From Minisyncoccota bacterium (GTDB lineage Bacteria; Patescibacteriota; Minisyncoccia; Phycocordibacterales; JACRKE01): DNA of 64,000 nucleotides. How positions within the stretch are numbered: position 1 is the stretch's first letter; each line of letters opens with the position of its first letter. This document shows positions 1 through 64,000 of this stretch, piece by piece. Both the position numbers and the translations under genes were made by a program. The stretch lies in the NCBI GenBank assembly GCA_041660505.1, contig JBAZWG010000002.1, forward strand, positions 868 through 64,867, in the 5' to 3' direction. The notes under the pieces were generated by a model. It was not told the DNA's origin. It saw only the letters and a program-made list of their open reading frames with translations, and did no database searches.

Positions 1-2
1 TC

Positions 3-158
3 CGTTGCCGACACATGTCCCGTGTCGCACTCCGCAACCAACCCGGCCTCTACGAACGCACCTGCGCCAAGTGCGGTAAACCCATAAGCACGCCATACGC
101 TCCAGACCGGCCGGAGATTGTGTATTGCGAAACATGTTACCAACAGGAGGTTGTATAA
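3..158 (+). CDS. 3' end (partial, window edge) of a Cys-rich zinc-ribbon protein; paralog of the C-terminal module of the 4440..6152 protein
   Basis: Frame-3 translation gives ...CRHMSRVALRNQPGLYERTCAKCGKPISTPYAPDRPEIVYCETCYQQEVV*, with stop TAA at 156-158. This matches the repeated module ...YAP(E/D)xP..VYC..CYQ.EVV at both ends of the 4440..6152 protein. GC is noticeably higher than in the full-length copy. Confidence 0.5.
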   Translation, partial: RCRHMSRVALRNQPGLYERTCAKCGKPISTPYAPDRPEIVYCETCYQQEVV

Positions 159-204
159 AATAGCTATTTTTGAATAAATTTCAGTCTTTCCATCACAAAT
201 AATT

Positions 205-1074
205 ATGGAACCGCTTGTGTCAGACACGGAGAATATTGAACCGACATATGAAAAAAATATTGGTTCTCGACTTATTTCTGTTTTAATGAACGAAGAGTTG
301 GCACCTTATTGCCTTAACACGTATATTAATTCATTTTCGGGAATGGGAGTGGATAATCCTGAACAGCATGCACAGAAAACGAACGAGTTGCTTTCGCAGG
401 ACAAGCCACTGCGTGAGCGAGAACGGGAAATCTGGGAATATTTGAAGACGCTTTCGGTGCATTATACACCTTTTGAGTCATATGTTGCCGGGCTCGTAAA
501 CGAACGACGAGACATTATGTTCAAGCAGGTTGCTCCGAACTTACTCATCGAAGGAAAAACTTTGGATTTCGGTGCTGGCAATGGAGAGTTTATGAGACAG
601 GTCCATGCGAGCTTCCCAAAACTGGACATTGAAGGATGGGATGTTGTAAGCGATGATTCAAAGGGCCAGGTGCAGGTATACGACGGTAAAGTCGTACCTC
701 GTGATGATAAATTTTATGATCAGGCATATGCGACCACTGTCCTTCATCATACGGCAGACCCATTTGCCGGTGCAGAAGAAATGGCACGGCTTACAAAAGA
801 ACGCCTTATTCTGATCGAGACAATTCCCGGTGAGCACACCGGCGATCGCAAAAAAGACTGGGACATTACCTTTGTTGCCGATTACTTTTGGCGTTTGATC
901 CACCGAAGCACCGAACCGGTACCCGGCTCATATTTAACAGCAGAAGAATGGCAAAAATTGTTTACAGAAAGATTGGGGTTCAAGCTAAAACACTTTGAAA
1001 ACCTAGGCCAAGACCAGAAAACAATCACCGTGAAGCACATACTTGCCGTGTTTGAACGAACCAGGGTTGTATAA
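205..1074 (+). CDS. class I SAM-dependent methyltransferase (substrate unknown)
   Basis: 289 aa; LDFGAGNGEF glycine-rich motif I typical of the Rossmann-fold MTase SAM pocket; an acidic residue follows ~20 aa later (EGWD). Confidence 0.55.
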   Translation: MEPLVSDTENIEPTYEKNIGSRLISVLMNEELAPYCLNTYINSFSGMGVDNPEQHAQKTNELLSQDKPLREREREIWEYLKTLSVHYTPFESYVAGLVNERRDIMFKQVAPNLLIEGKTLDFGAGNGEFMRQVHASFPKLDIEGWDVVSDDSKGQVQVYDGKVVPRDDKFYDQAYATTVLHHTADPFAGAEEMARLTKERLILIETIPGEHTGDRKKDWDITFVADYFWRLIHRSTEPVPGSYLTAEEWQKLFTERLGFKLKHFENLGQDQKTITVKHILAVFERTRVV

Positions 1075-1101
1075 GGAAGAGAGCTCTGGTATAGTTTACC
1101 C

Positions 1102-1419
1102 ATGAAAGCAAAAGCTCCTAGTACGAAAAAGTATTTGACCGAGAAAAAGTTCGGTATTTTTCAGAGTACTTTTGATAAGGCCATGACGGGGATTGCGAAA
1201 TCTTTCGCCGGAATTCATCAACTTCTTGCAGAACACGGCAGAATGCATGCAAGCCATACAAAATCCTTTGAGTTAATAATGACCGAACTGAAAACAATTC
1301 ACACAGATAACCAACATTTCAAGCAAACTATGTCGGCCATGCAGCGCGATTTAACTGGGCATGATAGACAGCTCGACAATCATGAAATCCGCATAGAGAA
1401 ACTGGAGGTACATGCATAG
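1102..1419 (+). CDS. hypothetical small coiled-coil protein
   Basis: 105 aa ORF in a tight operon context; its stop overlaps the ATG of the next gene (ATGCATAG). No recognisable motifs. Confidence 0.4.
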   Translation: MKAKAPSTKKYLTEKKFGIFQSTFDKAMTGIAKSFAGIHQLLAEHGRMHASHTKSFELIMTELKTIHTDNQHFKQTMSAMQRDLTGHDRQLDNHEIRIEKLEVHA

Positions 1420-2299
1420 AACTCCAGAAAAAAATATTCTTGTATTTTATCACGCCAATTGCCCGGATGGGTTTGGCGCCGCTTGGTCGGCTTGGAAGTC
1501 GCTTGGCGACACAGCAGAATATATTCCTTATCAGCATGGGCGCACGCAACTGCCGGATGTAACGAGTAAAGAGGTTTATACGCTTGATATGACCTTACCC
1601 GAGCCGGTATTTAGTGATGTGTTGATTAAAGCTAAATCACTAACGAGCATTGATCATCACATTACAAATCAAGATCATATTGGCCGATCAACGAAATTCG
1701 TTTTTAACGTGAATCATTCCGGCGCATCACTTTCTTGGATCTACTTTCATCCAGAGTTGCCGGTGCCTAAACTTATTCAATATGTAGAGGATAACGACTT
1801 ATGGCTTCATAAGTTACCTTTTGCTCAGGAGATTCCATCAGCGACATGGCTTTTAGACTATAACTTCGATGAGTGGAGCGATTATGCAGACCTACTTGAT
1901 GATTCAGTAGGATTTGAGAAATCTACAGAACAGGGGACACTCTTGCTTAAAGCATTCTTGAAGCAAGCAGGCGAGCTGGCCGAGGAGCACTATTTTATAG
2001 AACTCGAAGGGATGAAAATCCCGGTTGCGAACTGCCCGGGCCATGTCTCCGACGTTGGTCATATGCTCTATACCAAGTATCCGCCGATGGCACTCATGTG
2101 GTCACGCAAGAAGAACGCAATAGTTGTGTCATTACGCTCCGACGGCAACAAAGACGTCTCGGAACTTGCTGTTAAATACGGCGGGGGCGGTCACAAAGCG
2201 GCTGCGGGGTTTACGATACTTCTGGATACCGTAGATATGCCGGAAAATAAGCTAAAAAAAGACTTGTTGGCCAAACTTCTTTCCCCTTCGCAAAAGTAG
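1412..2299 (+). CDS. DHH/DHHA1 phosphoesterase (NrnA-like nanoRNase / pAp phosphatase)
   Basis: YHANCPDGFGAA (DHH motif I/II region), IDHH motif III, and C-terminal GGGH(K)AAAG DHHA1 motif; 295 aa. Confidence 0.75.
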   Translation: MHRTPEKNILVFYHANCPDGFGAAWSAWKSLGDTAEYIPYQHGRTQLPDVTSKEVYTLDMTLPEPVFSDVLIKAKSLTSIDHHITNQDHIGRSTKFVFNVNHSGASLSWIYFHPELPVPKLIQYVEDNDLWLHKLPFAQEIPSATWLLDYNFDEWSDYADLLDDSVGFEKSTEQGTLLLKAFLKQAGELAEEHYFIELEGMKIPVANCPGHVSDVGHMLYTKYPPMALMWSRKKNAIVVSLRSDGNKDVSELAVKYGGGGHKAAAGFTILLDTVDMPENKLKKDLLAKLLSPSQK

Positions 2300-2338
2300 C
2301 TATTCTCTGCTATTATTAGCCATACATAACAATATTGT

Positions 2339-3676
2339 ATGGAAAGAACATATATCAAGGATCTTGGCCAACAAATTGGCCAGGAAGTGCTAATTAAAGG
2401 CTGGGTTAACGGGCGACGCGATCAAGGCAAGTTGGTCTTCTTCGACTTTCGCGATATGAGCGGACTTGTACAGGGAGTAGTGCTTCCTAAAAGCTCGGCG
2501 ATGGATACGGCTAAGGACATCCGAAATGAATTTGTGGTAAAGGTAGAGGGGGTTGTAAATAAAAGGGCGGAAAGAAATATTCAAGCCGGACGCAAAAATG
2601 GCGACATAGAAATTGAGGTAAAGAAGATTGAGGTCCTGGCTGCGGCAGAGGCTTTGCCATTCGACATGTCATTCGAGAGTTTTAATTTCGATTTAACGAC
2701 ACAGCTTGATCACCGCGCCTTAATGCTCCGCCACCCGCGCTTACAAGCGATATTCAAAGTGCAAAGCGTCATCATAGATTCCTTCCGGGAATACATGAAG
2801 AGTCAGAACTTCTTTGAGTTCCAAGCTCCGTCTATCACTCCGGCCACTGCGGAAGGGGGCGCGGAGGTCTTTCAGGTTAATTATTTCGACAAGAAGGCAT
2901 ACCTTTCTCAATCTCCGCAACTGTATAAGCAGATTGTGATGACAGCTTTCGAGAGGGTCTTTTCGGTAAATAAAATCTTTCGCGCAGAGCCGAGTGCTAC
3001 CACCAGACATCTGACCGAGATTGTTTCTCTTGATGCCGAGATGGCATTCATCGACTCTTGGCTTGACGTAAGAGATATGTCAGAATCAACCGTGCGCTAT
3101 ATTCTCAAGGAGGTGAGTACCCGATGCGCAGATGAGTTGGCCATCCTTGGTGCCGAAATTCCAACCATGATTGACAAAACACCCACCCTGTCACTTACGG
3201 AGGTGCAAGAGAAAATATTTAAGGCCAGTGGCCGCGACTGTCGCGGTGATAAAGACCTTAATCCGGAAGATGAGCGGGCAATATGCGAAATTATTAAGGA
3301 AGAGACCGGTTCAGATTTCGTCTACGTCTATGGTTATCCGACTCGCCAGAAGCCCTTCTATGTCTACCCTAATCCGGAAAATCCAGAATTTAACGAGGGG
3401 ATGGACCTTCTCTGTCGCGGCGTGGAGTGGCTCTCCGGCGGACGTCGCATCAACGACTACAAGCAGCTTATGCAGCATGTAAATGAGTGGAACATGGACC
3501 CGGAGAAAATTTCTATGTTCCTGGAGGCCTTTCGCTACGGGGTCCCGCCAGAAGGCGGGTTTGCGTTCGGAGCAGAGAGACTTACGATGCAGATATTGGG
3601 ACTCAAGAATGTCCGAGAGGCCTCAATGTTCCCAAGGGACATGAATCGGATAGATACATTATTAAGCCAGGAGTAA
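2339..3676 (+). CDS. aspS: aspartyl-tRNA synthetase, archaeal/type-2 (short, probably non-discriminating)
   Basis: 445 aa with an N-terminal OB anticodon-binding fold (KGWVNGRRDQGKLVFFDFRD). Class II motif 2 FRAEPSATTRHLTE and motif 3 GGFAFGAERL. Overall collinear with archaeal AspRS rather than the ~590 aa bacterial form. Confidence 0.85.
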   Translation: MERTYIKDLGQQIGQEVLIKGWVNGRRDQGKLVFFDFRDMSGLVQGVVLPKSSAMDTAKDIRNEFVVKVEGVVNKRAERNIQAGRKNGDIEIEVKKIEVLAAAEALPFDMSFESFNFDLTTQLDHRALMLRHPRLQAIFKVQSVIIDSFREYMKSQNFFEFQAPSITPATAEGGAEVFQVNYFDKKAYLSQSPQLYKQIVMTAFERVFSVNKIFRAEPSATTRHLTEIVSLDAEMAFIDSWLDVRDMSESTVRYILKEVSTRCADELAILGAEIPTMIDKTPTLSLTEVQEKIFKASGRDCRGDKDLNPEDERAICEIIKEETGSDFVYVYGYPTRQKPFYVYPNPENPEFNEGMDLLCRGVEWLSGGRRINDYKQLMQHVNEWNMDPEKISMFLEAFRYGVPPEGGFAFGAERLTMQILGLKNVREASMFPRDMNRIDTLLSQE

Positions 3677-4413
3677 TGCCGCAATTCGCCGTCAAAAATG
3701 AAAAATTCGAGGGACCGCTCGGGCTTTTGCTTACCTTGATCACCGAACGCAAGATGCATATTTCGGAAGTTTCTTTGGCCGAGATTGCCGACACTTATAT
3801 TTCTTACGCGTCTAAGCTCGAGGAGTTCCCGATACACGAATCAGCCGAGTTCTTACTCGTCGCCTCGACACTCATGCTTATCAAATCGCGTTCGCTCTTG
3901 CCCGGCATAGTCATAACAGACGACGAGCAGAGCGAGATAAAAAATCTTGAGGAGCGCTTGAGGTTATACGCAATATATCAAGAGGCAGGCAAGAAAATTT
4001 CTGAAGAGTTCGGGGCTAGAGAATTACTATTACCATATGAACGTAAAGAAACTGTTATATTCGCACCGCCCGCAGACGGTTCGCTATGGCCAACAGGGTT
4101 GTCTAGAATAGTCATGAACCTGCTTAATGCCATACCAACTATCGCGCCTATCCCGCAGACGACAATCAAGAAGATAATGTCGCTGGAGGAGGCAATGCAA
4201 GGTCTGCTCACGCGCGTCACGCAGGGGATTAAACTGTCGTTTAGAGAAGCTCATGAGGGCAAGCACGGGCCGGAGCATAAGCTAAATATTGTTTTAAGCT
4301 TCCTAGCTCTGCTCGAATTAATGAGGAGAGGCAAAATAAGCGTCGAACAGCACAGCACCTTCCATGACATACTTATCCAACCGGAAGAAGTAAGCACACC
4401 GATATATGGATAA
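3676..4413 (+). CDS. scpA: segregation and condensation protein A (ScpA)
   Basis: Start reassigned to ATG 3676, which overlaps the aspS stop (TAATG), with AGGAG 3 nt upstream. N-terminus MPQFAVKNEKFEGPLGLLLTLITERKMHISEVSLAEIADTYISY is the canonical ScpA kleisin N-terminal motif. The longer ORF-track N-terminus (from 3487) is rejected. Confidence 0.8.
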   Translation: MPQFAVKNEKFEGPLGLLLTLITERKMHISEVSLAEIADTYISYASKLEEFPIHESAEFLLVASTLMLIKSRSLLPGIVITDDEQSEIKNLEERLRLYAIYQEAGKKISEEFGARELLLPYERKETVIFAPPADGSLWPTGLSRIVMNLLNAIPTIAPIPQTTIKKIMSLEEAMQGLLTRVTQGIKLSFREAHEGKHGPEHKLNIVLSFLALLELMRRGKISVEQHSTFHDILIQPEEVSTPIYG

Positions 4414-4439
4414 AAATATAGCGAAATAAAAAAACTAAA

Positions 4440-6152
4440 ATGAACCGAGAAAATAAATCCTGCCAGAATTGTAAACAAAGCTTCGTAATAGAACCGGAGG
4501 ATTTCGCCTTTTACGAGAAGATAAAAGTTCCTCCGCCCACTTTCTGCCGTGAATGCCGCAGGACGCGTAGACTATTGTGGCGAAACATTCGTACGCTTTA
4601 TCGCGGCTCTTGTGCGCTTTGCGGACAGGCTACAATATCGATGTACGCACCAGAGAGCCCTTATGTCGTATATTGCCGCACCTGCTGGTATTCCGACAAG
4701 TGGGACCCGACGAGCTATGGGCGCGATTACGACTTCTCTCGACCATTCTTCGAACAATTTGGTGAATTACTCCGTGTCGTGCCACGCGTTGCGATACTAT
4801 ATTACGGTAATCCTGTTAACTGCACTGCTTCTAACTCGCTCCTTGATAGCAAGAATTTGTACATGTGTTATTCGGGTATTTTTAGCGAGGACTGTGCATA
4901 TTCGCAAAATTTAGACCAATCCAGAAGCTCCTTTGATTGTCTCGATGCAAAAGAGCTGGAGCTTTGTTATGAAAATGTCGATGCCACCAAAAATTACAAT
5001 TCGCACCACCTCGTACATACGCGCAATTGTCTAGAATCATCTTTCCTTTACGATTGCTCAAACTGTCAGAACTGTTTTATGAGCAGTAATTTGCGCAATA
5101 AACAGTATGTGTTTCGCAATAAGCAATACAACAAAGCAGACTATGAACTTGCAATCAAGGAATTAAATACCGGCACCATAGCCACTATTGAGGCACTGCG
5201 TACTGAATTTAGGCAGATGATCAAGGGAGCATTGCATAAATATGCCGATATAAACAAATCTTCAAATTGCACAGGAGATATGATTGACAGCTCAAACAGC
5301 GTTCGCCAGTCGTTCAATGTTTACAACGGCGATAATCTTAAATACTGCGATCGACTATTACCCGGCCATAAAGATTCTTATGATGTTATGGGCGGCAGGG
5401 GTTCGGAATTACTGTATGAAGGGATTATTTGCGGGTCAGGATCCAACACTATTCATTTCTTCAATTCTTCCGACCAAGCTCGCGAAACAGATTACACAGA
5501 CTGGTGCATGGATGTTTCTAATTTATTCGGCTGCGTGTCTTTGAGAAAAAAGAAATATTGCATATTAAACAAGCAATACTCGCAGGGGGAATATATCGCT
5601 CTGCATAAAAAAATTATAGAACACACTACCCAGACCGGAGAGTATGGGGAATTCTACCCTAAAGAAATCTCACTTTTTGCATATAATGAGACGTTGGCTC
5701 AAGAATACGACCCTCTCACAAAAGTAGAAGCTCTCGCAAAAGGTTTTAGGTGGCGAGACCCCGACACCAAGGATTATAAAGTTACGCTCCCAACGCAAAA
5801 CCTCCCGGAGTCAATAGATGAGATTGATGACAACATCATTAACGAGACCATTGGTTGCGCGCATGAAGGAAAGTGTAACGACGGGTGTACTACTGCCTTT
5901 CGAATAATACCAACAGAACTTTCCTTGTATCGCAATATGCGACTTCCCATACCGCGTTTATGCCCAAACTGTCGACACGTAGAAAGACTTTCGTATCGCA
6001 ATCCATTCTATCTTTGGCACCGACAATGCATGTGCGATAAAGCTCATTCTCATCATCAAGGTCATTGCTCGAATGAATTTGAAACAACCTACGCCCCTGA
6101 TCGGCCGGAGATAGTTTATTGTGAACAGTGTTATCAAAATGAAGTTGTCTAA
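4440..6152 (+). CDS. Cys-rich protein with duplicated zinc-ribbon modules at both termini and a Cys/Asn/Ser-rich repetitive core; function unknown
   Basis: 570 aa. N-terminus: CQNC..FCRECRRTRRLLWRN..LY..CALCG...YAPESPYVVYCRTCW. C-terminus: CNDGC...CPNCRHVERLSYRN..LW..CMCD...YAPDRPEIVYCEQCYQNEVV. These are two copies of a C-x2-C...C-x2-C...YAPxxP..VYC..C module. It sits between scpA and scpB. Confidence 0.6.
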   Translation: MNRENKSCQNCKQSFVIEPEDFAFYEKIKVPPPTFCRECRRTRRLLWRNIRTLYRGSCALCGQATISMYAPESPYVVYCRTCWYSDKWDPTSYGRDYDFSRPFFEQFGELLRVVPRVAILYYGNPVNCTASNSLLDSKNLYMCYSGIFSEDCAYSQNLDQSRSSFDCLDAKELELCYENVDATKNYNSHHLVHTRNCLESSFLYDCSNCQNCFMSSNLRNKQYVFRNKQYNKADYELAIKELNTGTIATIEALRTEFRQMIKGALHKYADINKSSNCTGDMIDSSNSVRQSFNVYNGDNLKYCDRLLPGHKDSYDVMGGRGSELLYEGIICGSGSNTIHFFNSSDQARETDYTDWCMDVSNLFGCVSLRKKKYCILNKQYSQGEYIALHKKIIEHTTQTGEYGEFYPKEISLFAYNETLAQEYDPLTKVEALAKGFRWRDPDTKDYKVTLPTQNLPESIDEIDDNIINETIGCAHEGKCNDGCTTAFRIIPTELSLYRNMRLPIPRLCPNCRHVERLSYRNPFYLWHRQCMCDKAHSHHQGHCSNEFETTYAPDRPEIVYCEQCYQNEVV

Positions 6153-6160
6153 TTTAATCA

Positions 6161-6200
6161 GCTCCGACGCTTTGGTCGGAGCCCCGACTGCAACGTCGGG
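6161..6200 (+). terminator. two tandem GC hairpins downstream of the 4440..6152 gene (terminator-like; no U-tract)
   Basis: gctccgac-gctttg-gtcggagc followed directly by cccgac-tgcaac-gtcggg. Confidence 0.3.
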
Positions 6201-6208
6201 GCAAGAAG

Positions 6209-6217
6209 TGGTATAAT
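6209..6217 (+). promoter_or_regulatory. extended -10 promoter TGgTATAAT
   Basis: Perfect TGnTATAAT 10 nt upstream of an ATG at 6228 (a 16-codon ORF MEVRILEYKIGLDELK) and ~45 nt upstream of the 6265 ORF. The same GTGGTATAAT box appears at 35381-35390. Confidence 0.45.
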
Positions 6218-6264
6218 AGAAGATAATATGGAAGTCAGGATACTTGAATACAAGATTGGATTGG

Positions 6265-6582
6265 ATGAACTCAAATAATAACATGGAGAGAACAGCACTA
6301 TTCTACATGGCGAATGCGCACCCAGAGATTGGGAGGATGTTGAACTATGCCGAAAAGGGCGAGACGATTGCAGCCGAAGCGGCGCAACAACGCGCCCTTG
6401 CTATCGTTGATACGATACTTGCGCGGCACGATATCGCTCCCGCAGGTAGGGAGGAGTGGCGTGCCGTAAAAAGTCTTCTGATGGGTTATACGATCCTTGA
6501 TGAGTACGCACGCAAGGTATTGCGGAACTTTGCCGAACCGTTTTCTTACAAATTTATGTATGAATACGCACATGGAAAGTAG
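6265..6582 (+). CDS. hypothetical protein
   Basis: ORF-track 6244..6582 begins at a TTG; the first in-frame ATG is 6265 (alternative 6283). No recognisable motifs. The 3' end overlaps the scpB start by 11 nt. Confidence 0.35.
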   Translation: MNSNNNMERTALFYMANAHPEIGRMLNYAEKGETIAAEAAQQRALAIVDTILARHDIAPAGREEWRAVKSLLMGYTILDEYARKVLRNFAEPFSYKFMYEYAHGK

Positions 6583-7117
6583 CGTGATACAACTCGACCG
6601 GAAAATAGAGGCTCTGCTTTTTATGAAAGGCGAGCCTATGGGGATTGCGGAGCTTATGAAGCTTTGTTCTGTCGGAGAAGGGGAGCTTGAGATGGCCATT
6701 GCAGAACTAATTACGCGACTTGAGGCGGGCGCGACGCGGCTCACACGCACGGAGGATACTGTGGCGCTCACGACCAAGCCGGAGCTTTATGAATTCTTGC
6801 AGGAAGTCTTGAAGCTGGAGCGGACAGAGCCTTTGACCAAATCCCAGCTCGAAGTTCTCTCGATAGTCTTGTACGAGCATCCCGTAAGCGCGGCCAAGGT
6901 AGAATATGTGCGCGGGGTTAATTCTCGCTACAGAATCCGTGCGCTTATGCTCCGCGGGCTTATCGAGCGCAAAGCAGACGAGAACGACGCTCGAGTTTCT
7001 CTCTATGTGCCGACCATCGAGCTCCTCCAACTCCTAGGAATCACGGATGTGACACGATTGCCGGATTATGCTTTAATTAAAGACAAACTTGCCGCTGTGG
7101 TACAAGACAAGCATTAG
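6572..7117 (+). CDS. scpB: segregation and condensation protein B (ScpB)
   Basis: Start reassigned to ATG 6572. MESSVIQLDRKIEALLFMKGEPMGIAELMKL is the ScpB winged-helix N-terminal signature (IEALLF..GEP); 182 aa. Confidence 0.8.
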   Translation: MESSVIQLDRKIEALLFMKGEPMGIAELMKLCSVGEGELEMAIAELITRLEAGATRLTRTEDTVALTTKPELYEFLQEVLKLERTEPLTKSQLEVLSIVLYEHPVSAAKVEYVRGVNSRYRIRALMLRGLIERKADENDARVSLYVPTIELLQLLGITDVTRLPDYALIKDKLAAVVQDKH

Positions 7118-7128
7118 GCATTATCTTT

Positions 7129-8193
7129 ATGAACGCGCCGATTTTAAAGATTTTTATACCGCTTACCATATCATTCCTAACCGGATTGGCGATAACGCCG
7201 ACTCTAACTACTTTTTTATATAAACACAAATTGTGGAAGAAGAAGGTACGCAGTGTCGGTATCGACGGCAAGGCCACGCCGATCTTCAGCAATCTGCATA
7301 AAGATAAAGAGGTTGGCACCCCGCGCATGGGCGGTATCGTGATCTGGGGGAGTACGCTGATAACTACACTTATATTTTTCGGCCTGGCGCAAGTCGATCA
7401 TAACAGTATTCTCGAACGATTCTCTTTTCTCTCGCGCAATCAAACCTGGCTGCCGTTTATTTCTCTTATCGCCGGCTCTTTAGTTGGTCTGATAGACGAC
7501 ATCTTGCACGTTGCGGAGAACGAGGGTCACGCGGTGGGCGGAGGGGGCCTCTCTTTGGCGAAGCGCCTAGCCGCAGTGCTTGTCATCGGGCTCATCGGCG
7601 GCTGGTGGTTCTATGCCAAGCTTGGCAACAGCACCCTCTGGTTCCCATTCGAAGGCCAGATCTACGTCGGATTATGGATGATACCACTGTTTATGCTGGT
7701 AATGATTGCAATGTATTCCGGTACTGTTATTGACGGGCTAGACGGCTTGTCCGGCGGAATCTTTACTATCATGTACGCGTCGTATTCTCTCATCGCTTTC
7801 TATCAAACGCAATATGACATAGCCGCACTTTGTGCGGTAATCGCCGGCGCAACGCTTGCGTTCCTTTGGTTCAATATCCCGCCCGCCAGATTCTATATGA
7901 CAGAGACCGGTACGCTTGGCCTAACTATTACCTTGGCAGTTATTGCCTTTCTTACAGACACCGTTCCGGTTCTTGTCTTTATTGGTTTTCCCCTGCTCGC
8001 GGAATCAGGTTCAGACATCATTCAACTATTGTCAAAAAAATTCAGAGGCGGTAAGAAAGTTTTTCTTGTCGCACCGATACATCATCACTTCGAGGCGCTT
8101 GGCTGGCCGTCGTATAAAGTGACAATGCGCTTCTGGATAGTGGGTATCATCACATCTATCATGGGTATTGTTGTAGCGATAGCGGGCAAATAG
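7129..8193 (+). CDS. mraY: phospho-N-acetylmuramoyl-pentapeptide transferase (MraY)
   Basis: GTPRMGGIVIW, VIDGLDGLSGG and PIHHHFE motifs; 354 aa polytopic membrane protein. Confidence 0.9.
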   Translation: MNAPILKIFIPLTISFLTGLAITPTLTTFLYKHKLWKKKVRSVGIDGKATPIFSNLHKDKEVGTPRMGGIVIWGSTLITTLIFFGLAQVDHNSILERFSFLSRNQTWLPFISLIAGSLVGLIDDILHVAENEGHAVGGGGLSLAKRLAAVLVIGLIGGWWFYAKLGNSTLWFPFEGQIYVGLWMIPLFMLVMIAMYSGTVIDGLDGLSGGIFTIMYASYSLIAFYQTQYDIAALCAVIAGATLAFLWFNIPPARFYMTETGTLGLTITLAVIAFLTDTVPVLVFIGFPLLAESGSDIIQLLSKKFRGGKKVFLVAPIHHHFEALGWPSYKVTMRFWIVGIITSIMGIVVAIAGK

Positions 8194-8201
8194 AGCAGAT
8201 T

Positions 8202-9164
8202 ATGATAGAACGCTTTACTGTAAAGATGCTTAGAGGATCGGCAGAGCAATTGAAATTCAAGTGTATTGTTGAGCCTAAGTTCGGCCATGTCGGTTATATA
8301 GAAAATAATACCGGCGAGAGATTCTTTTTTAAGTTATCAGCTCTGGATATAAATCCACTGGGCGCTTCGAAGATTGCGACTGATAAAGATTATACGCAAT
8401 TCCTGCTGGAGAAATTCGGTTATCCTGTGATATCCACAGAAACATTCTTCTCTGACGAATGGTGCAGAATAAATAATACCCAGAATAATTTAACTGCCGC
8501 ACTGGAATACGCAGAAAAGGTTGGTTATCCGCGCATAGTTAAACCCAACAGCAAGGGCCAGGGTAGGGGAGTGGCCAAAGTATATTCCGACGAAGAGCTC
8601 AAATTGGCACTTATTAATATTTTCGCAATAGATAATATCGCGCTTATACAGCCTTGCGTTCCGGGTACTGATTATCGCGTTGTAGTGTATAAAGATAAAG
8701 TTGTAGCGGCATATTCTCGCACGCCACTTATTATATTCGGCGACGGAATAAAAAGCATACGAGAGCTCTTGCCTGCATATGACATACCACTGCCAACAAT
8801 CGTATCGAGGATAAAGCGCGAGTATAATTTGACATTGGATTCTATCCCAAAAAATGGCGAGAGATTACAGCTTCTGGATAATGCCAACCTCTCGACCGGA
8901 GGCCAAGCCAGAGACATGACAGATACTATATGCGATAACGCGAAAGAGTTAGCCATAAAAGCGGTAAAAGATCTGGGGCTCAATCTGGCGGGCGTTGATA
9001 TTTTAACCACAGACGATATCGAGAAGAGCATGGTAGAATATGTAATTGTAGAGGTTAATTCGATGCCGGGCATGGAACATTATTCGGCACTAGGTCCGGA
9101 CCAGCTTGAGCGTACTCGCAGATTATACATAGATATAGTGCAAGATTATTTTAGCCATGATTAG
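8202..9164 (+). CDS. ATP-grasp ligase, D-Ala-D-Ala ligase (Ddl)-like with a short divergent N-terminal domain
   Basis: ASKIATDKDYTQFLLEKFGYPV resembles the Ddl ASALSMDKLRSKLL..GLPV segment. YPRIVKPNSKGQGRGV matches the ATP-grasp P-loop region. C-terminal YVIVEVNSMPGMEHYS resembles Ddl EANTSPGMTSHS. It lacks the Ddl N-terminal HGxxGEDG motif. It occupies the slot between mraY and ftsW usually held by murD. Confidence 0.65.
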   Translation: MIERFTVKMLRGSAEQLKFKCIVEPKFGHVGYIENNTGERFFFKLSALDINPLGASKIATDKDYTQFLLEKFGYPVISTETFFSDEWCRINNTQNNLTAALEYAEKVGYPRIVKPNSKGQGRGVAKVYSDEELKLALINIFAIDNIALIQPCVPGTDYRVVVYKDKVVAAYSRTPLIIFGDGIKSIRELLPAYDIPLPTIVSRIKREYNLTLDSIPKNGERLQLLDNANLSTGGQARDMTDTICDNAKELAIKAVKDLGLNLAGVDILTTDDIEKSMVEYVIVEVNSMPGMEHYSALGPDQLERTRRLYIDIVQDYFSHD

Positions 9165-9166
9165 TA

Positions 9167-10264
9167 ATGAATAGAACAAAAAGAGTAGATGTGATACTAG
9201 CCACACTTACCGTGCTATTGGTCACGATCGGCTTTCTGGTATTCGCCTCCGCTTCTATGGGTTTGCTATCCAGGGGTGGAGCCAATTATTCCTTGGTATT
9301 AATGAAACAGGGTGCTATTGCGCTCGCCGGTATTGTTTTGCTATTTTTCCTCGCTACGAAGATCCATTATAAATTCTTTCAGCATTATGCCACGGGGATT
9401 TTTTTCTTAACCCTTATACTCACTATTCTAGTTTTCATTCCGCACATAGGTTTCAGCACCAAGGGAGGTACGCGCTGGATAGATCTCGGTTTCGGCACTA
9501 TTCAGCCATCGGAATTTCTAAAGCTCGGCACGGTACTCTTTTTGGCTGCTTATTATGCGAAGATAAAGACTCACGTGACTTCGTTCACAAAAGGCTTTCT
9601 CCCGTTTCTTATTACTGTCGCAGTTGTCGGCGCGATAATACTTAAACAGCCGGACACGGGGACATTCCTGGTGGTCGTTTGCGGTGCTACTGCCGTTTTT
9701 CTGGCTGCAGGCGGGCGCTGGTTGCATTTAGCTATTTTCGCATTGGCGGGAATAATTCTTGCTGCCGGTCTTGCTACCGTATACCCGCATGTGCAGGACC
9801 GTATTAATACTTTTTTGAATTCAAAACAGGGGACTCTGGATACTTCGTACCATTTGCGTCAATCGCTCATAGCCATAGGTTCGGGGCAGATAATTGGCCG
9901 AGGCTTCGGCCAGAGCGTGCAAAAATTCAAATATCTCCCGGAACCGATAGGTGATTCCATATTTTCTGTATTTTCCGAGGACTTCGGCTTTATCGGCTCA
10001 TCTGTTCTAATTCTATTGTTCATGTTCTATTCCTTGCGGGGGCTTCGTATCTCCGACAGGGTGCCCGATCAGTTCGGTAGACTTCTTGGTATAGGAATTG
10101 TTATACTGATAGTGTCACAGTCGTATATAAACATAACGGCTTTGACCGGTATTATCCCGCTTACCGGAGTCCCGCTTGTCTTTATAAGTCAGGGCGGTAC
10201 GGCTCTGTTAATGGCGTTCATTGAAGCGGGGATATTATTGCAAATTTCTAGACATACTCAATAG
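9167..10264 (+). CDS. ftsW: SEDS-family peptidoglycan glycosyltransferase FtsW
   Basis: QPSEFLKLGTVLFLAAYY and an ~10-TM profile; positioned between the Ddl-like gene and murG. Confidence 0.85.
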   Translation: MNRTKRVDVILATLTVLLVTIGFLVFASASMGLLSRGGANYSLVLMKQGAIALAGIVLLFFLATKIHYKFFQHYATGIFFLTLILTILVFIPHIGFSTKGGTRWIDLGFGTIQPSEFLKLGTVLFLAAYYAKIKTHVTSFTKGFLPFLITVAVVGAIILKQPDTGTFLVVVCGATAVFLAAGGRWLHLAIFALAGIILAAGLATVYPHVQDRINTFLNSKQGTLDTSYHLRQSLIAIGSGQIIGRGFGQSVQKFKYLPEPIGDSIFSVFSEDFGFIGSSVLILLFMFYSLRGLRISDRVPDQFGRLLGIGIVILIVSQSYINITALTGIIPLTGVPLVFISQGGTALLMAFIEAGILLQISRHTQ

Positions 10265-10266
10265 TT

Positions 10267-11400
10267 ATGAAAATATTATTTACCGGAGGGGGAACGGGTG
10301 GACACTTTTATCCTATTATCGCTGTGGCGCAGGAACTTGCACGGCTATCGGAGGAAGAAAAATTCGTAGCACCTCAACTCTACTTCATGTCGAACGGCCC
10401 GTACAACAAACGAGCGTTATTCGACAACAGTATCGCCTACATTTTCGCGCCGGCTGGTAATCAAAGAATATATTTTTCACCAAAGAATATCTGGAATCTA
10501 ATAAAAACATTTTTTGGTATTTTGGGCGCCATCTGGAAAATATATCTCCTGTATCCGGATGTAATCTTCAGCAAGGGCGGGTACAGCAGTATCCCGGCGC
10601 TCGTAGCGGCGCGGGTATTCGGAATCCCGGTTGTTATCCACGAATCAGACAGTGTCCCTGGGCGTGTTAATCTCTGGGCGGGCAAATTCGCCGTCAAGAT
10701 TGCCGTATCGTACCCTGAGGCAGCCAAGTTCTTTCCACCGGACAAGACCGCGGTCACCGGCAACCCAATTCGTAGAGATTTCTTCTCTCCGGCATATTCC
10801 GGAGCGCATGAGTTCTTCGGCTTCGATCCGGCATTGCCGGTGATCTATGTGACGGGTGGCTCAAGCGGGTCTGCAAAAATGAACGACACGCTTGTCGACA
10901 CACTTCCACAGCTAATAGAGCATGCCCAAGTCATCATACAGACAGGCAAAGACTCTTACGAAGATATCTTGAAGAGAGTGACCTATATACTTGAAAAGAC
11001 GGGTAAACAGTCTCGCTGTAGGGTTTATGACTACGTAAATACATCGGCCTTGCGCATGATCGGCGGGAGTGCCGCAATAGTTATCTCACGAGCCGGATCT
11101 ACGATCTTCGAGATTGCCGCATGGGGCATACCGAGCATAATCATCCCGGGCGATGAGAGTGTCTTTCATAACGACCATCAACGCAAGAACGCTTACGCTT
11201 ACGCGCGCACCGGTGCATGTGTTGTCATAGAGGACAAGAATCTGCGTCCGAATATATTATATTCGGAAATTGAACGTATTTTGCAAAGTCAGGAGGTGCA
11301 AAAAAATATGCGTGAGGCGGCCAAAGCATTCGCGGACGATAAGAGCGCGCAACGTATAGCGCGAGAACTCTTAACGATTGCTTTGTCACATGAAATATAA
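10267..11400 (+). CDS. murG: UDP-GlcNAc:lipid I N-acetylglucosaminyltransferase (MurG)
   Basis: N-terminal MKILFTGGGTGGHFYPIIAVAQEL (GGGTGGH) signature; 377 aa. Confidence 0.9.
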   Translation: MKILFTGGGTGGHFYPIIAVAQELARLSEEEKFVAPQLYFMSNGPYNKRALFDNSIAYIFAPAGNQRIYFSPKNIWNLIKTFFGILGAIWKIYLLYPDVIFSKGGYSSIPALVAARVFGIPVVIHESDSVPGRVNLWAGKFAVKIAVSYPEAAKFFPPDKTAVTGNPIRRDFFSPAYSGAHEFFGFDPALPVIYVTGGSSGSAKMNDTLVDTLPQLIEHAQVIIQTGKDSYEDILKRVTYILEKTGKQSRCRVYDYVNTSALRMIGGSAAIVISRAGSTIFEIAAWGIPSIIIPGDESVFHNDHQRKNAYAYARTGACVVIEDKNLRPNILYSEIERILQSQEVQKNMREAAKAFADDKSAQRIARELLTIALSHEI

Positions 11401-12667
11401 GTTTGTAATTATATATTTTTTGCTAATTCTGGCGCTGACTCCGCTAGCCTCAACTGTTGCGCAAACTGCCGATCTACAGAGTAAAATAGACGACAAAACC
11501 GCCCAACTTAAAAAGCTAGATTCAGAAATAAAGGCGGCAAGCTCCTTGGCTGCCAACGCCGGCAAAGAGGCAACCACGCTGAAGAAAACGCTTGCTGGCC
11601 TAGACGCGTCGCGTAAGGCACTCGAACAGCAGATAACCACTGCGAAAAAACAGATCGGTGCAACACAGGGTACGATTAAAAATTTGAATGTTTCGATACA
11701 GGCAACAACCAAACAGCTAGAATTACGCAGAAACATGGTGGGGGAGACTGTGCGCATATTGGCCGAGACAGAATCAGCATCTCCAGTAGCCGTCTTCCTT
11801 GGTTATGATTCTATGGGTGCTTATTGGGCTTATGAGCAAGGCGTAGAACAAATACAAAAGAATCTCACCGCCCGTATCATAGAGGCCAAACAGACTAAAG
11901 AATCCCTTGACCAGAACAAGACAATACAGGAGAGGGAGAAGGCGCGCTTAACCGATTATTCCGAACAAGTTCAGGATAAGAAGAAGATTGCCGAAGCGAC
12001 AAGCCAGGAAAAAAAGGCTTTGCTCGACGTGACGAAATCAAAAGAGGCCACTTATCAGAAGCTTCTGCTGGAGAAGAAGAAGGAACGCGAGGCCGTAGAA
12101 GCCGAATTACTTGATTACGAAGCGAGGCTTTCATTCACCCTCGACCCAAGTTCTATACCCAAGGCAGGTACGAAGGTATTTAAGTGGCCAACACAAGGCG
12201 GAGTTATAACCCAACTTTTTGGCAATACTGCGTTCTCTAGGACTACTACAGCCTATAACGGTAAGGGTCACAATGGCATCGATATAGGAGTGCCAATAGG
12301 TACACCGGTTTACGCCGCCGCAGACGCAGTGGTGCGCGGTTTCGGCAATACAGACTTAAACTGCAAGGGAGCCTCCTATGGCAAATGGATACTATTAGAT
12401 CATGCCATGAATATGAGTACTCTCTATGGTCACATGTCGCTTATCTCCGTTACCGAGGGACAACTCATTAAAGCTGGGGACAGAATAGGCTACAGCGGCA
12501 ATACCGGATACTCAACCGGTCCTCACATTCACTTCTCATTGTTTGCTAAGGCGAGTGTCAATATAAGCAAGCTCCAGAGTCGAGTGAGGAGCTGTGGTGC
12601 ATATACCCTGCCCGTAGCGTCCTTTAGCGGCTATCTGAATCCAACTTCATATTTGCAGATGCTGTAG
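11390..12667 (+). CDS. secreted coiled-coil / M23 (LytM) metallopeptidase, EnvC/NlpD-like
   Basis: Start moved to ATG 11390 (the ORF-track start is TTG). Signal peptide MKYKFVIIYFLLILALTPLASTVAQ, then a long coiled-coil, then an M23 domain (GKGHNGIDIGVP..TPVYAAADAVV..YGHMS..GNTGYSTGPHIHF). Confidence 0.8.
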   Translation: MKYKFVIIYFLLILALTPLASTVAQTADLQSKIDDKTAQLKKLDSEIKAASSLAANAGKEATTLKKTLAGLDASRKALEQQITTAKKQIGATQGTIKNLNVSIQATTKQLELRRNMVGETVRILAETESASPVAVFLGYDSMGAYWAYEQGVEQIQKNLTARIIEAKQTKESLDQNKTIQEREKARLTDYSEQVQDKKKIAEATSQEKKALLDVTKSKEATYQKLLLEKKKEREAVEAELLDYEARLSFTLDPSSIPKAGTKVFKWPTQGGVITQLFGNTAFSRTTTAYNGKGHNGIDIGVPIGTPVYAAADAVVRGFGNTDLNCKGASYGKWILLDHAMNMSTLYGHMSLISVTEGQLIKAGDRIGYSGNTGYSTGPHIHFSLFAKASVNISKLQSRVRSCGAYTLPVASFSGYLNPTSYLQML

Positions 12668-12686
12668 TTTACGATATAATAATATT

Positions 12687-12923
12687 ATGCCTAAAAAATT
12701 TTATACAAAAAGGGGAGTGTCTACACTTGGAATCATCGTAATCATCTGCGCTGTTATAGCGCTTCTTGTGTTCTTTAAGACAACCACATTCGACGAGGTT
12801 AAACAGCTTGGTATTGATGTCGGGCAAGGAGCCGTCGCCGTTCTCAAGGCAATCTGGTATCAGGTCATTATGCCGATCGTAAACTTTCTTCTGACAATTT
12901 TCTCGAGAGTCGTCCATAAGTAG
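12687..12923 (+). CDS. small hydrophobic membrane protein (hypothetical)
   Basis: 78 aa with two predicted TM helices. Preferred over the overlapping antisense ORF 12669..13106. Confidence 0.4.
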   Translation: MPKKFYTKRGVSTLGIIVIICAVIALLVFFKTTTFDEVKQLGIDVGQGAVAVLKAIWYQVIMPIVNFLLTIFSRVVHK

Positions 12924-13131
12924 GAGAGTGATGATCAGCGTATCCTTGTTAGAATTTATAGGCTGGCTAGCATTCGCAATAATCCTTGGAGGGGCCATTA
13001 CCATCTGGGCAATGGATAAGATAGGATAGCCCCCTAGCCGCCATGACCTTTTCCGACACACCGTGTCGCAAAAGATATATTCTACGACATGTATAGTATT
13101 ATACAATACCGCTCCCCTCTAATAAATAAGC

Positions 13132-13581
13132 CTACTGGAGGCCTTTGCAATTTGCGGCCGGTGTGTACCCCTTTGCTCGTGCCTCAGCCACTGAAGCAAA
13201 ATATATTTTATTTGCGGTACTGATCCGGTTAGCACCTCCGCACCATGGATAGTAATACTTGGTACCCCCTTTCGAGGCCACAAGAGTGCCTCCTGTCCCC
13301 TGCTTGGGTTCAGAAGGTCCAGACGCTTGGCTTCCGGGTTCCGTTTTGAGAAGCCGAGCGTCTTGAGCCGGTACGGGTTCGCTTATTGTTACGGCCGGCC
13401 TTTGTTTGTTTAGATTAGCAATAAGCCCTAGCTCGAATGAACCTACAGCCACGAAAATAACCAAAACAGCCAGAAACAGGCGTGAATCCAGGAAGTGTCG
13501 CACGGTGGACAGAAATCGGTCTAGGCGTCCTGTATTGCCCTCCTCGTCGAACTTGATTATTTCCCCCGAATCTGGTATCAT
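13132..13581 (-). CDS. membrane-anchored protein with a C-terminal Ada-like zinc-binding ('sunset'-type) domain
   Basis: Start set at ATG 13581, which a TGtGATATAAT box precedes by 7 nt on the minus strand. One TM helix (LFLAVLVIFVAVGSF), a Pro/Gly/Ser linker, and a C-terminal YYYPWCGGANRISTANKIYFASVAEARAKGYTPAANCKG that resembles the Ada N-terminal metal-binding fold. Confidence 0.55.
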   Translation of the reverse strand: MIPDSGEIIKFDEEGNTGRLDRFLSTVRHFLDSRLFLAVLVIFVAVGSFELGLIANLNKQRPAVTISEPVPAQDARLLKTEPGSQASGPSEPKQGTGGTLVASKGGTKYYYPWCGGANRISTANKIYFASVAEARAKGYTPAANCKGLQ

Positions 13582-13600
13582 AATACCCATTATATCACAC
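13579..13600. promoter_or_regulatory. bidirectional promoter with overlapping -10 hexamers on opposite strands
   Basis: Plus strand: TTATAT sits 9 nt before rpmA ATG 13605. Minus strand: TGTGATATAAT sits 7 nt before ATG 13581. The two -10 elements overlap in the same ~12 bp. Confidence 0.4.
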
Positions 13601-13604
13601 CAAT

Positions 13605-13877
13605 ATGGCACATAAAAAAGCAGCCGGTTCAACAAAAAATCTACGCGACTCAAACCCAAAGTATCTTGGCGTTAAGATTGGCGACGGTCAGACGGCTAAG
13701 GTTGGCAATATAATCGTCCGCCAGCGCGGAACTCGCGTCTTGCCGGGTAAGAACGTCTTAATGGGTACAGACCATACCCTTTTCGCCTCTAAGGACGGCA
13801 AGGTCAAGTTCGGCACGAAGCGCAAGACCCACTTCGATGGCACAATCAATCGCCTCCCTATCGTCAGCGTAGAATAG
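13605..13877 (+). CDS. rpmA: 50S ribosomal protein L27
   Basis: [24 protein letters not shown]...IIVRQRGT...GTDHTLFA is a near-canonical L27 sequence. Confidence 0.9.
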
Positions 13878-13879
13878 CC

Positions 13880-14320
13880 TTATAGCGCAGTTATAACCAC
13901 TCGAACATGAGTGGTTTTTTCGCCCGCCTTAAGCTCTACTTGATGCTCGCCAATATGCTTGAGCGGCTTCTCGAGGACAACGAATTCTGCCGGAACAAGA
14001 ATGCTGTGCTTTGCAAGCTCTGTAACTATCTCGTCTTTATGTATGCCGGCAAATAAACTGCCGGTCTCTGTTGCTCTGGATTTGAACGTTAGCGTCAAGC
14101 CTTCTATTATTTTGAACTTGGTGAGGAGTAGCTCTTCTGCTTTCTTTTTATCAAGATGACCTTCTTCGACTTTCTTTTTGGCCCAGGCCTCCTTAGCCGG
14201 TGTAGCGACTTCTGCCAGTCCGTTCTTTACGAGATAATTCCTGCCATAACCGTCAGACACATTCTTGATCTCGAATCTCCTGCCGACATCTTTTATATCT
14301 TTAAGTAAAACAACCTTCAT
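13880..14320 (-). CDS. rplI: 50S ribosomal protein L9
   Basis: [40 protein letters not shown] is the canonical L9 N-domain. Confidence 0.9.
13895..13920 (+). terminator. rho-independent terminator for rpmA (inside the 3' coding end of convergent rplI)
   Basis: aaccactc-gaacat-gagtggtt followed by TTTTTT; it lies within rplI codons ...EKTTHVRVV. Confidence 0.6.
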
Positions 14321-14327
14321 ATATTTA

Positions 14328-15644
14328 TTATTTCCAGAGGGAATTATCTTTTAATACTGCGAGGGCCTTATCGAACTGCGGATCAATCTTCTTGTCTACA
14401 TTATCTTTTGTAATCGTCACAGGATAGTCCGGTGTGAGTCCGGAGTCGGAGATTGATCGGCCCTTTGGGGTAAACCATCTGGCGATGGTTATTTTAGCTT
14501 CCGTATCGGTCGTTATTGGAATAAGTTCTTGCACAGAACCTTTACCGAAACTACGCTCGCCAATCAATTTCGCCACTCCCTCGTCCTGCAAAGCTCCTGC
14601 GAGAATTTCTGAAGCCGAAGCCGAACCTCTATCTATTAATATCGCTATCCGTGGAACACTCTTTAGTTGAGAAACGGTACCGCGACTTTTGTGCTCCTTG
14701 GTTATTGCATTCGCTTCGGACCCCGAACGTTCGCTTACAACAACCCTCCCTGCAGGCACGAACCAGCTCGCGATATCTACGGCAGAATCAAGATAACCGC
14801 CTGGGTTCCCGCGCAGATCCAGGAGGAGTTTATCAGACCCGGAATCGACGAATTTCTGGAGCGCTTGACGGAATAGGTCTGATGCCTGCGCGGAAAAATT
14901 ATATAGTCTGATAACAAATATTCCGTCGGGGCGTATACCCTCATGACCTTCCGCATTACCGATTATGCTCGAGTTCCCTTCTATGCTTATAGTCGGAATA
15001 ACTATGGTGTCGCGAGTAATTGTAATATCTCTTTGAGGTTCTCCGTTGCGGCCAATCGTAATCTTCACTTTCGTTCCCTTCTCTCCCCTGATTTGTTGCA
15101 CTGCGACATCAACAGGCAAATCGGCGGCGGATTTATCGTCGATTTTTACAATTCGATCGCCGGACTTGATCCCCGCTCGAAATGCGGGCGTATCCTTAAG
15201 CGGAGCTACGACGGTCAGAGCTCCATCACGAATGCCGATCTCCATACCGACTCCGCTAAAGCTGCCATTAACTTCGTCCTGGAATAACTTAGCTTCTTCC
15301 GGCGGGAAGAACACGGTATAAGGGTCCCCCAGAGACTTGAACATTCCCTCGATAGCGCCATAAACTCGATCTTGACTCGTAATTTTTTTTGCATCAGTGC
15401 CGGTGGCCATATTACCGAGCCCTTGATGTGTTGCGACATAATGGTCGTCAATAGCCTTCCATGCCTGCCAGAAGGGGGCGAAGTCGACATCCTGTGGTTG
15501 ATCCTGATTTTTATTGAGAACGCCCAGAACTTTATCCGTAAGCGGTTTGTTAGAATACCCGACATATGCGCCGGCCATGAATGACGCTCCTAAAAGGAGT
15601 ATGACTGCGCCTATTAATGTTACTTTCTTACCATAAGGTGTCAT
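14328..15644 (-). CDS. ctpA: carboxy-terminal processing protease (S41 family, PDZ-containing)
   Basis: N-terminal TM/signal, PDZ segment ([13 protein letters not shown]), S41 motifs LDLRGNPGG and [13 protein letters not shown]. Confidence 0.85.
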
Positions 15645-15696
15645 TTATACAGTATCTCATGTAGACGGGAAAATTTCAACGCGTTATACTATTCTA

Positions 15697-16617
15697 ATGA
15701 TTACCAGCTATGACATGCACGGTACCACCTGGGTAGACCTCGAGAAGCCGTCCAAGGATGAATTGTTCGGGCTTAAAGAAGCTTACAATATCCACCCCAT
15801 TGTATTGAACGAACTCAGTGAACCGTCTCTGCGCACAAAAGTTGATCTATATCCGAATTACGCCTATATGATCTTCCGCTTCCCTTCTCTCTTGAGTAAT
15901 GGGGATATCCACGACACGGAGGAGCATGAAGTTGACTTCATCGTCGGCAAGAATTTTTTGATAACGGCGCATTATGAATCGATAGAGCCGATTTACACAA
16001 TGGGCAAATATCTGGAGACCGGCGCAATGCTAAACAAAGACAGGCAAATCGAACATGCCGGCTTTTTATTCTACGCAATAATGAAGCGCCTTTATCAAGC
16101 ATCAGAAGATGACTTAATACACCTGCGCCATCATATTAAAGACACCGAGGAAGCAATTTTCGCCGGCAATGAACAGAAGATGGTGGAGGAAATTTCCAAG
16201 TTAAATAGAGTACTTATCAACTTCTGGTGGTGTACGCGAACGCACGATCAATTACTTTCTTCATTCGAAATCGTCGCCAGGAATTTCTGGGGAGAGTCTT
16301 TCCACTACTATCTTCATTCGTTATCCGGGGAGTTTTCTAAAATAGACAAAATGATAGATGGTTATAAAGAAGTCGTCATCGGCCTGCGCGACACGAACGA
16401 CTCACTTCTGACGACAAAAACTAATCAGACGATGAAGGTGCTCTCGATGGCGGCGGCCACTATCCTACCCATATCGGCGATAGCATCGATATTCGGGATG
16501 AATGTCCAGCATATGCCGTTCGTCGAACTTAAGTACGGGTTCTGGGCAGTCATTCTGCTTATGGTTTTGCTTTCTGTCGCCGGTATGGCATACTTCAGGT
16601 TCAAGAAATGGATATAG
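15697..16617 (+). CDS. corA: CorA-family Mg2+/Co2+ transporter
   Basis: C-terminal two TM helices with the GMN motif (IFGMNVQHMPF); 306 aa. Confidence 0.85.
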   Translation: MITSYDMHGTTWVDLEKPSKDELFGLKEAYNIHPIVLNELSEPSLRTKVDLYPNYAYMIFRFPSLLSNGDIHDTEEHEVDFIVGKNFLITAHYESIEPIYTMGKYLETGAMLNKDRQIEHAGFLFYAIMKRLYQASEDDLIHLRHHIKDTEEAIFAGNEQKMVEEISKLNRVLINFWWCTRTHDQLLSSFEIVARNFWGESFHYYLHSLSGEFSKIDKMIDGYKEVVIGLRDTNDSLLTTKTNQTMKVLSMAAATILPISAIASIFGMNVQHMPFVELKYGFWAVILLMVLLSVAGMAYFRFKKWI

Positions 16618-18035
16618 TTTTTACCAATACCCTATCTAGGCAAAAAGAGATTTTTAAGCCCATTCGTGAGAACGAGGCGGGTGTTTATTACTGCGGGCCG
16701 ACGGTTTACTGGACGCAACATATCGGCAATCTGCGAGGCGCAACCTGCGCGGATTTGATTGTGCGCGTTCTTAGATATAACAATTACAATCTTAATTTCG
16801 TTCGTAATTATACCGACGTCGGACATTTAACAGGAGACAATATTGGCGATGCCGACACTGGCGAAGACCGCATGGAGAAAGCGGCGAGACGCGAGGACAA
16901 GTCACCCGACGAGATCGCTAGAACATACATAGAAAGATATGAACAAGATACTAAAGAGCTCGATTTATTGGAGCCGACTCATAAACCGCGTGCAACAGAA
17001 CATGTTCAGGAGATGATAGAAATAGTAAGGACTTTACTGAAAAAAGGCTTCGCCTACGAGACTGATCTAGCGGTCTATTTCGATGTTTCCAAAGCTCATG
17101 ACTATACTCGCCTATCCGGTCAGGATTTAGATATGAACAGGCCTGGCGCCGGCACGGGTGATACGGAAGATCCAAACAAGAAACATCCCTTCGACTTCGC
17201 TATATGGTTCTTCGCCGCGGGCGCGCATGCAAACGCTCTGCAAACTTGGCCATCCCCCTTTCATTCAGTTTTGGTCAAGGACGGTACAGGTTTCCCCGGC
17301 TGGCACATAGAATGTTCGGCTATGAGTAAAAAGTACCTCGGCCCGACATTCGACATCCACATCGGCGGGATAGAACATATACCGGTGCACCACACCAACG
17401 AAATCGCCCAGAGCGAATCGGCGAACGGAGTGCGCTATGTTAACTATTGGCTTCACAATGAGCACCTTCTGGTCGATAACAAGAAGATGGCTAAGACAGA
17501 AGGTACTGCATATAGTTTGAATGAGGTTATAGAAAAAGGCTTTTCTCCCCTCTCGCTCCGATATCTATTCTTGACCGCGCACTATCGTTCTTCGCAAAAT
17601 TTTACTTGGGAGGCGCTCGGGCAGGCGGAGACAGCGTATAAAAAACTTCTGGGTTTTATCGAAGAACACAGATCAGACGAGCTGGGATCTATTATAGAAT
17701 CATATGAACAATCATTTCACACTGCGATCAATGACGATGTAAACATCCCGAAGGCGCTGGCGGTAATGTGGACAATGATTCGAGACCAGAAGCAGAAATC
17801 TGGAGATATAGTCGCTACTTTATATCAATTTGACAAAGCATTAGGGTTAAGACTTGCTTATACACAGGAAGATATGCCCGAAATTTCGCAGGAGCTTGCC
17901 GATTTACTAGCCCAGCGTAACACTGCGAGGGAAAATAAGGATTGGATTAAGGCCGACGAACTGCGCAATAAAATAGAGTCACAAGGATACATAATTAAAG
18001 ACACTGACAAGGGGTCAAAGTTGATTAAACGGTGA
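16608..18035 (+). CDS. cysS: cysteinyl-tRNA synthetase
   Basis: [17 protein letters not shown] (HIGH region), class I architecture, and a KMAKTEG variant of KMSKS; 475 aa. Confidence 0.9.
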
Positions 18036-18041
18036 TATACT
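18033..18041 (+). promoter_or_regulatory. extended -10 promoter TGaTATACT, 9 nt upstream of the dnaB ATG (near-leaderless)
   Basis: TGATATACT overlaps the cysS stop; ATG at 18051. Confidence 0.4.
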
Positions 18042-18050
18042 GATTGCCTT

Positions 18051-19427
18051 ATGTCAGAGCGCGGGCAATTTATAAAAAAGGTCAGACTTCCTCCTCAAAA
18101 CAATGAGGCTGAACAGGCGCTCCTTGGTTCTATTATGCTTAGTCCCTCGATACTCGAGGAGATAATGACGATAGTAACACCGCGATCCTTTTATTCAGAG
18201 AAGCATCGAGTCGTTTACGATGTGTGCGTAGAACTATTCCAGAAAGGCAGTCCCGTCGACCTCCTCTCTGTCTCAACTCGCCTAACAGAGCGGCAACTAA
18301 TCGATCGCGTCGGAGGCGCCTCATTCCTGACCGAGTTGGTTAACGTTGTACCGTCCGCTTCCAATGCGGAATATTATGCCAAAATAGTTCAGAAAAAATC
18401 CACACTGCGCGAACTTATCGACACCGCCGATTATATTTCTTCACTAGGATATAATGAAGAAGAGGACTTGGATATTGTACTGGATAAAGCCGAGAAAAAA
18501 ATATTTGAAATCGCGAACCTATCGCCTAAACAGAAATTCGTTAGCATCAAGTCAACACTTTCTGAAGCATGGGATAGAATAGAAAAATTGCACGAACATA
18601 CAGGAGAATTACGCGGAACGCCTACCGGCTTCCCCGAACTTGATAGTAAACTTGCGGGACTCCAAAACTCGGACCTGATCATTCTCGCGGCACGACCCTC
18701 GATGGGTAAAACCTCCCTAGCAATGGATATCGCCCGCCAGGCGGCAACTAAGCATAATATCACGGTCGGCATCTTCTCTCTCGAAATGAGCTCTCAACAG
18801 CTTGTAGACCGTATGCTTGCGGCGGAATCGTACGTAGATTCTTGGCATTTGCGTACCGGTAAATTATCCCGAGATGAAGATTTCGCCAAAATCCGTGACG
18901 CACTTGATAAACTATCGCGTGCGCCGATATTCATCGATGACGCACCGGATTCGAGTATAATTAATATGCGGGCAACCGCACGCCGGCTCAAGGCAGAGCA
19001 CAATCTGGGGCTTATAGTCGTTGATTACCTCCAGCTTATGGCGACAAGCAAAAGCTATGATTCATTAGTACAACAGGTAACCGAAATCTCGCGCTCGTTA
19101 AAGGGCCTCGCCCGTGAATTGAATGTTCCCGTGCTTGCACTTTCCCAGCTCTCGCGCGCCGTTGAGGCGCGCGGCGGAGAACCGCGCCTGTCCGACCTCC
19201 GCGACTCCGGCTCTATCGAGCAGGACGCGGACGTCGTAATGTTCATCCATCGCGAGGATAAGTATGATAAAGAGTCAACGCGCCCGAATGTCGCCAAGAT
19301 TATCATCGCCAAGCACCGTAACGGCCCGACCGGCGAGGCCGAGCTCTACTTCGACGAGAAGCGCGTTAGCTTCGTCAGTATCGACAAGTCAGGTAACGCC
19401 GGCGGCGATGGCTTTGGGGGGTTTTAA
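18051..19427 (+). CDS. dnaB: replicative DNA helicase DnaB
   Basis: N-terminal PPQNNEAEQALLGSIML, Walker A ARPSMGKTSLAMD, and RecA-like fold motifs (IVVDYLQLM, SQLSR); 458 aa. Confidence 0.9.
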   Translation: MSERGQFIKKVRLPPQNNEAEQALLGSIMLSPSILEEIMTIVTPRSFYSEKHRVVYDVCVELFQKGSPVDLLSVSTRLTERQLIDRVGGASFLTELVNVVPSASNAEYYAKIVQKKSTLRELIDTADYISSLGYNEEEDLDIVLDKAEKKIFEIANLSPKQKFVSIKSTLSEAWDRIEKLHEHTGELRGTPTGFPELDSKLAGLQNSDLIILAARPSMGKTSLAMDIARQAATKHNITVGIFSLEMSSQQLVDRMLAAESYVDSWHLRTGKLSRDEDFAKIRDALDKLSRAPIFIDDAPDSSIINMRATARRLKAEHNLGLIVVDYLQLMATSKSYDSLVQQVTEISRSLKGLARELNVPVLALSQLSRAVEARGGEPRLSDLRDSGSIEQDADVVMFIHREDKYDKESTRPNVAKIIIAKHRNGPTGEAELYFDEKRVSFVSIDKSGNAGGDGFGGF

Positions 19428-19521
19428 TTTTAGAAAGAACTCACACGAATTTACATGGTCTGGTTGAGTGACGAGGAGATCCGAGGACCTGAAAATTTGT
19501 TTGCGGGTTTGAGAAACAACA

Positions 19522-20139
19522 ATGTCAGAATCAGTACAAAAACTTACCGAGTTATTTAGCAAGTTTCCGGGTATCGGCCCGAGACAAGCTCGGCGCTTTG
19601 TCTATCACCTGCTTGAAGAGACAGAGTCTTCACGAGGTTTTCTCGCTCAAAAAATCCTGTCGCTAAAAAGCGAGATGATGCGGTGTTCAAAATGTAAAAG
19701 ATTCTTTAGCGTCGGTGATGCTCCTCATCAGAATCTTTGCCCGTTATGCGCAGACACGGCTCGCGACAGTTCCCTACTCATGGTCGTAGCCCGCGATGTA
19801 GACCTCGAAAGTGTCGAGAAAACAAAACAATATAGCGGTAACTATTTCGTTCTGGGTGGCCAGCTTAAAATCTTAGACAAAAATCCTGAATCCAGAATCA
19901 GAATCATTGAGCTCGAGGCACTACTGCACAAGTCTCCCGATATAAAAGAAATAATAATAGCAATGAACGCCAATACCGAAGGCGATTATACTGCCGACTA
20001 TGTGCGCCAAAAGCTGACGGAGTCCTTCCCCACCCGCGATCTCAAGATTACCGTCCTAGGCCGCGGTCTTTCGACAGGCACGGAATTAGAATATTCTGAT
20101 TCTGAAACGATTACCTACGCACTTAAAAACCGCTTCTAG
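19522..20139 (+). CDS. recR: recombination protein RecR
   Basis: LTELFSKFPGIGPRQARRFVYHLL (HhH), a C4 zinc finger (CSKC...CPLC), and a Toprim domain; 205 aa. Confidence 0.9.
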   Translation: MSESVQKLTELFSKFPGIGPRQARRFVYHLLEETESSRGFLAQKILSLKSEMMRCSKCKRFFSVGDAPHQNLCPLCADTARDSSLLMVVARDVDLESVEKTKQYSGNYFVLGGQLKILDKNPESRIRIIELEALLHKSPDIKEIIIAMNANTEGDYTADYVRQKLTESFPTRDLKITVLGRGLSTGTELEYSDSETITYALKNRF

Positions 20140-20155
20140 CGGCTCTTAAGTTTCT

Positions 20156-20467
20156 TTATTTTATCGAAGTGATTTTGACTTTGGTGTACGGTTGGCGATG
20201 GCCGTTTTTCTTCTTGTACCTTGACTTGGCCATATACTTCATGACGATAACCTTGTCGGCTCTCCCCTGTTCGACAATCTCTGCCTCTACAGTCTTGCCC
20301 GCTACCGTCGGCGTGCCGAGCGTTGATTTGTCGTCTTCTGATACCAAAAGCACTTCAGCGAAGCTGATTTTATCTCCCGCATTGCCCTCAAGCTTCTCAA
20401 CGCGGAAACTAGAGCCTTCAGTAGCGATATATTGCTTGCCCCCTGTCTTGATAATAGCCAATTTCAT
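20156..20467 (-). CDS. rplU: 50S ribosomal protein L21
   Basis: Start set at ATG 20467 (MKLAIIKTGGKQY...), the canonical L21 N-terminus; the ORF-track start adds 6 non-conserved residues. Confidence 0.9.
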   Translation of the reverse strand: MKLAIIKTGGKQYIATEGSSFRVEKLEGNAGDKISFAEVLLVSEDDKSTLGTPTVAGKTVEAEIVEQGRADKVIVMKYMAKSRYKKKNGHRQPYTKVKITSIK

Positions 20468-20504
20468 AGAAATACTATTATACACGATTTTACGAATTTC
20501 GCAA

Positions 20505-20576
20505 TGACCCTACAGGGAATCGAACCCTGATTACCGCCTTGAGAAGGCGATGTCCTAACCGTTAGACGATAGGGCC
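20505..20576 (-). tRNA. tRNA-Glu, anticodon CUC
   Basis: 72-nt cloverleaf read on the minus strand: GGCCCUA|UC|GUCU-AACGGUUA-GGAC|A|UCGCC-UUCUCAA-GGCGG|UAAU|CAGGG-UUCGAUU-CCCUG|UAGGGUC|A. 7-bp acceptor stem, GTTCGATTCC T-loop, U33, anticodon CTC. Close to E. coli tRNA-Glu. No encoded CCA. Confidence 0.8.
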
Positions 20577-20586
20577 GAAAAAGGAA

Positions 20587-21906
20587 TTAGACCCTATTTA
20601 ACCATTCTTTTTCTTGTCTGACAAGCAGTTTTTCGGCTTCTTCGGGAAAGGCCATTATTTCTTTCACCACCCTCTCCATGCGGACGCCTTGCGAGCCTTT
20701 TACCAGTATCAGATCACCTGATTTTATTATCGGCTCTATATACTTCCCCGCTTCTTCGGCAGTGTCGAATGACTGAATCTTATCGGGATCTAGACCCGCC
20801 TCGCGAGCGCCGTCGGCGATGAATTTGGCGCGCTGGCCGGCCGTCACAAGCAGGTCACAGATCTTGGCAACTTTCCTACCTATCTTCTCGTGTGCTTGAA
20901 CAGTATGTTCACCAAGCTCGAGCATGTCGCCAATGACAGCAATCTTTTTGCCTGCAACCTTAAGCTCGTTCAAACTATCCAGCGCCTTCTCGGTAGCCAA
21001 TGGCGAAGCATTATAGGTATCGTCCAGAATTATAGTATCTTTCTCCCCTTCTATAAGGCGCAGACGGCCGGGTGCCTTTTCGTAGTCCTGCAGAGCCTCA
21101 AGCATGGTTACCAGATTAATTTTAAGCGTGTGGCCGACGGCGACAGCGGCTAGCGCGGCATAAATATGGTGCTTACCGAAGATACCTTTGATGCGCACGG
21201 GTACGCTCTTGCCATCCATATCGAGCTTGAAGCTGATGCCTTCTGGGAATTCTTTGCCGTTGTTGGTTTCGTACAGTATTCTGTCGTTGGATGCACGAAT
21301 ATCGGCTTCTTCTTCGAAGCCATAAGTGACGGTTTTATGAGAATGCGTGCCTTCCGCCGTGACCCCCATTGCGAACACGAGCGGATCATCTGTATTTAGG
21401 ACCAGTGTCCCGGTTGCTATCAGGCCGTTCTTAATTTGGGATTTCTCCTTGGCCAGAGCTTCCTTTGTTTTAAAAAATTCGATATGCACCGGCACTTCGC
21501 CCACGCTTGTCACGACGGCAATGTCGAGTGGCAGCCAGCTGGCTAGAGACTTAATGTCACCGGGCCTATCGGCACCAAGCTCGAGGATAAGCCACTCGGG
21601 ATATTCGTGCGGGAAAATTATAATGACCAAGCCATAAGCCAAATTATAAAGCCAGCTAAAGAGGTTGCCCCAGCCTGAATCAAGACCGAGAATAGTGAGG
21701 GGAACGCCAAACTCGCTATTTAGACTCTTTTTGCTTTTACGTACTCTATAGGCAGTCGCTAGCACCGCGTGTATCGCGTCTTTAGTGGAAGTCTTGCCAA
21801 CGTTACCCGTAACACCGACAATGCGCGGTTTGTATTTCACCAATACTAGCTCCGCCTCTTTGCGCAGAATACTTAAGATAATTTTCTTGATGATACTTTT
21901 GAACAT
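20587..21906 (-). CDS. murF: UDP-MurNAc-tripeptide--D-alanyl-D-alanine ligase (MurF-type Mur ligase)
   Basis: Mur ligase P-loop VGVTGNVGKTSTKDAIHAVL, and NSEFGVPLTILG (MurF NNxIGxPLT motif); 439 aa. Confidence 0.75.
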   Translation of the reverse strand: MFKSIIKKIILSILRKEAELVLVKYKPRIVGVTGNVGKTSTKDAIHAVLATAYRVRKSKKSLNSEFGVPLTILGLDSGWGNLFSWLYNLAYGLVIIIFPHEYPEWLILELGADRPGDIKSLASWLPLDIAVVTSVGEVPVHIEFFKTKEALAKEKSQIKNGLIATGTLVLNTDDPLVFAMGVTAEGTHSHKTVTYGFEEEADIRASNDRILYETNNGKEFPEGISFKLDMDGKSVPVRIKGIFGKHHIYAALAAVAVGHTLKINLVTMLEALQDYEKAPGRLRLIEGEKDTIILDDTYNASPLATEKALDSLNELKVAGKKIAVIGDMLELGEHTVQAHEKIGRKVAKICDLLVTAGQRAKFIADGAREAGLDPDKIQSFDTAEEAGKYIEPIIKSGDLILVKGSQGVRMERVVKEIMAFPEEAEKLLVRQEKEWLNRV

Positions 21907-21915
21907 ATTTGACTG

Positions 21916-23619
21916 TTATCTGTCCGGTGGAATATTGTAATAGTTTATCAAAAACTTTGTAAGACTCATAAACGGGTCGGTCAAGGTGGCGGAAGCATAC
22001 TGCGCCCCCTTGGGGTAGGTATGGAACAGGAATATCAGGAATCTGGGATTGTATGCCGGGAAGTAGCCAAAGAACGAGTGGAGGTATCTGTCATCATAAT
22101 ACTCTTTTGTAGCCGGATTGACCATCTGCGCCGTGCCGGTCTTGGCCGCGATACTGTAGTGTTCCATCTTGGCTTTGCCGTTTACGAGAGCTTTGTCGAC
22201 TACGGTTACGAGCATTTTGGTAATTGCAGTTGAGGTTTCGGGCTTCAGTATTTGTACACCCTGACTAAAGTCTGTCTTATCTACTATGCCCAGACGATAT
22301 TCTATTCTGTCCAATATGTGCGGTGCAACGAACCTGCCGCCATTCGCAAGCGAGGCGAGCGCAGTGGCCATCTGGATTGGTGTGACAGCTATCCCCTGCC
22401 CGAAGGCCGCTGTGGCATAATTAACATCTCGATTACTTGAGAGATTAGCAATCAGGCCGCTCGCTTCATTCGGCAATTCTATACCGGTCTTCTCGCCAAA
22501 TCCATAACCTTTCATATACTTCGCAAAAGTGGCGTTGCCTGTTTTCTGCTCCACGAAGACCATGCCGACGTTCAATGATTGATTCAAAACTTCCTGCATA
22601 TATATCCGACCTCGCGCCTTGCCGTCGTAATTGCTTATCTTCTTTTTATCGAGAATAATTGAGCCGGTGTCGGTGTACATCGTGTCGGGAGTAAGCACGC
22701 CGGAATCAATCGCCGCAGCCATTGCAAGAGGCTTCATTGTCGAACCCATCTCATACATATTTTCGACATTCGGATTCTGGAAGGCGCGCGGATCTTTGAC
22801 CGCATTGAACTCGTTAGGGTCATAATCTGGATATCCAGCCATGGCAACGATCTTGCCAGTCATTGGGTCAAGAATTATTCCTCCTATCTGATCGGCATGC
22901 CACGTTTTTTCCGTCGTAGCGAGTGTATCTTCCAGTTGCCTCTCTACTGTCGGTTCAACCGTCGTTACAATATCACCGTCTAGCTGATTCCCGCCAGCAG
23001 ACATCGCGGAACTTAGATTAGAGAATACTTCGGCGAAAAAATTCACATATAAGCCACCTGCGTGCCGAACAAGAATGTCGTCGAAGTAGGATTCGAGCCC
23101 GGCTCTACCGGATACCGTATCCCCCGTATCCTTCGATAATCCGACAAACCCAAGGAAGCCAGAACCGAGCCTCCCCCCGGGATAGTAGCGCTTTTTTTCC
23201 GTATAAATAGTAACACCCTTTATCTTTAGTGCCGAAATGTTGTCGGCATTCTTCTGGTCTATATTTTTTTCGATTACTTCGTAGGTATCGTCCTTTTTTG
23301 TCGCGCGGGCAAGAAATGTCTGTTCGTCCGTCGTCAGATTGCTCTTGAGCCTAGTGTAGACTTCCACGGCATTCATTAATAGTGCCGGATTCACCGCAAC
23401 GAAGTAGGTGTCCTTGAGTGTCGCCGCCGATACTCGCCCCCCGGTCTTTTCTTTAAAGTAAATATTCCCGCGTGAAAATTCGGCGGTTTCCGAATGAGCA
23501 TATTGACGATTGGCAACCTCCGCGAATTCAGCGCCGTTCAATACTTGAATATACGCAAGTCTGGCGACACATACTGCCGCAACCACAACGACAATTAGTG
23601 AGAGGAGTCGTACACGCAT
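21916..23619 (-). CDS. ftsI: penicillin-binding protein (FtsI-type class B transpeptidase)
   Basis: N-terminal TM, dimerisation domain, transpeptidase motifs STMKP and KTGTAQ; located downstream of ftsL. Confidence 0.85.
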   Translation of the reverse strand: MRVRLLSLIVVVVAAVCVARLAYIQVLNGAEFAEVANRQYAHSETAEFSRGNIYFKEKTGGRVSAATLKDTYFVAVNPALLMNAVEVYTRLKSNLTTDEQTFLARATKKDDTYEVIEKNIDQKNADNISALKIKGVTIYTEKKRYYPGGRLGSGFLGFVGLSKDTGDTVSGRAGLESYFDDILVRHAGGLYVNFFAEVFSNLSSAMSAGGNQLDGDIVTTVEPTVERQLEDTLATTEKTWHADQIGGIILDPMTGKIVAMAGYPDYDPNEFNAVKDPRAFQNPNVENMYEMGSTMKPLAMAAAIDSGVLTPDTMYTDTGSIILDKKKISNYDGKARGRIYMQEVLNQSLNVGMVFVEQKTGNATFAKYMKGYGFGEKTGIELPNEASGLIANLSSNRDVNYATAAFGQGIAVTPIQMATALASLANGGRFVAPHILDRIEYRLGIVDKTDFSQGVQILKPETSTAITKMLVTVVDKALVNGKAKMEHYSIAAKTGTAQMVNPATKEYYDDRYLHSFFGYFPAYNPRFLIFLFHTYPKGAQYASATLTDPFMSLTKFLINYYNIPPDR

Positions 23620-23641
23620 AACAAATTATGACGCACCCGGA

Positions 23642-23974
23642 TCAATTACCCTTCGTTAACATCACTATCGGCTCGCCATTAGCATCGACATATTGGACAT
23701 GCGCCGCATTTATGTACTGCATCGAATTGGCAGTCTCTATCGTAACCTCGTTCTGAAGCGCAAAATATTTTGACTCCAGCACGGCGACACTCGATGAAAG
23801 TTCGTCGGTCCTCTTTTCTAAAGCCATTCTACCGACAACATGACCGACGGAGGCGTTCACCAAATACCCGTAGGCAAGGATCTGAATGACTACGAACGTC
23901 GCAAATACCGAAAACGCCCGACGTCCTTTTTCGGTTGTATTTTCTTTATTGCTTTGTGTATACAATTTTGTCAC
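23642..23974 (-). CDS. cell division protein FtsL-like (small bitopic coiled-coil protein)
   Basis: 110 aa, single TM (VFATFVVIQILAYGYLV) followed by a coiled-coil; positioned between rsmH and ftsI. Confidence 0.5.
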   Translation of the reverse strand: MTKLYTQSNKENTTEKGRRAFSVFATFVVIQILAYGYLVNASVGHVVGRMALEKRTDELSSSVAVLESKYFALQNEVTIETANSMQYINAAHVQYVDANGEPIVMLTKGN

Positions 23975-24891
23975 GATACTTTTTCTATAATCCTTAATTT
24001 TGCGCTTCTGGCTCTGGGGTTTTTTTTGACTTCTGTCTGCGTTGGCGCTATGACTTTCTTCGTGATTATTACCCCACCCCGCTTTTTAAAATCAATGAAC
24101 TTCTTTTTGACTATTCTGTCTTCGCCGTCATGGAATGTAATGACTGCTATTCGGCCAGACGGAGCTAAGTAATCCCATGCGGAGCCGAGTGCGATTACAA
24201 CAGAACCAAATTCGTCGTTAACGGCAATGCGTAGAGCCTGGAATGTCTTGGTTGCGAAATGGATTTTGCGATGCTTATAGAATTCCGGAACGGCCTTTTC
24301 TATAATCTCGACCAGATCGAACGTAGTAAGTATTTTTTTGTGCTTCCTTTCTTCTACAATAACCCTCGCTATCCTGCCCGAGAACTGCTCTCCGCCAAAT
24401 CCGCGCAAAATTGCCTCGAGAGACTCTTCGGACCATTCGTTAACGATAACCCGTGCAGTTAGTACATTTTCTCCGGGGTTCCTCTCTAGGGTCATAACAA
24501 GCGGCTCGTTGATTTGGAAAGAGAATCCTCGTCCGGATGATTCGAGCTGAACAGAGTTAAGTCCCAGATCAAAGAGAAATCTATCTACCTCACCAGGTTT
24601 AGTGCCGACTATTTCAAGCGTGTTCTTAATGTCCCTGAAATTGCCAATTTTGAGTGTTGTTTTACATTCGAGAGCGCCGAGAAAATCTTTTACGTCGTTC
24701 ACATTCTGTTCGTCCGCATCTAGGCCGATAAGCCAGCCGCTAGTACCGATCTTCTTGCTGATTTCGCACGTATGTCCGCCTCTGCCGAGCGTTGCGTCTA
24801 CAACAGTCTGTCCCAGTTTAAGGTTAAGGCCGTCTATTGTTTCTTGTAAAAGAACCGGAATGTGTTCTGAGTTATCTTTAAACTGGCTCAT
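23971..24891 (-). CDS. rsmH: 16S rRNA (cytosine1402-N4)-methyltransferase RsmH (MraW)
   Basis: HIPVLLQETIDGL...VVDATLGRGGHT, and the C-terminal RSAKLR motif. Confidence 0.9.
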   Translation of the reverse strand: MSQFKDNSEHIPVLLQETIDGLNLKLGQTVVDATLGRGGHTCEISKKIGTSGWLIGLDADEQNVNDVKDFLGALECKTTLKIGNFRDIKNTLEIVGTKPGEVDRFLFDLGLNSVQLESSGRGFSFQINEPLVMTLERNPGENVLTARVIVNEWSEESLEAILRGFGGEQFSGRIARVIVEERKHKKILTTFDLVEIIEKAVPEFYKHRKIHFATKTFQALRIAVNDEFGSVVIALGSAWDYLAPSGRIAVITFHDGEDRIVKKKFIDFKKRGGVIITKKVIAPTQTEVKKNPRARSAKLRIIEKVS

Positions 24892-25322
24892 ATTGCACCA
24901 ATATCTGAAAGCTGCTGCGCCAGACCGGCTACTTTGCCTTGAATCCCCTGCTTGTAGGTCGTCCAGATTTCTTCATCCCAGATTTCTACCCGTGAATATA
25001 CTCCCGTGACTATCGCGTTTATTTTGAGACCGGCATGCAGTTTCAAAAAATCAGGAATCAGAATGCGTCCGATAGTATCCACTGCTGTCTCCACTGCGCC
25101 CGAAAACATAAAGCGGTTGAAGTCTCTTGCATTTACCTGTCCGATGGAAGGGGCCGCCAATTTCTCGGCAACAGTCTTCCATTGGCTCATGGGGTAAACG
25201 AAGAGACATTTATCCAACCCGTAGGTAATCACAACGGTCTTGCCCAATTCCTTCCGGAACTTTGCCGGCAGCGAGATGCGCTTTTTTTCATCTATCGTGT
25301 GATGATACTCGCCAATGAGCAT
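24888..25322 (-). CDS. mraZ: transcriptional regulator MraZ
   Basis: MLIGEYHHTIDEKKRISLPAKFR plus a second SpoVT/AbrB-like repeat; 144 aa. Confidence 0.9.
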   Translation of the reverse strand: MLIGEYHHTIDEKKRISLPAKFRKELGKTVVITYGLDKCLFVYPMSQWKTVAEKLAAPSIGQVNARDFNRFMFSGAVETAVDTIGRILIPDFLKLHAGLKINAIVTGVYSRVEIWDEEIWTTYKQGIQGKVAGLAQQLSDIGAI

Positions 25323-25426
25323 AGACTTTTATGATTTACCCCACTCTTTCCCACTTGAGTATATTTTATACCACTTCATCACACAGCACAACATATTTTA
25401 TAGTGGATAACTCCTTAATTACAACG

Positions 25427-25446
25427 CAAAAACGCCCGTAGGCGTC
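25427..25446 (-). terminator. rho-independent terminator downstream of greA
   Basis: Minus-strand acgcc-tacg-ggcgt hairpin followed by TTTTT. Confidence 0.45.
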
Positions 25447-25475
25447 TTTGTCAATCCTGTTTGAAATCTGAATCT

Positions 25476-25937
25476 CTACTTTATTTCTACAATAGAATAT
25501 GATGCTGTCTGGCCCGATGGGGTTTTTACGATAAATGTATCACCCGCTTTCTTGCCTATCATCGCCGCTCCAATAGGAGATTCGTTCGATATCTTGCCAT
25601 CTTTAGGCTCGGCCTCTTCCGAGCCGACGATACTGTATTCCACGGCTACACCGCCGTTCTTTTTAACCACAACCTTCGATCCGATATCTACTGTTGTGCC
25701 GTGCTTCTCTTTAACTATCACTGCTTGTTTCAGAACATCCTCGATCTTGGCAATACGTTCTTCAAGATCAGTAAAAGCCTCCCTGGCCTCTTGATATTCC
25801 GCATTTTCCGACAAGTCTCCAAGGGATTTTGCGTATTCGAGACGTCCGGCAACCTCCTGCCGTCCGGTCGTTCTTAAACGTTCAAGCTCTGCCGAAAGCT
25901 CGGCAAATTTCTCTTTTGTTAGATAGTCGTTTGACAT
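25476..25937 (-). CDS. greA: transcription elongation factor GreA
   Basis: N-terminal coiled-coil (LTKEKFAELSAELERL...) and C-terminal FKBP-like domain; 153 aa. Confidence 0.9.
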   Translation of the reverse strand: MSNDYLTKEKFAELSAELERLRTTGRQEVAGRLEYAKSLGDLSENAEYQEAREAFTDLEERIAKIEDVLKQAVIVKEKHGTTVDIGSKVVVKKNGGVAVEYSIVGSEEAEPKDGKISNESPIGAAMIGKKAGDTFIVKTPSGQTASYSIVEIK

Positions 25938-25970
25938 ATGGATATACTATATATCTAAAATGACATTGAG

Positions 25971-27635
25971 TCAACTTTTGATGTATTCCGGGGCGTGCCA
26001 GAACATCCAGTCGAAAAGTTGGCGCATCACGTAAACACCGCCAATGGTATTATGAACGGGACCGGCCTCCATAACTATCGTAAATGCATATTTAGGATGT
26101 TCATACGGGAAGAACCCGACAACCCATGAGTTTACCTTAGATTTAGAGACGCCGAGCTCGGCCGTGCCCGTTTTGGTTGCAACCTTTAAATAATCAAGAT
26201 TAAGCCCTTTACCTGTGCCGGTTACTGCGGACATGCGCATCCCTTCCTTTACAACATTAAAGTTCGCTTGCGGAAGATCTATAGTGCGTTGGATTTCCGG
26301 TGTCTCTGTCTGTAATATTGTCGGCCGAACCAGTTTGCCATTCGTAGCAAGCGCCGCGACAGCCCGCACGGCCTGAATAGGCGTCACAAGAAATCCATAT
26401 TGACCGATGACAGTATGGTACGTATTTCCTACGCGCCAAGCGGCGTCCTTCGGGAATGTCTTGGCCTTCCACTCCGGTGAAGGAATATTGCCCATCTTCT
26501 CGTCCGCGAATTCGATCTTCGTCGGTTCGCCGAAACCAAACATGCGCGCATATTTCTCTATATTCGTAATACCGAGCCCCCTTTGATCCTTATATCCGCC
26601 CCCTATCTGATAAAAATATTCGTCTGACGACTGCTCTATCCCCTGCCTCATATTTATCCAGCCGTGTGCTTCCCAGTCTTTAAAAATAGTAGGCTTCTCA
26701 GGGTCGTAGGGGTTCGGGATTACAAGTTGGCCTGTGCTTAAAATCTTTTTATCAGGTGAAATTATCCCCTCAGTAAGCGCGCCTATTGCCATGAATGGCT
26801 TAATAATAGAGCCGGGCGCATACAATCCAGACACCGCTCTGTCGAGGAATGGTTTAGCCGGATCACGCAACGATTGATTTATGGCAACCCTGTCATTGCC
26901 TGCAGAAAAAACTAGTGAACTGAATTCCGGATAACTTGTAATAGCCACGAGTTCCCCCGTCTCAACGTTCATAATTATTCCCGCTCCACCGGCAAATCCC
27001 CTGTCTGTAGAAACGGCTTTTATAATTTCGTACAGCTTCTGTTGAACTTTTGCATCAATAGAGAGAACGAGCGGTTGTCCGGAAATTGGATCTTGCTGAA
27101 CGCTTTCCGACAGCGTGTGCCCAAGGGCATCTGTCTCGGTTATCTTAATACCTGGCGTACCGGCCAGCCGAGTATTAAAAATCTTCTCAACACCGTCAAT
27201 GCCGACAGTTGTTGTCGCCATAGGAATAAATGAATCGCTTGTGGTAGCATCGTTCTGCCCGAGATAGCCGAGCAAATGACTGAATCCACCGCCCTCCATA
27301 TAATTGCGCTCCGAACCGTTGTTCCAAGCAAGAAGCGTCCCATTCTTATCTTTTATAGACGAACGTTCGGGAAAAACTGGGAAAAATCGCAGTGTATTAA
27401 CGAGACTCCGTTTATAAAAAGCCTGGCCTTGATTAATTTGCAAAGTGAAGAGTTTGCCTCCGATAAAAATTATCGCTAATAAAAAAAATGCCGCCAGGGT
27501 GTACAACGACTTCTGGGAAATCGGCTTTTCTATGCGGCCTTCAAATTGTTGAGTGTTGAAGGTCGGCATATTCCGGGCATCCAGGAAAATTTCGTCCGGA
27601 TATATTTCACCAGTGTTTCGTGATTTTCTTTTCAT
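25971..27635 (-). CDS. mrdA: penicillin-binding protein 2 (elongasome class B transpeptidase)
   Basis: Start moved to MKRKSR (27635); the upstream ORF-track extension overlaps mreD. Motifs SIIKP (SxxK), SSD, KTGTAE. Follows mreBCD. Confidence 0.8.
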   Translation of the reverse strand: MKRKSRNTGEIYPDEIFLDARNMPTFNTQQFEGRIEKPISQKSLYTLAAFFLLAIIFIGGKLFTLQINQGQAFYKRSLVNTLRFFPVFPERSSIKDKNGTLLAWNNGSERNYMEGGGFSHLLGYLGQNDATTSDSFIPMATTTVGIDGVEKIFNTRLAGTPGIKITETDALGHTLSESVQQDPISGQPLVLSIDAKVQQKLYEIIKAVSTDRGFAGGAGIIMNVETGELVAITSYPEFSSLVFSAGNDRVAINQSLRDPAKPFLDRAVSGLYAPGSIIKPFMAIGALTEGIISPDKKILSTGQLVIPNPYDPEKPTIFKDWEAHGWINMRQGIEQSSDEYFYQIGGGYKDQRGLGITNIEKYARMFGFGEPTKIEFADEKMGNIPSPEWKAKTFPKDAAWRVGNTYHTVIGQYGFLVTPIQAVRAVAALATNGKLVRPTILQTETPEIQRTIDLPQANFNVVKEGMRMSAVTGTGKGLNLDYLKVATKTGTAELGVSKSKVNSWVVGFFPYEHPKYAFTIVMEAGPVHNTIGGVYVMRQLFDWMFWHAPEYIKS

Positions 27636-27888
27636 GTAAATTAAAGTTGTGTCTGAACACCTGTAGAATAAAAAAGATGATTGTCCCAATAATTGTGAAG
27701 GTTGCGGTGCTGGCTAACGGCCCCGTTGCTCGAGAGTAAATCAGATCGTAGAGAAGCGAGAATAAAACTATTTCGTAATATGATGCAAACATGAATGATC
27801 CACAAACGAGCGCGCCGGCAAACAGCCACCATGGTGCGAATATCAGCAAAACGAAAATGAATATATCTAACGCGTAGCGGGAATACAT
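27607..27888 (-). CDS. rod shape-determining protein MreD-like (small polytopic membrane protein)
   Basis: 93 aa, entirely hydrophobic, between mreC and the PBP2 gene. Confidence 0.5.
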   Translation of the reverse strand: MYSRYALDIFIFVLLIFAPWWLFAGALVCGSFMFASYYEIVLFSLLYDLIYSRATGPLASTATFTIIGTIIFFILQVFRHNFNLHEKKITKHW

Positions 27889-28754
27889 GTGCGTTTTATA
27901 TTATTCGAGTCCTTTCGATCAACATAAACCCATTTAAGGGTATGCAGATTTACGGGACTCTTAAGATATATCGTTTCAAACGGAGCGTCCTCGGTCTTCT
28001 TGACCTGCTCAACCCTTGCGACAAGCGTGGGCTTTTCTGTAGGCAAAGTGGCCTCATCAAGCACGTTTATTTTTATATTCTTCGGTAAACTGGCAATGAA
28101 CGTGCCATCGCCGTCGCCTTGGATATTCACAGAAACATGCTCCTCCCCCAGAAATACTGAGGTTGTCACCTTGGCCGCCGAATAGAGTATTACTCTAGAG
28201 GATGATGTGTATACATCCGAGACAGAGCCGAGCACTATGTCTCCGAATGAATACACCTTGTCGCCACGAGAAATGCCGTCAGTACTGCCGACATCAATCA
28301 GCATAGACGCATAATATGAACGCTCCGGCGAAAGCAGAACAAGCGCCCCGATTGAATTTGCAGTCGGGGCACACAGAGTCCAGGGCGTGGTTGAAGAAAA
28401 AACCGTATCCTTTCTTCTTGATAATAAATTCTTGAGCTCATTATTCTCACTTGTCAGAACCGAAAGATACGATAGTCTCTCGCGAGAAAGTTCTATATCT
28501 GTTCTTAGCGCCTCATTTTCTGTCATGAGATTTTCTTTGCTTTTTAGGCCGACAGAAAGCGAGTCGACAGAGCGGACAATAAATTGCCCCGCATAAGTGA
28601 ACGGGCTTACTAAAAAAATTACAAACTGCGAAGCATAGGTTCGAGCCGGGGAAAAAATAAGGGCGAGGGCGAACGCAACGAGCGTAAACGTCCATGACTT
28701 ATACCAATGCGGCTGATTTCTATTCTGGAGGTAGGTCGTCTTCATCTTGGACAA
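27867..28754 (-). CDS. mreC: rod shape-determining protein MreC
   Basis: N-terminal TM, coiled-coil (ENEALRTDIELSRERLSYLSVLTSENNELKNLL), C-terminal beta-rich domain; operon position after mreB. Confidence 0.8.
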   Translation of the reverse strand: MSKMKTTYLQNRNQPHWYKSWTFTLVAFALALIFSPARTYASQFVIFLVSPFTYAGQFIVRSVDSLSVGLKSKENLMTENEALRTDIELSRERLSYLSVLTSENNELKNLLSRRKDTVFSSTTPWTLCAPTANSIGALVLLSPERSYYASMLIDVGSTDGISRGDKVYSFGDIVLGSVSDVYTSSSRVILYSAAKVTTSVFLGEEHVSVNIQGDGDGTFIASLPKNIKINVLDEATLPTEKPTLVARVEQVKKTEDAPFETIYLKSPVNLHTLKWVYVDRKDSNNIKRTCIPATR

Positions 28755-29784
28755 GTAAGTCTCTATAAAATTCGATGTCGTCTAAGATTATTCCGGTACC
28801 CCTTGCTACGGCCGTAAGCGGGTCATCGGAAATATATACTGGAATCTTCAAATCCTCCTCGAATACCTTGGTCAAGCCACGCAGAAGAGAGCCGCCGCCA
28901 GTGAGTAATATGCCTCTATGCATGATGTCCGAAATAATTTCTGGCGGAGTTAATTCCAACACTTCGCGTACGGCCGTCACCAGAAGACTGATTGATTGCC
29001 CGATTGCCTCGGTAATATCCTCGTTCGTCAGCATTATCTCGCGAGGGAGGCCAGTGACGAGGTCGCGACCCCGCACTATAGTTTCTAACGATTCGGATTT
29101 TGGATGGATAGAACCTATGGCAATCTTGACCTCCTCGGCGGTCTTCTCTCCGATGAGCATTTTGAACTCATCGCGCACATAGCCGACAATATCTTGATTA
29201 AGTTTGTCGCCCGCTATACGCAAGCTCTTGGCTTTTACGATGCCGCCGAGCGATATGACCGCTATGTCTGAGGTGCCGCCACCTATATCGATTATCATAT
29301 TACCTATCGGCTCGTAGACGGGCATACGGATACCGATAGCGGCGGCAATAGGTTCTTCTACTATATGCACTTCGCGCGCGCCGGCATTCTTAACAGCATC
29401 TCGTACGGCACGGCGTTCGACATTCGTAATACCGGACGGTACCCCCACGACCACTCGCGGACGGATTATCTTACGCGGAAACATTGCCTGTGTCTTTTTT
29501 ATGAAATAATGTATCATCTCCTCTGTTGCCTCGAAGTCGGAGATGACACCGTCAACCAGGGGCCTCACCGCAACGATGTGCTGGGGCGTGCGGCCGAGCA
29601 TCGAACGCGCATCACTGCCTATTGCCACAACCTGACCGGTCTTTTGGTTCAAGGCAACTACTGACGGCTCATTGATAATGATGCCGTTCCCACGAACAAA
29701 CACGAGCGTGTTGGCGGTACCCAGATCCATACCCACGTCGCTTGAGAATTTTGTGAGCAAACTTTCGAGAACTTTATTTTTCAT
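28720..29784 (-). CDS. mreB: rod shape-determining protein MreB
   Basis: DLGTANTLVF, EPIAAAIG and IDIGGGTSDIAVIS actin-fold motifs; 354 aa. Confidence 0.9.
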   Translation of the reverse strand: MKNKVLESLLTKFSSDVGMDLGTANTLVFVRGNGIIINEPSVVALNQKTGQVVAIGSDARSMLGRTPQHIVAVRPLVDGVISDFEATEEMIHYFIKKTQAMFPRKIIRPRVVVGVPSGITNVERRAVRDAVKNAGAREVHIVEEPIAAAIGIRMPVYEPIGNMIIDIGGGTSDIAVISLGGIVKAKSLRIAGDKLNQDIVGYVRDEFKMLIGEKTAEEVKIAIGSIHPKSESLETIVRGRDLVTGLPREIMLTNEDITEAIGQSISLLVTAVREVLELTPPEIISDIMHRGILLTGGGSLLRGLTKVFEEDLKIPVYISDDPLTAVARGTGIILDDIEFYRDLLVQDEDDLPPE

Positions 29785-31015
29785 ATCCGATTAGCTTGGC
29801 CATCAGTTCATCCTCGGTCAGTCCGATTGCGTCTGTATCCTTACGCGCTTTATATTCCAGCTTGCCAGAAGCCACAGTCTTCGCACTTATAATCACCCTA
29901 TGCTGGATACCTATCAAGTCGCTGTCGGCAAACTTCTCTCCGGCTGGTTTATCTCTATCGTCATACAAGACCTCTATTCCCTTCGCAGTCAATCTTTCAT
30001 ATAACTTATCAGCATCGGAACTGACATCGCCAAGAGATACTAAGTGTATTATAAAAGGCGACACAGCCTCCGGCCAGACAAGCCCTTTCTCATCCGCGAA
30101 GTATTCTACAATGACACCCATAAGTCGCGAGAGGCCGATACCATAACAACCCATGACGACCAACTCATCTTTACCTTCACTTGTTCTGTAGGTTAATTCA
30201 AACGGTGTCGTATATTTCGTCTTCAATTCGAAGATATTGCCAACCTCTACTGCCGACTTTACTATAAGATCTTTCGAACCGCATGATGGGCAAACACTCT
30301 GTTCCGCGATTATTTCTTTATTTATCGCAACATGGCACTTCTCACAAATAGAGATAGTATCCTCACCGGTCTCGAGCACCGTTTGGAACTCGTGAGAATA
30401 TTTAGAGAACGATCCGCCGGAGGCAAAGGTTATATAAGTATCTTTGCCGAGTCCTAATCTTTCATAAACCTTGGCATAAACACCCTTCATCTTTTCATAA
30501 TATTTAGCCAAATCGGCCTCGTCGGCATGGAAGGAGTACATGTCCTTCATAATGAACTCTTTACCGCGCAAGAGCCCTGACTTCGCGCGCAACTCGGCAC
30601 GGAATTTGTTCTGGAATTGATACACGGATTGAGGCAGGTCTTTATAAGAAGATATAAATCTCTTCAAGAGTGGGACAACAACCTCTTCATGGGTGGCGCC
30701 CAATACAAATTCTCTGTCTGACGCGTCTTTAAGCTTAAACAATGGATCGGGACCGGACCAACGGCCGGTTGTTTCCCAGTTCTCTTTAGGATGAAGGGCC
30801 GGCATATAGATTTCTTGCCCGTCGGCCTTATCCATCTCCTCGCGAATTATCTGCTCTATCCTATTCATTACTCGCAAACCAAGCGGTAAGAATGTGTATA
30901 CACCGGCGTGTAATTTATCAATAAAACCGGCACGGATAAGCAGGGTCGCGTTCTTAGACACCTCATCCTTTGGTGCCGTTTTGCTTGTTTTAGTGAAGAG
31001 TTGTGATTGTCGCAT
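29774..31015 (-). CDS. proS: prolyl-tRNA synthetase, bacterial-type but lacking the INS editing domain
   Basis: N-terminus MRQSQLFTKTSKTAPKDEVSKNATLLIRAGFI... collinear with bacterial ProRS. Class II motifs present (FRAELRAKSGLLRGKEF, GCYGIGLSRL). Only 413 aa versus ~570 for editing-competent bacterial ProRS. Confidence 0.9.
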   Translation of the reverse strand: MRQSQLFTKTSKTAPKDEVSKNATLLIRAGFIDKLHAGVYTFLPLGLRVMNRIEQIIREEMDKADGQEIYMPALHPKENWETTGRWSGPDPLFKLKDASDREFVLGATHEEVVVPLLKRFISSYKDLPQSVYQFQNKFRAELRAKSGLLRGKEFIMKDMYSFHADEADLAKYYEKMKGVYAKVYERLGLGKDTYITFASGGSFSKYSHEFQTVLETGEDTISICEKCHVAINKEIIAEQSVCPSCGSKDLIVKSAVEVGNIFELKTKYTTPFELTYRTSEGKDELVVMGCYGIGLSRLMGVIVEYFADEKGLVWPEAVSPFIIHLVSLGDVSSDADKLYERLTAKGIEVLYDDRDKPAGEKFADSDLIGIQHRVIISAKTVASGKLEYKARKDTDAIGLTEDELMAKLIGYEK

Positions 31016-31036
31016 GATATTTATGATACTACGCTA

Positions 31037-31894
31037 TTAAGACTTTTTGTCAAAAAATTTGTTATCTCTTTTATTCTTAAGGTCAAGGTAATTTGATCTT
31101 GTTGAGACCTTTTGTCCAGTCTTGGCTTCGACAGCTCGACGAGCGACACCCGCAACCGAACCACCTTCTTTTGCATCTTTTTGTAGGGCTGGCAGTTCGC
31201 GAGAATCTTTGTTGCGAGAAATTTGAGTTGTTGTTGCTTCACCAAGCATCGTTAAAATAAGCTCGAGCTCGTTCATGTGGTCGCGTGGATTGTCTGGACT
31301 GTTCAAGCTCTTAAACTCTTTAATTTCTTTTGCTGTCATTTCGAATGCGCCCTGATATATCTCGTTAGTCAATATCGCAAAGTCAATCCCCTCCCTTGCA
31401 CCACGATCTTTCCACTCATCTGTTAGCGTATTCCGGATATTAATACCACGCATTCGTTTGGCGACCCAATCTTCTGAATAGCCTTTCCTGTCGTATATCT
31501 GTTTTGCTCTAACTATTGCCCGTTCCGGGTCTTGGATTTCCTCTATGCGCTCCTGACCGACCTTTGCAAGCCAGAGCTTGAAAGGCTCGGCTTTTGGGGA
31601 CGGTATGGATTGGATTATTCTAAACATACCCTGAAGATTTGTGCTGTCTGTCTCATATAACTTACCGTCTGCTGATGGTAATTTCAGTTGTACGATTTTT
31701 TCGTACAACTCGGAATATCCTTCTGAAATAAGCTTAATTTTAAGATCGCTCCAATATCGCCTCGGGTTTTGGCTCTCTGAAAGAATGCCTACGATATCAA
31801 TTATAGAGAAATACCACTGCTCATTATGCCATGTTCTGCGAACTTCCTTCTCTTCGAAAACAGCTGATTGTTTTACTTTTATGTCTTTTTTCAT
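31037..31894 (-). CDS. DinD-like protein (N-terminal Bro-N domain; DNA-damage-inducible protein D family), paralog 1
   Basis: Bro-N-like N-terminus (FEEKEVRRTWHNEQWYFSIIDIVGIL). The rest is collinear with E. coli DinD (LTDEW..GAREGIDFAILTNEIY..., ELELILTMLGE). Paralog of 59828..60586. Confidence 0.65.
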   Translation of the reverse strand: MKKDIKVKQSAVFEEKEVRRTWHNEQWYFSIIDIVGILSESQNPRRYWSDLKIKLISEGYSELYEKIVQLKLPSADGKLYETDSTNLQGMFRIIQSIPSPKAEPFKLWLAKVGQERIEEIQDPERAIVRAKQIYDRKGYSEDWVAKRMRGINIRNTLTDEWKDRGAREGIDFAILTNEIYQGAFEMTAKEIKEFKSLNSPDNPRDHMNELELILTMLGEATTTQISRNKDSRELPALQKDAKEGGSVAGVARRAVEAKTGQKVSTRSNYLDLKNKRDNKFFDKKS

Positions 31895-31900
31895 GCGATT

Positions 31901-32992
31901 TTAGAATAGCTTTACAATGTCGTGTACGGTTACGATTGCCATCAGTATTATGAGGATTGCGAAGCCTGCGGAATGGACCTTTTGAGTGAATTCCGGTTTT
32001 ATCGGCGAACCTTTAATTTTCTCTATTATAATGAATAGTATTCGGCCACCGTCCAAGGCCGGAATAGGTAGAATATTAAGAACTGCCAGATTAATGGAGA
32101 GCAACGCCATGAATGCCAGTATATAAGAGAAGCCAATGCCCGAGGCCATGCCGACCATCTTGAATATCCCAACCGGCCCACTGACCTGTCCGACCGTTGA
32201 TTCTTTTGCGAATATTCCTGTGGCGAAATAGTACAAACCTGTTATTGTTTCTTGCGCCAAGCGAACTGTCATGAGACCGCTCTCTCTTATCGCCGACATT
32301 GGAGGCAGATACGCCTCACCCATAATGGCAAAAGCGATACCTATTTTATATGTCTTGCCGTCTTCGGATTGCGGGGTAACAGTTACGAGTTCCGGCGCGG
32401 ATTTACCTGCGTGTTTGATATTGAGAATTATCGGCTTGCCGACGCTTTTCGCCACCAAATCGGAAATATCAACAGACCCGAGTACCGTATCTCCGCTCGA
32501 CAATCCGGCACGCGATGCCGGCGAATCATTTGCTACATAGTCTATTATTATCTGTCTATTGCGCAAATATTCCGGATTTATCGTACCTTCTACGGGTAAG
32601 AGAAGGCCTGTCTGGAGGCTTACGAATAACAAAAGCAACGCGAGCAATATATTCCCGATTACGCCAGCCGCGAGAATGATTATTTTTTTGTATGTCTGCT
32701 GGGTGCTGAAGCTGCGTGTTGAAAATTCGGAGGTCGGACCTCCGAAAGTCGTCGGAGGTCCGACCTCCGAATTTTCACCTTCTTCTCCCAATATTCTGAC
32801 GAATCCGCCGAGAGGCAACCAATTCAGCGAATAAAATGTTTCGCCGTATTGTTTGCCGAAAATTTTTGGCGGGAAGCCGAGCCCAAACTCATCGACTTGC
32901 ACACCGAAGAGCTTCGCGGCAATGAAGTGGCCGAACTCATGAGAAATAATAAGCGTCACGAGGACGATAATGAAGAGTATGGCTGTAAACAT
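31901..32992 (-). CDS. rseP: RIP zinc metalloprotease RseP (site-2 protease, M50 family)
   Basis: HEFGHF zinc motif in TM1, PDZ region, LPIPALDGG motif. It carries an in-frame palindromic repeat insertion (see repeat feature 32722..32775). Confidence 0.85.
   Translation of the reverse strand: MFTAILFIIVLVTLIISHEFGHFIAAKLFGVQVDEFGLGFPPKIFGKQYGETFYSLNWLPLGGFVRILGEEGENSEVGPPTTFGGPTSEFSTRSFSTQQTYKKIIILAAGVIGNILLALLLLFVSLQTGLLLPVEGTINPEYLRNRQIIIDYVANDSPASRAGLSSGDTVLGSVDISDLVAKSVGKPIILNIKHAGKSAPELVTVTPQSEDGKTYKIGIAFAIMGEAYLPPMSAIRESGLMTVRLAQETITGLYYFATGIFAKESTVGQVSGPVGIFKMVGMASGIGFSYILAFMALLSINLAVLNILPIPALDGGRILFIIIEKIKGSPIKPEFTQKVHSAGFAILIILMAIVTVHDIVKLF
32722..32775. repeat. tandem pair of 21-bp perfect palindromes flanked by AAAA/TTTT, lying in frame inside rseP
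   Basis: ttcggaggtc-g-gacctccgaa at 32726-32746 and gtcggaggtc-c-gacctccgaa at 32751-32771. Together they form a ~56-bp super-palindrome. They encode ...ENSEVGPPTTFGGPTSEFS... in a loop that is ~13 aa longer than in E. coli RseP. Confidence 0.7.
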
Positions 32993-32995
32993 GTT

Positions 32996-33547
32996 TTATA
33001 ACTCGATCTCCTTGCGTTTGCGTTCGTGGAGCTGTTCCAATTTGGCAACTGTGTCGTCTACCATTTTCTGCAGTTCGTCTTTATATCTGAACTTTTCATC
33101 TTCTGTGACTGTGCCTTCTTTTTCTTGCTTTTGAATATCATTCCAGATTTTCTCGCGCTCGGCGCGCAGAGAAATCTTAGCTTCCTCGAGTTTCTCCCCC
33201 GCCAGCTTCATAAGCAATTTCCGGCGATCTACCGTGAGCTCGGGGAAAATAACTCTGATAGACTTGTTGTCAGGGCTGGTTGAGACGCCGAGATTAGCGG
33301 AAGCAATACCGGTCTCGATAGCCTTCACGAGCGACGCATCCCAGGGTGTAATGCGTAAAGTCTTGGGATCCTCAACGGCAATAGCCGCCACGTTCGATAC
33401 CGGCATTTTGGAGCCATAAGAGTCTACCAGCACACTATCCAAGAGCGCCGGCGTCGCCCTACCCGTGCGGATAGAGCCGTGCTCGTTCACAAGCCAGTCT
33501 TCTACCCCCTTTGCCCCTATTTTAAAACCCGCAAAATTATAAGCCAT
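32996..33547 (-). CDS. frr: ribosome recycling factor
   Basis: 183 aa; typical RRF three-helix bundle plus beta domain (KMPVSNVAAIAVEDPKTLRITPWD...). Confidence 0.9.
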   Translation of the reverse strand: MAYNFAGFKIGAKGVEDWLVNEHGSIRTGRATPALLDSVLVDSYGSKMPVSNVAAIAVEDPKTLRITPWDASLVKAIETGIASANLGVSTSPDNKSIRVIFPELTVDRRKLLMKLAGEKLEEAKISLRAEREKIWNDIQKQEKEGTVTEDEKFRYKDELQKMVDDTVAKLEQLHERKRKEIEL

Positions 33548-33592
33548 AATTTAAGTTGAAAGTTATAAAGTTACAAAGTTGAAAGTAATACG

Positions 33593-33603
33593 ATTATATC
33601 ACA
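33593..33603 (-). promoter_or_regulatory. extended -10 promoter TGTGATATAAT for frr, overlapping the holB stop
   Basis: Minus-strand TGtGATATAAT is the same 11-mer as upstream of the 13581 gene. It is followed by a ~40-nt leader rich in CTTTCAACTT repeats. Confidence 0.4.
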
Positions 33604-34255
33604 CAGCTTGCCCGCCGACGAGGCGGGGCAGATGTAAGGCCAAACTCTCAAGAATAAGTTTAATGGCCGGCGCCGTGTCGTGTATATATTGCTTGCTCTT
33701 TTCGAGCAGTTCGAAGGCTGTTTTGTCTTTTTTCGCCAGTTCCGGGTTCTTTGCATAATATATTTCTAAAGCAGACAATATTGCACCGGCATCGTATTTA
33801 GTCCGCGCGTGCACTTCATCACTCTCATCGCGCACGTCAAAGAATGTCTTTTCTAGATATTTCAACCGTTCGATCGGCGTTTTCCTCAGAAACTTTTCTG
33901 CGTCGAAAACTTCTTCACTTGGAAGCTTAGCTTCCAAGTCTTCTAAAATATGTAATCTTGAGCGGAGGGTTGGTAATAAGTCATCCGGATACGGCGTAAT
34001 GATAACAAACTTAGTTCCGGGCATTGGCTCTTCTAGTGTCTTGAGTAGAGCATTCTGCGCCTCTCGTCCGAAGCCGTACGCGCCGATACTGAATGTCTGT
34101 ACATCCCCGTCTGCCACTGCCAAGCTTGCCCTGCGGTGCAATTCATGTGCGTCGGCGATATCAAATGTTACGTAAACTTCATCAGCAGAGACGGGCTCGC
34201 CTTGTATCAAGAATGCATGGTGAGTTGAAAGTTGAAAGTTGAAAGGGGTTCGCAT
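33599..34255 (-). CDS. holB: DNA polymerase III delta' subunit-like (AAA+ clamp-loader subunit without a P-loop)
   Basis: HHAFLIQGE (degenerate Walker A region, as in delta') and ALLKTLEEPMPGTKFVIITPYPDDLLPTLRSRLHI (sensor-1 / SRC-like motif). 218 aa. Codons 5-11 (FNFQLST) are encoded by an (AGTTGAA)3 heptamer repeat. Confidence 0.65.
   Translation of the reverse strand: MRTPFNFQLSTHHAFLIQGEPVSADEVYVTFDIADAHELHRRASLAVADGDVQTFSIGAYGFGREAQNALLKTLEEPMPGTKFVIITPYPDDLLPTLRSRLHILEDLEAKLPSEEVFDAEKFLRKTPIERLKYLEKTFFDVRDESDEVHARTKYDAGAILSALEIYYAKNPELAKKDKTAFELLEKSKQYIHDTAPAIKLILESLALHLPRLVGGQAV
34222..34244. repeat. (AGTTGAA)3 tandem heptamer repeat immediately downstream of the holB start codon
   Basis: gagttgaaagttgaaagttgaaagg. 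It is related to (AGTTGGG)4 at the fmt 5' end and to AAGTTGAAAG motifs at 33551-33590 and 48301-48360. Confidence 0.7.
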
Positions 34256-34260
34256 TTTAC

Positions 34261-34289
34261 TTTATACTTTAAAACTTTGTAACTTTCAA
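34261..34289 (-). promoter_or_regulatory. sigma70-type promoter for holB (TTGAAA-17-TATAAA); TSS predicted at or next to the ATG (leaderless)
   Basis: Minus strand: TTGAAA, then a 17-nt spacer, then TATAAAGT ending 6 nt before ATG 34255. Built from AAAGTTN heptad repeats. Confidence 0.5.
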
Positions 34290-34293
34290 CTAT

Positions 34294-35319
34294 TTATCGC
34301 TTGCTTATAATACTGCGTTTATATGTATCAAGATGCTCGAGGGCGACACCAGTGCCTTTAGCCACACAAAAGAGTGCTTCGTCGGCAAGCTGAGCTTTGA
34401 CCCCCGTCTTGCGATAGACCAATTCCGGCAGATTGCGAAGCTGGGAGCTCCCGCCGGTCATGATTATGCCTTTATCAATAATATCAGAGGCGAGCTCCGG
34501 CGGTGTCTCTTGCAAAACATCTTTAATCGCCTTGACCATCTGACGAAGCTCGTTGTCAATCGCCTTCACAATCTCATTCGTCGCCATCTCGGCACTGCGC
34601 GGGAGACCGGTCAAGAAATCTCGACCCTTAATAATAGTGCGCAATTCGCTCTCCATCGGTACTGCAGAACCGATCTTCACCTTAATTTCTTCTGCGGTCT
34701 TGTCGCCTATCGCCAGATTAAACGTGCGTTTGATATATTCCGTAATAGCGACATCCATTTTATTACCGGCACACTTGACGGATGTAGAGGCCACGATACT
34801 GCCAAGGGATATCACCGCTACGTCTGTCGTACCGCCGCCGATGTCGACGACCATGTACCCGCATGGCTCATGAATCGGGATGCCGGCGCCAATCGCCGCG
34901 AGTATCGGCTCCTTGACCACGTAAGCACTGCGCGCACCAGCCTTGATGGCTGCCTCGATGACAGCCCGGCGCTCGGTCGAGGTAATACCGGCAGGTACGG
35001 ATATCATAACGTCGGGCTTAAAAAAGTTCCACTTGCCAAGAGCCTTCTGGATATAATACCGTAACATCGCCTCGGTCACGCGATAGTCGGCGATGACGCC
35101 GTCCTGCATCGGTTTGTAGACAAGTATACCGTCCGGCGCCTTGCCCACCATCTCTTTGGCCGCCGCGCCGACGGCCAAGACTTTATTATCTATCTCCGAA
35201 ACAGCCACAACTGAAGGCTCGTTTAGAACAATCCCCCGCCCAGGTACGAAGACGAGCGTGTTGGCGGTACCCAGATCAATACCAAGCTTGCGAGTAAATC
35301 GAGGGAATTCAAACTTCAT
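34294..35319 (-). CDS. mreB: MreB/Mbl actin-like protein, second paralog
   Basis: Start set at MKFEFPRFTRKLGIDLGTANTLVFV (ATG 35319). TGcTATAGT sits 6 nt upstream on the minus strand. Full MreB motif set. The ORF-track N-terminal extension runs into the RAYT element and is rejected. Confidence 0.85.
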   Translation of the reverse strand: MKFEFPRFTRKLGIDLGTANTLVFVPGRGIVLNEPSVVAVSEIDNKVLAVGAAAKEMVGKAPDGILVYKPMQDGVIADYRVTEAMLRYYIQKALGKWNFFKPDVMISVPAGITSTERRAVIEAAIKAGARSAYVVKEPILAAIGAGIPIHEPCGYMVVDIGGGTTDVAVISLGSIVASTSVKCAGNKMDVAITEYIKRTFNLAIGDKTAEEIKVKIGSAVPMESELRTIIKGRDFLTGLPRSAEMATNEIVKAIDNELRQMVKAIKDVLQETPPELASDIIDKGIIMTGGSSQLRNLPELVYRKTGVKAQLADEALFCVAKGTGVALEHLDTYKRSIISKR

Positions 35320-35381
35320 TACCCTACTATAGCAAACACTTTTTACTGTCCAAAGCTTAGCTTTGATAATTTCGATATGTG

Positions 35382-35390
35382 TGGTATAAT
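35382..35390 (+). promoter_or_regulatory. extended -10 TGgTATAAT, 6 nt upstream of the RAYT ATG (leaderless)
   Basis: gtggtataat-ttaaca-ATG. Confidence 0.45.
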
Positions 35391-35396
35391 TTAACA

Positions 35397-36077
35397 ATGC
35401 GAATTATTGAATTTTGTGCGAATGAATATTACCACGTCTTTAACAGAGGCAATAATAAACAAGTAATCTTTCGCGATGATAGCGACCGTTTCCGATTCCT
35501 GTTCGCACTGCTTTTTTTTCAGGCTCCAATCAGCTATGACCAGATTGGCAGATATATAGTGTTTTTAAAAAGGCACAGGACGGACATTAGCCAGAATGAT
35601 TCATTAAAGGATTTAGCGGAGCACGTACTGGGCAAACGCTCTATAGAATTAATCAATTTTTGTCTTATGCCAAACCATTTCCACCTTGCCGTTAAGCCAA
35701 TGAAGGATAATGCAGTGTCGCTATATTTACATAAAGTATTAACTTCGTATACAAAATATTGGAATAAAAAATATAAGGCGACGGGACACCTGTTCGAAGG
35801 ATCATTCAAAGCTGTCCGTGTTGCTGATAATGACCAGTTTTTATATCTATCGACCTATATACACAGAAACCCCGCTGAATTATCGACGTGGATTGGTCGC
35901 GAGCATGAATATCCGTGGTCGAGTCTGCAAGACTACCTTGGTGTTAATCGTTGGGGAAAACTGCTTGCGACCGAAAATATTTTAGAGCAATTTGACTCGA
36001 TTGAGGAATATCGGGCTTATGTTAACGATAGCACAGCAAAAACCGGCGATGACGACATCGAGTTTGTCCAAAGCTAA
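35397..36077 (+). CDS. REP-associated tyrosine transposase (RAYT), HUH/Y1 family
   Basis: YHVFNRGNN...IF.DD.DR.RFL.LL, HUH motif LMPNHFHL, GHLFEGSFK, catalytic-Tyr region YIHRNPAELS, and the C-terminal YPWSS motif. Start at ATG 35397 (ORF-track GTG 35379 rejected). Confidence 0.7.
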   Translation: MRIIEFCANEYYHVFNRGNNKQVIFRDDSDRFRFLFALLFFQAPISYDQIGRYIVFLKRHRTDISQNDSLKDLAEHVLGKRSIELINFCLMPNHFHLAVKPMKDNAVSLYLHKVLTSYTKYWNKKYKATGHLFEGSFKAVRVADNDQFLYLSTYIHRNPAELSTWIGREHEYPWSSLQDYLGVNRWGKLLATENILEQFDSIEEYRAYVNDSTAKTGDDDIEFVQS

Positions 36078-36094
36078 GCTTTGGACATTGGACC

Positions 36095-38326
36095 CTACTT
36101 CCCGTACATATATAATGAGTAAATCTCATTGGCCGACAACTCGCGGTTATAAATACGCACGTCATCGATTCCGCCCTTCCACGGTTCAGCCGGCGCGCCA
36201 TAATCACCAATATACATATTTACTCCGCCATCGTTATATACTCCGCCAAGATTCTTGTTATCGCTACCCACAAGTCTACCATCTATATATAAATACTGTG
36301 CGGAGTTTGTTTTTACACAGACCATATGATGCCATTTACCGTCCTTATACACATTGCTTACTGCCGGGGACGCAATGGTCGCTGCAACTCTTAGACTGCA
36401 ATACATTTGAGTACCGCCACTATCCCCCATCAATACTGCACTACCAGCAGAGTATTTTCCCAGAATAAAATAAGCGGTGGCGCCAGGGACTTGCCCTCTA
36501 TTGAACCAAGCGGAATATGTCCAACTATTCGCATTGGTTGGCCCGAAGTTGTTGCCCAGATTTACAGTATTATTAGCGCCATTCTTTGGGAAATACAACC
36601 CTTGTCCAATTTTCCCTGCAATAATACTTGTCCCTGTCACTGTCCCATTTTTCCCATTTCCACTTTTGTCTAACATTACACCGGTAGTCCTGTCCACAGC
36701 ATCAAACGTCCACCAGCCGACGAGACCATTTGTGGTGCTTTGAGCCGAGACTAGCGCTGGACTGGCTGTGACCTTCGCGCCACCGAGTGTATATAATGAG
36801 TAAACTTCATTGGCCGACAAGGCGCGGTCGTAGACACGCATGTCGTCGGCTTGCCCTGAAAAAATACCGTCTGACTCGGCGTTACCAAATACTCCAAAAT
36901 AGTAAACACTGTTTGTTATATTAGGGGTTACCGTGGTCGGAGTACCGGATATCGCCTGTAGTACACCATTCACATATATCTGCGTGGTTGTATTTGCCGC
37001 GCCGGGAGATTTAACAATGGTCACTAAATACCATTTATTTGCCGTTAATGCACCTGCGGCTGTTGCGACAGAATTGCCGGAAGCGTATTCGACCGAAACA
37101 GCCCCTGCTCCGCGCAAATTAAAGAAGGTGCCTATAGCCGCACCAGCACCACCGTTACGATCACCCGTAAAAAGACCTGCGCCGGATGTTGTTGTATCTC
37201 TCAATTTCACCCACTGCGATAAGGTTATAGACGCATTACCAGAGATGCCAGAATTATTAGCACCAAGTAGATAACATTTCTGCCCATTTGTGGTCGCTGT
37301 TGGCGTAAGCGATATTCCTCGACTTATCTTCGCGGTTACAAATTGCGGCGTGCAATTCGTCCCGCTCTGTGTTGTAAACATATGACCATTACCAGTCTTA
37401 TCTATTGTATAAGTACTCCCTGAATCTGGGGTATCGAAAGTCCACCAGCCGACAAGGCCATTCGTGGTACTCTGCGCGGAAACTTTCGTCGGGCTTGCCG
37501 TAATCTTACTTGTACCGAGCTGGTACAGAGCTTTAATCTCGCTCGCAGACAATGCACGACTATAAATGCGCACGTCGTCGATAGAGCCGTTAAAGTTATA
37601 TCCTCGTGCGTTAACTCCGCCTGGTCCCCATGGGCCGTCTGCAGCAATATCCAATTCTCCATCCGGCGCATTTTGCGAACCGGTTATCGTTGTCGGGGTC
37701 TGGGCAATTCCGTCGATGTATAAGGTTATTGTTGTACCGTTTATTGTTTCGACCGCATGATGCCATTGATTATCTCCATAGGCACCGGCGCTCGTAGAAA
37801 AAAAGTCTGTACCGTTATAGTACTCCGCAGATACTGTATTATTCGTATTCATCAATAGACCCCAAAGATAGCGGTTGGGAGCATTATTAAGCGTATCTTT
37901 TCGGAGAATCGACATTTCACCTGCCGCATTCCCGCTCGTTTTAAACCAAGCCGAAATCGTAAGCGTAGAACCCAGCCGCAGGCTTGCGCTATCGGGCACG
38001 GCGACGTATTGCGATGCACTAATTGCGCTCCATGAAGCATTAGACGACAGAGCTTGGCCGATCTTGCCCTGCACTTTACTCATGCTTGTTAATGTCCCAT
38101 GATTTGCATATAAGCTTTTATCCCTCACTTGCGAACCTGTTACGTATCCTGAATCAAACGTCCACCAGCCAACAAGGCCATTCGTCGTGCCCATCGCGCC
38201 CAGAGCCTGCGCGCTCGAAACTGCAGACGCCTCTGCCTTGCCGGCCAAAAATAGCGCAGGCAACAAAAGCAAGAGCGCGAGGAACCTAGTTAAAAGTTTA
38301 ATGCTTACGAGTGTCACAATTTTCAA
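36095..38326 (-). CDS. secreted protein with four LamG-like (concanavalin A-like lectin/glucanase, Laminin_G_3-type) domains
   Basis: Signal peptide. Four repeats of TNGLVGWWTFD ... DDVRIY(S/D/N)RALSA(S/N)EI..LY. 743 aa. Starts 18 bp downstream of the giant gene stop, so likely the same operon. Confidence 0.8.
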   Translation of the reverse strand: MKIVTLVSIKLLTRFLALLLLLPALFLAGKAEASAVSSAQALGAMGTTNGLVGWWTFDSGYVTGSQVRDKSLYANHGTLTSMSKVQGKIGQALSSNASWSAISASQYVAVPDSASLRLGSTLTISAWFKTSGNAAGEMSILRKDTLNNAPNRYLWGLLMNTNNTVSAEYYNGTDFFSTSAGAYGDNQWHHAVETINGTTITLYIDGIAQTPTTITGSQNAPDGELDIAADGPWGPGGVNARGYNFNGSIDDVRIYSRALSASEIKALYQLGTSKITASPTKVSAQSTTNGLVGWWTFDTPDSGSTYTIDKTGNGHMFTTQSGTNCTPQFVTAKISRGISLTPTATTNGQKCYLLGANNSGISGNASITLSQWVKLRDTTTSGAGLFTGDRNGGAGAAIGTFFNLRGAGAVSVEYASGNSVATAAGALTANKWYLVTIVKSPGAANTTTQIYVNGVLQAISGTPTTVTPNITNSVYYFGVFGNAESDGIFSGQADDMRVYDRALSANEVYSLYTLGGAKVTASPALVSAQSTTNGLVGWWTFDAVDRTTGVMLDKSGNGKNGTVTGTSIIAGKIGQGLYFPKNGANNTVNLGNNFGPTNANSWTYSAWFNRGQVPGATAYFILGKYSAGSAVLMGDSGGTQMYCSLRVAATIASPAVSNVYKDGKWHHMVCVKTNSAQYLYIDGRLVGSDNKNLGGVYNDGGVNMYIGDYGAPAEPWKGGIDDVRIYNRELSANEIYSLYMYGK

Positions 38327-38344
38327 TTTCTAACTTACAATTAT

Positions 38345-41300
38345 TTACGGCGTCGTACTCGTCGCATTTGGGTCTATTACGTTAACTATTCTTATCTGTT
38401 CGATGGCATTATTACCTGAATTATCTACTGCGTTATATTTAACCTCATGTGTACCGGCTAATGTTGTGTCTATCTGATCGCCTGTCGTGACTATGCCGAG
38501 ATTATGATCTACGTTGTCTGTAACTGTTGCGCCCATGTCGCTGTAACTCGAGCCCATGTTTATTGTAGATGGGTTGAGGCCGAGCATTGTGATGACCGGA
38601 GCCTCTGTGTCTGCTGGCGGGGTCGAAGTACCAGCAGGCGCCCCGGCTGGGGCAGTTCCTGCCACGCACTCCCCTGCTACGCTGGCGACGAGGCCACTTG
38701 ACACCTTCAAACAATACGGATTGCCTGTCGTGTCGTCATATAATGTGACACCTATCGGGTTTACTGACGAGCCAACCTTCATACTCTTTAACACGTTTAA
38801 GTCTTGTACCACCAATCTGCCGTTCTCGTCCAAGCTCCAGTTGCCCGAGGCAGAAGCCAGACTCTTTATATTGACTATTGCTTGCCCTTGCAGGTCGAGT
38901 ACGCGCGCTGTTGCGAGCTTCATATAACCCGTACTTTGATCTACTACCCAGTCTGAACTCACGGCGCCGTCTGCAATACCCGAAGAAATATTCTGATAAC
39001 CAAGATTGACGAAGACAGTAATACTGCCTGTCTGTGAATAAGAGCCGTCGGGTAGAGTGCCGCTCCAAGGCTCAAGGGCGATACCAACAGTCTGGCCGGA
39101 GGTCGTCGCCTTCATACCGATACCTGCCGCCGATGAAAGCGTGATGTAGTCACCAACCGCAATATCCCCTCCTTCAAGGTTAACTTTAGTCGGCACGCGA
39201 CCAGAGAGAGCCACGGGACGCGAAGTACTCGCCGTAAACTCCGAACTTGCACCACCGAGCAGAACACCGGGGTCAGTAGATATGATTCCTATTACCGGTA
39301 TGATAGTAGAACTTGCCTTTCTCACAACAAGAGTCGAGGTAGAAGTATCCAACGATACTAAGTCACCCGCCGAGATAGTCTCGTCCGTTATTTTGTAACT
39401 CTCTGCCAGGTCCACGGTTTGCGTCGAAGCTCCTCGAGAATAAATCTGTCCTGCCGGTACAGAACTACATGCTACCGTAGCGGAACTCGTTGACACGCAA
39501 AGACCGGAACCAGTCCCTGTTCCGTAAACTTCGAGCTTCGCCCCTGGCGTCGTCGTCCCGATACCGACGTTGCCCCCCTGTGCCTGAAAAGCGATATTCT
39601 GATTATATCCCGTGTTCTGCTGTATTCCTTGAAATTCAAAGACATTTGAGGCATTGGACATTGTAACCTGTAGTTGCTTTTGTGTTGTCCCCTGCTGATT
39701 TCCAAACTCCATAAGTTTAACGCGGTCTGTTGCAGTCTCGCTTACTGGAGAGATAACTCCATTCACGCTTAGCTTGTAGTTAGGTGTGGTTGTCCCGATG
39801 CCTACGTTGCCCGCGTTTGTTATTGACAACTTCTCCGAGCCTTGTACCGCTAACCCCATGGTTGCTCCTGTACCTCTTGCGTCTAAGAACGCTTTACCAG
39901 CATTACTCGTGTATATAGACAGACCAGTAGCGGCAGCAGCGGAGAAGGTGTTGTTGCCAATTACCAATCCATAAGGGCTATCATCATCTCCTGTTATTTT
40001 TAGCAGTTGTGTTGCGGCTGTCCCACCATCAAGAATTTCAAGTTTTGCCGAAGGACTCGTCGTCCCGATGCCGACGTTGCCATTCTGTTGTATTCTCATC
40101 TTCTCAGCATTAGCTGGTGAGAATGAGATATAGTTTCCAGTACCAGCAGAGTAGTTGGTTTGGAAATCAAGTGAATTATCACCAGCGTCATTGAAGGTTA
40201 TTTTGGCATACTGTCCCGCTACTCCTGCGCCCAAGTTATCCAAAACGATTTGCGGATTGCCGCGAGTCCCCTCGTGAATTGAAAGTTTAGCCCACGGAGT
40301 TGTGGTTGCAATTCCGACATTACCATTCGTATCTATCATCACTTGGTCAGTATTTGAATAGGAGTCTGACCCTTTTCCAAAAAACATTGTCCCATTACTA
40401 CTCTGTATGTAGCGATGATGCAAACCAGATACGGCATCGGTATCAGAAAGATAAAACATTGGGGCGATATTGGCGATATTTAACAAATATGCTGGCGTCG
40501 TCGTCCCGATACCGACGTTGCCGTTTCGGAGCACTGTGAACGATGTCGTTGTTGCCGTTAATGTTGAGCTGGCCACCGTGAATATCGGCTGGGTGCCGTC
40601 AACATTGCTGTCGCTTGTGTTGGCGGAGACAGAGAGTTTGGCCCATGGGGTTGTGGTGCCGATACCGACTAGCCCGCCGGAGGTGATACGCATGGCTTCG
40701 GTCATTGCGGTGCTATTGTTGGTACTGAAAGCTAAGTAGCCAAGTTGATTGTTTGTTGTAGAGTTTTCTTTAAACCCAACGATGCTGGCGAAATTTCTGA
40801 TCGATGAGGGGATTAATGGTACATCGTCTTTATAACCACCGAAGGCGATAGAGCCACCGGTATCTACAGCTTGGGAATTATTCGATCGTATCAATAATTG
40901 TCCCGTAGCGGTACGCGTCGGGACGGTGCTCGAGCCATAGATATCAAGCAGAGCTAGCGGCGTCGTCGTGCCGATGCCGACATAGCCACTGCGGAGGATT
41001 GTAAATAATGAATTGGTGGCGCTGGCGGTAGAGCTCGCAACGACAAAGAGCGGGGTGGCCATGTTGGCAGAGGAGTCGGTCGTATTGCCTTGTATCGAGA
41101 GTTTAGCAAATGGTGAGGTAGTGCCGATGCCGACAAAACCATTAGTGGTGAATTGGCCTGTGCTTGTGGTGGTGGCGTTGCCGTTCACGGTCAAAACAGA
41201 TGTTGATGTTGTGCCTGTTGTAGTGAGGTTGGCGTTGGTGCCAGAGGAACCAATGAGAACGCCACCGGCAAAGTTGGCGGCGACGCCGTTCGGGTTGGTA

Positions 41301-44300
41301 ATTGGATAGCTGACAATAACAATACCGGAACCGCCACCGCCACCCGCGCCTCCTTCTGTAGCACCGCCACCTCCACCGCCCGAGTTAGTGGTTCCGGCAG
41401 TACCAGCACCAGAAGTACCTCCTGCGCCACCGCCACCAAGCCCTCCAGAACCTCCGCTTTGAAGATCGCTGGAGCCACCACCACCGCCACCATAGTAGAC
41501 GGTGGTTACACCATCGCTAATAGCGGTAGTTGTGCCTATTCCGCCGACGCCGGCGGCTGCATCTGACCCATTACTACCAGTAGCACCCGCTCCGCCACCA
41601 CCACCGCCACCATTATTCTGTGCCGCTCCGCCACCATTATAGCCTTGCCCCGAAGTACCGTTACCGCCTGATTGACTGCCGGCACTGGCAGCACCGCCAC
41701 CAGAACCACCATCGCTACCAGCCCAAGTGAACGCTTGAGAACCTCCCTTACCTCCTCCTGTGGCCACTACAGTACCAAACTGCGAATCGCCTCCGTTAGT
41801 ATTAGTGCTACCGGTAGCACCCGCTCCGCCAGCACCGACTACTACTGTTATGCTTTGAGAAGGCGTCACCGCGTATGAATATCCGTTACTAGGTCCGCCG
41901 CCAACAACTCCTCCTCCACCTCCTCCACCGCCATCAACCCACGAAGTAACGCCGTTCTTGCCTCCACCGCCACCACCTGCCACCACGAGCACCTTAACGC
42001 TGGTTACACCACTACTTGGAACGGTAAAAGTGACAGACCCGGTATTGGTAAATGTATGAACCCTGTAGGTCTGTCCACCTGACGTATAGGTAGTGACGGT
42101 TCCTTGATTGTCTGTAGCCGATGGCGTTGAGCCTACTGCATTAACATCGAGTGAATATGCCGGCGTCACAACGCCGATGCCGACGAGGCCTGCGGACGTG
42201 ATAGTTGTTGTTGCAGTTCCTCCAAACCACGACTGATCGTTGACGGAAAGTTGAGTTGTCGAAGCATTAGTAAACGTGGCTTGGCCGGTGACTGCGAGCG
42301 TGCCGGATAATGTCGTTGCGCCGGTGACGGAGAATGTGCCACCAACGGATGTGTCGCCGGAGACAACGAGAGCTGATGTGCTTGCTGTGCCCGTCACCGC
42401 CAGATTCGTCGTCGTGGCGTTGGTGCCTGTGGCATTCACGAAGGTGAAGTTTTGGAGGGTGGTGCTACCTGTGAGCAAGATGTTGGTGGCGGTGAGGAGA
42501 CCGTTATTAAGAAGCGTAAGCCTCTCGTTGTTCGCGAAGTCGGCGAAGGCGAAGAGTCTGCCGGTGTCATTGGTGCCGAAGCCGTTGACGGCGAACTTGG
42601 CGGATGGCGAGGTTGTGCCCACGCCGACACGGTCGGAATATGAACTGCCGGTGCCGTCGGCAAGAGCGTAGACCGTGAGGGTGGAGGTAGCACCAATGCC
42701 AGCCGAGAAGCCGAGCTCGGTACCGGAGGCGAGCGTTGTCGAGGCGAGAGGCATATTGATCCAATCAATGAGACCGGCGTCGGCCTCGAAGGATTGCGAG
42801 CCGGTGATGAGCTGGGCAATGGTGGTTGAGCCGGTGTTGTCTATAGAGAAGAGCGTGGTGGAGGCACTGTCTGTGACTTCGAAAGCTCGGCCTGATGACG
42901 TGGCTGTGCCCCAGATGGTAACCTTGGCATATGGCGAAGTGGTGCCGATGCCGACGTTGCCTGTCGATGAAATGTAGATGGAAGAGGTGGCCTGTGCTAC
43001 TCCCGCATCGTTACCGACGAGCAAGAAGCCTTTCGTAAGATTGAGAGTGGTGAGAAGTGAGGATGTGGCAGTTGAATACAATCCGCCGGTAGAAGTAAGT
43101 GATGCAAAACCGGATGTGTAAGAAGAGAATGTCGCGTTGCCGGAGACTATGAGCGCGGATGTGCTTGCGATGCCCGTCACCGCCAGATTTGTCGTTGTCG
43201 CATTCGTGCCCGTGGCGTTTGCGAAAGTAAAGTTCTGGAGAGTAGTTGACCCCAGTGTAAAGATATCGCCGAGATAATTCACAGAGAATTTGGTGGAGGA
43301 TGCGACTTTCATATCTAGCAACATACCGGAGAAACCGGCTAGGGCATCGGTGCCGATAACTGTGCCCGTGGTGGAGAGTTTTTCGACAGAAAGTAGGGCG
43401 TATGGTGATGAGGTACCAATGCCCAACAAGCCTTCGGCGGTCACTGCGCCGAGAACCGTACCAGAACCATTTTGCCATTCTTGCAGATCTGCTGTTTGGC
43501 TTGTGATGCCTTGTACGATCAAACCTTTTTCACCGACCTCAGCAGTGCTGACGTGAAGTTTAGCGAGCGGTGTGGCATGCGAGGTGGCGGTATTGCCGAG
43601 AACAAGGGAGCCTATGAAGATCCAATCTGATTGGCTGGCGCTTATATTGAGTTTGTAATATCTATAGTTCTGTGCTGTACCTAGGGCATATGTTCTGATT
43701 TCACCAGAGCTCCAAGCGGGAACATTTGTTTGTGTATTCAAAACAGTCCATGCCGAATTGTCGTTTGAACCCTCGAATGTCCAAGTTTTTGGCCCATAGG
43801 TGTAATAAGTGGTATACGAGTCTGCCTGGATTTTATATTGATTTACAGTTGTATAGGTTCCCAAATCAATTTTCAACCAACCTGAAGTACCATTAACACA
43901 CCACGCCGTCGAAGAATCTGAATCAAAAGATTGCCACGCAGAACAGTTGACCTCTGTAGACGCACTTGCCACATACGGCGAAGGGGCGCTGTCGCTCGTC
44001 AAGAATGTCGGGATCTGAACATTTGCCGGCGTAGAACCAATAGCTAAGCGAGAGTTTATCGAGTCAAAATACATGATGCTGTTATTCTGACTGACTGCTC
44101 CATTAGCACCAATATACGGGACAGAGCCAGAAGTAAGCGCGGTAAGCGAGAGCGTACCGCCAACCGTTGAATTGTCGCTGACGATGAGCGCAGAAGTTGA
44201 TGCTGTACCCGTGACTGCAAGGTTGGTGGTTGTCGCATTGGTACCCGTAGCATTGGCGAAAGTGAAGTTCTGCAATGTAGTTGATCCCAACGTAAAGATG

Positions 44301-47300
44301 TCGCCAAGATAATTTACGGAGAACTTGGTGGATGAGGCGACTTTGAGATCAAGTAACGTACCGGTAAATGTTGATAATGAATCAGCGCCAATGACGGTGC
44401 CTGAAGAAGATAGATGTTCGATAGAGAGACGAGCATATGGGGTTGAAGTGCCCATTCCGATCAGGCCGTTATAGAATGATGTGAAGATAGGGGCGGAACT
44501 TGTGGCGTTTTGTAATGAAAATATGGAGATACTTTGTGAACGAGAGGTCGTAGCGTTGAGCGAGAAGAAGCCGTTCACATTCAGACTGTTCCAAAGTCTG
44601 GTATTCCCCGCCACTTCGACATTGCCGGATGAGAAAATGTCGCCGGAGTAAATTGATGATGCGCCGGAGTCGGCCTCGGCAAGAGTACTGCTTGAGTAAG
44701 CGAAGCCGATCATGTCAAGAGTACCAGCCAGCATTGTGCGCGCCAATGATGAATATTCAACAGATGAAAGTGCGGTCGTACCGCCATCATTTGTTCCGGC
44801 GATGGCATAAACATAACCATTTACAACAAGAGATGTGTGATATTCCCTAGCACCGCTAAATGGCGTAGCGGTGAGCGTCGTCCACGCGCCGAGAGTGCCA
44901 TTTGCATATATCTTGGCATATTCGATGGAGGAAAGGTTGCCGCCGCCGATACCGCCCATCGCGTACAAATATCCGTTTGCCACCACGGCGGATAACGCTC
45001 CTCTGGCTGTATTAAGAGGAGTTGCGGTGAGCGTCGTCCACGCGGCCAGCGTGCCGTCGCTGTTTATCTTCGCTGACTCTACCGACGATATGGACGTTCC
45101 ACTTGTTATTCCACCAATTGTATAAATATATCCTCCAACAACAACTGACGCGTGAATATTTCTGGCTGCGTTAAGCGGTGTCGCCGTTAGGGTCGTCCAT
45201 GTACCAAGCGTACCGTCACTATTTATCTTCGCATATTCGACGGTAGCGGTATCGCTTATGCCGGTACGACCGCCCATAACATATACATAACCGTTAGAAA
45301 CTACGGAGGCGTGCGCGTATCTGGTGATATTTAATGATGCCGTCGTTTTCCACGCACCGAGCGTGCCGTCGCTGTTTATTTTTGCGTATTCGACAGTATT
45401 AACCTGTACTCCACCTGTACCATTACCACCGATGGCGTAGACATATCCGTTGGCGGCGATAGAACTGTGCTGATATCTTGTGATGGTAAGCGATGACGTT
45501 GTTGTCCACGCACCAAGTGTGCCATTACTGTTTATCTTGGCATATTCGACAGATGAAAGCCTGGTACCGTTGTATCCACCGATGGCGTAGACATATCCGT
45601 TGGCGGCGACTGATGTCTGTTGGTAACGAGTCGTGCCTAGAGATGATGACGTTGTCCACGCGCCAAGTGTGCCATCATTGCCGGAGTTGAGCGCAATTGT
45701 TTTCTGCGCAACCGATACCGGATACACAGGGGATGAAGTCCCGATGCCGACGTTGCCGCTATTCTGCTGGACAACGAATTGCGATGTGCCAACTGTTAAG
45801 CCGCCCGTTGAGAATGTGGAAGTGGCGGTGGTGGAAGTAATTGCGAGCACGCTCGTTGTACCGATTGATGCGGTAAAATTCTGGAGCGTGGTACTGCCCA
45901 GCGTAAAGATATCACCGAGATAATTCACCGAGAACTTGGTGGAGGATGCGACTTTGAGATCGAGCAATAGGCCGGAGAAGCCGGTGAGCGCATCTCCCGC
46001 GATAAGCGTGCCGGCAGAAATCCCGTCGACGGAGAGCTTGGCGTAGGGCGTTGAGGTACCGATACCGACGTTACCGGCAGTACCTTCTATCACCATGCTG
46101 GTTTGCGGTGTTGCAAACATGTCTCTCGGAGTAGTTAGGAACCGAATTGCTGTTGGTACGGTGTCACCATTGTCTTCGGCTTGTTTCGCGGCGACAATAT
46201 CCAAGACTCGCGCATAACGACCCGCAGACGGATAATCTATTACATAGTTATATGAAAATGTGGCTCTGTCGTCCGCCAAATAACTCGGCAAACTCGTTCC
46301 TCCATATCCTCTGAATATTTTTATATCTTTACCATAAACGTCTAAACCTGCAGTGGGACTTTCGGTCCCTATTCCTACGTTGCCGCCGCGTGTTACAACA
46401 AAGTTAGTTGTTGTAGCAATATCGGTTGAGGATGATATCAAGAAGAGCGGTGCGATTAGGTCTAGATCGGAAGTGTTGCCACTCACAGAAAGTTTCGCGT
46501 AAGGCGAAGTGGTACCGATGCCGACGAGGCCAGTATCGGTGATGGTCATCCGCTCGGCACTGGCGGTTACGAATCGAAGGAAGTCGTCATCACCGGCGGT
46601 GATGTAGGTGGTCTGGGCGGCGTTGATGACACCGCCTAGGCCTTGCCAGACACTGTTGTCGCCGAAGCCTTCGAACTGGTGCGTCGTTGTGTTGTAACGG
46701 ATCTGGCCGGCAAGCGCCATGCCCGGTCTCTGGGCTGTTGTGCCAATTGGGAGATGGACTGCGTCGGTGGCGTAGATGTCGAGACTCGTGGCCGGTGTTG
46801 AAGTGCCAATGCCGATGCGACCGCTTGATGACTGGACGATGAATTGGCCGGAACCGATATTAAGGCCGCCTGTCGCGAACGTCGATGTAGCTGTTGTCGA
46901 TGTCGCAGTGAATGACGAGGCGACCACTTCGCCCATAACAGAGAGCGGTGCATATGGCGAGCTGGTGCCGATGCCAACATTGGAATTGCGGTAGATGTTG
47001 GAGCCGTTCACCGTCCAATTGGAGAATACTGCCGCAACACCATTCTGGAGTAATGAACCAGTGATGTTGATATCGCCCGCCACATCGAGCGCATGTTCGG
47101 GAGAAGTAGTGCCAATGCCGACAAGGCCGGTGAAGATGGCGCCAGTGCCGGTGGTGGTGCCCGTAAGTGTCCCGCCACCAAGCGGCAGATACCCGGAGAT
47201 TGTGCCCCCGCCGGTGAAGGTGCCGGAGATGGTGGCATTGGTGATGGTAACGCCGTTCAATGAATCGATGCGATTAGAGAGACTGATGGCGCGATAGTTG

Positions 47301-47833
47301 CCGGCATCGACAGCGGCGCCATGCGAAGCGTTGGCGTAGATGAGGGCTGTGAGTTTGTTGTCGAGCTGGTTCAGCTTGGTAGCCAAGTCACTTGATGTAA
47401 CACCGGAACTTGTTTGTTGGTAAATGATTGTTGGTTTGGTTGTTGTAACGGTTCTCGCGGGCGCACTGCCGATGACAGAAATCTTGCCCGCCAAACTATT
47501 GACTTGATCACGTAATGCTTGTATATCGCTGTTTACAGTTGTAGTTGACAGAGTATCAGATATCGTGGCAATGTCGGTGACTTTTTGACTGATAACAGGG
47601 GTGGTAACTGTGACTGTCGGAGAGGGCTTTTGGACCTGCGGAGAGAAGAAGGAGATGAGCGACGTTTGAACGCTATTGAATATGTCCCCTATCGTACTGC
47701 TGATGCTTGCCATATATTGGCTAGGTAGAGCCGTATATTCATTGACGAGGGAGGCGTGAGCTAGCGAAAAATTTGCAATAAAAAAGACGGTTAAAACCGC
47801 AAAGTAAACTACAAATTTTCGCACCGAATGCAT
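38345..47833 (-). CDS. giant secreted multidomain surface protein (3162 aa). It has tail-fibre-like GIGT repeats, a Kelch-type beta-propeller, a discoidin (F5/8 type C) domain, a Gly-rich domain, a tail-fibre-like C-terminal module and an Ig-like (DUF5011-type) domain.
   Basis: Signal peptide [27 protein letters not shown]. About 20 copies of G(N/L)VGIGT(T/S)(S/T)PxAKLxV. About 6 YVYAIGG Kelch blades (aa ~715-1060, nt ~44650-45690). Discoidin-like [31 protein letters not shown]...YRYYKL (aa ~1290-1415). Gly-rich [14 protein letters not shown]... (aa ~1955-2175, nt ~41320-41960). [19 protein letters not shown] module (aa ~2808-2990). C-terminal Ig-like [31 protein letters not shown] (nt ~38380-38610). 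No C-terminal TM or sortase signal. Confidence 0.85.
   Translation of the reverse strand: [3162 protein letters not shown]
42300..46000. repeat. three to four near-identical ~250-300 bp direct repeats inside the giant gene
   Basis: Copies around 45860-46000, 44160-44350, 43140-43330, and a partial copy at 42300-42480. They encode (G/M)LLD(L/M)[46 protein letters not shown]. They are potential recombination or size-variation substrates. Confidence 0.7.
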
Positions 47834-47886
47834 ACATTAATTATACTAAAATATGACCACGTTTAGTACGCATTTCCGAGACATGT

Positions 47887-47928
47887 TGTGGATAATTAAT
47901 CCTTATTCTGTAAGGGTATTTATCCACA
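47887..47928. promoter_or_regulatory. pair of perfect DnaA-box 9-mers in inverted orientation
   Basis: tgtggataa at 47887-47895 (TTATCCACA on the minus strand) and ttatccaca at 47920-47928, 24 bp apart, in the divergent intergenic region between the giant gene and the priA-like gene. TTGACA at 47931-47936 is adjacent. Confidence 0.5.
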
Positions 47929-47986
47929 GGTTGACATTTTTATTCGGTTGGTACTTTTCTGGCCGAAAATAGGGTACAATCACCTC

Positions 47987-49669
47987 ATGCAGGTCATCAC
48001 ACTTATCCCCATCGTCCGTGGTATCGGCAAAGACGAGCTTACCTACTTCTCTACCCTGCCTGTCAAGGTCGGCGACATTGCCACTGTCACCATCAACTCG
48101 CGCGAAGTGCGCGGGATAGTCACGGACGTACTCGACGCGAGAACGGCAAAGAATTCTGTGAAGCGCGGAGACTTCGCGCTAAAGAAGGTTCTGAAGATCG
48201 AGCCGGGATTTATTGCACCATCTGTCATTTCTGTAGCAAAAGAAACTTCTGATTATTTCGCTTGTTCAGTGAGTCAGGTTCTCGGCTCGATGTACCCCAA
48301 AAACGTACTAAACGAAGTTGAAAGTAAAAAGTTGCCGTGCCTGCCGGCAGGCAGGAAAGTTGAAAGGAATCACCCCTCTCCTTCGGGGAGGGGCCGGGGT
48401 GGGGTTGCAATCGAAGGAACCCGGCAAGATCGTTTTGTTTGGATTCAAAAAAACTTAATCAAGAGGAATATGAAAGTCTTATATATTTCACCATCGAATC
48501 ATGAACTAGCAAAAGCTAAAAAAGTTTTCAATGATACTGAAATTATTTGCGTATCGCCGGAATATGGCTTTGTATGGCTACCTTATGTCGATACGATAAT
48601 TTTAGATAACGAAAGTGGCGCTGGCTATCATGATAATTCACGGGCACAAATAGATTTTAAAAAAGTGTACGAATTTCATGCGCTGGAAAATAAACAGCAA
48701 ATAATTTTCGCTGATAACGTGCTTGATCTCAAATATTTCGCAAATCCAAAAAGTGGCCAACATCGGGTGTTGACCACTTTTCCAAAAGTTATGGTGGTAA
48801 AAAAGGAAAAAACTGCTCTGCATAATTCTTGGCTCGTGAGTAAAGAAGCAGTGGGATTGACGGAAAAAATACTTGCAAAAAATTCTAGAATGTTCTTCTT
48901 CGCTCCACGTAAAAGTATCGCGAGTATCACCGTATGTGGTGATTGCGGCGAAACCGTGCAGTGTGAGACTTGCAAACGGCCACTTATGCTCGCACGCAAG
49001 AATGGTAAACGAATATTCATCTGCCAAAAATGCTCTCAAATCACGCAAGTAGATATATCATGTGCAAGCTGTAATAGCTGGAAGTTGAGACCCCTGGGTG
49101 TGACAGTTGACTCTGTCGCTGATGAGCTGGAGCGATTATTTCCCAAGGCGACCGTCTTGCGAGTGTCGGGCGACATCACAAAGACCAAGACCCAACTTGC
49201 AAAAATCATCAAACAATTTTATGCCACATCCGGCGCGCTGCTCGTCGGCACCGAGCTTGCGCTCCCCTATCTCGAACAGCTAATTTCTTATTCTGTAATC
49301 TCCAGTATCGATTCGTTTTTATCAGGCAGAAGTTTGTCAGGTACGGACAAAGCCGCGCGAATTATCTTTGAGGTTGCAACCCTTGCCCATGAAAAAGTTT
49401 TAGTAGAAACAAGCGACCCACACCAGCAATTTTTTCAAGATATTTCTGATGGCGGAGGTTTAACCTCCGCTATGCTAAAAACATATCGCGAACATGAACT
49501 TGCAGAAAGAAAAAAGTTTAACTATCCGCCATACAGTATTATCATAAAAATAAATTCAGAAATATTTTTTATAAATAAAGAGAAGTGGCCGGACGCAGAA
49601 CTCGTCGCGAGAATTCGCGCGTTGCCAAAGGGCTCAACCTACACCATAGACGCAAACAGTGTCGTGTAG
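47987..49669 (+). CDS. primosomal protein N' (PriA)-like, with degenerate helicase ATPase motifs
   Basis: Start set at ATG 47987 (TACAAT 6 nt upstream; ORF-track TTG 47948 rejected). N-terminal 3'-DNA-binding domain. PriA Cys-rich zinc-binding region CGDCGETVQCETCKRPL...CQKCSQ...CASCNS is collinear with the E. coli PriA CHDCG..CPRCD..CHHCD..CPSCG region. Walker A GxTGSGKT is absent (YISPSNHELAKAK instead), and DEEH is replaced by DNES (IILDNESGAGY). It carries an in-frame REP-like element at 48301-48360. Confidence 0.6.
   Translation: MQVITLIPIVRGIGKDELTYFSTLPVKVGDIATVTINSREVRGIVTDVLDARTAKNSVKRGDFALKKVLKIEPGFIAPSVISVAKETSDYFACSVSQVLGSMYPKNVLNEVESKKLPCLPAGRKVERNHPSPSGRGRGGVAIEGTRQDRFVWIQKNLIKRNMKVLYISPSNHELAKAKKVFNDTEIICVSPEYGFVWLPYVDTIILDNESGAGYHDNSRAQIDFKKVYEFHALENKQQIIFADNVLDLKYFANPKSGQHRVLTTFPKVMVVKKEKTALHNSWLVSKEAVGLTEKILAKNSRMFFFAPRKSIASITVCGDCGETVQCETCKRPLMLARKNGKRIFICQKCSQITQVDISCASCNSWKLRPLGVTVDSVADELERLFPKATVLRVSGDITKTKTQLAKIIKQFYATSGALLVGTELALPYLEQLISYSVISSIDSFLSGRSLSGTDKAARIIFEVATLAHEKVLVETSDPHQQFFQDISDGGGLTSAMLKTYREHELAERKKFNYPPYSIIIKINSEIFFINKEKWPDAELVARIRALPKGSTYTIDANSVV
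48301..48360 (+). repeat. REP/MITE-like element in frame inside the priA-like gene. It is AAGTTGAAAG-flanked, with a 14-bp perfect palindrome gcctgccggcaggc.
   Basis: gaagttgaaagtaaaaagttgccgtgcctgccggcaggcaggaaagttgaaagg encodes ...NEVESKKLPCLPAGRKVERN.... A second GC hairpin (cccctctcc-ttcg-gggagggg-like) follows at 48372-48395. It is near-identical to the minus-strand copy at 51549-51583. Confidence 0.7.
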
Positions 49670-49678
49670 TATAGTAGG

Positions 49679-50254
49679 GTGATGAAAGTGATGTTGGATG
49701 GCGCACCGGTACTGCGCGAAAAAGCAAGAGAAGTACCTGTACCGGATATCAAAAAAGGCTTATATAAAGCCATGGTTGCAGACATGCAGGCTACGCTCCT
49801 GAAGTGCCACGATGGGGTAGCCTTGGCCGCCCCGCAGGTCGGCAAGAGCATCAGATTATTCGTAATATCGCCAAAAGTATTTCAAGCCGAACAGGAGTTA
49901 GGAGATGGGAGATCGGAGTTAGGGAAATCCAAAACCGTATCCCCCAAACTCCAAACTCCTAACTCCCAACTCCCACGCCTCGTCTACTTCAACCCTAAAA
50001 TAAAAAAAGTTTCTGCCAGTAAAAAAGATCTCGATGAAGGCTGCCTCTCGGTGAACGGCCTCTATGGCAAAGTCCCGCGCAGTACAAAGGCGCTGATTGA
50101 AGCCTACGACGAATACGGTATGAAGTTTACGCGCGGAGCATCGGGCCTGCTCGCGCAAATCTTCCAACATGAAGTCGATCATCTTGATGGCATTCTCTAT
50201 ATCGACAAAGCATCGGAACTCAAGCAATTAGAAAGTAGGAAAACAGATGCTTAA
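49679..50254 (+). CDS. def: peptide deformylase, carrying an ~28-aa repeat-encoded insertion
   Basis: GVALAAPQVG, EGCLSV and QHEVDHLDG motifs are intact. The segment ELGDGRSELGKSKTVSPKLQTPNSQLPR lies between the conserved VIS and LVYFNP blocks, where E. coli Def has only ~8 residues. Confidence 0.9.
   Translation: MMKVMLDGAPVLREKAREVPVPDIKKGLYKAMVADMQATLLKCHDGVALAAPQVGKSIRLFVISPKVFQAEQELGDGRSELGKSKTVSPKLQTPNSQLPRLVYFNPKIKKVSASKKDLDEGCLSVNGLYGKVPRSTKALIEAYDEYGMKFTRGASGLLAQIFQHEVDHLDGILYIDKASELKQLESRKTDA
49911..49987. repeat. imperfect hairpin element built from GGAGTTN / AACTCCN heptamers, in frame inside def
   Basis: Left arm gggagatcggagttaggg, a ~20-nt loop, right arm ccaaactccaaactcctaactcccaactccc. 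Confidence 0.65.
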
Positions 50255-51164
50255 TTCGAATGGAAGTTGGGAGTTGGGAGTTGGGAGTTGGGGAAAATAC
50301 AACTTCGTATTTTTTGGTACTTCTAACTTCGCCGTCATAGTTTTAGACGAGCTCAAGGCCGGCGGCTATCTACCGAGTTTAATTATTACAGTGCCTGATT
50401 CCCCGCAGGGCAGAAAGCAGATAATTACTCCTTCACCGGTTAAACTCTGGGCAATTGAACATAATATCCCTATCGAACAACCCGAGAAACTCCTAACTCC
50501 CAACTCCCAACTCCTAACTCCTAACCGTGACTTCGGCATTGTCGTTGATTACGGCAAAATCATTCCGCAGAAAATTATAGATATCCCGAAACACGGACTT
50601 CTGAACGTACACGTGTCTCTTTTGCCAAAATTTCGCGGGGCTTCGCCAATGCAAACAGCAATACTTGAAGGCGAAGCAGAGACCGGCGTAACTATAATGC
50701 AAGTGGTAAAGGGGCTCGATGAAGGCGATATAATTGCACAAGAAAAATTTGATTTGGCTAACTGGCACCCGTATTTTCTTGAACTTGCAGACAAAACCGC
50801 ACATGCCGGCGGTAAATTGCTTGTAAAAATTCTGCCGGATTATCTCGCCGGCAAAATTACACCAATTAAACAAGATAATTCTAAGGCAACTTTTACGCGA
50901 AAATTCGAGGTGCAAGACGGTTTTATAAAACCTGAAATCGTGCTGGGCACAGAGACTGGAGAATTGGCGCAAAAAGCAGAAAGAAAAGTCCGTGCCCTGA
51001 ATCCAGAACCCGGCACCTGGACCGAGTTAAAAATAAGAAATACGGCTCTACGTATAAAGATTCTGAAGGCGCACTTAGAAGTAGATAAATTTATACCCGA
51101 CACTGTAATACCCGCCGGCAAGAAAGAGATGTCGTGGCAAGACTTCAAAAACGGGAATCTGTAA
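50247..51164 (+). CDS. fmt: methionyl-tRNA formyltransferase
   Basis: Start ATG 50247 overlaps the def stop (ATGCTTAA). VFFGTSNFAV, HVSLLPKFRGASPMQ, and a C-terminal domain. The N-terminal 13-aa extension SNGSWELGVGSWG is encoded by (AGTTGGG)4. LLTPNSQLLTPN is encoded by (AACTCCN)5. Confidence 0.9.
   Translation: MLNSNGSWELGVGSWGKYNFVFFGTSNFAVIVLDELKAGGYLPSLIITVPDSPQGRKQIITPSPVKLWAIEHNIPIEQPEKLLTPNSQLLTPNRDFGIVVDYGKIIPQKIIDIPKHGLLNVHVSLLPKFRGASPMQTAILEGEAETGVTIMQVVKGLDEGDIIAQEKFDLANWHPYFLELADKTAHAGGKLLVKILPDYLAGKITPIKQDNSKATFTRKFEVQDGFIKPEIVLGTETGELAQKAERKVRALNPEPGTWTELKIRNTALRIKILKAHLEVDKFIPDTVIPAGKKEMSWQDFKNGNL
50254..50286. repeat. (AGTTGGG)4 tandem heptamer repeat at the fmt 5' coding end
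   Basis: gaagttgggagttgggagttgggagttgggg. Confidence 0.75.
50491..50529. repeat. (AACTCCN)5 tandem heptamer repeat inside fmt (reverse complement of the 50254 repeat family)
   Basis: aactcctaactcccaactcccaactcctaactcctaacc. Confidence 0.75.
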
Positions 51165-51165
51165 G

Positions 51166-51540
51166 CTACGCCTTCTTAAGACCTTTTAAAATTTTCTTGA
51201 TCTTTCTTGCCCCTCTAGTTCTAAGAGTTTGAGCGCGGTCCTTCTTCGAAACAATTTCGCGCTCGAGCTCATCTTTCATCGCGTCTATGGAAGCATAGAG
51301 GTCGTCTGTCGTAGCCGAGGCGTTATAACTGTCTTTACCCACCTTGACGTGCGCTTCCGCCTTAAACAATAATCCCGAATGATGATGTTTGGTCGTCTTG
51401 CCGATCTCGACTTTTACTAATACAGTGTCGAGCTTCTCTTGCTTAACGAGCAATTTCTTTAGCAAGCCAAACTTCTTCTCGACATACAACTGTATCGCCG
51501 GTGTCAACTGCATCTCTATCGCGTTGATGTTTAACTTCAT
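51166..51540 (-). CDS. hpf: ribosome hibernation promoting factor (HPF/RaiA family)
   Basis: 124 aa. MKLNINAIEMQLTPAIQLYVEKKFGLLKKLL... fits the beta-alpha-beta-beta-beta-alpha fold with the conserved N-terminal signature. Confidence 0.85.
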   Translation of the reverse strand: MKLNINAIEMQLTPAIQLYVEKKFGLLKKLLVKQEKLDTVLVKVEIGKTTKHHHSGLLFKAEAHVKVGKDSYNASATTDDLYASIDAMKDELEREIVSKKDRAQTLRTRGARKIKKILKGLKKA

Positions 51541-51548
51541 AGCGTGAG

Positions 51549-51600
51549 GTTATTTAATAAACTTTCCTGCCTGCCGACAGGCATGGCAACTTTATACTTT
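51549..51600 (-). repeat. REP-like element copy in the hpf leader / promoter region. It has a TATAAAGT -10-like box, the gcctgtcggcaggc palindrome, and (AAAAGTT)2.
   Basis: Minus strand reads gttaaaagttaaaagtataaagttgccatgcctgtcggcaggcaggaaagttta. About 90% identical to 48311-48352. Confidence 0.65.
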
Positions 51601-51606
51601 TAACTT

Positions 51607-51873
51607 TTAACTATTCTGAACACCTCCAGAGCCGCGCATACGTATGCTCGCCGTATCGAAGATACTGAAGAGCTTCGAGGGTGATGTGTGGCCGGAGATA
51701 AGGCGCACAAGCTTCTCCTCTACGCCTAATGTTCTTGCCAAGAGCTCTGTAACTTTCTTATTAGCGAGATTGCGCTCGGCCTTCTCGCGCACCCACATCT
51801 CATACTTGTCAGAAGACACCTTTGTTACACGATCAGCCTTGGCGCCCGGCGTAACCTTAACGTGGATATACAT
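51607..51873 (-). CDS. DUF167 / YggU-family protein
   Basis: 88 aa; MYIHVKVTPGAKADRVTKV...LGV...GHTSPSKL matches the YggU (UPF0235) pattern. Confidence 0.55.
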   Translation of the reverse strand: MYIHVKVTPGAKADRVTKVSSDKYEMWVREKAERNLANKKVTELLARTLGVEEKLVRLISGHTSPSKLFSIFDTASIRMRGSGGVQNS

Positions 51874-51887
51874 ATCGGTAGAATACT

Positions 51888-53087
51888 CTACTTGGTGATA
51901 TTTGTGAATGGGCCTGTGATAGTGTGCTCGTAGCCGTTGTAATACGGGTAGGAAGCAGTGGAAGTTTGGCCCTCTGCGGCCGCATCATCGGTGTCGGCAT
52001 TCTGGGGCGCGATAGTAGCGCTCGAGTTAAGGCCCGTCGCAAGAAGGTCGGTATTCTCATTGATATTAAAGTCTATTGTGCGGTTGACACCGAGGCCGAC
52101 ATCGCCTTTGACGTACGCATTAAACGAGTCGCCGCGCTCGATGCGGATACCATCCTCACCAAAATCGGAATCATAGAAGCGTGAGTCGCTATCGCGAGGG
52201 ACGGCATCGAATTCATACTTCTGCCCGCGATATTCGACGACTGTCTTAACATTGTGTATATCATCTCCACTGGCCGAACCGTTCTGACGCCAAGCAAGAG
52301 AGTTAAGAGTAATAGGCTCCGCACCGCTCAGATCGAAACGCACGCCAGAGAAAGCAACGCCTGCTGAATTCAAGATAATACTCTTGTTCAGAGCCGGGTC
52401 ATACGAGCCGATAGTACCCGTCAAGCTCCCAATGACATACGTCTCATTGACCGTCTGGAATCTGCCGGCGATTGGCAGGCTGCCCTGAACCGGTGCGTCT
52501 GCATCGATTGCCGTAAGTGAGAGCCTCGCCAATTCCCCATCGTGCCCCGTGAGATCGCTCGCCATGGCACCATAGAGCGTGATTTCTTGCGACTCGTCTT
52601 GCTTAATAAGCATTGGCTTCTTTAATCTCAAAATATAAATATGATCTGTATGAGGTGCGAGAACATAGGCCGCATCTTCATATATCCCTAAATACGAGAA
52701 TACCGATTCGCTCGCCATGCCCGTCTGCATGATGGTAAGAGCCTTTACTGTTACATCGGCGCCCTTGGCCGTAAACTTAACTTTGGTAAATTCTGCCCCT
52801 TGATCTGCGGCGACAAGGAGCCGTTCCGCCGGATTTTCTAATTGTTCGACGAGGAGCGCTGGAGCCTCTGTGGCCGGCACGCTGACGACGCTTGCCGTAA
52901 GCGCTGAACTGCTTTGCGCGATCATCTGGGCCAGCTCCTTACGAAGCTCTACTATTTTCTTAAGCAACGCGACAATAAGCTCTTGCTTGCTGTTCGATGA
53001 TTGCACTGTGGCATTCGCCGTCTGCACGGACACGAACGACACCAGAAGCAATAAGCCAAGAGCGACACTTTTAGAAACTGATTTCAT
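51888..53087 (-). CDS. secreted hypothetical protein
   Basis: Signal peptide MKSVSKSVALGLLLLVSFVSVQTANA; 399 aa; no recognisable motifs. Confidence 0.5.
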   Translation of the reverse strand: MKSVSKSVALGLLLLVSFVSVQTANATVQSSNSKQELIVALLKKIVELRKELAQMIAQSSSALTASVVSVPATEAPALLVEQLENPAERLLVAADQGAEFTKVKFTAKGADVTVKALTIMQTGMASESVFSYLGIYEDAAYVLAPHTDHIYILRLKKPMLIKQDESQEITLYGAMASDLTGHDGELARLSLTAIDADAPVQGSLPIAGRFQTVNETYVIGSLTGTIGSYDPALNKSIILNSAGVAFSGVRFDLSGAEPITLNSLAWRQNGSASGDDIHNVKTVVEYRGQKYEFDAVPRDSDSRFYDSDFGEDGIRIERGDSFNAYVKGDVGLGVNRTIDFNINENTDLLATGLNSSATIAPQNADTDDAAAEGQTSTASYPYYNGYEHTITGPFTNITK

Positions 53088-53151
53088 GTTGTTACCGTTA
53101 CTATAGCACTAAATAAGCAGATGTGAACCCCGAAATCAAGAAAACAGTGGA

Positions 53152-54621
53152 TTACTTACTATCTTCAGATAACGGCCTCATAAGCGGGAACATCTGCGTC
53201 TCGCGGATAGGTTTGTCTGCCAAGAATGAGAATAACCGCTCGCCGAAGCCGAAGCCACATGTTGGCGGCATACCGTGCTCGAGCATCTCCACGAACTCCC
53301 AGTCCGGCATCATCGCCTCCTCATCTCCGGCCTCAAGAAGTTTGTTCTGTTCCTCGAAGCGTTTGCGCTGGTCCAGTGGATCATTAAGCTCTGAATATCC
53401 CTTGCCGGCCTCACTGCCGGCGATAAGCGGGATGAATGTCTCGGTAAATTCCGGATGCCCGGGCAGACTCTTGGCGAGCGGCATGATGAGCTTGGGTAAA
53501 TGGACGAGGAAAGCCGGGCCGGAAATTTTCTTGCGACAATACTTCCAGAGGGTGTCGGTTAGCCGTTCCTGCGTCTCGCCTTCATACTCAACCCCGAGTT
53601 CTTTAAGCTTTGCTTTGATCTTTTCTGCATCGGTCGCAACTACATCAATACCTGTCTGGCGCAACACTTCGTCGCGGAACTCGATCCTCGGCCAGTTGCC
53701 GGCGAGGTCGAATTTGTGTCCGCGCGCCTCGAACTTTGTCGTCCCGAACACTTCTCGCGCAATAGTCTGATACAAATCTTGCACCAGATTCATTCCGTCT
53801 TCATAGTTCGCATACGCCCAATAGAATTCCAGATTGGTATATTCCTGCAGATGGTCAGGGCTCGTCCCCTCGTTCCTATATACTCGGCCGATTTCGTAGA
53901 TTTTCTCGAAGCTTCCGGCCATTAGGCGCTTCTGCCATAACTCCCCCACTGAAATTCTTAAATATAAATCTATATCGAAATCATTGTGATGTGTCGTAAA
54001 AGGCCTAGCCTCGGCACCGCCGGTCGTGACTTCCAAGGTTGGCGTCTCTACCTCGAGAAATCCCTTCTTCTGCATGAAGTCGCGTGTTACAGCCCAGAAT
54101 TTCGCCTTCTTTATGAACAAATCACGCAGTTCATCACTCTGGAGCAAATCAAGATAGCGCTTCCTGTAACGCGTCTCTTCGTCGGTCAGGCCGTGCCACT
54201 TCTCGGGCAATGGCAAGAGGGCTTTAGTCAGGAATGTCCATGACTTTACTAAAATAGAAATTTCGCCTTTCTTGGTCGTAAAAATAGTACCGCTGACGCC
54301 AATAAAATCGCCCGAGTCAATCACTCTGGTAAAAAGATCATACGATGCGTCATCAACTTCGCCGACTTTTAAAACAACCTGAATGCGACCGGAGAAGTCC
54401 TGAATGTGCGCGAATGTTATCTTGCCCATCTCGCGCCGGAGCATCACGCGACCGGCAGTCGTAACATCAGCACCATCGCCTGCGGCAACAGCCTCGGCGC
54501 AAGTATGCGTCCTCTCGAAGCGGTCGACGTAAGCCGAGACGCCGGCAGCCTTTAACAATTCAAGTTTTTTAATTCTATCGGCTCGTTCTCCTGTCTGTTC
54601 TATTTTATTATCCATAATCAC
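53152..54621 (-). CDS. lysS: lysyl-tRNA synthetase (class II)
   Basis: N-terminal OB fold (TAGRVMLRREMGKITFAHIQDFSGRIQVVLK), motif 2 and motif 3 (GFGFGERLFSFLADKPIRETQMFPLMRP). Confidence 0.9.
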   Translation of the reverse strand: MIMDNKIEQTGERADRIKKLELLKAAGVSAYVDRFERTHTCAEAVAAGDGADVTTAGRVMLRREMGKITFAHIQDFSGRIQVVLKVGEVDDASYDLFTRVIDSGDFIGVSGTIFTTKKGEISILVKSWTFLTKALLPLPEKWHGLTDEETRYRKRYLDLLQSDELRDLFIKKAKFWAVTRDFMQKKGFLEVETPTLEVTTGGAEARPFTTHHNDFDIDLYLRISVGELWQKRLMAGSFEKIYEIGRVYRNEGTSPDHLQEYTNLEFYWAYANYEDGMNLVQDLYQTIAREVFGTTKFEARGHKFDLAGNWPRIEFRDEVLRQTGIDVVATDAEKIKAKLKELGVEYEGETQERLTDTLWKYCRKKISGPAFLVHLPKLIMPLAKSLPGHPEFTETFIPLIAGSEAGKGYSELNDPLDQRKRFEEQNKLLEAGDEEAMMPDWEFVEMLEHGMPPTCGFGFGERLFSFLADKPIRETQMFPLMRPLSEDSK

Positions 54622-54783
54622 ACTATTCTACACCGATAACATGGCGCTTGTCTACGTTTAATTAGGCGCCGAAAATTTATGTTGCCAAATGCAACTTTTT
54701 ATGTTTTAATTAGAACAATATCAGTTCCCTACCATCACCCCAATACAGTCCCGCCAGAAGCGGGGCGAAAGGTAAAGTGCTCC

Positions 54784-55230
54784 ATGAAGTCCTTCTTCAC
54801 GCCATGCGAGGTGGCGAAGCTCGTCAACATCTCGTACCGCCAGATCCAGTACTGGGATAAGACGAACTTCATCCGCCCGTCTTACCGGAAGCGCGGGAAA
54901 TACCGCCTGTATACCTTCGCTAATCTCATCCAGCTCAAGGTGGCGCGCACCTTGCGTGACCACGACTTCAGCATCCAGCGTCTGCGCAAGACGATTGTGA
55001 ACCTGAAGGAGCTCTTGCCTCAGGTGGCTCACCCATTGGTGGAGCTCACCTTCCTCATCGAGGGCGAGAAGATTCTCGTCTTCAACGGCGAGGTCCTCAT
55101 GAACGCCGTCTGTAGCCAGAACTACATCCGCTTCGACGTGAAGACGCTTCGCGAGGAGATCAAGACGCAATTCCCCGAGGCGTTCGCGCTGGAACCGCCT
55201 AGCCGCTACGGTGGCAAGGCGGCAAAGTGA
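54784..55230 (+). CDS. MerR-family transcriptional regulator (GC-rich gene)
   Basis: Start set at MKSFFTPCEVAKLVNISYRQIQYWDKTNFIRPSYRKRGKYRLYTFANLIQLKVARTL (MerR HTH and wing). No C-terminal Cys metal site. Coding GC and third-position GC are clearly higher than in neighbouring genes. Confidence 0.65.
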   Translation: MKSFFTPCEVAKLVNISYRQIQYWDKTNFIRPSYRKRGKYRLYTFANLIQLKVARTLRDHDFSIQRLRKTIVNLKELLPQVAHPLVELTFLIEGEKILVFNGEVLMNAVCSQNYIRFDVKTLREEIKTQFPEAFALEPPSRYGGKAAK

Positions 55231-55242
55231 GGTGAACGGTAA

Positions 55243-55281
55243 TAGTGATGGAATCGTCCCGAGTCAGCAATGGCTCGGGAC
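55243..55281 (+). terminator. strong rho-independent terminator after the MerR-family gene
   Basis: atcgtcccgag-tcagcaatgg-ctcgggacgat, an 11-bp perfect stem, followed by TTGTTTT. Confidence 0.7.
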
Positions 55282-55290
55282 GATTTGTTT

Positions 55291-56211
55291 TCATAATTTC
55301 TTCGGGAAGAGTATCGACAGCCACATGGAGATTCCGAGCGCAACACAGATGACCAGAAGCGAAGTGAGAGACGAAAGATGAATATCGATAATATCCAGAA
55401 GCATTTTTGCACCGATGAATATCAAGATGAAGGCGAGACCTTTTTGGAGATGATGAAATTTATGCAAGAAGCCCTCAATCAAGAAGAATAGCGCGCGCAG
55501 ACCCATCACGGCGAAGATGTTCGAGGTGAAGACGATGAAAGGATGCTGGGATATCGCGAACGCGGCGGGGATAGAATCGAAGGCGAAGACAATATCGGTC
55601 GTCTCGACGAGTATTACAATCAAAGCAAGCAGAGTAAAAAATAGTTTGCCATTCTCGCGGACGACGAATTTACCGCCATGATGATTAGTACTGAAACGCA
55701 GATATTTGCGCGCGTATTTTACAACTCTCCCATCCTCCAGATTGGCGTGCTCTTCTTTCCTTTCTGCGAAGAGTTTAACTCCGGTATAGAGCAAGACTAT
55801 CCCGAATATATATAGAATCCAATGGAACTGGCTGATGAGATAGGCGCCGGCACCGATGAATATCGCACGAAAGACTACCGCACCAAGTATCCCCCAGAAG
55901 AGCACTTTATGATGATACTTCTCCTCCAGCTTGAAGTAGCTAAAGATAAGCATTATAACGAAAAGATTGTCTACGGATAGCATCTTCTCCGTCACATAAG
56001 CGCCCAAGAATTCCGCCGCGAGTTCCTTGCTCATGAAGATAAAAACAAGGAAGGCGAACGCGAGCGAGATAGCCACCCAGAACATCGATTGGATAAGAGC
56101 CTCCTTAGGTTCTATCTTGTGCGCACGCTTGTTGAAGTAGCCGAGATCGGCAACAAGAAATGAGACAATAATAAAACCGAACAAGAGAGATAACGATGTT
56201 TGAGGGTCCAT
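55291..56211 (-). CDS. TerC-family integral membrane protein
   Basis: Start at MDPQTSLSLLFGFIIVSF (56211). MLSVDNLFVI, FAFDSIPAAF and FTSNIFAVMGLRALFF TerC motifs. The ORF-track N-terminal extension into the GC-rich leader is rejected. Confidence 0.8.
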   Translation of the reverse strand: MDPQTSLSLLFGFIIVSFLVADLGYFNKRAHKIEPKEALIQSMFWVAISLAFAFLVFIFMSKELAAEFLGAYVTEKMLSVDNLFVIMLIFSYFKLEEKYHHKVLFWGILGAVVFRAIFIGAGAYLISQFHWILYIFGIVLLYTGVKLFAERKEEHANLEDGRVVKYARKYLRFSTNHHGGKFVVRENGKLFFTLLALIVILVETTDIVFAFDSIPAAFAISQHPFIVFTSNIFAVMGLRALFFLIEGFLHKFHHLQKGLAFILIFIGAKMLLDIIDIHLSSLTSLLVICVALGISMWLSILFPKKL

Positions 56212-56414
56212 TGGGAAAGGGGCTATGCCTTGCGCGTGAGCCAGCCGGCGACAAGCATACAACCGGCCACAATATTCACAATAGCATGCGCCGACGCTTG
56301 TGTCTCGGGCAGGCCGACAACAAGCATATAGACATGGGTAACTACCACGACGAACAACCCGGCCATATACAACCACCAACTCATTTTATTATTTTCGTAC
56401 ATAATATTTCTTAG
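56212..56414 (-). promoter_or_regulatory. ~200-nt GC-rich structured 5' leader of the TerC-family gene (candidate cis-regulatory RNA; yybP-ykoY / Mn2+-type not confirmed)
   Basis: Long untranslated gap with internally repeated segments (ggccgg(g)ttgt, atgcttgt(tg)tcg(g)cc) and GUGGUAGUU / GAGAC-like elements. Confidence 0.3.
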
Positions 56415-57857
56415 CTACTTAATAATCATATTTTCTTTTAAAGCAGCGGTGTCAGTTTGGATTTTTTCTTGAGTAGTCCGCGTATCAACCTGTGACGTCT
56501 GCGCCGGCACGTATATCGGCTTCAATCGGGTTTGGGATAGTATTGCTTCCACCTGCGCCTTTAGTGCGTCAATCTGACTTCTTAGAGAAGCCTTCGTTTC
56601 ATCATCGGTGGCAATATTCAACTGTGCCATTAAAGCATCGATTTTCGCCGAGACGGGAACTATTTGCAATTGTCCTTTCAGTGCAGTGATTTGTGCCGGC
56701 AAATGAGCCTGTGCTACGACGTCGGTAGTAGTGTCTAGTTGATTCTGTAGTTTATTAATTTCCGCCTGTATATTCGCCATTTTTTCTTGGGTGGTTAGAT
56801 ATCCGTTACCTACTGAGTTGGTTGATGTTTTATTTGCCGGATTATTTATACCGCTTGGTTCTGCTTGACCGTATCCTCCACCTGTCGTTACTGCTGGTGT
56901 AGTTCTGACTTGAGTGTTAATAACTTGCCCCGGCACAATGCTAAACGTCCCGTCGCTGGAGTCGCCAATATAAGAAATCGCATTACAATACGAGACTGAA
57001 CCTTCGACGTAGATTGTTATTTTATAATTATCGCCCGCGGGGAGTATTTGATTAAGTCTATAAGTATAACTCTCCGGATTTGTGGTAACTCCTATCAATT
57101 GACTGCTGTTTGGCGTTGTTTTAGTCGTTGGCTGATCGTGTCCTTTTTCCAAGTAAATCAGCAAGGCTTTATTGCCGGCAACATTTTCCGCAGAATATTT
57201 TATAGTCTGGAATTCGCCCATTTGCCATACTTCCCCGCCGTTTGGAGAAAGAACTTTAATGACAGTCGAAGTGAATTGAGGCTGAACGGTCGTCGGAGCT
57301 TTACATGGTGTGGCTGGCGTGGTCGTTACGGATCGAGTTGTGGGAGGCGTCGGTGCCCCCGATACTAGATAAGGGACTTCCGATGTGTCCGGCGCGGCCG
57401 TCGTTTGACCGCCGGGCTGGGCAATAATTACCGGCGTTGTCGATACCGGAGGAATAGCGGTGGCAAGTACGTTTAATTTCTCTTGCGTTTTCGGGCCCAC
57501 AATTCCGATAGACTCGATGCCGTTTTGAGCCTGGAATTTTTTAACCGCCGCGGCTGTACGCGGACCGTAATATCCGTTCACCGTGCCATCAGGGTAAGCG
57601 CCGGTATAATTTTTAAGAAACTCTTGCAACTGTTTTACATCATCGCCGGTAGTCCCCTGCGTTAGAACTCTGCTGAACTTGAGTTCCATTTTGACAGTTT
57701 GCACTTCTGTTTTGAGGTCTGCTATCTGGGCCTGGAGCGATTGTATCTGCGTCTGCAGTTTTTTAATCAAAACCTGCAAATCAGCCGTCGGGTCAACTGT
57801 CTGTGCGAATGAAACTAACGGCAGTGCGAAGGCAAGCAAAAATAAATATTTTTTCAT
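56415..57857 (-). CDS. secreted protein with a peptidoglycan-binding (PG_binding_1-like) domain and coiled-coils
   Basis: Signal peptide MKKYLFLLAFALPLVSFA. LTQGTTGDDVKQLQEFLKNYTGAYPDGTVNGYYGPRTAAAVKKFQ is PGBD-like. Thr/Pro-rich linker and C-terminal coiled-coil. Confidence 0.6.
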   Translation of the reverse strand: MKKYLFLLAFALPLVSFAQTVDPTADLQVLIKKLQTQIQSLQAQIADLKTEVQTVKMELKFSRVLTQGTTGDDVKQLQEFLKNYTGAYPDGTVNGYYGPRTAAAVKKFQAQNGIESIGIVGPKTQEKLNVLATAIPPVSTTPVIIAQPGGQTTAAPDTSEVPYLVSGAPTPPTTRSVTTTPATPCKAPTTVQPQFTSTVIKVLSPNGGEVWQMGEFQTIKYSAENVAGNKALLIYLEKGHDQPTTKTTPNSSQLIGVTTNPESYTYRLNQILPAGDNYKITIYVEGSVSYCNAISYIGDSSDGTFSIVPGQVINTQVRTTPAVTTGGGYGQAEPSGINNPANKTSTNSVGNGYLTTQEKMANIQAEINKLQNQLDTTTDVVAQAHLPAQITALKGQLQIVPVSAKIDALMAQLNIATDDETKASLRSQIDALKAQVEAILSQTRLKPIYVPAQTSQVDTRTTQEKIQTDTAALKENMIIK

Positions 57858-57864
57858 ATATTTT

Positions 57865-59241
57865 TTAAAGAACATATTTTAAGATGAAATAGACAATCGC
57901 CAATGCGAGAGGGACGCCGATGAGTGCCGCGACGGCATCTCCTTGCGCAGATGCCGGCGCACCGGTAGTAAGATTAACATTTATATATCGATCTTCTCTG
58001 CGCGGTCTCATTTTAACAGTGATCTTCTTGCCCGTTTCGGCCGACTTAATCACAAGCTCAACCTCTGAATTCTTTTTGTTAGCTAAGACATCCTGGAAAT
58101 ATGGGTCTTTTGCACGATAACGCGCTGGATCGCCCGTATAAGAGCGATTGTAGACTGGCCAATTGCCGACATTTTTACCATTGATCTTCAGAATAAAATC
58201 GCCCGGGTTTATACCATTTTCTGCCGCAACGGAATGCGGCTCGACATGATTGATTAAACGCCAGTCTTTTGGTCCAAATCCGAGCCCCAGGCCACTATAG
58301 CGCGAACGACAGACACGACGCTTCGGAGACTTGTCTGACTTCTCAGGGAACTCTCCTATTAACTCTGCGAGCATAACGGGCGCAATTCCGCGAATATCCG
58401 GGTCAAGCCCTTCATTATCCGCTTCGCCCATCCAAATCATCGGCGGGATTTCAAGCTTTTTACCGCTTGCCAACTTGGCGTGATTCAAAAAATTAAGCCT
58501 AATATTACTGTAAAAGGTGGTGGTGGTGTAACCCGGCGTAGTGCGCGAGCTTGTTATAGGCACGGCGGAAGTCATCCCTCCCCAGCTATCGCCGAGCGTG
58601 ACAATATTCCAGTCGTACTTTACTTCTGTGCTGGTGATTGTCGTCGGTGGGGTATATTGCTCTTTTTTGCCACTAAAGAAATCCATACTGATGACGGTCT
58701 GCGGATTCTTTTTCGCACGTGTCATCCCTTGCGACAACAATATTTTTTCCAAATCTCGAAAGAGCTCTTTTTCGAGCAACGGGTTTGTCTTGTTAGTATA
58801 ATCGAAGTCGAAGGTCTTGTAGTCGGCCAAGGGCTCATCGGTATCGCGATAAGTCCGAACATTGATTTCTTCCATCGGGAAGGCAACGGGGAAAAGGTCT
58901 TCGTTGTTGTTATTGTAACCCGCCGCGTGTTCCCCTATCGTGTCCACAATATTGGCTTCAGAAATCCATGAGGTTGCAGCCACTGCCTTCTTTCGTTTCG
59001 CCTTTCCAACCAGTAACCCGAACAAAACACCCAGTACCAGATAAAACACGGGTGTCATCCATAATGCAATGGTGAACAAGCTTGATGTATCAGGGCTAAT
59101 TATCGCCACTATAAATACAACCGGGTAAAGTAATACTGCTAATAAATCAACAGAATACCCGGAGAAAAAAAGAGTTGGGTAAATCAATCCTATTATCAAT
59201 CCAATCATCCCCCACTTCTTCCAACTCTTCCAATTTTTCAT
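57865..59241 (-). CDS. membrane protein with a PDZ domain (hypothetical)
   Basis: N-terminal TM helices, PDZ-like GLGLGFGPKDWRLINHVEPHSVAAENGINPGDFILKINGKNV, and a C-terminal TM. Confidence 0.55.
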   Translation of the reverse strand: MKNWKSWKKWGMIGLIIGLIYPTLFFSGYSVDLLAVLLYPVVFIVAIISPDTSSLFTIALWMTPVFYLVLGVLFGLLVGKAKRKKAVAATSWISEANIVDTIGEHAAGYNNNNEDLFPVAFPMEEINVRTYRDTDEPLADYKTFDFDYTNKTNPLLEKELFRDLEKILLSQGMTRAKKNPQTVISMDFFSGKKEQYTPPTTITSTEVKYDWNIVTLGDSWGGMTSAVPITSSRTTPGYTTTTFYSNIRLNFLNHAKLASGKKLEIPPMIWMGEADNEGLDPDIRGIAPVMLAELIGEFPEKSDKSPKRRVCRSRYSGLGLGFGPKDWRLINHVEPHSVAAENGINPGDFILKINGKNVGNWPVYNRSYTGDPARYRAKDPYFQDVLANKKNSEVELVIKSAETGKKITVKMRPRREDRYINVNLTTGAPASAQGDAVAALIGVPLALAIVYFILKYVL

Positions 59242-59245
59242 AAAA

Positions 59246-59731
59246 TTAATTTTTAATTATTTGTTTGAGTTTTGTCGAAAAGTCATTCACACCTTTATTG
59301 CTGGACGAGTTGGCGCAGTTGTAATTGCCTACATCCAGAAGAACGTTATCGTTTCTTGAGACTTCTACCGATTGATTCGACCCGCCCGTGCAGCCGCCTA
59401 GGTCTTTTTCTGTCTTGCTTATAAGCATCGCCTTGCCGACAACTTGTTTGAATTGGTCTTCTGTAACTATCACGTCCTGCTTCTTTGTAACATTCCCCTT
59501 ATAATCGTTCACTGTCAGCTCTCCGACTGCTCCGCCGTTAGCAGGAAAAGATAAAGTCAAAATATTTTTAGTGTAATAGGGCGGTGGCACAGAGCCGTTA
59601 TCTTCTGTATATACGAGCTTCACGTTGCGAAAGTCGCCGAGATCAACCGGAGGAGTTACTTTCTTGTCAGCGAATAAAACGTAGCCTAATATGACCAACA
59701 CGGCGATAAGGAGAATGTATTTACTTTTCAT
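59246..59731 (-). CDS. small secreted/anchored hypothetical protein
   Basis: 161 aa; N-terminal signal/anchor MKSKYILLIAVLVILGYVLF. TGcTATAAT sits 7 nt upstream of the ATG on the minus strand (59739-59747). Confidence 0.45.
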   Translation of the reverse strand: MKSKYILLIAVLVILGYVLFADKKVTPPVDLGDFRNVKLVYTEDNGSVPPPYYTKNILTLSFPANGGAVGELTVNDYKGNVTKKQDVIVTEDQFKQVVGKAMLISKTEKDLGGCTGGSNQSVEVSRNDNVLLDVGNYNCANSSSNKGVNDFSTKLKQIIKN

Positions 59732-59827
59732 ATATTACATTATAGCACTTATTCTCTTTAATTTTCTAGCTCCTTTTTGTAGTAATTTCGCATTTTTATT
59801 AGTTAGCACTTTTTTGCCGATTTTAGC

Positions 59828-60586
59828 CTAGATTTGTTTGCGCGCATTGCCGGCGATGCTACCGCCTTCATTCGCCACCGCCTTATTCTCGTCTAAATTT
59901 TTCGGTTCGCGCTTTCCGGAGATTTCTGTCGTTGCCGTTTCTGCGAGCATATTCAAGACCAGTTCCAGATTGGTCATATTGTCCCGCAGATTTTCTTTCT
60001 TTAAATCTTTGAATTTTTTGTATTCTCTCGTGGTCATGCCGGTCCAAGCCTTTGAGATTTCGTCAGTCAAAATAGCGAATTCCAATCCTTCTTTGACACC
60101 GCGCTTTTCCCATTCATCGGTCAATGCTTTGCGAATTTCAATACTTTTTAGTCTCTGGTTCACCCACTCTGGGCTGTATCCTTTTTGTAAATATGTTTTA
60201 AGCGCACGATTAATAGTAAGCTCTGGGTCAGCAGTCTCTTCGAGCCGTTCATACCCTACCTGTGCGAGCCAAAGCTTAAATGGCTCTGCGTTAGGAGAAG
60301 GAATTGACTGGATAAGCCTAAGTATTGTTTCTGTGTCGGCCGCGTCGGTTTCTCTTTGCTTTCCGTCCTCTGCTAACATTTTCAACCGGTGACATTTTGT
60401 CACCACTTCACTTCCTTCTTCTTTTAATCGCTGTGCCAGTTTATTCCAATACTTTCTAGGGTCGGTACTCCCGGCCAACACTCTCACAACATCAACCACG
60501 GAAAAATACCAAAGCTCGTTATCTTCGTCCCAATGTCGACGTATTTGTGCTCCTTCGAAAATAGCGACTGCTTTATTCCTTTTCAT
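59828..60586 (-). CDS. DinD-like protein (Bro-N domain), paralog 2
   Basis: WYFSVVDVVRVL, IQSIPSPNAEPFKLWLAQVGYERL, LTDEWEKRGVKEGLEFAILTDEI and LELVLNMLAE are collinear with the 31037..31894 protein. Confidence 0.65.
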   Translation of the reverse strand: MKRNKAVAIFEGAQIRRHWDEDNELWYFSVVDVVRVLAGSTDPRKYWNKLAQRLKEEGSEVVTKCHRLKMLAEDGKQRETDAADTETILRLIQSIPSPNAEPFKLWLAQVGYERLEETADPELTINRALKTYLQKGYSPEWVNQRLKSIEIRKALTDEWEKRGVKEGLEFAILTDEISKAWTGMTTREYKKFKDLKKENLRDNMTNLELVLNMLAETATTEISGKREPKNLDENKAVANEGGSIAGNARKQI

Positions 60587-60610
60587 TCCAATTGGATTGT
60601 TCTGCGTTAT

Positions 60611-61024
60611 CTACTTGACCGCTTCGCCGAAGGCCTCGTCTGCGACGTCTTTGTCTGCGTCGGCTTTGGTCACATGAATCTTTCCGTCTATGTGATTTGG
60701 CGGGGCATAAACTGTGTAGATTTTGAGATCGCTAGTGCCTGTGTTAAAGAAATTATGCTTCGTGCCCGGTGTCACCACTACAACATCGCCGGCTCGAATC
60801 GGACTTTCTTTATCGTTTAACACCGCTTTGCCTGTTCCGCTTAAAAAGAATAGGGTTTGCTCGACGTTCTTATGCGTCTCCTCGCCCAATTCTCCGCCGG
60901 CCGGGATGTTCATCACGACAAGCTGGCTGCGCGCGCCGGTGAACAACACTTTTCTGAAATACGTATTCTTTTCCGTCTCGGCGACAATGTTCGTTATATA
61001 TGGCATATGTAAATATTGTAGCAC
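60611..61024 (-). CDS. cupin-domain protein
   Basis: Two-motif cupin signature: GGELGEETHKNVEQTLFFLSGTGKAVL, then PGTKHNFFNTG. Confidence 0.65.
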   Translation of the reverse strand: MLQYLHMPYITNIVAETEKNTYFRKVLFTGARSQLVVMNIPAGGELGEETHKNVEQTLFFLSGTGKAVLNDKESPIRAGDVVVVTPGTKHNFFNTGTSDLKIYTVYAPPNHIDGKIHVTKADADKDVADEAFGEAVK

Positions 61025-61031
61025 ATTCAGA

Positions 61032-62033
61032 CTAGTAATATTTATCTATCTGCTTTTTGTGCTCGGCGTAAGTCTTACTGCAATGAAAATTGCCTTTTTT
61101 GTCGTTGAAGTAGAAAAGGCAATCGGTCTTGATGGGGTTAAGCGCGGCGAGGATTGAGGCGACAGACGGATTGGCAATCGGCGCCGGCGGGAGGCCGGAA
61201 TTTTGGTAAGTGTTATAGGGCGACTTGATATATTTGTCTCTTGGATAGACCGTCGGCCACCAGTTACTCACCGATTTGTTATTAGCCTTGGCATATTGGA
61301 GCGTTGCGTCTACCTGCAAATTCATATCAGCGAATATTCTGTTCCACATAATACCGGACAAGAGCCTCATGCCGTCTGTCGTGATAGTCTCACGCTGGAT
61401 GAGCGATGCGATAGTGAGAGCCTCGTTCAAAGGCACGACCGCTTGTGTTGATGTACTATAATGAGCGAGCACGTCGGCAGAAAATCTCTCGTTTACCAAT
61501 TTCTGCGCATCTTCCGGCGCCATACCTTTCGCCACCGCATAAAGACCGGGCGCGAATGAACCTTCTGTAAGCGGTAAAGACGCGCCGGTTAGTGGTGTCA
61601 GAAACTTCTGCTTTTGCTTGCTTGTCCAGCCAAGCGTCTTGGCAAAGGCTGTCGCCACCTGCTCTTTGCGCATGCCGGGCGTTATGGTCACGAATCGTTC
61701 AGTAACGTTTGCCAGGTTTTGATACCAAGGCAGGTCGGCAAGACTCGTAGCAAGCCAAACAAAAATATCTTGAATAACACCGCCGACACTGGCGACAGAA
61801 GCGCCGAAGAGCGAATGTTCGTCGGCAAGGAAGGCATTGACCTGTTCGTTCTCTGAAATAATCTCGCGCTTCGGATCAACAGTCACAGGAAATTCCTGGG
61901 TCATTTTAGAAACGGCCTGTTGTTGTTCATATTGGAGCGACCAAGTTAATATTCTGGGGAGCGAAAGAAAGAAGACAATAAAAAGAATCGGTATGAGTAT
62001 GAGAAGAAGCTTTTTCCGGCTAAGCCATTGCAT
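61032..62033 (-). CDS. mltG: endolytic murein transglycosylase MltG (YceG family)
   Basis: N-terminal TM. LQVDATLQYA, YNTYQNSGLPPAPIANPSVASILAAL and LFYFND..G.FH..KTYAEH are YceG/MltG signatures. Confidence 0.8.
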   Translation of the reverse strand: MQWLSRKKLLLILIPILFIVFFLSLPRILTWSLQYEQQQAVSKMTQEFPVTVDPKREIISENEQVNAFLADEHSLFGASVASVGGVIQDIFVWLATSLADLPWYQNLANVTERFVTITPGMRKEQVATAFAKTLGWTSKQKQKFLTPLTGASLPLTEGSFAPGLYAVAKGMAPEDAQKLVNERFSADVLAHYSTSTQAVVPLNEALTIASLIQRETITTDGMRLLSGIMWNRIFADMNLQVDATLQYAKANNKSVSNWWPTVYPRDKYIKSPYNTYQNSGLPPAPIANPSVASILAALNPIKTDCLFYFNDKKGNFHCSKTYAEHKKQIDKYY

Positions 62034-62112
62034 GAGTTCATTCTAACAAAAAACAGGCTCGATGCGAAGCTGACGTTTTCCACTGTCTCCAGTTGGTGCT
62101 CTATACGAGCCG

Positions 62113-62121
62113 TGTTACAAT
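62113..62121 (+). promoter_or_regulatory. extended -10 TGtTACAAT, 9 nt upstream of the 62131 ATG
   Basis: cgtgttacaat-attgttcat-ATG. Confidence 0.35.
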
Positions 62122-62130
62122 ATTGTTCAT

Positions 62131-62406
62131 ATGGAAATTGTAACAATTGTGTTCACTGTAGTAATAGCCCTACTGTCATTCTGGATTCTCTTCAAGCTCA
62201 AGGGTTACGGCGGAGTAATCGGCCGGTCATTAAACAGCATCGGCTACGGCACGGTCGTCCTCGGCTTCTCGCAAGTCCTTGAGTCAGCCGTCCCCGACTC
62301 TTTTGGTATCGACCCGGAGACTATCCACATGTCTCACCATTTCATCTTTATCGTTGGTCTGACCATGGTCGCCTGGGGCTTCAAGAATTTGATGGATAAA
62401 AGATAG
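62131..62406 (+). CDS. small membrane protein (hypothetical)
   Basis: 91 aa, two to three TM helices. Confidence 0.4.
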   Translation: MEIVTIVFTVVIALLSFWILFKLKGYGGVIGRSLNSIGYGTVVLGFSQVLESAVPDSFGIDPETIHMSHHFIFIVGLTMVAWGFKNLMDKR

Positions 62407-62425
62407 GCTTTTTATACATCTTTTT

Positions 62426-63772
62426 TTGAATGCAAAACACATGAAAAAATATCTAGCTTCGCTCGGCGTATTTATTTTTCTCTCTGTTGTTTTAAGTTCT
62501 GCCACGGCCATCAATCCGCCCCCCTCCGCCGACTACACAGGCGCGGTTACGAATGCAACAAACACACAAAAAAAGAGCCAGAAGGCACTGACGTCGGCAT
62601 ATGCGTCACTTAACAAAGAAATAGAAGAAGGGCTGACCCATCCGGGGGTATCGCCGTCGTGGCGCAACATGATTCAGAAGAAGCTTGAACTCTTGCGGAA
62701 GCAAGGTTTGGATGCAAAAAGAGTATCCGCCCTCAAGTCTAAAATAGACAAGCTTAGCGTGGGCGGAGCCTCCGATGCGCAGGTGCTTGCCGCTCAAGGA
62801 GCGGCGTGCAACGCGTCAACCACGCCAATCTTCACCCATGCGTTTACCGACCTCGAGAAAGTCAATGCGCTCAACCCTATCGGCGGCATCGGCGGAGGCT
62901 CGCCGGGTAGGAGCTATATCGGCGTTAAGGATGGCATGGAGGCTCCGATCTATGCGCCCATGGACGCGACGCTCCGCACCATCGTGTACGCAGACCGCGG
63001 CGCTGGATACGGCGAGTATGGGCTCATCTTCGAGGCGGGGTGCGGGCTCCAATTCATGTTCGATCACATTGACCGCATTTCTGACCGGCTTATGGCCTAC
63101 GCCCCCAAGACGGCAGCAGCTTCTTCGCAAGTTCAAGACGGCAAACGTTACTCCATCGCTATTCGCGCCGGAGAGCTCCTCGGCTACACGAACGGCACCG
63201 ACCTCGCGCACACCTTTGACTTTTTGGTTATGAATTTTGCGAAGAAAAATAATTTTCTTAATCCCAAGCGCTGGGAATGGGAACAGGCCGTATACGCCAC
63301 CTGCCAATACGATTACTTTACTACTGACTTGCGTTCGGCATATTACGCCAAGCTCGGCCGGCCGAGTGAAGCCGGCATCATAATACAAGCGCGGTCGTGT
63401 GGCAATCCTTCGCACGATGTTGCAGATACCATTTCCGGCGGATGGTTCAAGGTCGGGAGCAGCGACATACGCGGCGAATATCTGGCAATCGCCCGCGAAT
63501 ACGACGGCGCGCAAGTTGCCTATCGCAAAGACGGCCTCGCCTTCGCAAGCACAGAGAATGTGCAGGCCGGCATCCCCTACTTCCGCCTGACAGACCCGTC
63601 GCCGAGGAAATTCCCCGCCGATGTCAAAGTCGGAGAGGAAATCTGCTACAGCGACCGTCAGAACTGGTCATTCATCAAACTTGTCTCAACAACAGAACTT
63701 GCCCTCATTCGTGGAACAGGCGCATGCCCCGCCACCTTCCCGGAAGAGAAAGTGGAAACCTGGCTCCGCTAG
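62426..63772 (+). CDS. secreted hypothetical protein (GC-rich gene)
   Basis: Signal peptide MKKYLASLGVFIFLSVVLSSATA; 448 aa; no recognisable catalytic motifs. GC is clearly above the local background. Confidence 0.5.
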   Translation: MNAKHMKKYLASLGVFIFLSVVLSSATAINPPPSADYTGAVTNATNTQKKSQKALTSAYASLNKEIEEGLTHPGVSPSWRNMIQKKLELLRKQGLDAKRVSALKSKIDKLSVGGASDAQVLAAQGAACNASTTPIFTHAFTDLEKVNALNPIGGIGGGSPGRSYIGVKDGMEAPIYAPMDATLRTIVYADRGAGYGEYGLIFEAGCGLQFMFDHIDRISDRLMAYAPKTAAASSQVQDGKRYSIAIRAGELLGYTNGTDLAHTFDFLVMNFAKKNNFLNPKRWEWEQAVYATCQYDYFTTDLRSAYYAKLGRPSEAGIIIQARSCGNPSHDVADTISGGWFKVGSSDIRGEYLAIAREYDGAQVAYRKDGLAFASTENVQAGIPYFRLTDPSPRKFPADVKVGEEICYSDRQNWSFIKLVSTTELALIRGTGACPATFPEEKVETWLR

Positions 63773-64000
63773 TTGAGCCACTTGAACCCCCTCGGCTCAT
63801 GGCGAGTAAAAAGTAATCGGTTTATCAGAATTTGCAATGTGCATTTTTTGCATATTGCTTTTTTGAACTATCCGGAAATCCCGAATAGTTGCTTTTCTCT
63901 CCAATTCCTTATACCACAGCGAGCCAAATGGTGGGAATTGACTCGCTCCGAGTCTAAAGCGCCTGATATTCGGCGCGCTCGTCCGGGCCAACTTGCTGCA

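What the first reader, a model, noticed from the sequence alone, without database searches (positions are those of the whole stretch)
47887..47928. Two perfect DnaA-box 9-mers in inverted orientation between the giant-protein operon and the priA-like gene
TGTGGATAA and TTATCCACA are both exact matches to the DnaA box consensus TTATCCACA, one on each strand, separated by 24 bp. They sit in a 150-bp divergent intergenic region that also holds a TTGACA hexamer and the promoters of both flanking genes. A single exact 9-mer is expected about once per 130 kb of random sequence, so two within 42 bp is unlikely to be chance. They could mark DnaA-dependent regulation of priA or the giant operon, a DnaA titration site, or part of an origin-proximal region. 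dnaB and recR are about 30 kb away.
Basis: seen in the sequence. Interest (0 to 1): 0.55.

Follow-up and report, generated by a model that had tools for sequence, protein, structure and literature searches.

The report
Conserved DnaA-box pair before giant-protein gene
Two exact binding sites for the replication initiator DnaA sit at a fixed distance upstream of a giant surface-protein gene in several uncultured Paceibacteria, which suggests that DnaA controls this gene rather than marking a replication origin or regulating priA.

Summary
TGTGGATAA (47887-47895) and TTATCCACA (47920-47928) are the only perfect DnaA boxes in the 64-kb window, inverted and 24 bp apart. The genome is a Candidatus Paceibacterota (CPR) MAG.

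The pair is the core of a ~50-bp conserved element: TGTCAA-N1-2-TGTGGATAAATA-N21-TTATCCACA, read on the giant-gene strand. It lies 41 nt upstream of a perfect TATAAT that sits 6 nt before the ATG of the 3162-aa surface-protein gene, so that mRNA is probably leaderless.

The same element, with the same 24-bp spacer, precedes the orthologous giant gene in three other Paceibacteria contigs whose flanks have diverged. In two of them other genes separate it from priA. Six priA loci without an adjacent giant gene have no boxes upstream of priA.

So the element belongs to the giant gene's promoter, not to priA. Nothing supports an origin: no box cluster, no dnaA/dnaN, no skew switch.

The most likely function is a DnaA operator that ties giant-protein expression to replication status. 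In this genome it may also affect the divergent priA-def-fmt operon. DnaA binding is inferred, not shown. This is a new member of a known kind and moderately interesting.

The parts
47887..47895 (-). Promoter-proximal DnaA box (TTATCCACA on the minus strand). Spans about -62 to -54 from the inferred giant-gene transcription start.
   Evidence: Exact consensus match. Conserved in L005 and L006; one mismatch in L003 (TTATCCCCA).
47896..47919 (.). 24-bp spacer. Its length is invariant in four genomes. It contains an inner inverted repeat, CCTTA (47901-47905) and TAAGG (47911-47915), and an A/T-rich conserved core.
   Evidence: 10 of 24 columns are invariant in alignment A1, including ATA next to the distal box and ARAATA in the centre. 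The inner repeat is shared with L006 only.
47920..47928 (+). Promoter-distal DnaA box (TTATCCACA on the plus strand). Spans about -95 to -87 from the giant-gene start and about -67 to -59 from the priA-like start. The conserved 5' extension TAT (47917-47919) makes it TATTTATCCACA.
   Evidence: Exact match. The 12-mer TGTGGATAAATA is invariant in all four genomes.
47931..47936 (+). Invariant TTGACA hexamer, 1-2 bp beyond the distal box. Its role is unresolved. It could be part of the operator, or the -35 of a weak rightward promoter.
   Evidence: Invariant in four genomes. No conserved -10 lies 15-19 bp downstream. In L003 and L006 it faces the 3' end of a convergent LamG gene. The promoter scan finds no promoter using it.
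47840..47845 (-). Perfect TATAAT -10 of the giant gene, 6 nt before the ATG. This implies a leaderless mRNA starting at about 47833.
   Evidence: TATAAT-N6-ATG is invariant in four genomes. Many other genes in the window have a -10-like hexamer 6-9 nt before the start codon and no Shine-Dalgarno sequence.
38345..47833 (-). Giant secreted or surface protein gene (3162 aa) with Kelch repeats, a Gly-rich domain, an F5/8 type C domain, a bacterial surface Ig-like domain and an N-terminal signal sequence. It is the conserved partner of the element.
   Evidence: ORF. Pfam domains. N-terminal 210-300 aa are 40-43% identical to the genes next to the element in L003, L005 and L006.
36095..38326 (-). 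Laminin_G_3 (concanavalin-like lectin) protein gene, 18 bp downstream of the giant gene. Probably in the same operon.
   Evidence: Pfam. Related LamG genes lie in variable positions around the element in L001, L003 and L006.
47975..47980 (+). TACAAT -10 of the priA-like operon, 6 nt before the ATG at 47987.
   Evidence: Sequence. L005 has TACAAT at the same 38-nt distance from TTGACA.
47987..51164 (+). Divergent operon: priA-like gene (47987-49669), def (49679-50254), fmt (50247-51164). It neighbours the element here and in L005 only.
   Evidence: Pfam and NCBIfam. Synteny in related loci.

Best explanation
The two 9-mers are high-affinity DnaA boxes that form the core of a conserved upstream operator of the giant surface-protein gene. 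Read on the giant-gene strand, the layout is TGTCAA, 1-2 nt, TGTGGATAAATA, 21 nt, TTATCCACA, 41 nt, TATAAT, 6 nt, ATG.

Shown: the boxes are exact. Their sequence, their 24-bp separation and their distance to the -10 are kept in four Paceibacteria genomes while the surrounding DNA has diverged. The element travels with the giant gene and not with priA.

Inferred: DnaA monomers occupy both boxes, which are centred 33 bp apart, about three helical turns, and so lie on roughly the same face of the DNA. The two monomers may be bridged through DnaA-DnaA contacts and bending of the A/T-rich conserved spacer. This complex, centred at about -58 and -91 from a leaderless transcription start, would modulate RNA polymerase at a promoter that has a perfect -10 and no recognisable -35. 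Expression of the 9.5-kb giant gene and the LamG gene behind it would then depend on the amount or nucleotide state of DnaA, that is, on replication status.

In this genome and in L005 the same complex sits at about -63 and -96 from the divergent priA-def-fmt promoter and may affect it too.

The sign of regulation, activation or repression, cannot be read from the sequence. The L005 copy is shifted by 6 bp relative to the -10, which argues against a strict face-of-helix activator geometry.
For: - Exact boxes that are unique in the window.
- The same architecture in L005 (2486-2527), L006 (1224-1265) and L003/L129/L130 (2830-2871): an identical 24-bp spacer, with 53, 59, 53 and 53 bp between the giant ATG and the box.
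- In alignment A1, 33 of 50 element positions are invariant, against 3 of 45 in the distal flank and 5 of 41 between the box and the -10.
- The genes next to the element are orthologous, with N-termini 40-43% identical.
- Six priA loci without an adjacent giant gene have no perfect box upstream of priA.
- Leaderless organisation is common in this genome, which fixes the approximate transcription start.
- CPR genomes use the canonical box. dnaA upstream regions in L010, L112, L123 and L124 carry 3-4 perfect TTATCCACA each.
- DnaA acting as both activator and repressor through promoter-proximal boxes is established (PMC8203912, PMC11317965).
- Two further Paceibacteria contigs carry an isolated perfect pair with the same spacing just upstream of a TATAAT promoter. 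In L027 the downstream gene is a 995-aa surface Ig-like protein. In L103 it follows pilB-pilT-pilC and begins MKKNKG.
Against: - No binding or expression data exist.
- dnaA of this genome was not seen, because it is outside the window.
- The CPR DnaA sequences examined are mostly from Microgenomates, not Paceibacteria.
- In E. coli, stable DnaA binding in vivo mostly needs two direct boxes 2-3 bp apart, and most lone consensus boxes are unbound (PMC11317965). Here the boxes are inverted and 24 bp apart.
- The 9-mer that follows the distal box (TTGACATTT) matches the consensus at only 3 of 9 positions.
- Besides the boxes, 10 of 24 spacer positions and the TTGACA hexamer are invariant. DnaA alone does not explain this, so a second factor may be involved.
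- Only four independent genomes carry the element.
- L027 and L103 were found by searching for this exact pattern, so they are not independent evidence that the 24-bp spacing matters.
Confidence: 0.6

Rival explanations
1. The element is the operator of a different DNA-binding protein, or of DnaA together with a second factor. That protein would recognise the extended palindrome, the conserved spacer and the TTGACA flank. The match to the DnaA box would then be coincidental or only partly relevant.
For: Conservation extends beyond the 9-mers: the ATA extension, 10 of 24 spacer positions and the invariant TGTCAA. In L027 the pair lies between a surface-protein gene and a divergent TrpR-family regulator gene.
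Against: Both half-sites match the 9-bp DnaA consensus exactly in three of four genomes. Any DnaA with canonical specificity would bind them. A 33-bp centre-to-centre distance is too long for a simple dimeric helix-turn-helix protein. No regulator gene is next to the element in the window or in L003, L005 or L006, and the window has no TrpR-like gene.
Confidence: 0.15
2. The pair is a DnaA-binding site whose main role concerns DnaA itself or chromosome organisation. It would be a titration site or a datA- or DARS-like site, comparable to the DnaA-box clusters of B. subtilis, rather than a transcription control.
For: These are the only two perfect boxes in 64 kb. DnaA-box clusters outside oriC that influence initiation timing are known (PMC3245932). 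The A/T-rich conserved spacer could hold a DNA-bending protein, as at datA.
Against: The fixed distance to the giant gene's -10 in four genomes, and co-movement with that gene, point to a promoter-linked role. Two boxes is fewer than in known titration or reactivation loci. The two roles are not mutually exclusive.
Confidence: 0.12
3. The inverted repeat acts through a DNA cruciform or an RNA hairpin, for example as a terminator or insulator between the upstream LamG/pilin operon and the giant gene in L003 and L006.
For: The 61-nt segment folds better than shuffles (-9.8 kcal/mol, z = -3.6). In L006 the inner hairpin is followed by a run of T.
Against: The arms are conserved in sequence rather than covarying. 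The single change in L003 (TTATCCCCA) is not compensated. The inner stem is absent in L005 and L003. There is no T tract after the stem in the window, and the terminator scan does not call it. In the window and in L005 nothing is transcribed into the element from upstream. No Rfam family matches.
Confidence: 0.05
4. The site is oriC or part of it.
For: Perfect DnaA boxes lie in a divergent, A/T-rich intergenic region next to a replication-restart gene. The mreB/priA divergence point is syntenic in Paceibacteria.
Against: There are only two boxes and none with one mismatch within 75 bp except one inside priA. No DnaA-trio-like repeats are visible. dnaA and dnaN are not in the window. GC skew is positive to the left and slightly negative to the right, and genes turn back to the minus strand after 51 kb. 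The same syntenic divergence point has no boxes in L007, L008, L253 and L254. In CPR genomes where dnaA was seen, the perfect boxes found lie immediately upstream of dnaA.
Confidence: 0.04

Closest known systems
DnaA as a transcription factor acting through promoter-proximal DnaA boxes (E. coli dnaA, nrdAB, guaBA, mioC; B. subtilis dnaA, sda, ywlC, yydA; reviewed in PMC8203912)
   Same: Consensus TTATCCACA boxes lie in a promoter region outside oriC, there is more than one box, and the position relative to the core promoter is conserved.
   Different: The target is a giant surface-protein gene in a CPR bacterium, not a replication or nucleotide-metabolism gene. The boxes lie upstream of the core promoter (centres about -58 and -91) and do not overlap it. 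Binding and regulation are untested.
E. coli 'double DnaA box' (Stringer, Fitzgerald and Wade 2024, PMC11317965)
   Same: Two boxes appear to be needed as a unit, and the spacing is fixed.
   Different: The E. coli unit has two boxes 2-3 bp apart, modelled in tandem. Here the boxes are inverted, with the TTAT ends facing inward, and 24 bp apart. No second box abuts either one in the double-box arrangement.
B. subtilis DnaA-box clusters outside oriC (PMC2533591, PMC3245932)
   Same: They are intergenic, often lie between divergent genes, bind DnaA stably, and regulate neighbouring genes and/or titrate DnaA.
   Different: According to the cited ChAP-chip paper those sites are DnaA-box clusters. 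This element has exactly two boxes plus a conserved spacer and flank.
Borrelia burgdorferi DnaA as a regulator linked to changes in surface-protein profile (PMC9879097)
   Same: It links the replication initiator to gene expression in a host-associated bacterium with a reduced genome.
   Different: That paper concerns the dnaX-ebfC operon, and I took only its title and abstract from the search listing. No comparable box-pair architecture is known to me.

Membership tests
DnaA box / DnaA-binding regulatory site | 9-mer matching the TTATCCACA consensus | tested here: met
   Two exact matches. Conserved in three other genomes, with one mismatch in one copy.
DnaA box / DnaA-binding regulatory site | The organism has a DnaA whose domain IV keeps the base-contacting residues | tested here: inconclusive
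   dnaA is not in the window. Attempts to read the rest of the contig failed. Other CPR DnaAs keep DHTT..H and the R399 equivalent and have perfect boxes upstream of dnaA.
DnaA box / DnaA-binding regulatory site | DnaA binds the site, and transcription of the neighbouring gene depends on it | not testable with these tools
   Needs EMSA or footprinting, a reporter assay, or ChIP.
DnaA box / DnaA-binding regulatory site | Conserved position relative to a promoter | tested here: met
   41 nt (47 nt in L005) between the proximal box and an invariant TATAAT-N6-ATG.
Chromosomal origin oriC | Cluster of several DnaA boxes (typically three or more, including degenerate ones) | tested here: not met
   Only the two boxes. 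The nearest one-mismatch box is at 48003, inside priA.
Chromosomal origin oriC | Adjacent unwinding element or DnaA-trio repeats | tested here: not met
   No trinucleotide-repeat array or long A/T-rich block next to either box by inspection. The A/T-rich stretch is the giant-gene promoter.
Chromosomal origin oriC | GC-skew sign change and switch of gene orientation at the site | tested here: not met
   Skew is +0.12 to the left and about -0.01 to -0.06 to the right. Genes are again on the minus strand from 51 kb.
Chromosomal origin oriC | Linkage to dnaA/dnaN or another conserved origin neighbour | tested here: not met
   No dnaA or dnaN within 64 kb.
E. coli-type double DnaA box | A second box 2-3 bp from the first, in tandem | tested here: not met
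   The 9-mer that starts 2 bp after the distal box (TTGACATTT) matches 3 of 9 positions. The 9-mers before it match no better (own inspection).
datA / DARS-type DnaA-regulating loci | Three or more boxes in a defined arrangement plus an IHF or Fis site | tested here: not met
   Two boxes only. No WATCAANNNNTTR-like IHF motif in the spacer. Binding of a bending protein is not testable here.
Intrinsic terminator / structured RNA | G+C-rich stem followed by a U tract, with covariation in the stem, or a match to a known RNA family | tested here: not met
   Not called by the terminator scan. The arms are invariant rather than covarying, and the L003 change is uncompensated. No Rfam hit.

The most novel reading that the evidence does not exclude
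In episymbiotic Paceibacteria, DnaA may double as the master switch of a small cell-surface regulon. Inverted pairs of perfect DnaA boxes 24 bp apart sit upstream of promoters with a strong -10 for the giant putative adhesin (four genomes), for an Ig-like surface protein in a Nomurabacterium (L027), and for a probable pilin gene after pilB-pilT-pilC in another Paceibacterium (L103). Building the host-attachment apparatus would then be coupled directly to the decision to replicate. The conserved spacer and TTGACA flank would recruit a second, unknown architectural factor.
Probability: 0.2. Interest if true: 0.65.

Novelty: new member of a known kind. Interest (0 to 1): 0.42.

Why it matters
Almost nothing is known about gene regulation in CPR/Patescibacteria, and I found no paper that mentions DnaA boxes in them. 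Their giant surface proteins are prime candidates for host attachment. A conserved, exactly spaced DnaA-box pair in front of such a gene gives a concrete and cheap hypothesis to test: the replication initiator couples growth state to the surface apparatus. The test needs only a 75-bp DNA fragment and one recombinant protein, with no cultivation. The result also warns against reading isolated perfect DnaA boxes as origin markers in these genomes.

Tried and rejected
1. priA as the regulated partner. Rejected as the conserved target, because the element stays with the giant gene when the two are separated, and six other priA loci lack boxes.
2. oriC. Rejected on box number, skew, gene orientation and absence of dnaA/dnaN.
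3. A universally preferred 24-bp geometry for inverted DnaA-box pairs.
   - The genome scan gave more than 120 loci in many phyla, against about 9 expected by my own calculation from the size of the collection.
   - Only one spacing was scanned there. An unbiased sample of spacers of 10-40 bp in viral contigs showed N24 once in about 120 pairs, and that sample was dominated by unrelated families with N32, N37, N21 and N23.
   - So 24 bp is specific to this family, not a general rule.
4. TTGACA as the -35 of a conserved promoter. No conserved -10 follows it, and in L003 and L006 it faces the 3' end of a convergent gene. Left unresolved.
5. Hairpin, terminator or known RNA. No covariation, no T tract, no Rfam hit.
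6. A local regulator. The TrpR-like gene next to the L027 pair has no counterpart in the window.
7. Extending the contig to look for dnaA. Two look-ups with end-proximal proteins found nothing on record.
8. Finding more giant-gene orthologues with the N-terminal 308 aa. Hits came only from the repetitive Gly/Thr-rich part. None aligned to the first 120 residues, and the one candidate contig (L131) has a run of N upstream.
9. A specific pattern scan of metagenome contigs found only the L003 species again.
10. Homology between the window ORF 35379-36077 and the small genes that precede priA in L007 and L008. None found.

Full report
**Observation.** The window reads ...catgt TGTGGATAA ttaatccttattctgtaagggtat TTATCCACA gg TTGACA ttttt... 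at 47882-47941. The two 9-mers, at 47887-47895 on the minus strand and 47920-47928 on the plus strand, are the only exact matches to TTATCCACA in the 64 kb. Shuffles give a mean of 0.48 exact matches per window. No other pair in any orientation appears, even when up to three mismatches in total are allowed. From the shuffle rate I calculate about 1e-4 expected pairs lying within 42 bp of each other.

**Context.**
- The window comes from a Candidatus Paceibacterota (CPR) MAG. The priA-like product equals NCBI protein WC764_04075, which lies on a 72.7-kb contig.
- To the left, on the minus strand, is a 3162-aa protein gene (38345-47833). It has Kelch repeats, a glycine-rich domain, an F5/8 type C domain and a bacterial surface Ig-like domain, plus a signal-peptide-like N-terminus. 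A Laminin_G_3 gene follows it.
- To the right is a priA-like gene followed by def and fmt.
- The rest of the window holds cell-wall, division, tRNA-synthetase and replication genes, including dnaB and recR at 18-20 kb. There is no dnaA or dnaN.

**Promoters.**
- On the giant-gene strand a perfect TATAAT (47845-47840) lies 6 nt before the ATG.
- On the other strand TACAAT (47975-47980) lies 6 nt before the priA-like ATG at 47987.
- Many genes in the window show a -10-like hexamer 6-9 nt before the start codon and no Shine-Dalgarno sequence. Leaderless transcripts therefore appear to be common here, and the transcription starts can be placed at about 47833 and 47987.
- The boxes are then centred at about -58 and -91 for the giant gene and at about -63 and -96 for priA.
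- Neither promoter has a recognisable -35, and the simple promoter scan calls neither. Other genes in the window do have TTGACA-like -35 hexamers at 16-17 bp from their -10.

**Comparative evidence.** I fetched PriA homologues and their contigs.
- L005 (PriA 48% identical) has the same arrangement as the window upstream of priA: TGTGGATAA, 24 nt, TTATCCACA, ta, TTGACA, 38 nt, TACAAT. The spacer sequence has diverged.
- L006 (PriA 36% identical) and L003 (61% identical; L004, L129 and L130 are the same species) also have the pair with a 24-bp spacer and TTGACA. There it is not next to priA. Two LamG genes (L006), or a pilin-like gene and a LamG gene (L003), lie between the element and priA.
- In all four genomes the gene that starts next to the element is the orthologue of the giant gene. 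Their N-termini are 40-43% identical over 210-320 residues.
- The distance from that gene's ATG to the nearer box is 53, 59, 53 and 53 bp.
- In alignment A1 the invariant blocks are TGTCAA, TGTGGATAAATA, ten spacer positions, TTATCC.CA, TATAAT and ATG. That is 33 of 50 positions in the element, against 3 of 45 in the distal flank and 5 of 41 between the box and the -10.
- Six priA loci without an adjacent giant gene (L001, L007, L008, L252, L253, L254) have no perfect box upstream of priA. Five have none anywhere in the 8-22 kb fetched.
- The element therefore belongs to the 5' control region of the giant gene. Its adjacency to priA in this window is a local circumstance.

**Is the binding protein DnaA?** This is inferred, not shown.
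- dnaA of this genome is outside the window, and I could not reach the rest of the contig.
- Indirect support comes from CPR contigs found by the pattern scan. The regions directly upstream of dnaA carry 3-4 perfect TTATCCACA boxes in L010 (Microgenomates OLB23, dnaA-dnaN confirmed by Pfam) and in L112, L123 and L124.
- CPR DnaA proteins keep the DHTT..H motif and the arginine that aligns with E. coli R399, the residues that read the box in the E. coli domain IV complex. The E. coli sequence and the residue roles are from my memory of PDB 1J1V.
- A protein with that specificity would bind two perfect boxes.
- Two things temper the claim. In E. coli, stable binding in vivo mostly needs two boxes 2-3 bp apart, modelled in tandem, and most lone consensus boxes are unoccupied (PMC11317965). 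The inverted 24-bp arrangement here is a different geometry.
- Conservation also extends to the spacer and to TTGACA, which DnaA alone does not explain.

**Mechanism proposed.** Two DnaA molecules bind the boxes, 33 bp centre to centre, roughly on the same face of the DNA. They possibly interact across the A/T-rich conserved spacer. The complex modulates a promoter that has only a -10 and drives a leaderless giant-gene mRNA. Expression of the surface protein and of the downstream lectin-like gene would then follow DnaA level or nucleotide state. In the window and in L005 the divergent priA-def-fmt promoter is placed almost symmetrically and could be co-regulated. Whether the effect is activation or repression is open. 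The 6-bp shift in L005 argues against a strict face-of-helix activator geometry.

**Rivals.**
- An origin is unlikely. There are two boxes only, no unwinding-element or trio-like repeats, and no dnaA/dnaN. The GC skew tracks gene strand and does not switch at 47.9 kb. Genes are on the minus strand again from 51 kb. The same syntenic mreB/priA divergence point in other Paceibacteria has no boxes.
- A hairpin or terminator is unlikely. The arms are conserved in sequence rather than covarying, and the L003 substitution is uncompensated. There is no T tract and no Rfam match.
- A different or additional DNA-binding protein remains possible (about 0.15).
- So does a primarily DnaA-titrating or architectural role (about 0.12).

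**Wider scans.**
- The pattern TGTGGATAA-N24-TTATCCACA occurs in more than 120 genome loci across many phyla. About 9 would be expected by chance, by my own calculation from the size of the collection. Only 19 of the 120 loci fetched are next to dnaA.
- Many are isolated pairs. One Streptomyces family lies at the 5' end of a DUF4192 gene. A family of perfect 42-bp palindromes occurs in Actinomycetota.
- This does not make 24 bp a general rule. In an unbiased sample of spacers of 10-40 bp in viral contigs, N24 occurred once in about 120 pairs.
- Two Paceibacteria hits are suggestive. L027 (Nomurabacteria) has an isolated pair 29 nt upstream of TATAAT of a 995-aa surface Ig-like protein gene. 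That protein shares the Ig-like domain with the giant protein. L103 has a perfect 42-bp palindrome 36 nt upstream of TGATATAAT, after a pilB-pilT-pilC operon and before a gene that begins MKKNKG.
- These hint at a regulon of surface genes. They were selected by the search pattern and are only leads.

**Verdict.** It is best explained as a DnaA operator of the giant surface-protein gene. It is not an origin, and it is not a conserved priA control. It is a new member of a known kind, promoter-associated DnaA boxes, in a lineage where no regulation has been described. I found no paper that contains both 'DnaA box' and 'Patescibacteria'. Interest is moderate.

Noticed in passing
window, many gene starts (e.g. 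15697 +, 49679 +, 59731 -, 62033 -, 47833 -, 47987 +): A -10-like hexamer (TATAAT, TATACT, TAGAAT or TAGTAT) sits 6-9 nt before the start codon, and Shine-Dalgarno motifs are mostly absent. This suggests that leaderless or near-leaderless mRNAs are the norm in this Paceibacterium.
   Followed up: partly
window 47987-49669: The priA-like protein (560 aa) keeps the 3' DNA-binding domain, the Cys-rich zinc region and the C-terminal part of PriA (aligns to PDB 4nl4 residues 321-657). It has no Walker A motif and scores 121 bits against a cut-off of 230 for TIGR00595. Its Paceibacteria relatives likewise hit only the 3'BD Pfam family. It may be an ATPase-dead PriA.
   Followed up: partly
window 38345-47833: GC skew flips sign inside the giant gene at about 42 kb, from about -0.09 to +0.17 on the plus strand. 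This presumably reflects different amino-acid composition in the two halves. It produces a false cumulative-skew minimum that could be mistaken for an origin.
   Followed up: no
L003 2905-4197, L006 1386-5812, L001 1104-5948, window 36095-38326: Laminin_G_3 genes, and in L003 a type IV pilin-like gene, occupy different positions and numbers around the element and priA in each genome. The region looks like a hot spot for shuffling of surface-protein cassettes.
   Followed up: partly
L018 7033-7074, L039 1157-1198 and about 35 other Streptomyces/Actinomycetota loci: There are two conserved families of isolated perfect inverted DnaA-box pairs with a 24-bp spacer. One lies at the 5' end of a DUF4192 gene. 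The other is a perfect 42-bp palindrome (TGTGGATAACTCTAGAGGTCTAGACCTCTAGAGTTATCCACA) between a methyltransferase gene and an M55 D-aminopeptidase gene.
   Followed up: partly
L112, L123, L124 (records titled 'uncultured Gammaproteobacteria'): These carry a DnaA 48-50% identical to a Patescibacteria DnaA. L123 has nearly the same dnaA upstream region as Microgenomates OLB23 (L010). They are probably mislabelled CPR genomes. L124 is a 938-kb complete chromosome.
   Followed up: no
L010 1522-2664: The DnaA ORF of Microgenomates OLB23 is 380 aa with no domain IV hit, whereas close relatives are about 450 aa with PF08299. It is probably truncated or frameshifted in that assembly.
   Followed up: no
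viral contigs L132-L251: Several phage or viral contig families carry inverted perfect DnaA-box pairs with family-specific spacers (N32 with an internal TGTCCACA-like box, N37, N30, N23, N21). This suggests recurrent use of host DnaA by these elements.
   Followed up: no
L034 3578-3619 (Saccharibacteria): An isolated perfect pair with a 24-bp spacer lies between two minus-strand ORFs (3733-4383 and 2636-3199). From their N-terminal sequences I read them as probable rplA and rplJ; no family search was run on them.
   Followed up: no
L003 7803-7811: A single perfect DnaA box lies just upstream of a Y1 transposase gene that is inserted between fmt and the S30AE gene. That position is uninterrupted in the window.
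   Followed up: no
window 31037-31894 and 59828-60586; 28720-29784 and 34294-35397: The window has two BRO-N domain proteins and two MreB paralogues. The second MreB next to holB-frr-rseP is syntenic in other Paceibacteria.
   Followed up: no

Follow-up and report, generated by a model that had tools for sequence, protein, structure and literature searches.

A GC-rich 20/21-nt palindrome nested in AAAGTTR heptamer repeats of a Paceibacterota genome lies in frame in a PriA-like gene and upstream of hpf, and recurs across bacterial phyla and phage contigs

The 64-kb window (the whole stretch of DNA analysed in this study) carries a composite repeat twice, once within the coding sequence of a PriA-like gene (copy 1) and once in the spacer between a DUF167/YggU gene and hpf (copy 2). 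The genes and features are as follows:

47987-49669, plus strand: PriA-like gene (560 aa; Pfam PriA_3primeBD), which hosts copy 1
48314-48334, plus strand: left heptamer tract of copy 1, GAAGTTG AAAGTAA AAAGTTG, translated as EVESKKL
48335-48355, plus strand: palindromic module of copy 1, CCGTGCCTGCCGGCAGGCAGG, a 21-nt variant of the 20-nt core, translated as PCLPAGR
48356-48369, plus strand: right heptamers of copy 1, AAAGTTG AAAGGAA, translated as KVERN
48373-48404, plus strand: second hairpin module, GC-rich, CCCCTCTCCTTCGGGGAGGGGCCGGGGTGGGG, immediately after copy 1 and in the same loop of PriA, translated as PSPSGRGRGG
51166-51540, minus strand: hpf (Ribosomal_S30AE), downstream of copy 2
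51559-51565, minus strand: single heptamer AAAGTTT between the copy 2 module and hpf, which together with the hairpin gives a terminator-like call
51566-51586, minus strand: palindromic module of copy 2, CCATGCCTGTCGGCAGGCAGG
51587-51612, minus strand: heptamer tract of copy 2, AGTTAAA AGTTAAA AGTATAA AGTTG (tandem-repeat call by TRF at 51588-51612, period 7)
51607-51873, minus strand: DUF167/YggU gene, upstream of copy 2 and on the same strand as hpf

A repeat search placed 48315-48361 (plus strand) and 51560-51606 (minus strand) first in length among the inverted pairs of the window, at 47 nt and 91% complementarity, with the two copies 3.2 kb apart. Both contain the 14-nt palindrome GCCTGYCGGCAGGC (48339-48352 and 51569-51582), for which five matches with no more than two mismatches were found in the window against 0.63 expected, a number that no shuffled sequence reached. 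The five matches represent the two copies read on both strands and a site with two mismatches at 32606. The original prediction of a near-identical palindrome repeated in the PriA-like gene and the hpf leader is thus borne out by a pair far above chance (91% identity over 47 nt), and the positions given there (48311-48352 and 51549-51583) are corrected by 10-15 nt, the 39-nt consensus lying at 48323-48361 (plus strand) and 51560-51598 (minus strand).

The AAGTTGAAAG and AACTTT motifs described as flanks of the repeat exist and are tandem heptamers, (AAAGTTR)n. The unit is not a single REP/MITE-like element of about 40 bp, as had been supposed; it is a composite of an AAAGTTR heptamer tract and a separate, nested palindrome, which in the window is the 21-nt CCRTGCCTGYCGGCAGGCAGG. 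The consensus of this GC-rich 20/21-nt module is CC(R)TGCCTG(Y)CGGCAGGCAGG, with a perfect stem of 8 bp in the 20-mer and a stem of 6 bp in both window variants, and it contains no stop codon in any frame. Copy 2 differs from copy 1 at two positions, the bulge base and the loop, both outside the 6-bp stem. Folded as single-stranded DNA, the modules reach -6.9 kcal/mol (copy 1) and -6.4 kcal/mol (copy 2), and the RNA fold of copy 2 has a z-score of -2.9.

In copy 1, the heptamer tract restarts with a complete AAAGTTG right after the module, and the middle unit of its left tract reads AAAGTAA instead of AAAGTTG, so that the in-frame TGA of a perfect (AAAGTTG)3 is avoided. In copy 2, the tract extends over the TAA (51607-51609) with which the DUF167 reading frame ends. 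Heptamer arrays free of the core are present elsewhere in the window (33553-33587, 34223-34245 and 34259-34291), indicating that the core is separable from the tract, and in def an array and an inverted array form a hairpin (49893-49975, z = -5.3). Because the rarer 21-nt variant is found in both window copies, each time at an identical place within a heptamer tract, they are most likely derived from one another as a composite.

The PriA-like protein is 100% identical to a protein of a Candidatus Paceibacterota MAG (WC764_04075; P0001). Its degenerate helicase motifs are a by-eye reading. Among protein families, only the 3′-DNA-binding domain was recognised (Pfam PriA_3primeBD, residues 18-104), with no helicase-domain family matched. 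As originally predicted, the open reading frame at 47987-49669 translates copy 1 in frame, as ...EVESKKLPCLPAGRKVER..., in the linker past this domain; the element peptide occupies residues 110-125, just C-terminal to the domain match. The loop is modelled as disordered by AlphaFold, with pLDDT below 50 at residues 122-137 against a mean of 82, and the composite together with the second hairpin module would supply most of this disordered linker of about 30 residues. The second module, part of which is a tandem-repeat (TRF) call (48384-48404), folds together with copy 1, and a module similar to CCCCTCTCCTTCGGGGAGGGGCCGGGGTGGGG occupies the same PriA site in relative L003. A single match to CCTTCGGGGAGGGGCNGGGGTG was found in the viral collection, and wide spread of the second module is therefore not claimed.

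The nearest PriA relative is 64% identical. The DNA at this site consists of a different repeat or hairpin sequence in each of the four closest relatives, and every relative has some linker there. Neither window locus has an empty counterpart in a close relative, and insertion at both would be read from the identity of the repeats. The insert in PriA is probably neutral, a passenger sequence.

Searching genome contigs with the 20-nt core pattern TGCCTGNCGGCAGGCAGGAAAG returned at least 120 loci, where about one would be expected by chance (a rough estimate from the size of the collection). Among the matches listed, 63 belong to Bacteroidota and 29 to Patescibacteria, with further ones in Omnitrophota, Gammaproteobacteria MAGs and others and no cyanobacterial record. 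Cultured carriers include Zunongwangia, Dokdonia, Galbibacter and Arenibacter. In the viral collection the core was found in 35 stretches (about 44 sites), including one 29.5-kb phage contig with six copies, and two control palindromes of the same composition, both of which fold at least as stably as the core as single-stranded DNA, gave 0 and 0 matches there. The flanks of identical 20-mers are unrelated between loci. With the same 20-mer scattered over many phyla and viral contigs, a REP/MITE confined to the source genome was rejected. Two copies were seen in the 64-kb window, and the 21-nt variant is tandemly amplified in one locus (L160), which ends in a repeat array.

The plasmid collection contained no true copies of the core; the best match there, the sequence encoding ETGLPAGR in a Runella aldehyde dehydrogenase, is ordinary coding sequence. 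The composite pattern had no match in metagenome contigs, and a looser pattern had 18, all unrelated. In 18 loci carrying the core, no known RNA families were detected except an unrelated tRNA and a group II intron domain, the latter 2.4 kb from one core.

The sites occupied by the core are biased towards intergenic DNA, 26% of them lying within an ORF of at least 150 aa compared with 73% of random positions. Pfam-checked in-frame cores are present in genes for RpoB, Cpn10 (GroES), class II aldolase, thiolase and alpha/beta hydrolase, and a PriA of Flavobacteriaceae carries one just after the 3′-DNA-binding domain, in the same loop as the PriA-like protein of the window. At another locus (L151), ARAGORN calls a 92-nt tRNA-Met in which the core forms an extra arm; once precisely these 20 nt are deleted, a canonical tRNA-Met of 72 nt remains. 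Target-site duplication is thus absent at this tRNA, which is restored by exact removal of the core, and in the window, where complete AAAGTTG units abut it on both sides. A weak preference for R before and Y after the core was the only target-site motif, with a weak purine bias at position -1 (40 viral sites).

Elsewhere, the core also lies between lineage-specific heptamer units (GGTGAGA, GGTGAAA, TCTCGTC and TCGTATT, and AAAGTTR in L079). Such nesting was found for about 7-11% of all core sites. When non-coding bias is taken out the association is weak, at 7-9% of sites compared with 4-5% of random non-ORF positions of the same loci. Lag-7 periodicity at the core is 7-10 times that at random positions but 1.6-1.9 times that at random non-ORF positions, and owing to this small enrichment we do not claim that heptamer arrays are targeted. 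Ungapped complementarity of the flanks, which would place the core at the tip of longer local hairpins, was not enriched overall and was striking in a few loci. Compensatory stem changes among core variants were uninformative, most of the apparent variants being register-shifted matches.

Letter-for-letter identity of the 20-mer in many phyla and in phage contigs indicates that it acts like an extremely small insertion element. We consider it fairly probable that the repeat has two layers, an AAAGTTR heptamer tract and a nested 20/21-nt palindrome with the behaviour of a non-autonomous, very small insertion module. The heptamer tracts would fill short intercistronic spacers of this Paceibacterota genome and intrude into gene ends and loops, and the palindrome, which here sits between heptamer units, would represent a clean 20-nt insertion that leaves no target duplication. 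The module would then persist where an extra hairpin or a loop of seven residues is harmless, as in spacers, the variable arm of tRNA and surface loops of proteins.

By analogy, the closest counterpart is the small dispersed repeats of cyanobacteria. In 2008, Elhai and colleagues reportedly described in Genome Research the repeats SDR4-6 and the STRR heptamer repeats of Nostocaceae; SDRs are said to be hairpin-forming, dispersed sequences of 21-27 nt that encode no protein and frequently lie embedded in tandem heptamer arrays or in repeats of other kinds, and the heptamer tracts are said to intrude into genes as well. By this definition, the core resembles SDRs in its length of 20-21 nt, its hairpin, its dispersal among unrelated flanks and its lack of coding capacity. 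Nesting in heptamer tracts holds for both window copies and the core of L079, but over all sites it is just 1.6-1.9 times as frequent as at random non-ORF positions. SDRs have been reported only in Nostocaceae (PMC5861425), whereas, comparing the two by description, the 20-mer is present in Bacteroidota, Patescibacteria, Omnitrophota, others and phage contigs. Unlike SDRs, it is also frequently translated in frame in housekeeping proteins.

Insertion in frame is shared with the Rickettsia palindromic elements, which are about 150 bp long, are restricted to Rickettsia, occur in unrelated housekeeping genes and are tolerated because the added peptide falls in surface-exposed segments (PMC10969869). 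The core similarly lies in frame in conserved protein genes (PriA-like, RpoB, PriA, Cpn10, aldolase, thiolase and hydrolase), but it is 20-21 nt long, adds about seven residues and crosses phyla. MITEs such as Correia/NEMIS and ERIC are non-autonomous and intergenic, measure about 50-500 bp and have both terminal inverted repeats and target-site duplications; they can nest, and some provide neighbouring genes with promoters or hairpins that influence them (PMC10969869). Here, by contrast, nothing but a 20/21-nt palindrome makes up the module, its heptamer flanks are direct and not inverted, target-site duplication is absent, and the promoter scan of the element was negative. As for the heptamers, AAAGTTR is a lineage-characteristic tandem repeat like TAACTGA, which in Beggiatoaceae, cyanobacteria and some Bacteroidetes is concentrated in intergenic regions, close in front of start codons, is untranslatable on one strand because of stop codons, and has a patchy distribution that suggests horizontal spread (PMC4679880). 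The unit differs here, and a nested palindromic module, which is not described in that work, is present.

REPs are imperfect palindromes specific to a genome or lineage, with a conserved GTAG head, that flank their own RAYT gene; REP/BIME sequences are short, GC-rich and mostly intergenic, often just past stop codons inside operons (PMC3116915; PMC3337134). The core shares with them a short, GC-rich hairpin palindrome and a plausible machinery, Y1/HUH enzymes acting on single-stranded DNA hairpins, and the window does encode a RAYT-like protein. It is nevertheless unlikely that this Y1 protein (35397-36077) copies the repeat as a classical REP/REPIN family of the genome. The protein is encoded 12 kb away, matches Pfam Y1_Tnp at 41 bits, above the gathering score, and has REP_Tyr_transpos as its best NCBIfam match, but the latter scores 38 bits, far under the 80-bit cutoff. 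In relative L003, a Y1 homologue lies between fmt and hpf and is flanked by three GTAG-headed palindromes, AAAGTAGAATCGGATTCTAC, indicating that systems of the REP/RAYT type exist in the lineage. However, the Y1 gene of the window is flanked by another palindrome, CAAAGCTWAGCTTTG (35351-35365 and 36065-36087), and not by the core, which is a perfect palindrome without a GTAG head (its window flanks read GTTG and then CC). Identity of the core across phyla also argues against a family of this kind, as does the scarcity of a mobilising gene near it, a Y1 homologue being found nearby in just 2 of 155 loci.

Copy 2 lies upstream of hpf on the minus strand, as had been noted, and fills most of the DUF167-hpf spacer, which measures 66 nt in the window. 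The corresponding spacer of relative L003 measures 28 nt and is free of the element, so that hpf does not need a promoter of its own at this position. The original prediction that the element provides the -10 box of an hpf promoter found no backing: a scan for sigma-70-like promoters called none on the element upstream of hpf, the best by-eye reading (TTCAGA-N18-TATAAA) puts the -35 box within the DUF167 coding sequence, and the hairpin followed by AAAGTTTATT was flagged as terminator-like instead. One repeat thus is translated in the PriA-like gene and stands in the hpf spacer, as claimed, while the promoter role gains no support from the scan. Known RNA families had no match at the element. 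Annotation of an hpf promoter is unwarranted without transcript mapping.

It seems improbable, then, that the hpf copy is a selected cis-regulatory element (either a promoter with a hairpin in the 5′ untranslated region or a terminator or attenuator between DUF167 and hpf) and the PriA copy its incidental duplicate. A TATAAA is present in the tract 40-odd nt upstream of the hpf ATG, AAAGTTR tracts yield promoter-like hexamers elsewhere, and promoter-bearing repeats are known, for example the Correia elements (PMC10969869). The terminator-like flag and the z-score of the copy 2 fold also fit such a role, but the stem is limited to 6 bp and the tail contains few T residues. The short distance to an upstream gene on the same strand and the element-free spacer of L003 speak against it as well, and so does translation of the sequence in PriA. 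Identical cores in coding regions, tRNA genes and random spacers of other phyla further argue against a position-specific function. As an insertion module, the composite would widen the operon spacer between DUF167 and hpf and put a stem-loop into the transcript, and any effect of that stem-loop would be that of an intercistronic hairpin or a weak terminator, not of a promoter.

The core is a low-complexity palindrome, (TGCC)2(GGCA)2, and some copies may therefore have originated independently. A scenario with no mobility at all, in which the palindrome arises repeatedly in situ by slippage and template switching and the window copies are linked by local gene conversion, would draw on this build of tetranucleotide repeats, (TGCC)n followed by (GGCA)n. 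It would also draw on the adjoining slippage-prone heptamer arrays, some of which form array/inverted-array hairpins as in def, on the tandem amplification of the 21-nt variant in L160 and on the occurrence of variants in a shifted TGCC register. We judge it scarcely probable given the exact 20-nt identity within unrelated flanks across phyla, the exact 20-nt boundaries in the tRNA and the failure of the two equally stable controls to appear in the viral collection; in addition, flanks show the weak R and Y preference, and most sites have no TGCC-rich context. An assembly or sequencing artefact, or a contig mis-joined at the repeat, is hardly credible. Inverted copies 3.2 kb apart can mislead assemblers and L160 ends in a repeat array, yet the PriA-like reading frame is continuous across copy 1, the order priA-def-fmt-hpf-DUF167 is kept in relatives L003 and L006, and cultured isolates have the core in their genomes, as conserved genes have it in frame.

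Returning to the insertion module, its distribution is suggestive of active mobility. Movement might proceed as a single-stranded DNA hairpin, either through an HUH/Y1-type enzyme supplied in trans or through replicative template switching. No mobilising gene was found linked to the core. In the six-copy phage contig and in L133, a scan of 10 large ORFs revealed no transposase, and only a terminase was recognised. A bolder reading, which we put forward as possible rather than probable, is that CCTGCCTGCCGGCAGGCAGG is a true 20-nt mobile element that spreads inside genomes as well as from phylum to phylum, perhaps with phages as carriers. It would be inserted as a single-stranded hairpin by a trans-acting activity without target duplication. 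Even rpoB, groES, priA and tRNA genes would tolerate it, and it would accumulate preferentially in slippage-prone heptamer tracts. To our knowledge, 20 nt would be smaller than any characterised mobile element. We found no published description of this element and no relevant literature on CCTGCCGGCAGG or LPAGRQ or on palindromic or heptamer repeats of Patescibacteria.

If the module is mobile, the lower size limit of transposable DNA would be pushed down, and attention would turn to the enzyme that recognises an 8-bp hairpin with nothing else attached and, in at least two large phyla, pastes it cleanly into DNA. Mobility would also explain some odd low-complexity peptides (LPAGRQE, CLPAGR and PACRQAG) and account for some of the spurious small ORFs annotated in Bacteroidota and CPR genomes. 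In CPR genomes, gene calling, alignment and assembly can all be led astray by such repeats. A mobile core would, moreover, be a natural marker of insertion-tolerant sites in essential proteins and RNAs, including the PriA linker, the GroES loop, RpoB and the variable arm of tRNA; the PriA linker would have been hit independently in two phyla.

The element seen in the window combines a heptamer tract with a 20/21-nt palindromic insertion module of pan-phylum distribution; it is tolerated both in PriA, as a disordered loop, and between a DUF167 gene and hpf, as added spacer. Both repeat copies of the original prediction are present and form the longest inverted pair of the 64-kb window (48315-48361 and 51560-51606; 47 nt, 91% complementary) according to the repeat finder. 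The span of the original prediction was right, but the sub-coordinates given for the two copies were off by 10-15 nt; base-by-base reading places the predicted 39-nt consensus at 48323-48361 (+) and 51560-51598 (-). Its 14-nt palindrome, GCCTGYCGGCAGGC, spans 48339-48352 and 51569-51582; at ≤2 mismatches it has five matches in the window against 0.63 expected, a count reached by no shuffle. Copy 1 was correctly placed in a priA-like coding sequence, where it is translated as EVESKKLPCLPAGRKV (residues 110-125), and copy 2 takes up 47 of the 66 nt between the DUF167 gene and hpf. The window features discussed here are as follows.

47987-49669, plus strand: PriA-like ORF of 560 aa, host of copy 1
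51607-51873, minus strand: DUF167 gene, same strand as hpf
51166-51540, minus strand: hpf, same strand as the DUF167 gene
50261-50293 and 50487-50528: GGGAGTT/AACTCCC arrays in fmt, translated in frame
35397-36077, plus strand: Y1 (IS200-like/RAYT-like) gene, Pfam Y1_Tnp; best NCBIfam model REP_Tyr_transpos, below cutoff

What had been read as a single REP/MITE-like element consists of two layers, a heptamer tract and a palindrome. Copy 1 is laid out as GAAGTTG AAAGTAA AAAGTTG, CCGTGCCTGCCGGCAGGCAGG, AAAGTTG AAAGGAA, and copy 2 as AGTTAAA AGTTAAA AGTATAA AGTTG, CCATGCCTGTCGGCAGGCAGG, AAAGTTT; the predicted AAGTTGAAAG flanks therefore exist, but are direct tandem heptamers on either side of a 21-nt palindrome. 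The two palindromes differ at two positions (R and Y), one in a bulge and one in the loop, which leaves the 6-bp stem of each copy unbroken. Three more AAAGTTR tracts in the window (33553-33587, 34223-34245, and 34259-34291) are free of the palindrome and fill or adjoin the short mreB-holB-frr spacers, and the N-terminal residues PFNFQLST of the holB-like protein are encoded by an AAAGTTR tract. As read from the sequence, any frame of a perfect (AAAGTTG)3 on that strand would include TGA; in copy 1, the units AAAGTAA and AAAGGAA depart from the consensus, which spares it an in-frame TGA.

The palindrome occurs in many other genomes as well. Scanning one genome per species with the pattern TGCCTGNCGGCAGGCAGGAAAG (21 specified bases) yielded at least 120 loci, where roughly one chance match in 596 Gb would be expected from the collection size. 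Among the matches listed, 63 belong to Bacteroidota (including cultured Zunongwangia, Dokdonia, Galbibacter, and Arenibacter) and 29 to many classes of Patescibacteria; the remainder include Omnitrophota, Gammaproteobacteria MAGs, and single matches in other groups. Common to the listed loci is CC(R)TGCCTG[C/A/T]CGGCAGGCAGG, with unrelated flanks. In IMG/VR, the bare 20-mer core CCTGCCTGCCGGCAGGCAGG was found in 35 stretches at about 44 sites, and arm-swapped and reversed control palindromes had no matches; since these controls fold at least as stably as ssDNA (-8.9 and -8.7 vs -8.0 kcal/mol for the core), neither hairpin stability nor base composition accounts for its abundance. Six copies occur in one 29.5-kb phage contig with a terminase gene. 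BLAST of 7.3 Gb of plasmids, mostly of other phyla, returned no true copy of the core.

The core behaves as a discrete insertion. At 2239-2330 of a viral contig (L151; IMGVR_UViG_3300033148_008720), ARAGORN calls a 92-nt tRNA-Met in which the core forms a long extra arm; once exactly those 20 nt are removed, what remains is a canonical tRNA-Met of 72 nt whose variable loop is normal, and the boundaries are exact with no target duplication. In two other loci (L128 and L158), the core lies in tRNA-like fragments, at variable-loop and D-loop positions, for which ARAGORN makes no call. Core sites are mostly non-coding, with 26% falling within an ORF of ≥150 aa vs 73% of random positions, but many are translated, usually as LPAGRQE, CLPAGR, or PACRQAG. 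In-frame cores confirmed by Pfam occur in RpoB (Saccharibacteria), Cpn10/GroES, class II fructose-bisphosphate aldolase, thiolase, and an alpha/beta hydrolase. A Flavobacteriaceae MAG (L102; JAENXC010000010.1, ~1752) carries an in-frame variant (SCLPAGT) in PriA, ~15 residues past the Pfam 3'BD; this PriA loop is the one that carries copy 1 in the window, struck independently in a second phylum. This PriA looks canonical and helicase-competent by its Walker A motif, GVTSSGKT. Tandem amplification of the 21-nt form is possible: another viral contig (L160; IMGVR_UViG_3300025106_000007) has at least 11 head-to-tail 21-nt variant units GCCATGCCTACCGGCAGGCAG at 3914-4142, running to the contig end, besides several dispersed variants within the same 4 kb.

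The core-in-heptamer architecture is also recurrent. Local heptamer units (GGTGAGA, GGTGAAA, TCTCGTC, or TCGTATT) flank the core in several unrelated genomes, and the array resumes in register on the far side; one locus (L079) has AAAGTTR units with core junctions identical to those of the window. A period-7 signal accompanies 7-11% of core sites vs 0.6-1.7% of random positions, and other periods are not enriched beside the core. Because the excess is only 1.6-1.9x over non-ORF positions drawn at random from the same loci, we do not claim targeting of heptamer arrays; core and heptamers may both pile up simply where they are tolerated.

The PriA-like protein is 100% identical to one from a Candidatus Paceibacterota MAG, and Pfam recognizes only the PriA 3'-DNA-binding domain in it (residues 18-104). 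The insert occupies a disordered linker in which repeats collect across this protein family, because the AlphaFold model (mean pLDDT 82) has coil at residues 113-138, with pLDDT <50 at 122-137, and relatives carry different repeats there. This low-pLDDT segment is the stretch made by copy 1 and a second GC-rich hairpin, CCCCTCTCCTTCGGGGAGGGGCCGGGGTGGGG, 17 nt past it. The linker comparison proposed with the original prediction bears this out: three of the four nearest homologues (36-64% identity) have visibly different repeat DNA, namely (GGAGCTY)4 in L001, a CCCCTCCCCTTCGGGGAGGGG hairpin and, farther along, a 60-nt perfect palindrome in L003, and (AAGAGTC/AAGAATT)n followed by an inverted array in L006. 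No relative has a truly empty linker site, and we therefore infer the insertion at this locus from repeat identity. The L003 palindrome (~4722-4780; nearly perfect, AAACACACACAAGGCAGTCTTCTG GGGCCC ACAGAAGACTGCCTTGTGTGTGTTT) is an extra PriA-like insert translated in frame as KHTQGSLLGPTEDCLVCV.

Window genes are rich in comparable repeat DNA. In addition to the fmt arrays, def contains GGGAGTT/AACTCCC heptamer arrays that pair into a long in-frame hairpin (49893-49975; RNA fold z = -5.3), and an uninterrupted M50/RseP-type peptidase ORF contains a 58-nt compound palindrome, TGAAAATTCGGAGGTCGGACCTCCGA...TCGGAGGTCCGACCTCCGAATTTTCA (32720-32777), with 26-nt arms that are 100% complementary. Here def encodes peptide deformylase and fmt methionyl-tRNA formyltransferase; in relatives, the same def loop has unrelated sequence.

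The predicted promoter role of the hpf-side copy is unsupported. A consensus scan found no sigma-70-type promoter on the element, and instead scored its hairpin plus AAAGTTTATT as terminator-like. AT-rich heptamer tracts elsewhere do produce promoter-like hexamers, so a promoter is unlikely rather than impossible. As the DUF167-hpf arrangement is operon-like, hpf would not need a promoter there. The heptamer tract starts on the DUF167 stop codon. In L003, the gap is 28 nt and the element is absent; in L006, different heptamers, (AATTTTC)n, and hairpins with heptamer flanks lie upstream of hpf.

Among known repeats, MITEs were rejected because the element is too small and shows neither terminal repeats nor target duplication. 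REP/REPIN sequences are likewise palindromic and found in operon spacers, but their defining features are missing: the palindrome has no GTAG head, does not flank the RAYT-like gene of the window, and is not restricted to one lineage. Rickettsia palindromic elements are also tolerated in frame, yet they are ~150 bp and confined to one genus (PMC10969869). The patchily distributed TAACTGA heptamer tracts upstream of start codons (PMC4679880) parallel the heptamer background. The element belongs with very small dispersed hairpin repeats. Nearest in kind are those of Nostocaceae, reportedly described by Elhai in 2008 as 21-27 nt hairpins nested in heptamer arrays. According to PMC5861425, they are not known from bacteria other than Nostocaceae. 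Neither the DNA string nor the peptide led to a relevant paper in full-text searches, which is weak evidence of novelty as much literature is not searchable, and an earlier description may exist. The original interpretation is partly supported; exact identity across phyla and insertions in essential genes set the module apart and give it above-average interest.

We infer both mobility of the module and its mechanism of spread. The "peel and paste" reaction that HUH enzymes carry out on single strands is established for IS200/IS605, and would fit clean hairpin insertion without target duplication; template switching during replication would also fit. Only two of 155 loci have a Y1 homologue close to the core, and the flank logo holds nothing beyond R|core|Y. 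REP/RAYT-type systems do exist in this lineage, given the window Y1 gene and its L003 homologue. The former is bracketed by a different palindrome, (GTC)CAAAGCTWAGCTTTG(GAC), at 35351-35365 and 36065-36087, and with it may form a REP/RAYT system of this CPR genome, separate from the present element; a related palindrome, ACTTGGAAGCTTAGCTTCCAAGT, lies at 33917-33939 in the holB-like gene. In L003, a Y1/RAYT-like gene (7853-8518, between fmt and hpf) is bracketed by three GTAG-headed palindromes AAAGTAGAATCGGATTCTAC (7338-7357, 7819-7838, and 8517-8538), a textbook REP-RAYT layout.

Several further observations were made. No Pfam helicase domain is recognized in the PriA-like protein (3'BD alone); by eye, it has EGTRQDR at the canonical Walker A GxxGSGKT and LDNES at motif II (vs DEEH), changes also seen by eye in Paceibacterota relatives, which suggests an ATPase-inactive PriA derivative. 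Directly upstream and divergent is a giant 3162-aa ORF (38345-47833, minus strand) with many internal DNA repeats (repeat-finder families D1-D13); relatives have Laminin_G_3-domain proteins at this position. In Bacteroidales (L043, L050, L055, L074, L089, L091, L105, L120, and L171), the core lies within a longer conserved repeat, ...TTGTCTTGGGTGCAGGAGCACC-core-AAAGCAAAAACCGTGACAA..., recurring across genomes, in one case 2.4 kb from a group II intron domain. In several Flavobacteriia, such as Zunongwangia and Owenweeksia (L015, L017, L047, L076, and L173), ...(L/I)(K/E)N/T precedes the core in what look like repeated, transposase-like ORFs (...IIENLPAGRQES..., ...VLKNLPAGRQES...), where it may occupy the site of an IS3-type frameshift-stimulating hairpin.

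Follow-up and report, generated by a model that had tools for sequence, protein, structure and literature searches.

PriA has been described as the only restart protein conserved across all bacterial phyla, and its helicase motifs as conserved, Deinococcus excepted (PMC5778457). We have analysed a 64-kb stretch of DNA (hereafter the window) from a bacterium of Paceibacterota (CPR/Patescibacteria), in which the ORF at 47987–49669 on the forward strand encodes a 560-aa PriA orthologue with neither the ATPase motifs nor the winged-helix domain. We refer to this gene as priA* and to its product as PriA*. Our search of the literature on PriA or the primosome in CPR, Patescibacteria or Parcubacteria returned nothing relevant. 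Overall, we consider it quite probable that priA* is a vertically inherited priA orthologue which has become a pseudohelicase, and that its product would act as an ATP-independent scaffold for fork recognition and helicase loading, by analogy similar to the PriA of Deinococcus radiodurans but more reduced.

PriA* is a member of the PriA family

The N-termini of the orthologues (M-x-V-x-T-x-IPI) favour the ATG at 47987 over the TTG at 47948 as start codon, and the resulting product is identical to an NCBI/JGI protein (P0001) of a Candidatus Paceibacterota MAG. NCBI names this protein hypothetical because the curated PriA models score such proteins under their cutoffs, which is a matter of some consequence for annotation. 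The NCBIfam model TIGR00595 (priA) gives 121.5 bits, under the equivalog cutoff of 230.35, and its match is confined to model positions 88–423, which leaves the model's Walker A part without a match. Among the Pfam families, PriA_3primeBD (PF17764) alone is found (aa 18–104, E 1.7e-5, with 25.0 bits, the cutoff being 22.7).

More sensitive comparisons leave little doubt about the family. Searches by sequence match PriA chains of the PDB with an E of ~6e-14, and the profile-profile alignment with canonical PriA by hhalign reaches a probability of 100% (E 6e-66, 618 collinear columns). The AF2 model (pLDDT 83.9, pTM 0.82) has two RecA-like SF2 lobes. In the Foldseek search with this model, the best nine matches are all PriA, with E from 4e-28 to 4e-19 and a query-normalised TM up to 0.66; the first is E. 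coli PriA (8fak_H, E 4e-28), and the second is an engineered PriA with the winged-helix domain deleted (6dcr). Canonical PriA (E. coli/K. pneumoniae; PDB 4NL4, 6DGD, 8FAK; TIGR00595) is the best match in sequence, profile and fold alike. The two share the domain order of 3' DNA-binding domain (3'BD), two RecA-like lobes, an eight-cysteine zinc region within lobe 2, plus a CTD (C-terminal domain), shortened in PriA*, with YPP. An earlier reading of this DNA from its sequence alone (the sequence-only reading) had described the ORF as collinear with PriA, from the 3'BD through a Cys4-Cys4 region to the C-terminal domains, and the Pfam, hhalign and fold matches agree with it.

Domains kept, trimmed and lost

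PriA* has 560 aa, compared with about 730 in canonical PriA. The 3'BD (aa 1–104, 47987–48298, forward strand; PF17764) is kept, and its Y20 and the lysine of LKK are conserved in the family. Within RecA lobe 2, the cysteine-rich region (48935–49072, forward strand) carries four CxxC pairs, C317/320, C326/329, C346/349 and C359/362, and is predicted to bind two zinc ions. In the family alignment C317, C320, C359 and C362 are invariant, while C326, C329, C346 and C349 are conserved in at least 90%; all four CxxC pairs are present in 161 of the 172 proteins scanned. The CTD (aa 496–560, 49472–49666, forward strand) is reduced but keeps E504, R508 and Y513-P514-P515.

On the other hand, much has been trimmed. 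Alignment, model and hhalign consistently show that PriA* has no winged-helix domain: about 100 residues of canonical PriA are without an equivalent, and a 30-aa disordered linker takes their place. Relative to the wider family, lobe 1 of PriA* is shorter by about 35 aa, while the CTD of the PriA* subfamily is shorter by about 50 aa with its YPP region conserved; among close orthologues lobe 1 is strongly conserved. In addition, the aromatic-rich loop (ARL) of the subfamily no longer has its aromatic residue and reads RAQ where RP[YF] is otherwise found. Considering this loss together with the shorter CTD, the alignments suggest that the subfamily's binding of forks or SSB may be weaker than that of the wider family.

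The helicase motifs are lost

A pattern scan of the 560 aa for G....GK[ST], D[ED][EAS]H and GR[AS]GR has found none of them anywhere in the protein. At the motif I position, hhalign places IEGTRQDRFVW (aa 142–152, 48410–48442, forward strand), in which, according to both the family alignment and hhalign, R149 occupies the position of the Walker A lysine. The family columns of this former P-loop read Q-x-x-[DE]-E-[ED]-R...Y, with the arginine in 160 of 162 members. The loop is shortened and its glycines have given way to acidic or polar residues; in the AF2 model a strand (139–143) leads through a two-residue turn into a helix (146–158), with no glycine-rich loop. The sequence-only reading had put the P-loop position at YISPSNHELAKAK (aa 166–178, 48482–48520, forward strand), and here it needs correction: this segment aligns with LVPEI(S/A)LT of canonical PriA and is the motif Ia equivalent, since three independent alignments, by MAFFT, by hhalign and by the order of strand, turn and helix in the model, assign Walker A to IEGTRQDRFVW.

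The other motifs have fared no better. At motif II (48602–48616, forward strand), LDNES stands in place of (I/V)DEEH according to the PDB match, the family alignment and hhalign, and the family as a whole reads [ED]-x-E-[SN]-S. Motif III is altered to G-D-x-x-L across the family, and the arginine loop of motif VI (QxxGRxGR) is deleted in PriA* and in the family. In the remainder, the earlier description holds: Walker A and DExH are indeed missing, with DEEH replaced by DNES in the PDB match and the loss borne out by the TIGR00595 and hhalign alignments, and the scan has found no alternative P-loop elsewhere in the protein. Its prediction of a helicase-dead PriA is supported within the reach of sequence comparison and structure prediction: at the structurally homologous positions motifs I, II and VI are gone, while PriA* retains the fold of PriA and the zinc region. 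The motif loss supports the prediction that PriA* has no ATPase activity. The former P-loop has probably been rebuilt as a conserved acidic-acidic-Arg turn which would stabilise the lobe interface in place of nucleotide, and we propose a putative salt bridge between R149 and D207/E209 there. The deletion of motif VI, the loss of the winged-helix domain and the trimming of lobe 1 and CTD are additional features of PriA* that the sequence-only reading had not mentioned.

The loss is family-wide and the gene holds the ancestral position

PriA* is by no means an isolated case. Its relatives form 579 clusters at 50% identity with E <= 1e-30, and hundreds of diverged relatives agree with it in length and in the remodelled motifs. 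The sequence-only reading had suggested that orthologues in related genomes be checked for the same degeneration, and they do share it: at the homologous columns, motifs I, II and VI are present in 0 of 162 full-length relatives of the Paceibacteria type, and they are also missing in 120 of 120 proteins sampled from a second Patescibacteria clade (Magasanikbacteria type). As the loss of the motor is common to hundreds of related lineages, these bacteria probably restart replication with PriA as a passive scaffold.

The immediate neighbourhood is also that of canonical priA. The next gene is def (peptide deformylase; 49679–50254, forward strand; PF01327, E 4e-40), followed by fmt (methionyl-tRNA formyltransferase; 50247–51164, forward strand; PF00551), which overlaps the end of def, and priA* would be co-transcribed with both. 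These two genes lie directly 3' of priA* in 59–60 of 70 related GTDB loci as well as in the close orthologues, and beyond them no neighbourhood gene is conserved in those loci, be it for PriB, DnaT, DnaD or a loader. The neighbourhood is the one known from Firmicutes, the order priA-def-fmt being well established for B. subtilis. A PriA-Def fusion protein (P0021) among the canonical forms agrees with this order.

For priA*, dN is far under dS, with dN/dS about 0.06, a value that is indicative only because dS is saturated. Judged from these substitution rates, the gene is held by strong purifying selection. A tblastn search with four canonical PriAs has revealed no other PriA-like sequence in the 64-kb window, nor is there any in about 1 Mb of related loci, where the additional matches are UvrB; in one locus (L006) UvrB adjoins priA* and has GVTGSGKT and DESH intact. 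In the profile search of genome contigs, one narrower family alignment gave no match and the wider-family alignment matched. Complete Paceibacteria chromosomes are exemplified by OZ244961.1 and OZ246398.1.

A proposed scaffold without a motor, and its alternatives

For the function of such a protein, naturally occurring and laboratory variants offer a guide. The PriA of D. radiodurans, in which Walker A has undergone a K-to-R change, shows neither ATPase nor helicase activity, yet it binds DNA and DnaB (Lopper et al. 2015, PMC4504706), and the PriAs of Deinococcus-Thermus match the consensus of motifs I and II poorly, with K-to-R within the GKT of Walker A (PMC4504706). In E. coli, priA300 (K230R), which is devoid of ATPase activity, still supports PriA-PriB restart (PMC5778457). 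PriA* resembles the D. radiodurans pseudohelicase in that an arginine stands where Walker A has its lysine and that motif II is poor, and by analogy it may be expected to lack ATPase and helicase activities and to serve as a fork-binding scaffold in contact with DnaB. There are differences as well. Unlike in Deinococcus-Thermus, the glycine-rich loop of PriA* has gone and is filled by acidic residues, and PriA* has also lost motif VI by deletion and has no winged-helix domain; its lineage is another one (Patescibacteria), and the radiation is far larger, with its 579 clusters plus a second motif-less clade. Compared with priA300 (K230R) and the protein of 6DCR, which are single-feature variants made in the laboratory, PriA* combines both losses naturally and is trimmed further.

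With its 3'BD, two catalytically inert RecA-like lobes, two-zinc region and trimmed CTD, PriA* would employ the 3'BD and the inert lobes' DNA-binding face to recognise a fork or D-loop that has been abandoned, and would then nucleate the reloading of DnaB without ATP, either directly or via a putative loader; both steps are modelled on E. coli priA300 (K230R) and D. radiodurans PriA. The zinc region is a likely protein-contact module. Unwinding of a duplex lagging arm would be the task of another enzyme, or the forks might already expose single-stranded DNA. The presumed client is the replicative helicase DnaB encoded at 18051–19427 (forward strand), which has an intact Walker A (ARPSMGKT), a Pfam DnaB_C match with E 8e-102 and the DnaB N-terminal domain.

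A first alternative is that the PriA fold has been repurposed here for something other than restart, as a DNA-binding or adaptor protein or, as the sequence-only reading had offered for its second option, as the subunit that targets a separate motor. Such a change would fit with the absence of motor and winged-helix domain, with the partly lost CTD and with the missing aromatic residue of the ARL, but the modules used to recognise forks and to assemble the primosome, namely the 3'BD and the zinc region, are the ones that PriA* has kept. The former P-loop has not merely decayed but been remade into a new and highly conserved motif, which could point to a new role, and restart factors besides PriA are stated to be unknown in most phyla (PMC5778457), which also counts in favour of this alternative. 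However, no conserved partner gene adjoins priA* in the related loci, the gene holds the operon position of canonical priA, and neither the window nor the ~1 Mb of related loci contains a second priA that could carry restart. We therefore regard repurposing as improbable, albeit the best of the alternatives.

Much less credible is an ATPase or helicase that is still active and binds nucleotide in a non-canonical way via unusual residues. Such an enzyme could draw on the near-invariant arginine in place of the Walker A lysine and on motif II, whose second acidic position holds a conserved glutamate, but K230R by itself abolishes the ATPase of E. coli PriA and the natural D. radiodurans enzyme is likewise inactive (PMC5778457, PMC4504706). 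Here, moreover, acidic residues occupy the phosphate-binding positions, the model has a two-residue turn where the glycine-rich loop should be, motif III is changed and motif VI has had its arginine-finger loop deleted. For E. coli PriA a second, weaker site for nucleotide has been mentioned (PMC5778457), and even with this in its favour we give the idea very little chance. A decaying duplicate, the intact priA being located in another part of the genome, which the sequence-only reading had allowed for, is the least plausible of all: although the inspected part of the genome is 64 kb only and the product is named hypothetical, the reading frame is intact, the ancestral priA-def-fmt position is held under purifying selection (dN << dS), hundreds of diverged relatives in separate 50%-identity clusters share the length and the remodelled motifs, and no other PriA-like sequence is found in the window or in the ~1 Mb of related loci, where the additional matches are UvrB only.

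If the scaffold reading of PriA* is true, several consequences follow. These bacteria would represent a second natural group of motor-less PriAs, much larger and more radically reduced than that of Deinococcus, and the conserved core job of PriA would be fork recognition and scaffolding of helicase loading rather than unwinding. As natural minimal PriAs with neither winged-helix domain nor ATP site, members of the group could be used to map the surfaces sufficient for restart. The question is then raised how CPR bacteria with very small genomes handle forks with a duplex lagging arm. A more far-reaching scenario, which we put forward tentatively and rate somewhat below an even chance, is that the motor and the winged-helix domain were lost once, in the common ancestor of at least Paceibacteria and the Magasanikbacteria type (ABY1) and possibly of the whole CPR; that restart there runs on an ATP-independent PriA scaffold; that the acidic-acidic-Arg former P-loop is a new latch or partner-binding site; and that the 560-aa form, consisting of 3'BD, inert lobes and zinc region, is near a minimal functional PriA. 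A single ancestral loss would imply ATP-independent restart throughout a radiation to which a large part of bacterial diversity belongs.

DnaA boxes upstream of priA*

Two features noted in the sequence-only reading are real but lineage-specific and stand beside the main argument. The first is a pair of perfect DnaA boxes, TTATCCACA, just upstream of the gene, one at 47887–47895 on the reverse strand (100 nt upstream of the start codon) and one at 47920–47928 on the forward strand (67 nt upstream), the latter directly followed by a conserved TTGACA. No further perfect copy occurs in the 64 kb, for which chance predicts about 0.5 copies in total, and the geometry of the pair is kept in one orthologous locus (L085). 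Since two of three close orthologues, and 77 of the 79 loci scanned, have no such boxes upstream of priA*, the pair falls outside the general priA* mechanism. In the sublineage of priA*, this conserved pair between divergent promoters probably ties priA* expression to DnaA.

We have also considered a replication origin at the pair, which is not supported: there are just two perfect boxes and one imperfect box, most related loci have none, GC skew tracks gene orientation with no clear switch, and along the records of two closed chromosomes the locus has relative positions of about 0.57 and 0.87. A single sigma-70 promoter formed by the conserved TTGACA and TACAAT has been discarded as well, as their spacing is about 37 nt and the promoter scan gave no match there.

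Hairpin repeats in the linker and neighbouring genes

The second is the REP-like element in frame within the linker. The repeat-derived hairpin linker (aa ~110–138, 48315–48400, forward strand) lies at the site of the canonical winged-helix domain and consists of a first element at 48315–48361 and a second at 48371–48400, with hairpins TGCCTGCCGGCAGGCA and CCCCTCTCCTTCGGGGAGGGG and flanks AAGTTGAAAG(T/G). It is disordered in the AF2 model (pLDDT < 50 at aa 121–136), and its predicted fold energy is −35.7 kcal/mol, a value without shuffle control. Only two copies of the first element occur in the 64 kb, the one in frame and a 91% inverted copy at 51560–51606 on the reverse strand, in the intergenic region between a DUF167 gene and hpf. 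Orthologues have different hairpin elements at the linker site. A Y1 transposase (Y1_Tnp) gene lies between fmt and hpf at one orthologous locus (L083), while none is among the window ORFs scanned.

The neighbouring genes show the same tendency, with an in-frame heptamer-hairpin insert of its own in def (49893–49975) and two in-frame heptamer arrays in fmt. As with REP and Rickettsia palindromic elements, hairpin-forming repeats are found in frame in several housekeeping genes, and the one of the linker also between genes; unlike those elements, the repeats here are largely heptamer arrays (AGTTGGG, AGTTGAA, AACTCCT).

Family assignment and loss of the helicase motifs

The ORF of priA* is listed at 47948–49669 (+), and the ATG at 47987 is its most likely start, since the resulting N-terminus (MQVITLIPIV...) fits those of all relatives. 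A database protein from a Candidatus Paceibacterota MAG has the identical 560-aa sequence; NCBI names it "hypothetical protein" and JGI "primosomal protein". The sole Pfam match in PriA* is the PriA 3' DNA-binding domain (3'BD; aa 18–104, E 1.7e-5). The NCBIfam priA model (TIGR00595) gives 121.5 bits, far below its 230-bit cutoff, and is matched at model positions 88–423 only, so that the Walker A-bearing start stays unmatched. Residues 195–525 match solved PriA structures (E ~6e-14) with LDNES opposite IDEEH, and profile–profile comparison by hhalign of the PriA* family with canonical PriA gives a probability of 100% (E 6e-66, 618 aligned columns). With the AlphaFold2 model (pLDDT 83.9, pTM 0.82), Foldseek puts only PriA structures close, with 8fak_H best (E 4e-28) and 6dcr, an engineered winged-helix-deletion PriA, second; other SF2 helicases come far behind. 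The Pfam, hhalign and Foldseek matches bear out the PriA homology proposed in the sequence-only reading.

We have checked the motif loss in three ways, by alignments with canonical PriAs (a multiple alignment and a 167-sequence MAFFT alignment), by hhalign and on the AlphaFold2 model. In the alignments, the canonical Walker A GVTGSGKTEVY is replaced by IEGTRQDRFVW (aa 142–152), which puts R149 at the position of the Walker A lysine, motif Ia (LVPEIxLT) by YISPSNHE, motif II (DEEH) by DNES, motif III (GSATP) by ADNVL and motif V (GTQM) by GTEL, and the QVxGRAGR loop of motif VI is deleted. The hhalign register is the same, with the canonical winged-helix segment unaligned, and in the model the place of the P-loop is occupied by strand 139–143, a two-residue turn and helix 146–158. 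A pattern scan finds no G....GK[ST], D[ED][EAS]H or GR[AS]GR anywhere in the protein, that is, no P-loop string at another place either. Since alignments, hhalign, model topology and pattern scan agree, the earlier reading of a PriA without Walker A and DExH, its Walker B box being DNES, is right, and its prediction of a helicase-dead protein is supported, except that the peptide it assigned to the P-loop, YISPSNHELAKAK, is actually motif Ia.

The 3'BD is kept, including the conserved Tyr (Y20) and the LKK lysine, as is the signature at the start of the C-terminal domain (CTD; E504...R508...Y513-P514-P515). The zinc region has retained all eight cysteines; in the family alignment C317, C320, C359 and C362 are invariant and C326, C329, C346 and C349 at least 90% conserved. 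Compared with the 620–650-aa relatives, the small subfamily of the window protein (P0001–P0004) has ~35 aa less in RecA-like lobe 1 and ~50 aa less in the CTD. Its loop after motif II, which touches the fork junction in E. coli PriA (PMC5175346), reads RAQ instead of RP[YF], and the aromatic residue is gone.

Breadth of the motif loss

When 1.84 billion representatives were searched exhaustively with HMMER, 579 clusters matched at E <= 1e-30, and among the matches listed nearly all of 150 clusters are 600–675 aa long. In the 162 full-length members, the homologous columns never hold motif I, II or VI; in the few cases where a pattern does match, it falls elsewhere in the sequence. The former P-loop has the consensus Q-x-x-[DE]-E-[ED]-R-x-x-x-Y (R in 160/162 members) and motif II [ED]-x-E-[SN]-S; the replaced sites are not random. 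GTDB loci with the family belong to Zambryski-, Campbell-, Taylor-, Yonath-, Kaiser- and Nomurabacteria and other Paceibacteria-type MAGs. Many records are titled "uncultured Candidatus Saccharibacteria", and because they show up to 56% identity to a Paceibacteria-type query, these titles are probably loosely given. A second, more distant clade (the P0025 family, its members named Magasanikbacteria or Patescibacteria group) is likewise devoid of the glycine-rich loop, DExH, motif VI and the winged-helix domain, in 120 of 120 proteins sampled. The motif loss, seen in 162/162 Paceibacteria-type and 120/120 P0025-type proteins, belongs to the family and is not peculiar to this locus.

Orthology and selection

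Directly 3' of priA* lies def (49679–50254), followed by fmt (50247–51164). The priA-def-fmt order, which is canonical in Firmicutes, is shared with the close orthologues and with 59–60 of the 70 GTDB loci that extend far enough downstream. In the 967-aa P0021, a canonical PriA that has kept every helicase motif is joined to a C-terminal peptide deformylase domain; this fusion is independent evidence of the tight priA-def linkage. Against three orthologues dN/dS is ~0.06, with dS saturated, and lobe 1 is one of the regions that orthologues conserve best. As for a decayed duplicate of an intact priA, which the sequence-only reading had considered, no other PriA-like sequence is found in the 64-kb window or within ±8 kb in 85 related loci. 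The extra matches in these loci are UvrB, with GVTGSGKT and DESH kept, and the window DnaB retains ARPSMGKT, which indicates that motor motifs are maintained where they are needed. PriA* is very likely an orthologue, not a decayed copy.

Possible mechanism and known pseudohelicases

Domain architecture, motif loss, conservation, synteny and an intact DnaB in the window are established for PriA*. The K230R mutation in E. coli PriA kills ATPase and helicase, yet PriA-PriB restart is supported (PMC5778457), and D. radiodurans PriA (natural K-to-R), with no ATPase or helicase, still binds ssDNA, forks and DnaB (PMC4504706). By analogy with these precedents, CPR PriA* may recognise abandoned forks via the 3'BD and inert lobes and would nucleate DnaB reloading without ATP, leaving duplex lagging arms to other enzymes. 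More speculatively, the conserved acidic-acidic-Arg turn probably replaces nucleotide in holding the lobe interface.

PriA pseudohelicases are already known as a kind from Deinococcus-Thermus, and our full-text literature searches found no paper that connects PriA motif loss with CPR, Patescibacteria or Parcubacteria. As PriA* differs in degree of loss (no P-loop, motif VI deleted, winged-helix absent, further trimming), in lineage and in breadth of radiation, it should be a variant within this known kind.

The linker and other repeats

Residues ~110–138 of PriA* stand in for the missing winged-helix domain. The in-frame REP-like element reported there is indeed present: the linker DNA forms two hairpins bracketed by AAGTTGAAAG(T/G), and the first hairpin unit recurs inverted (91% match) at 51560–51606, in the intergenic DNA that separates the DUF167 gene from hpf. 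The linker peptide is predicted to be disordered in the AlphaFold2 model, and at exactly the same site three orthologues have different hairpin or heptamer-array elements, namely GGAGCTC/GGAGCTT repeats (L081, ~6340–6400), a CCCCTCCCCTTCGGGGAGGGG hairpin (L083, ~4530–4600) and AAGAGTC/AAGAATT arrays with inverted AATTCTT arms (L085, ~2930–3030). Disorder, recurrence and element diversity together mean that the linker is a tolerant hotspot for such elements, seemingly by insertion, and not a functional part of PriA*. L083 also has a Y1 tyrosine transposase gene (7853–8518; IS200/IS605-type, possibly REP-associated) between fmt and hpf, close to the position of the window's intergenic hairpin copy.

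Other genes in the window have repeats too. Heptamer arrays of GGAGTTA/GGAGTTG and the complement CCAACTC/CTCCTAA occur in frame in def (49893–49975) and fmt (50261–50292, 50487–50525), where they form inverted arms and encode extra peptides, for example QELGDGRSELGKSKTVSPKLQTPNSQLP, SWELGVGSWG and LLTPNSQLLTPN. Heptamer repeats of the AAGTTGAAAGT type (33553–33588, 34222–34246, 34257–34292) flank and enter a short holB-like gene (33599–34255, −; 218 aa), which covers no more than the C-terminal portion of the DNA_pol3_delta2 profile. In the intact M50 peptidase ORF (31901–32992, −), two perfect 26-nt inverted arms (TGAAAATTCGGAGGTCGGACCTCCGA and complement), 6 nt apart, form a palindromic insert at 32720–32777, apparently in frame.

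Upstream region and surroundings

The two perfect DnaA boxes (TTATCCACA) noticed immediately upstream of priA* are confirmed as the only perfect sites in the 64 kb, lying inverted and 33 nt apart in a 153-nt divergent intergenic region. In L085 (50% protein identity) the pair recurs in identical arrangement, and the two loci share ~60 nt of conserved non-coding flank, in which TTGACA comes right behind the second box and a TACAAT lies close to the start codon. In the other two close orthologues the spacer is very short and lacks DnaA boxes; among the 79 loci scanned, a perfect upstream box is seen in only one more. We infer that DnaA controls the divergent promoters in a lineage-specific way; an origin at the box pair is unlikely.

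Divergent from priA* is the gene of a giant 3162-aa repeat-rich protein (38345–47833, −) with ...GNVGIGTTSP... units and Gly-rich tracts, followed by that of a 743-aa protein with three Laminin_G_3 domains (36095–38326, −); in orthologous loci this position is likewise taken by Laminin_G_3 or pilin-like (N_methyl) genes. Two MreB paralogues (28720–29784, −; 34294–35397, −), 5.5 kb apart, share an 80-nt stretch at 79% identity, near mreC, two PBP2-type transpeptidases, rodA/ftsW and mur genes. The otherwise housekeeping region also encodes two proteins (31037–31894, −; 59828–60586, −) with the BRO-N domain, which is typical of phage or virus antirepressor-like proteins.
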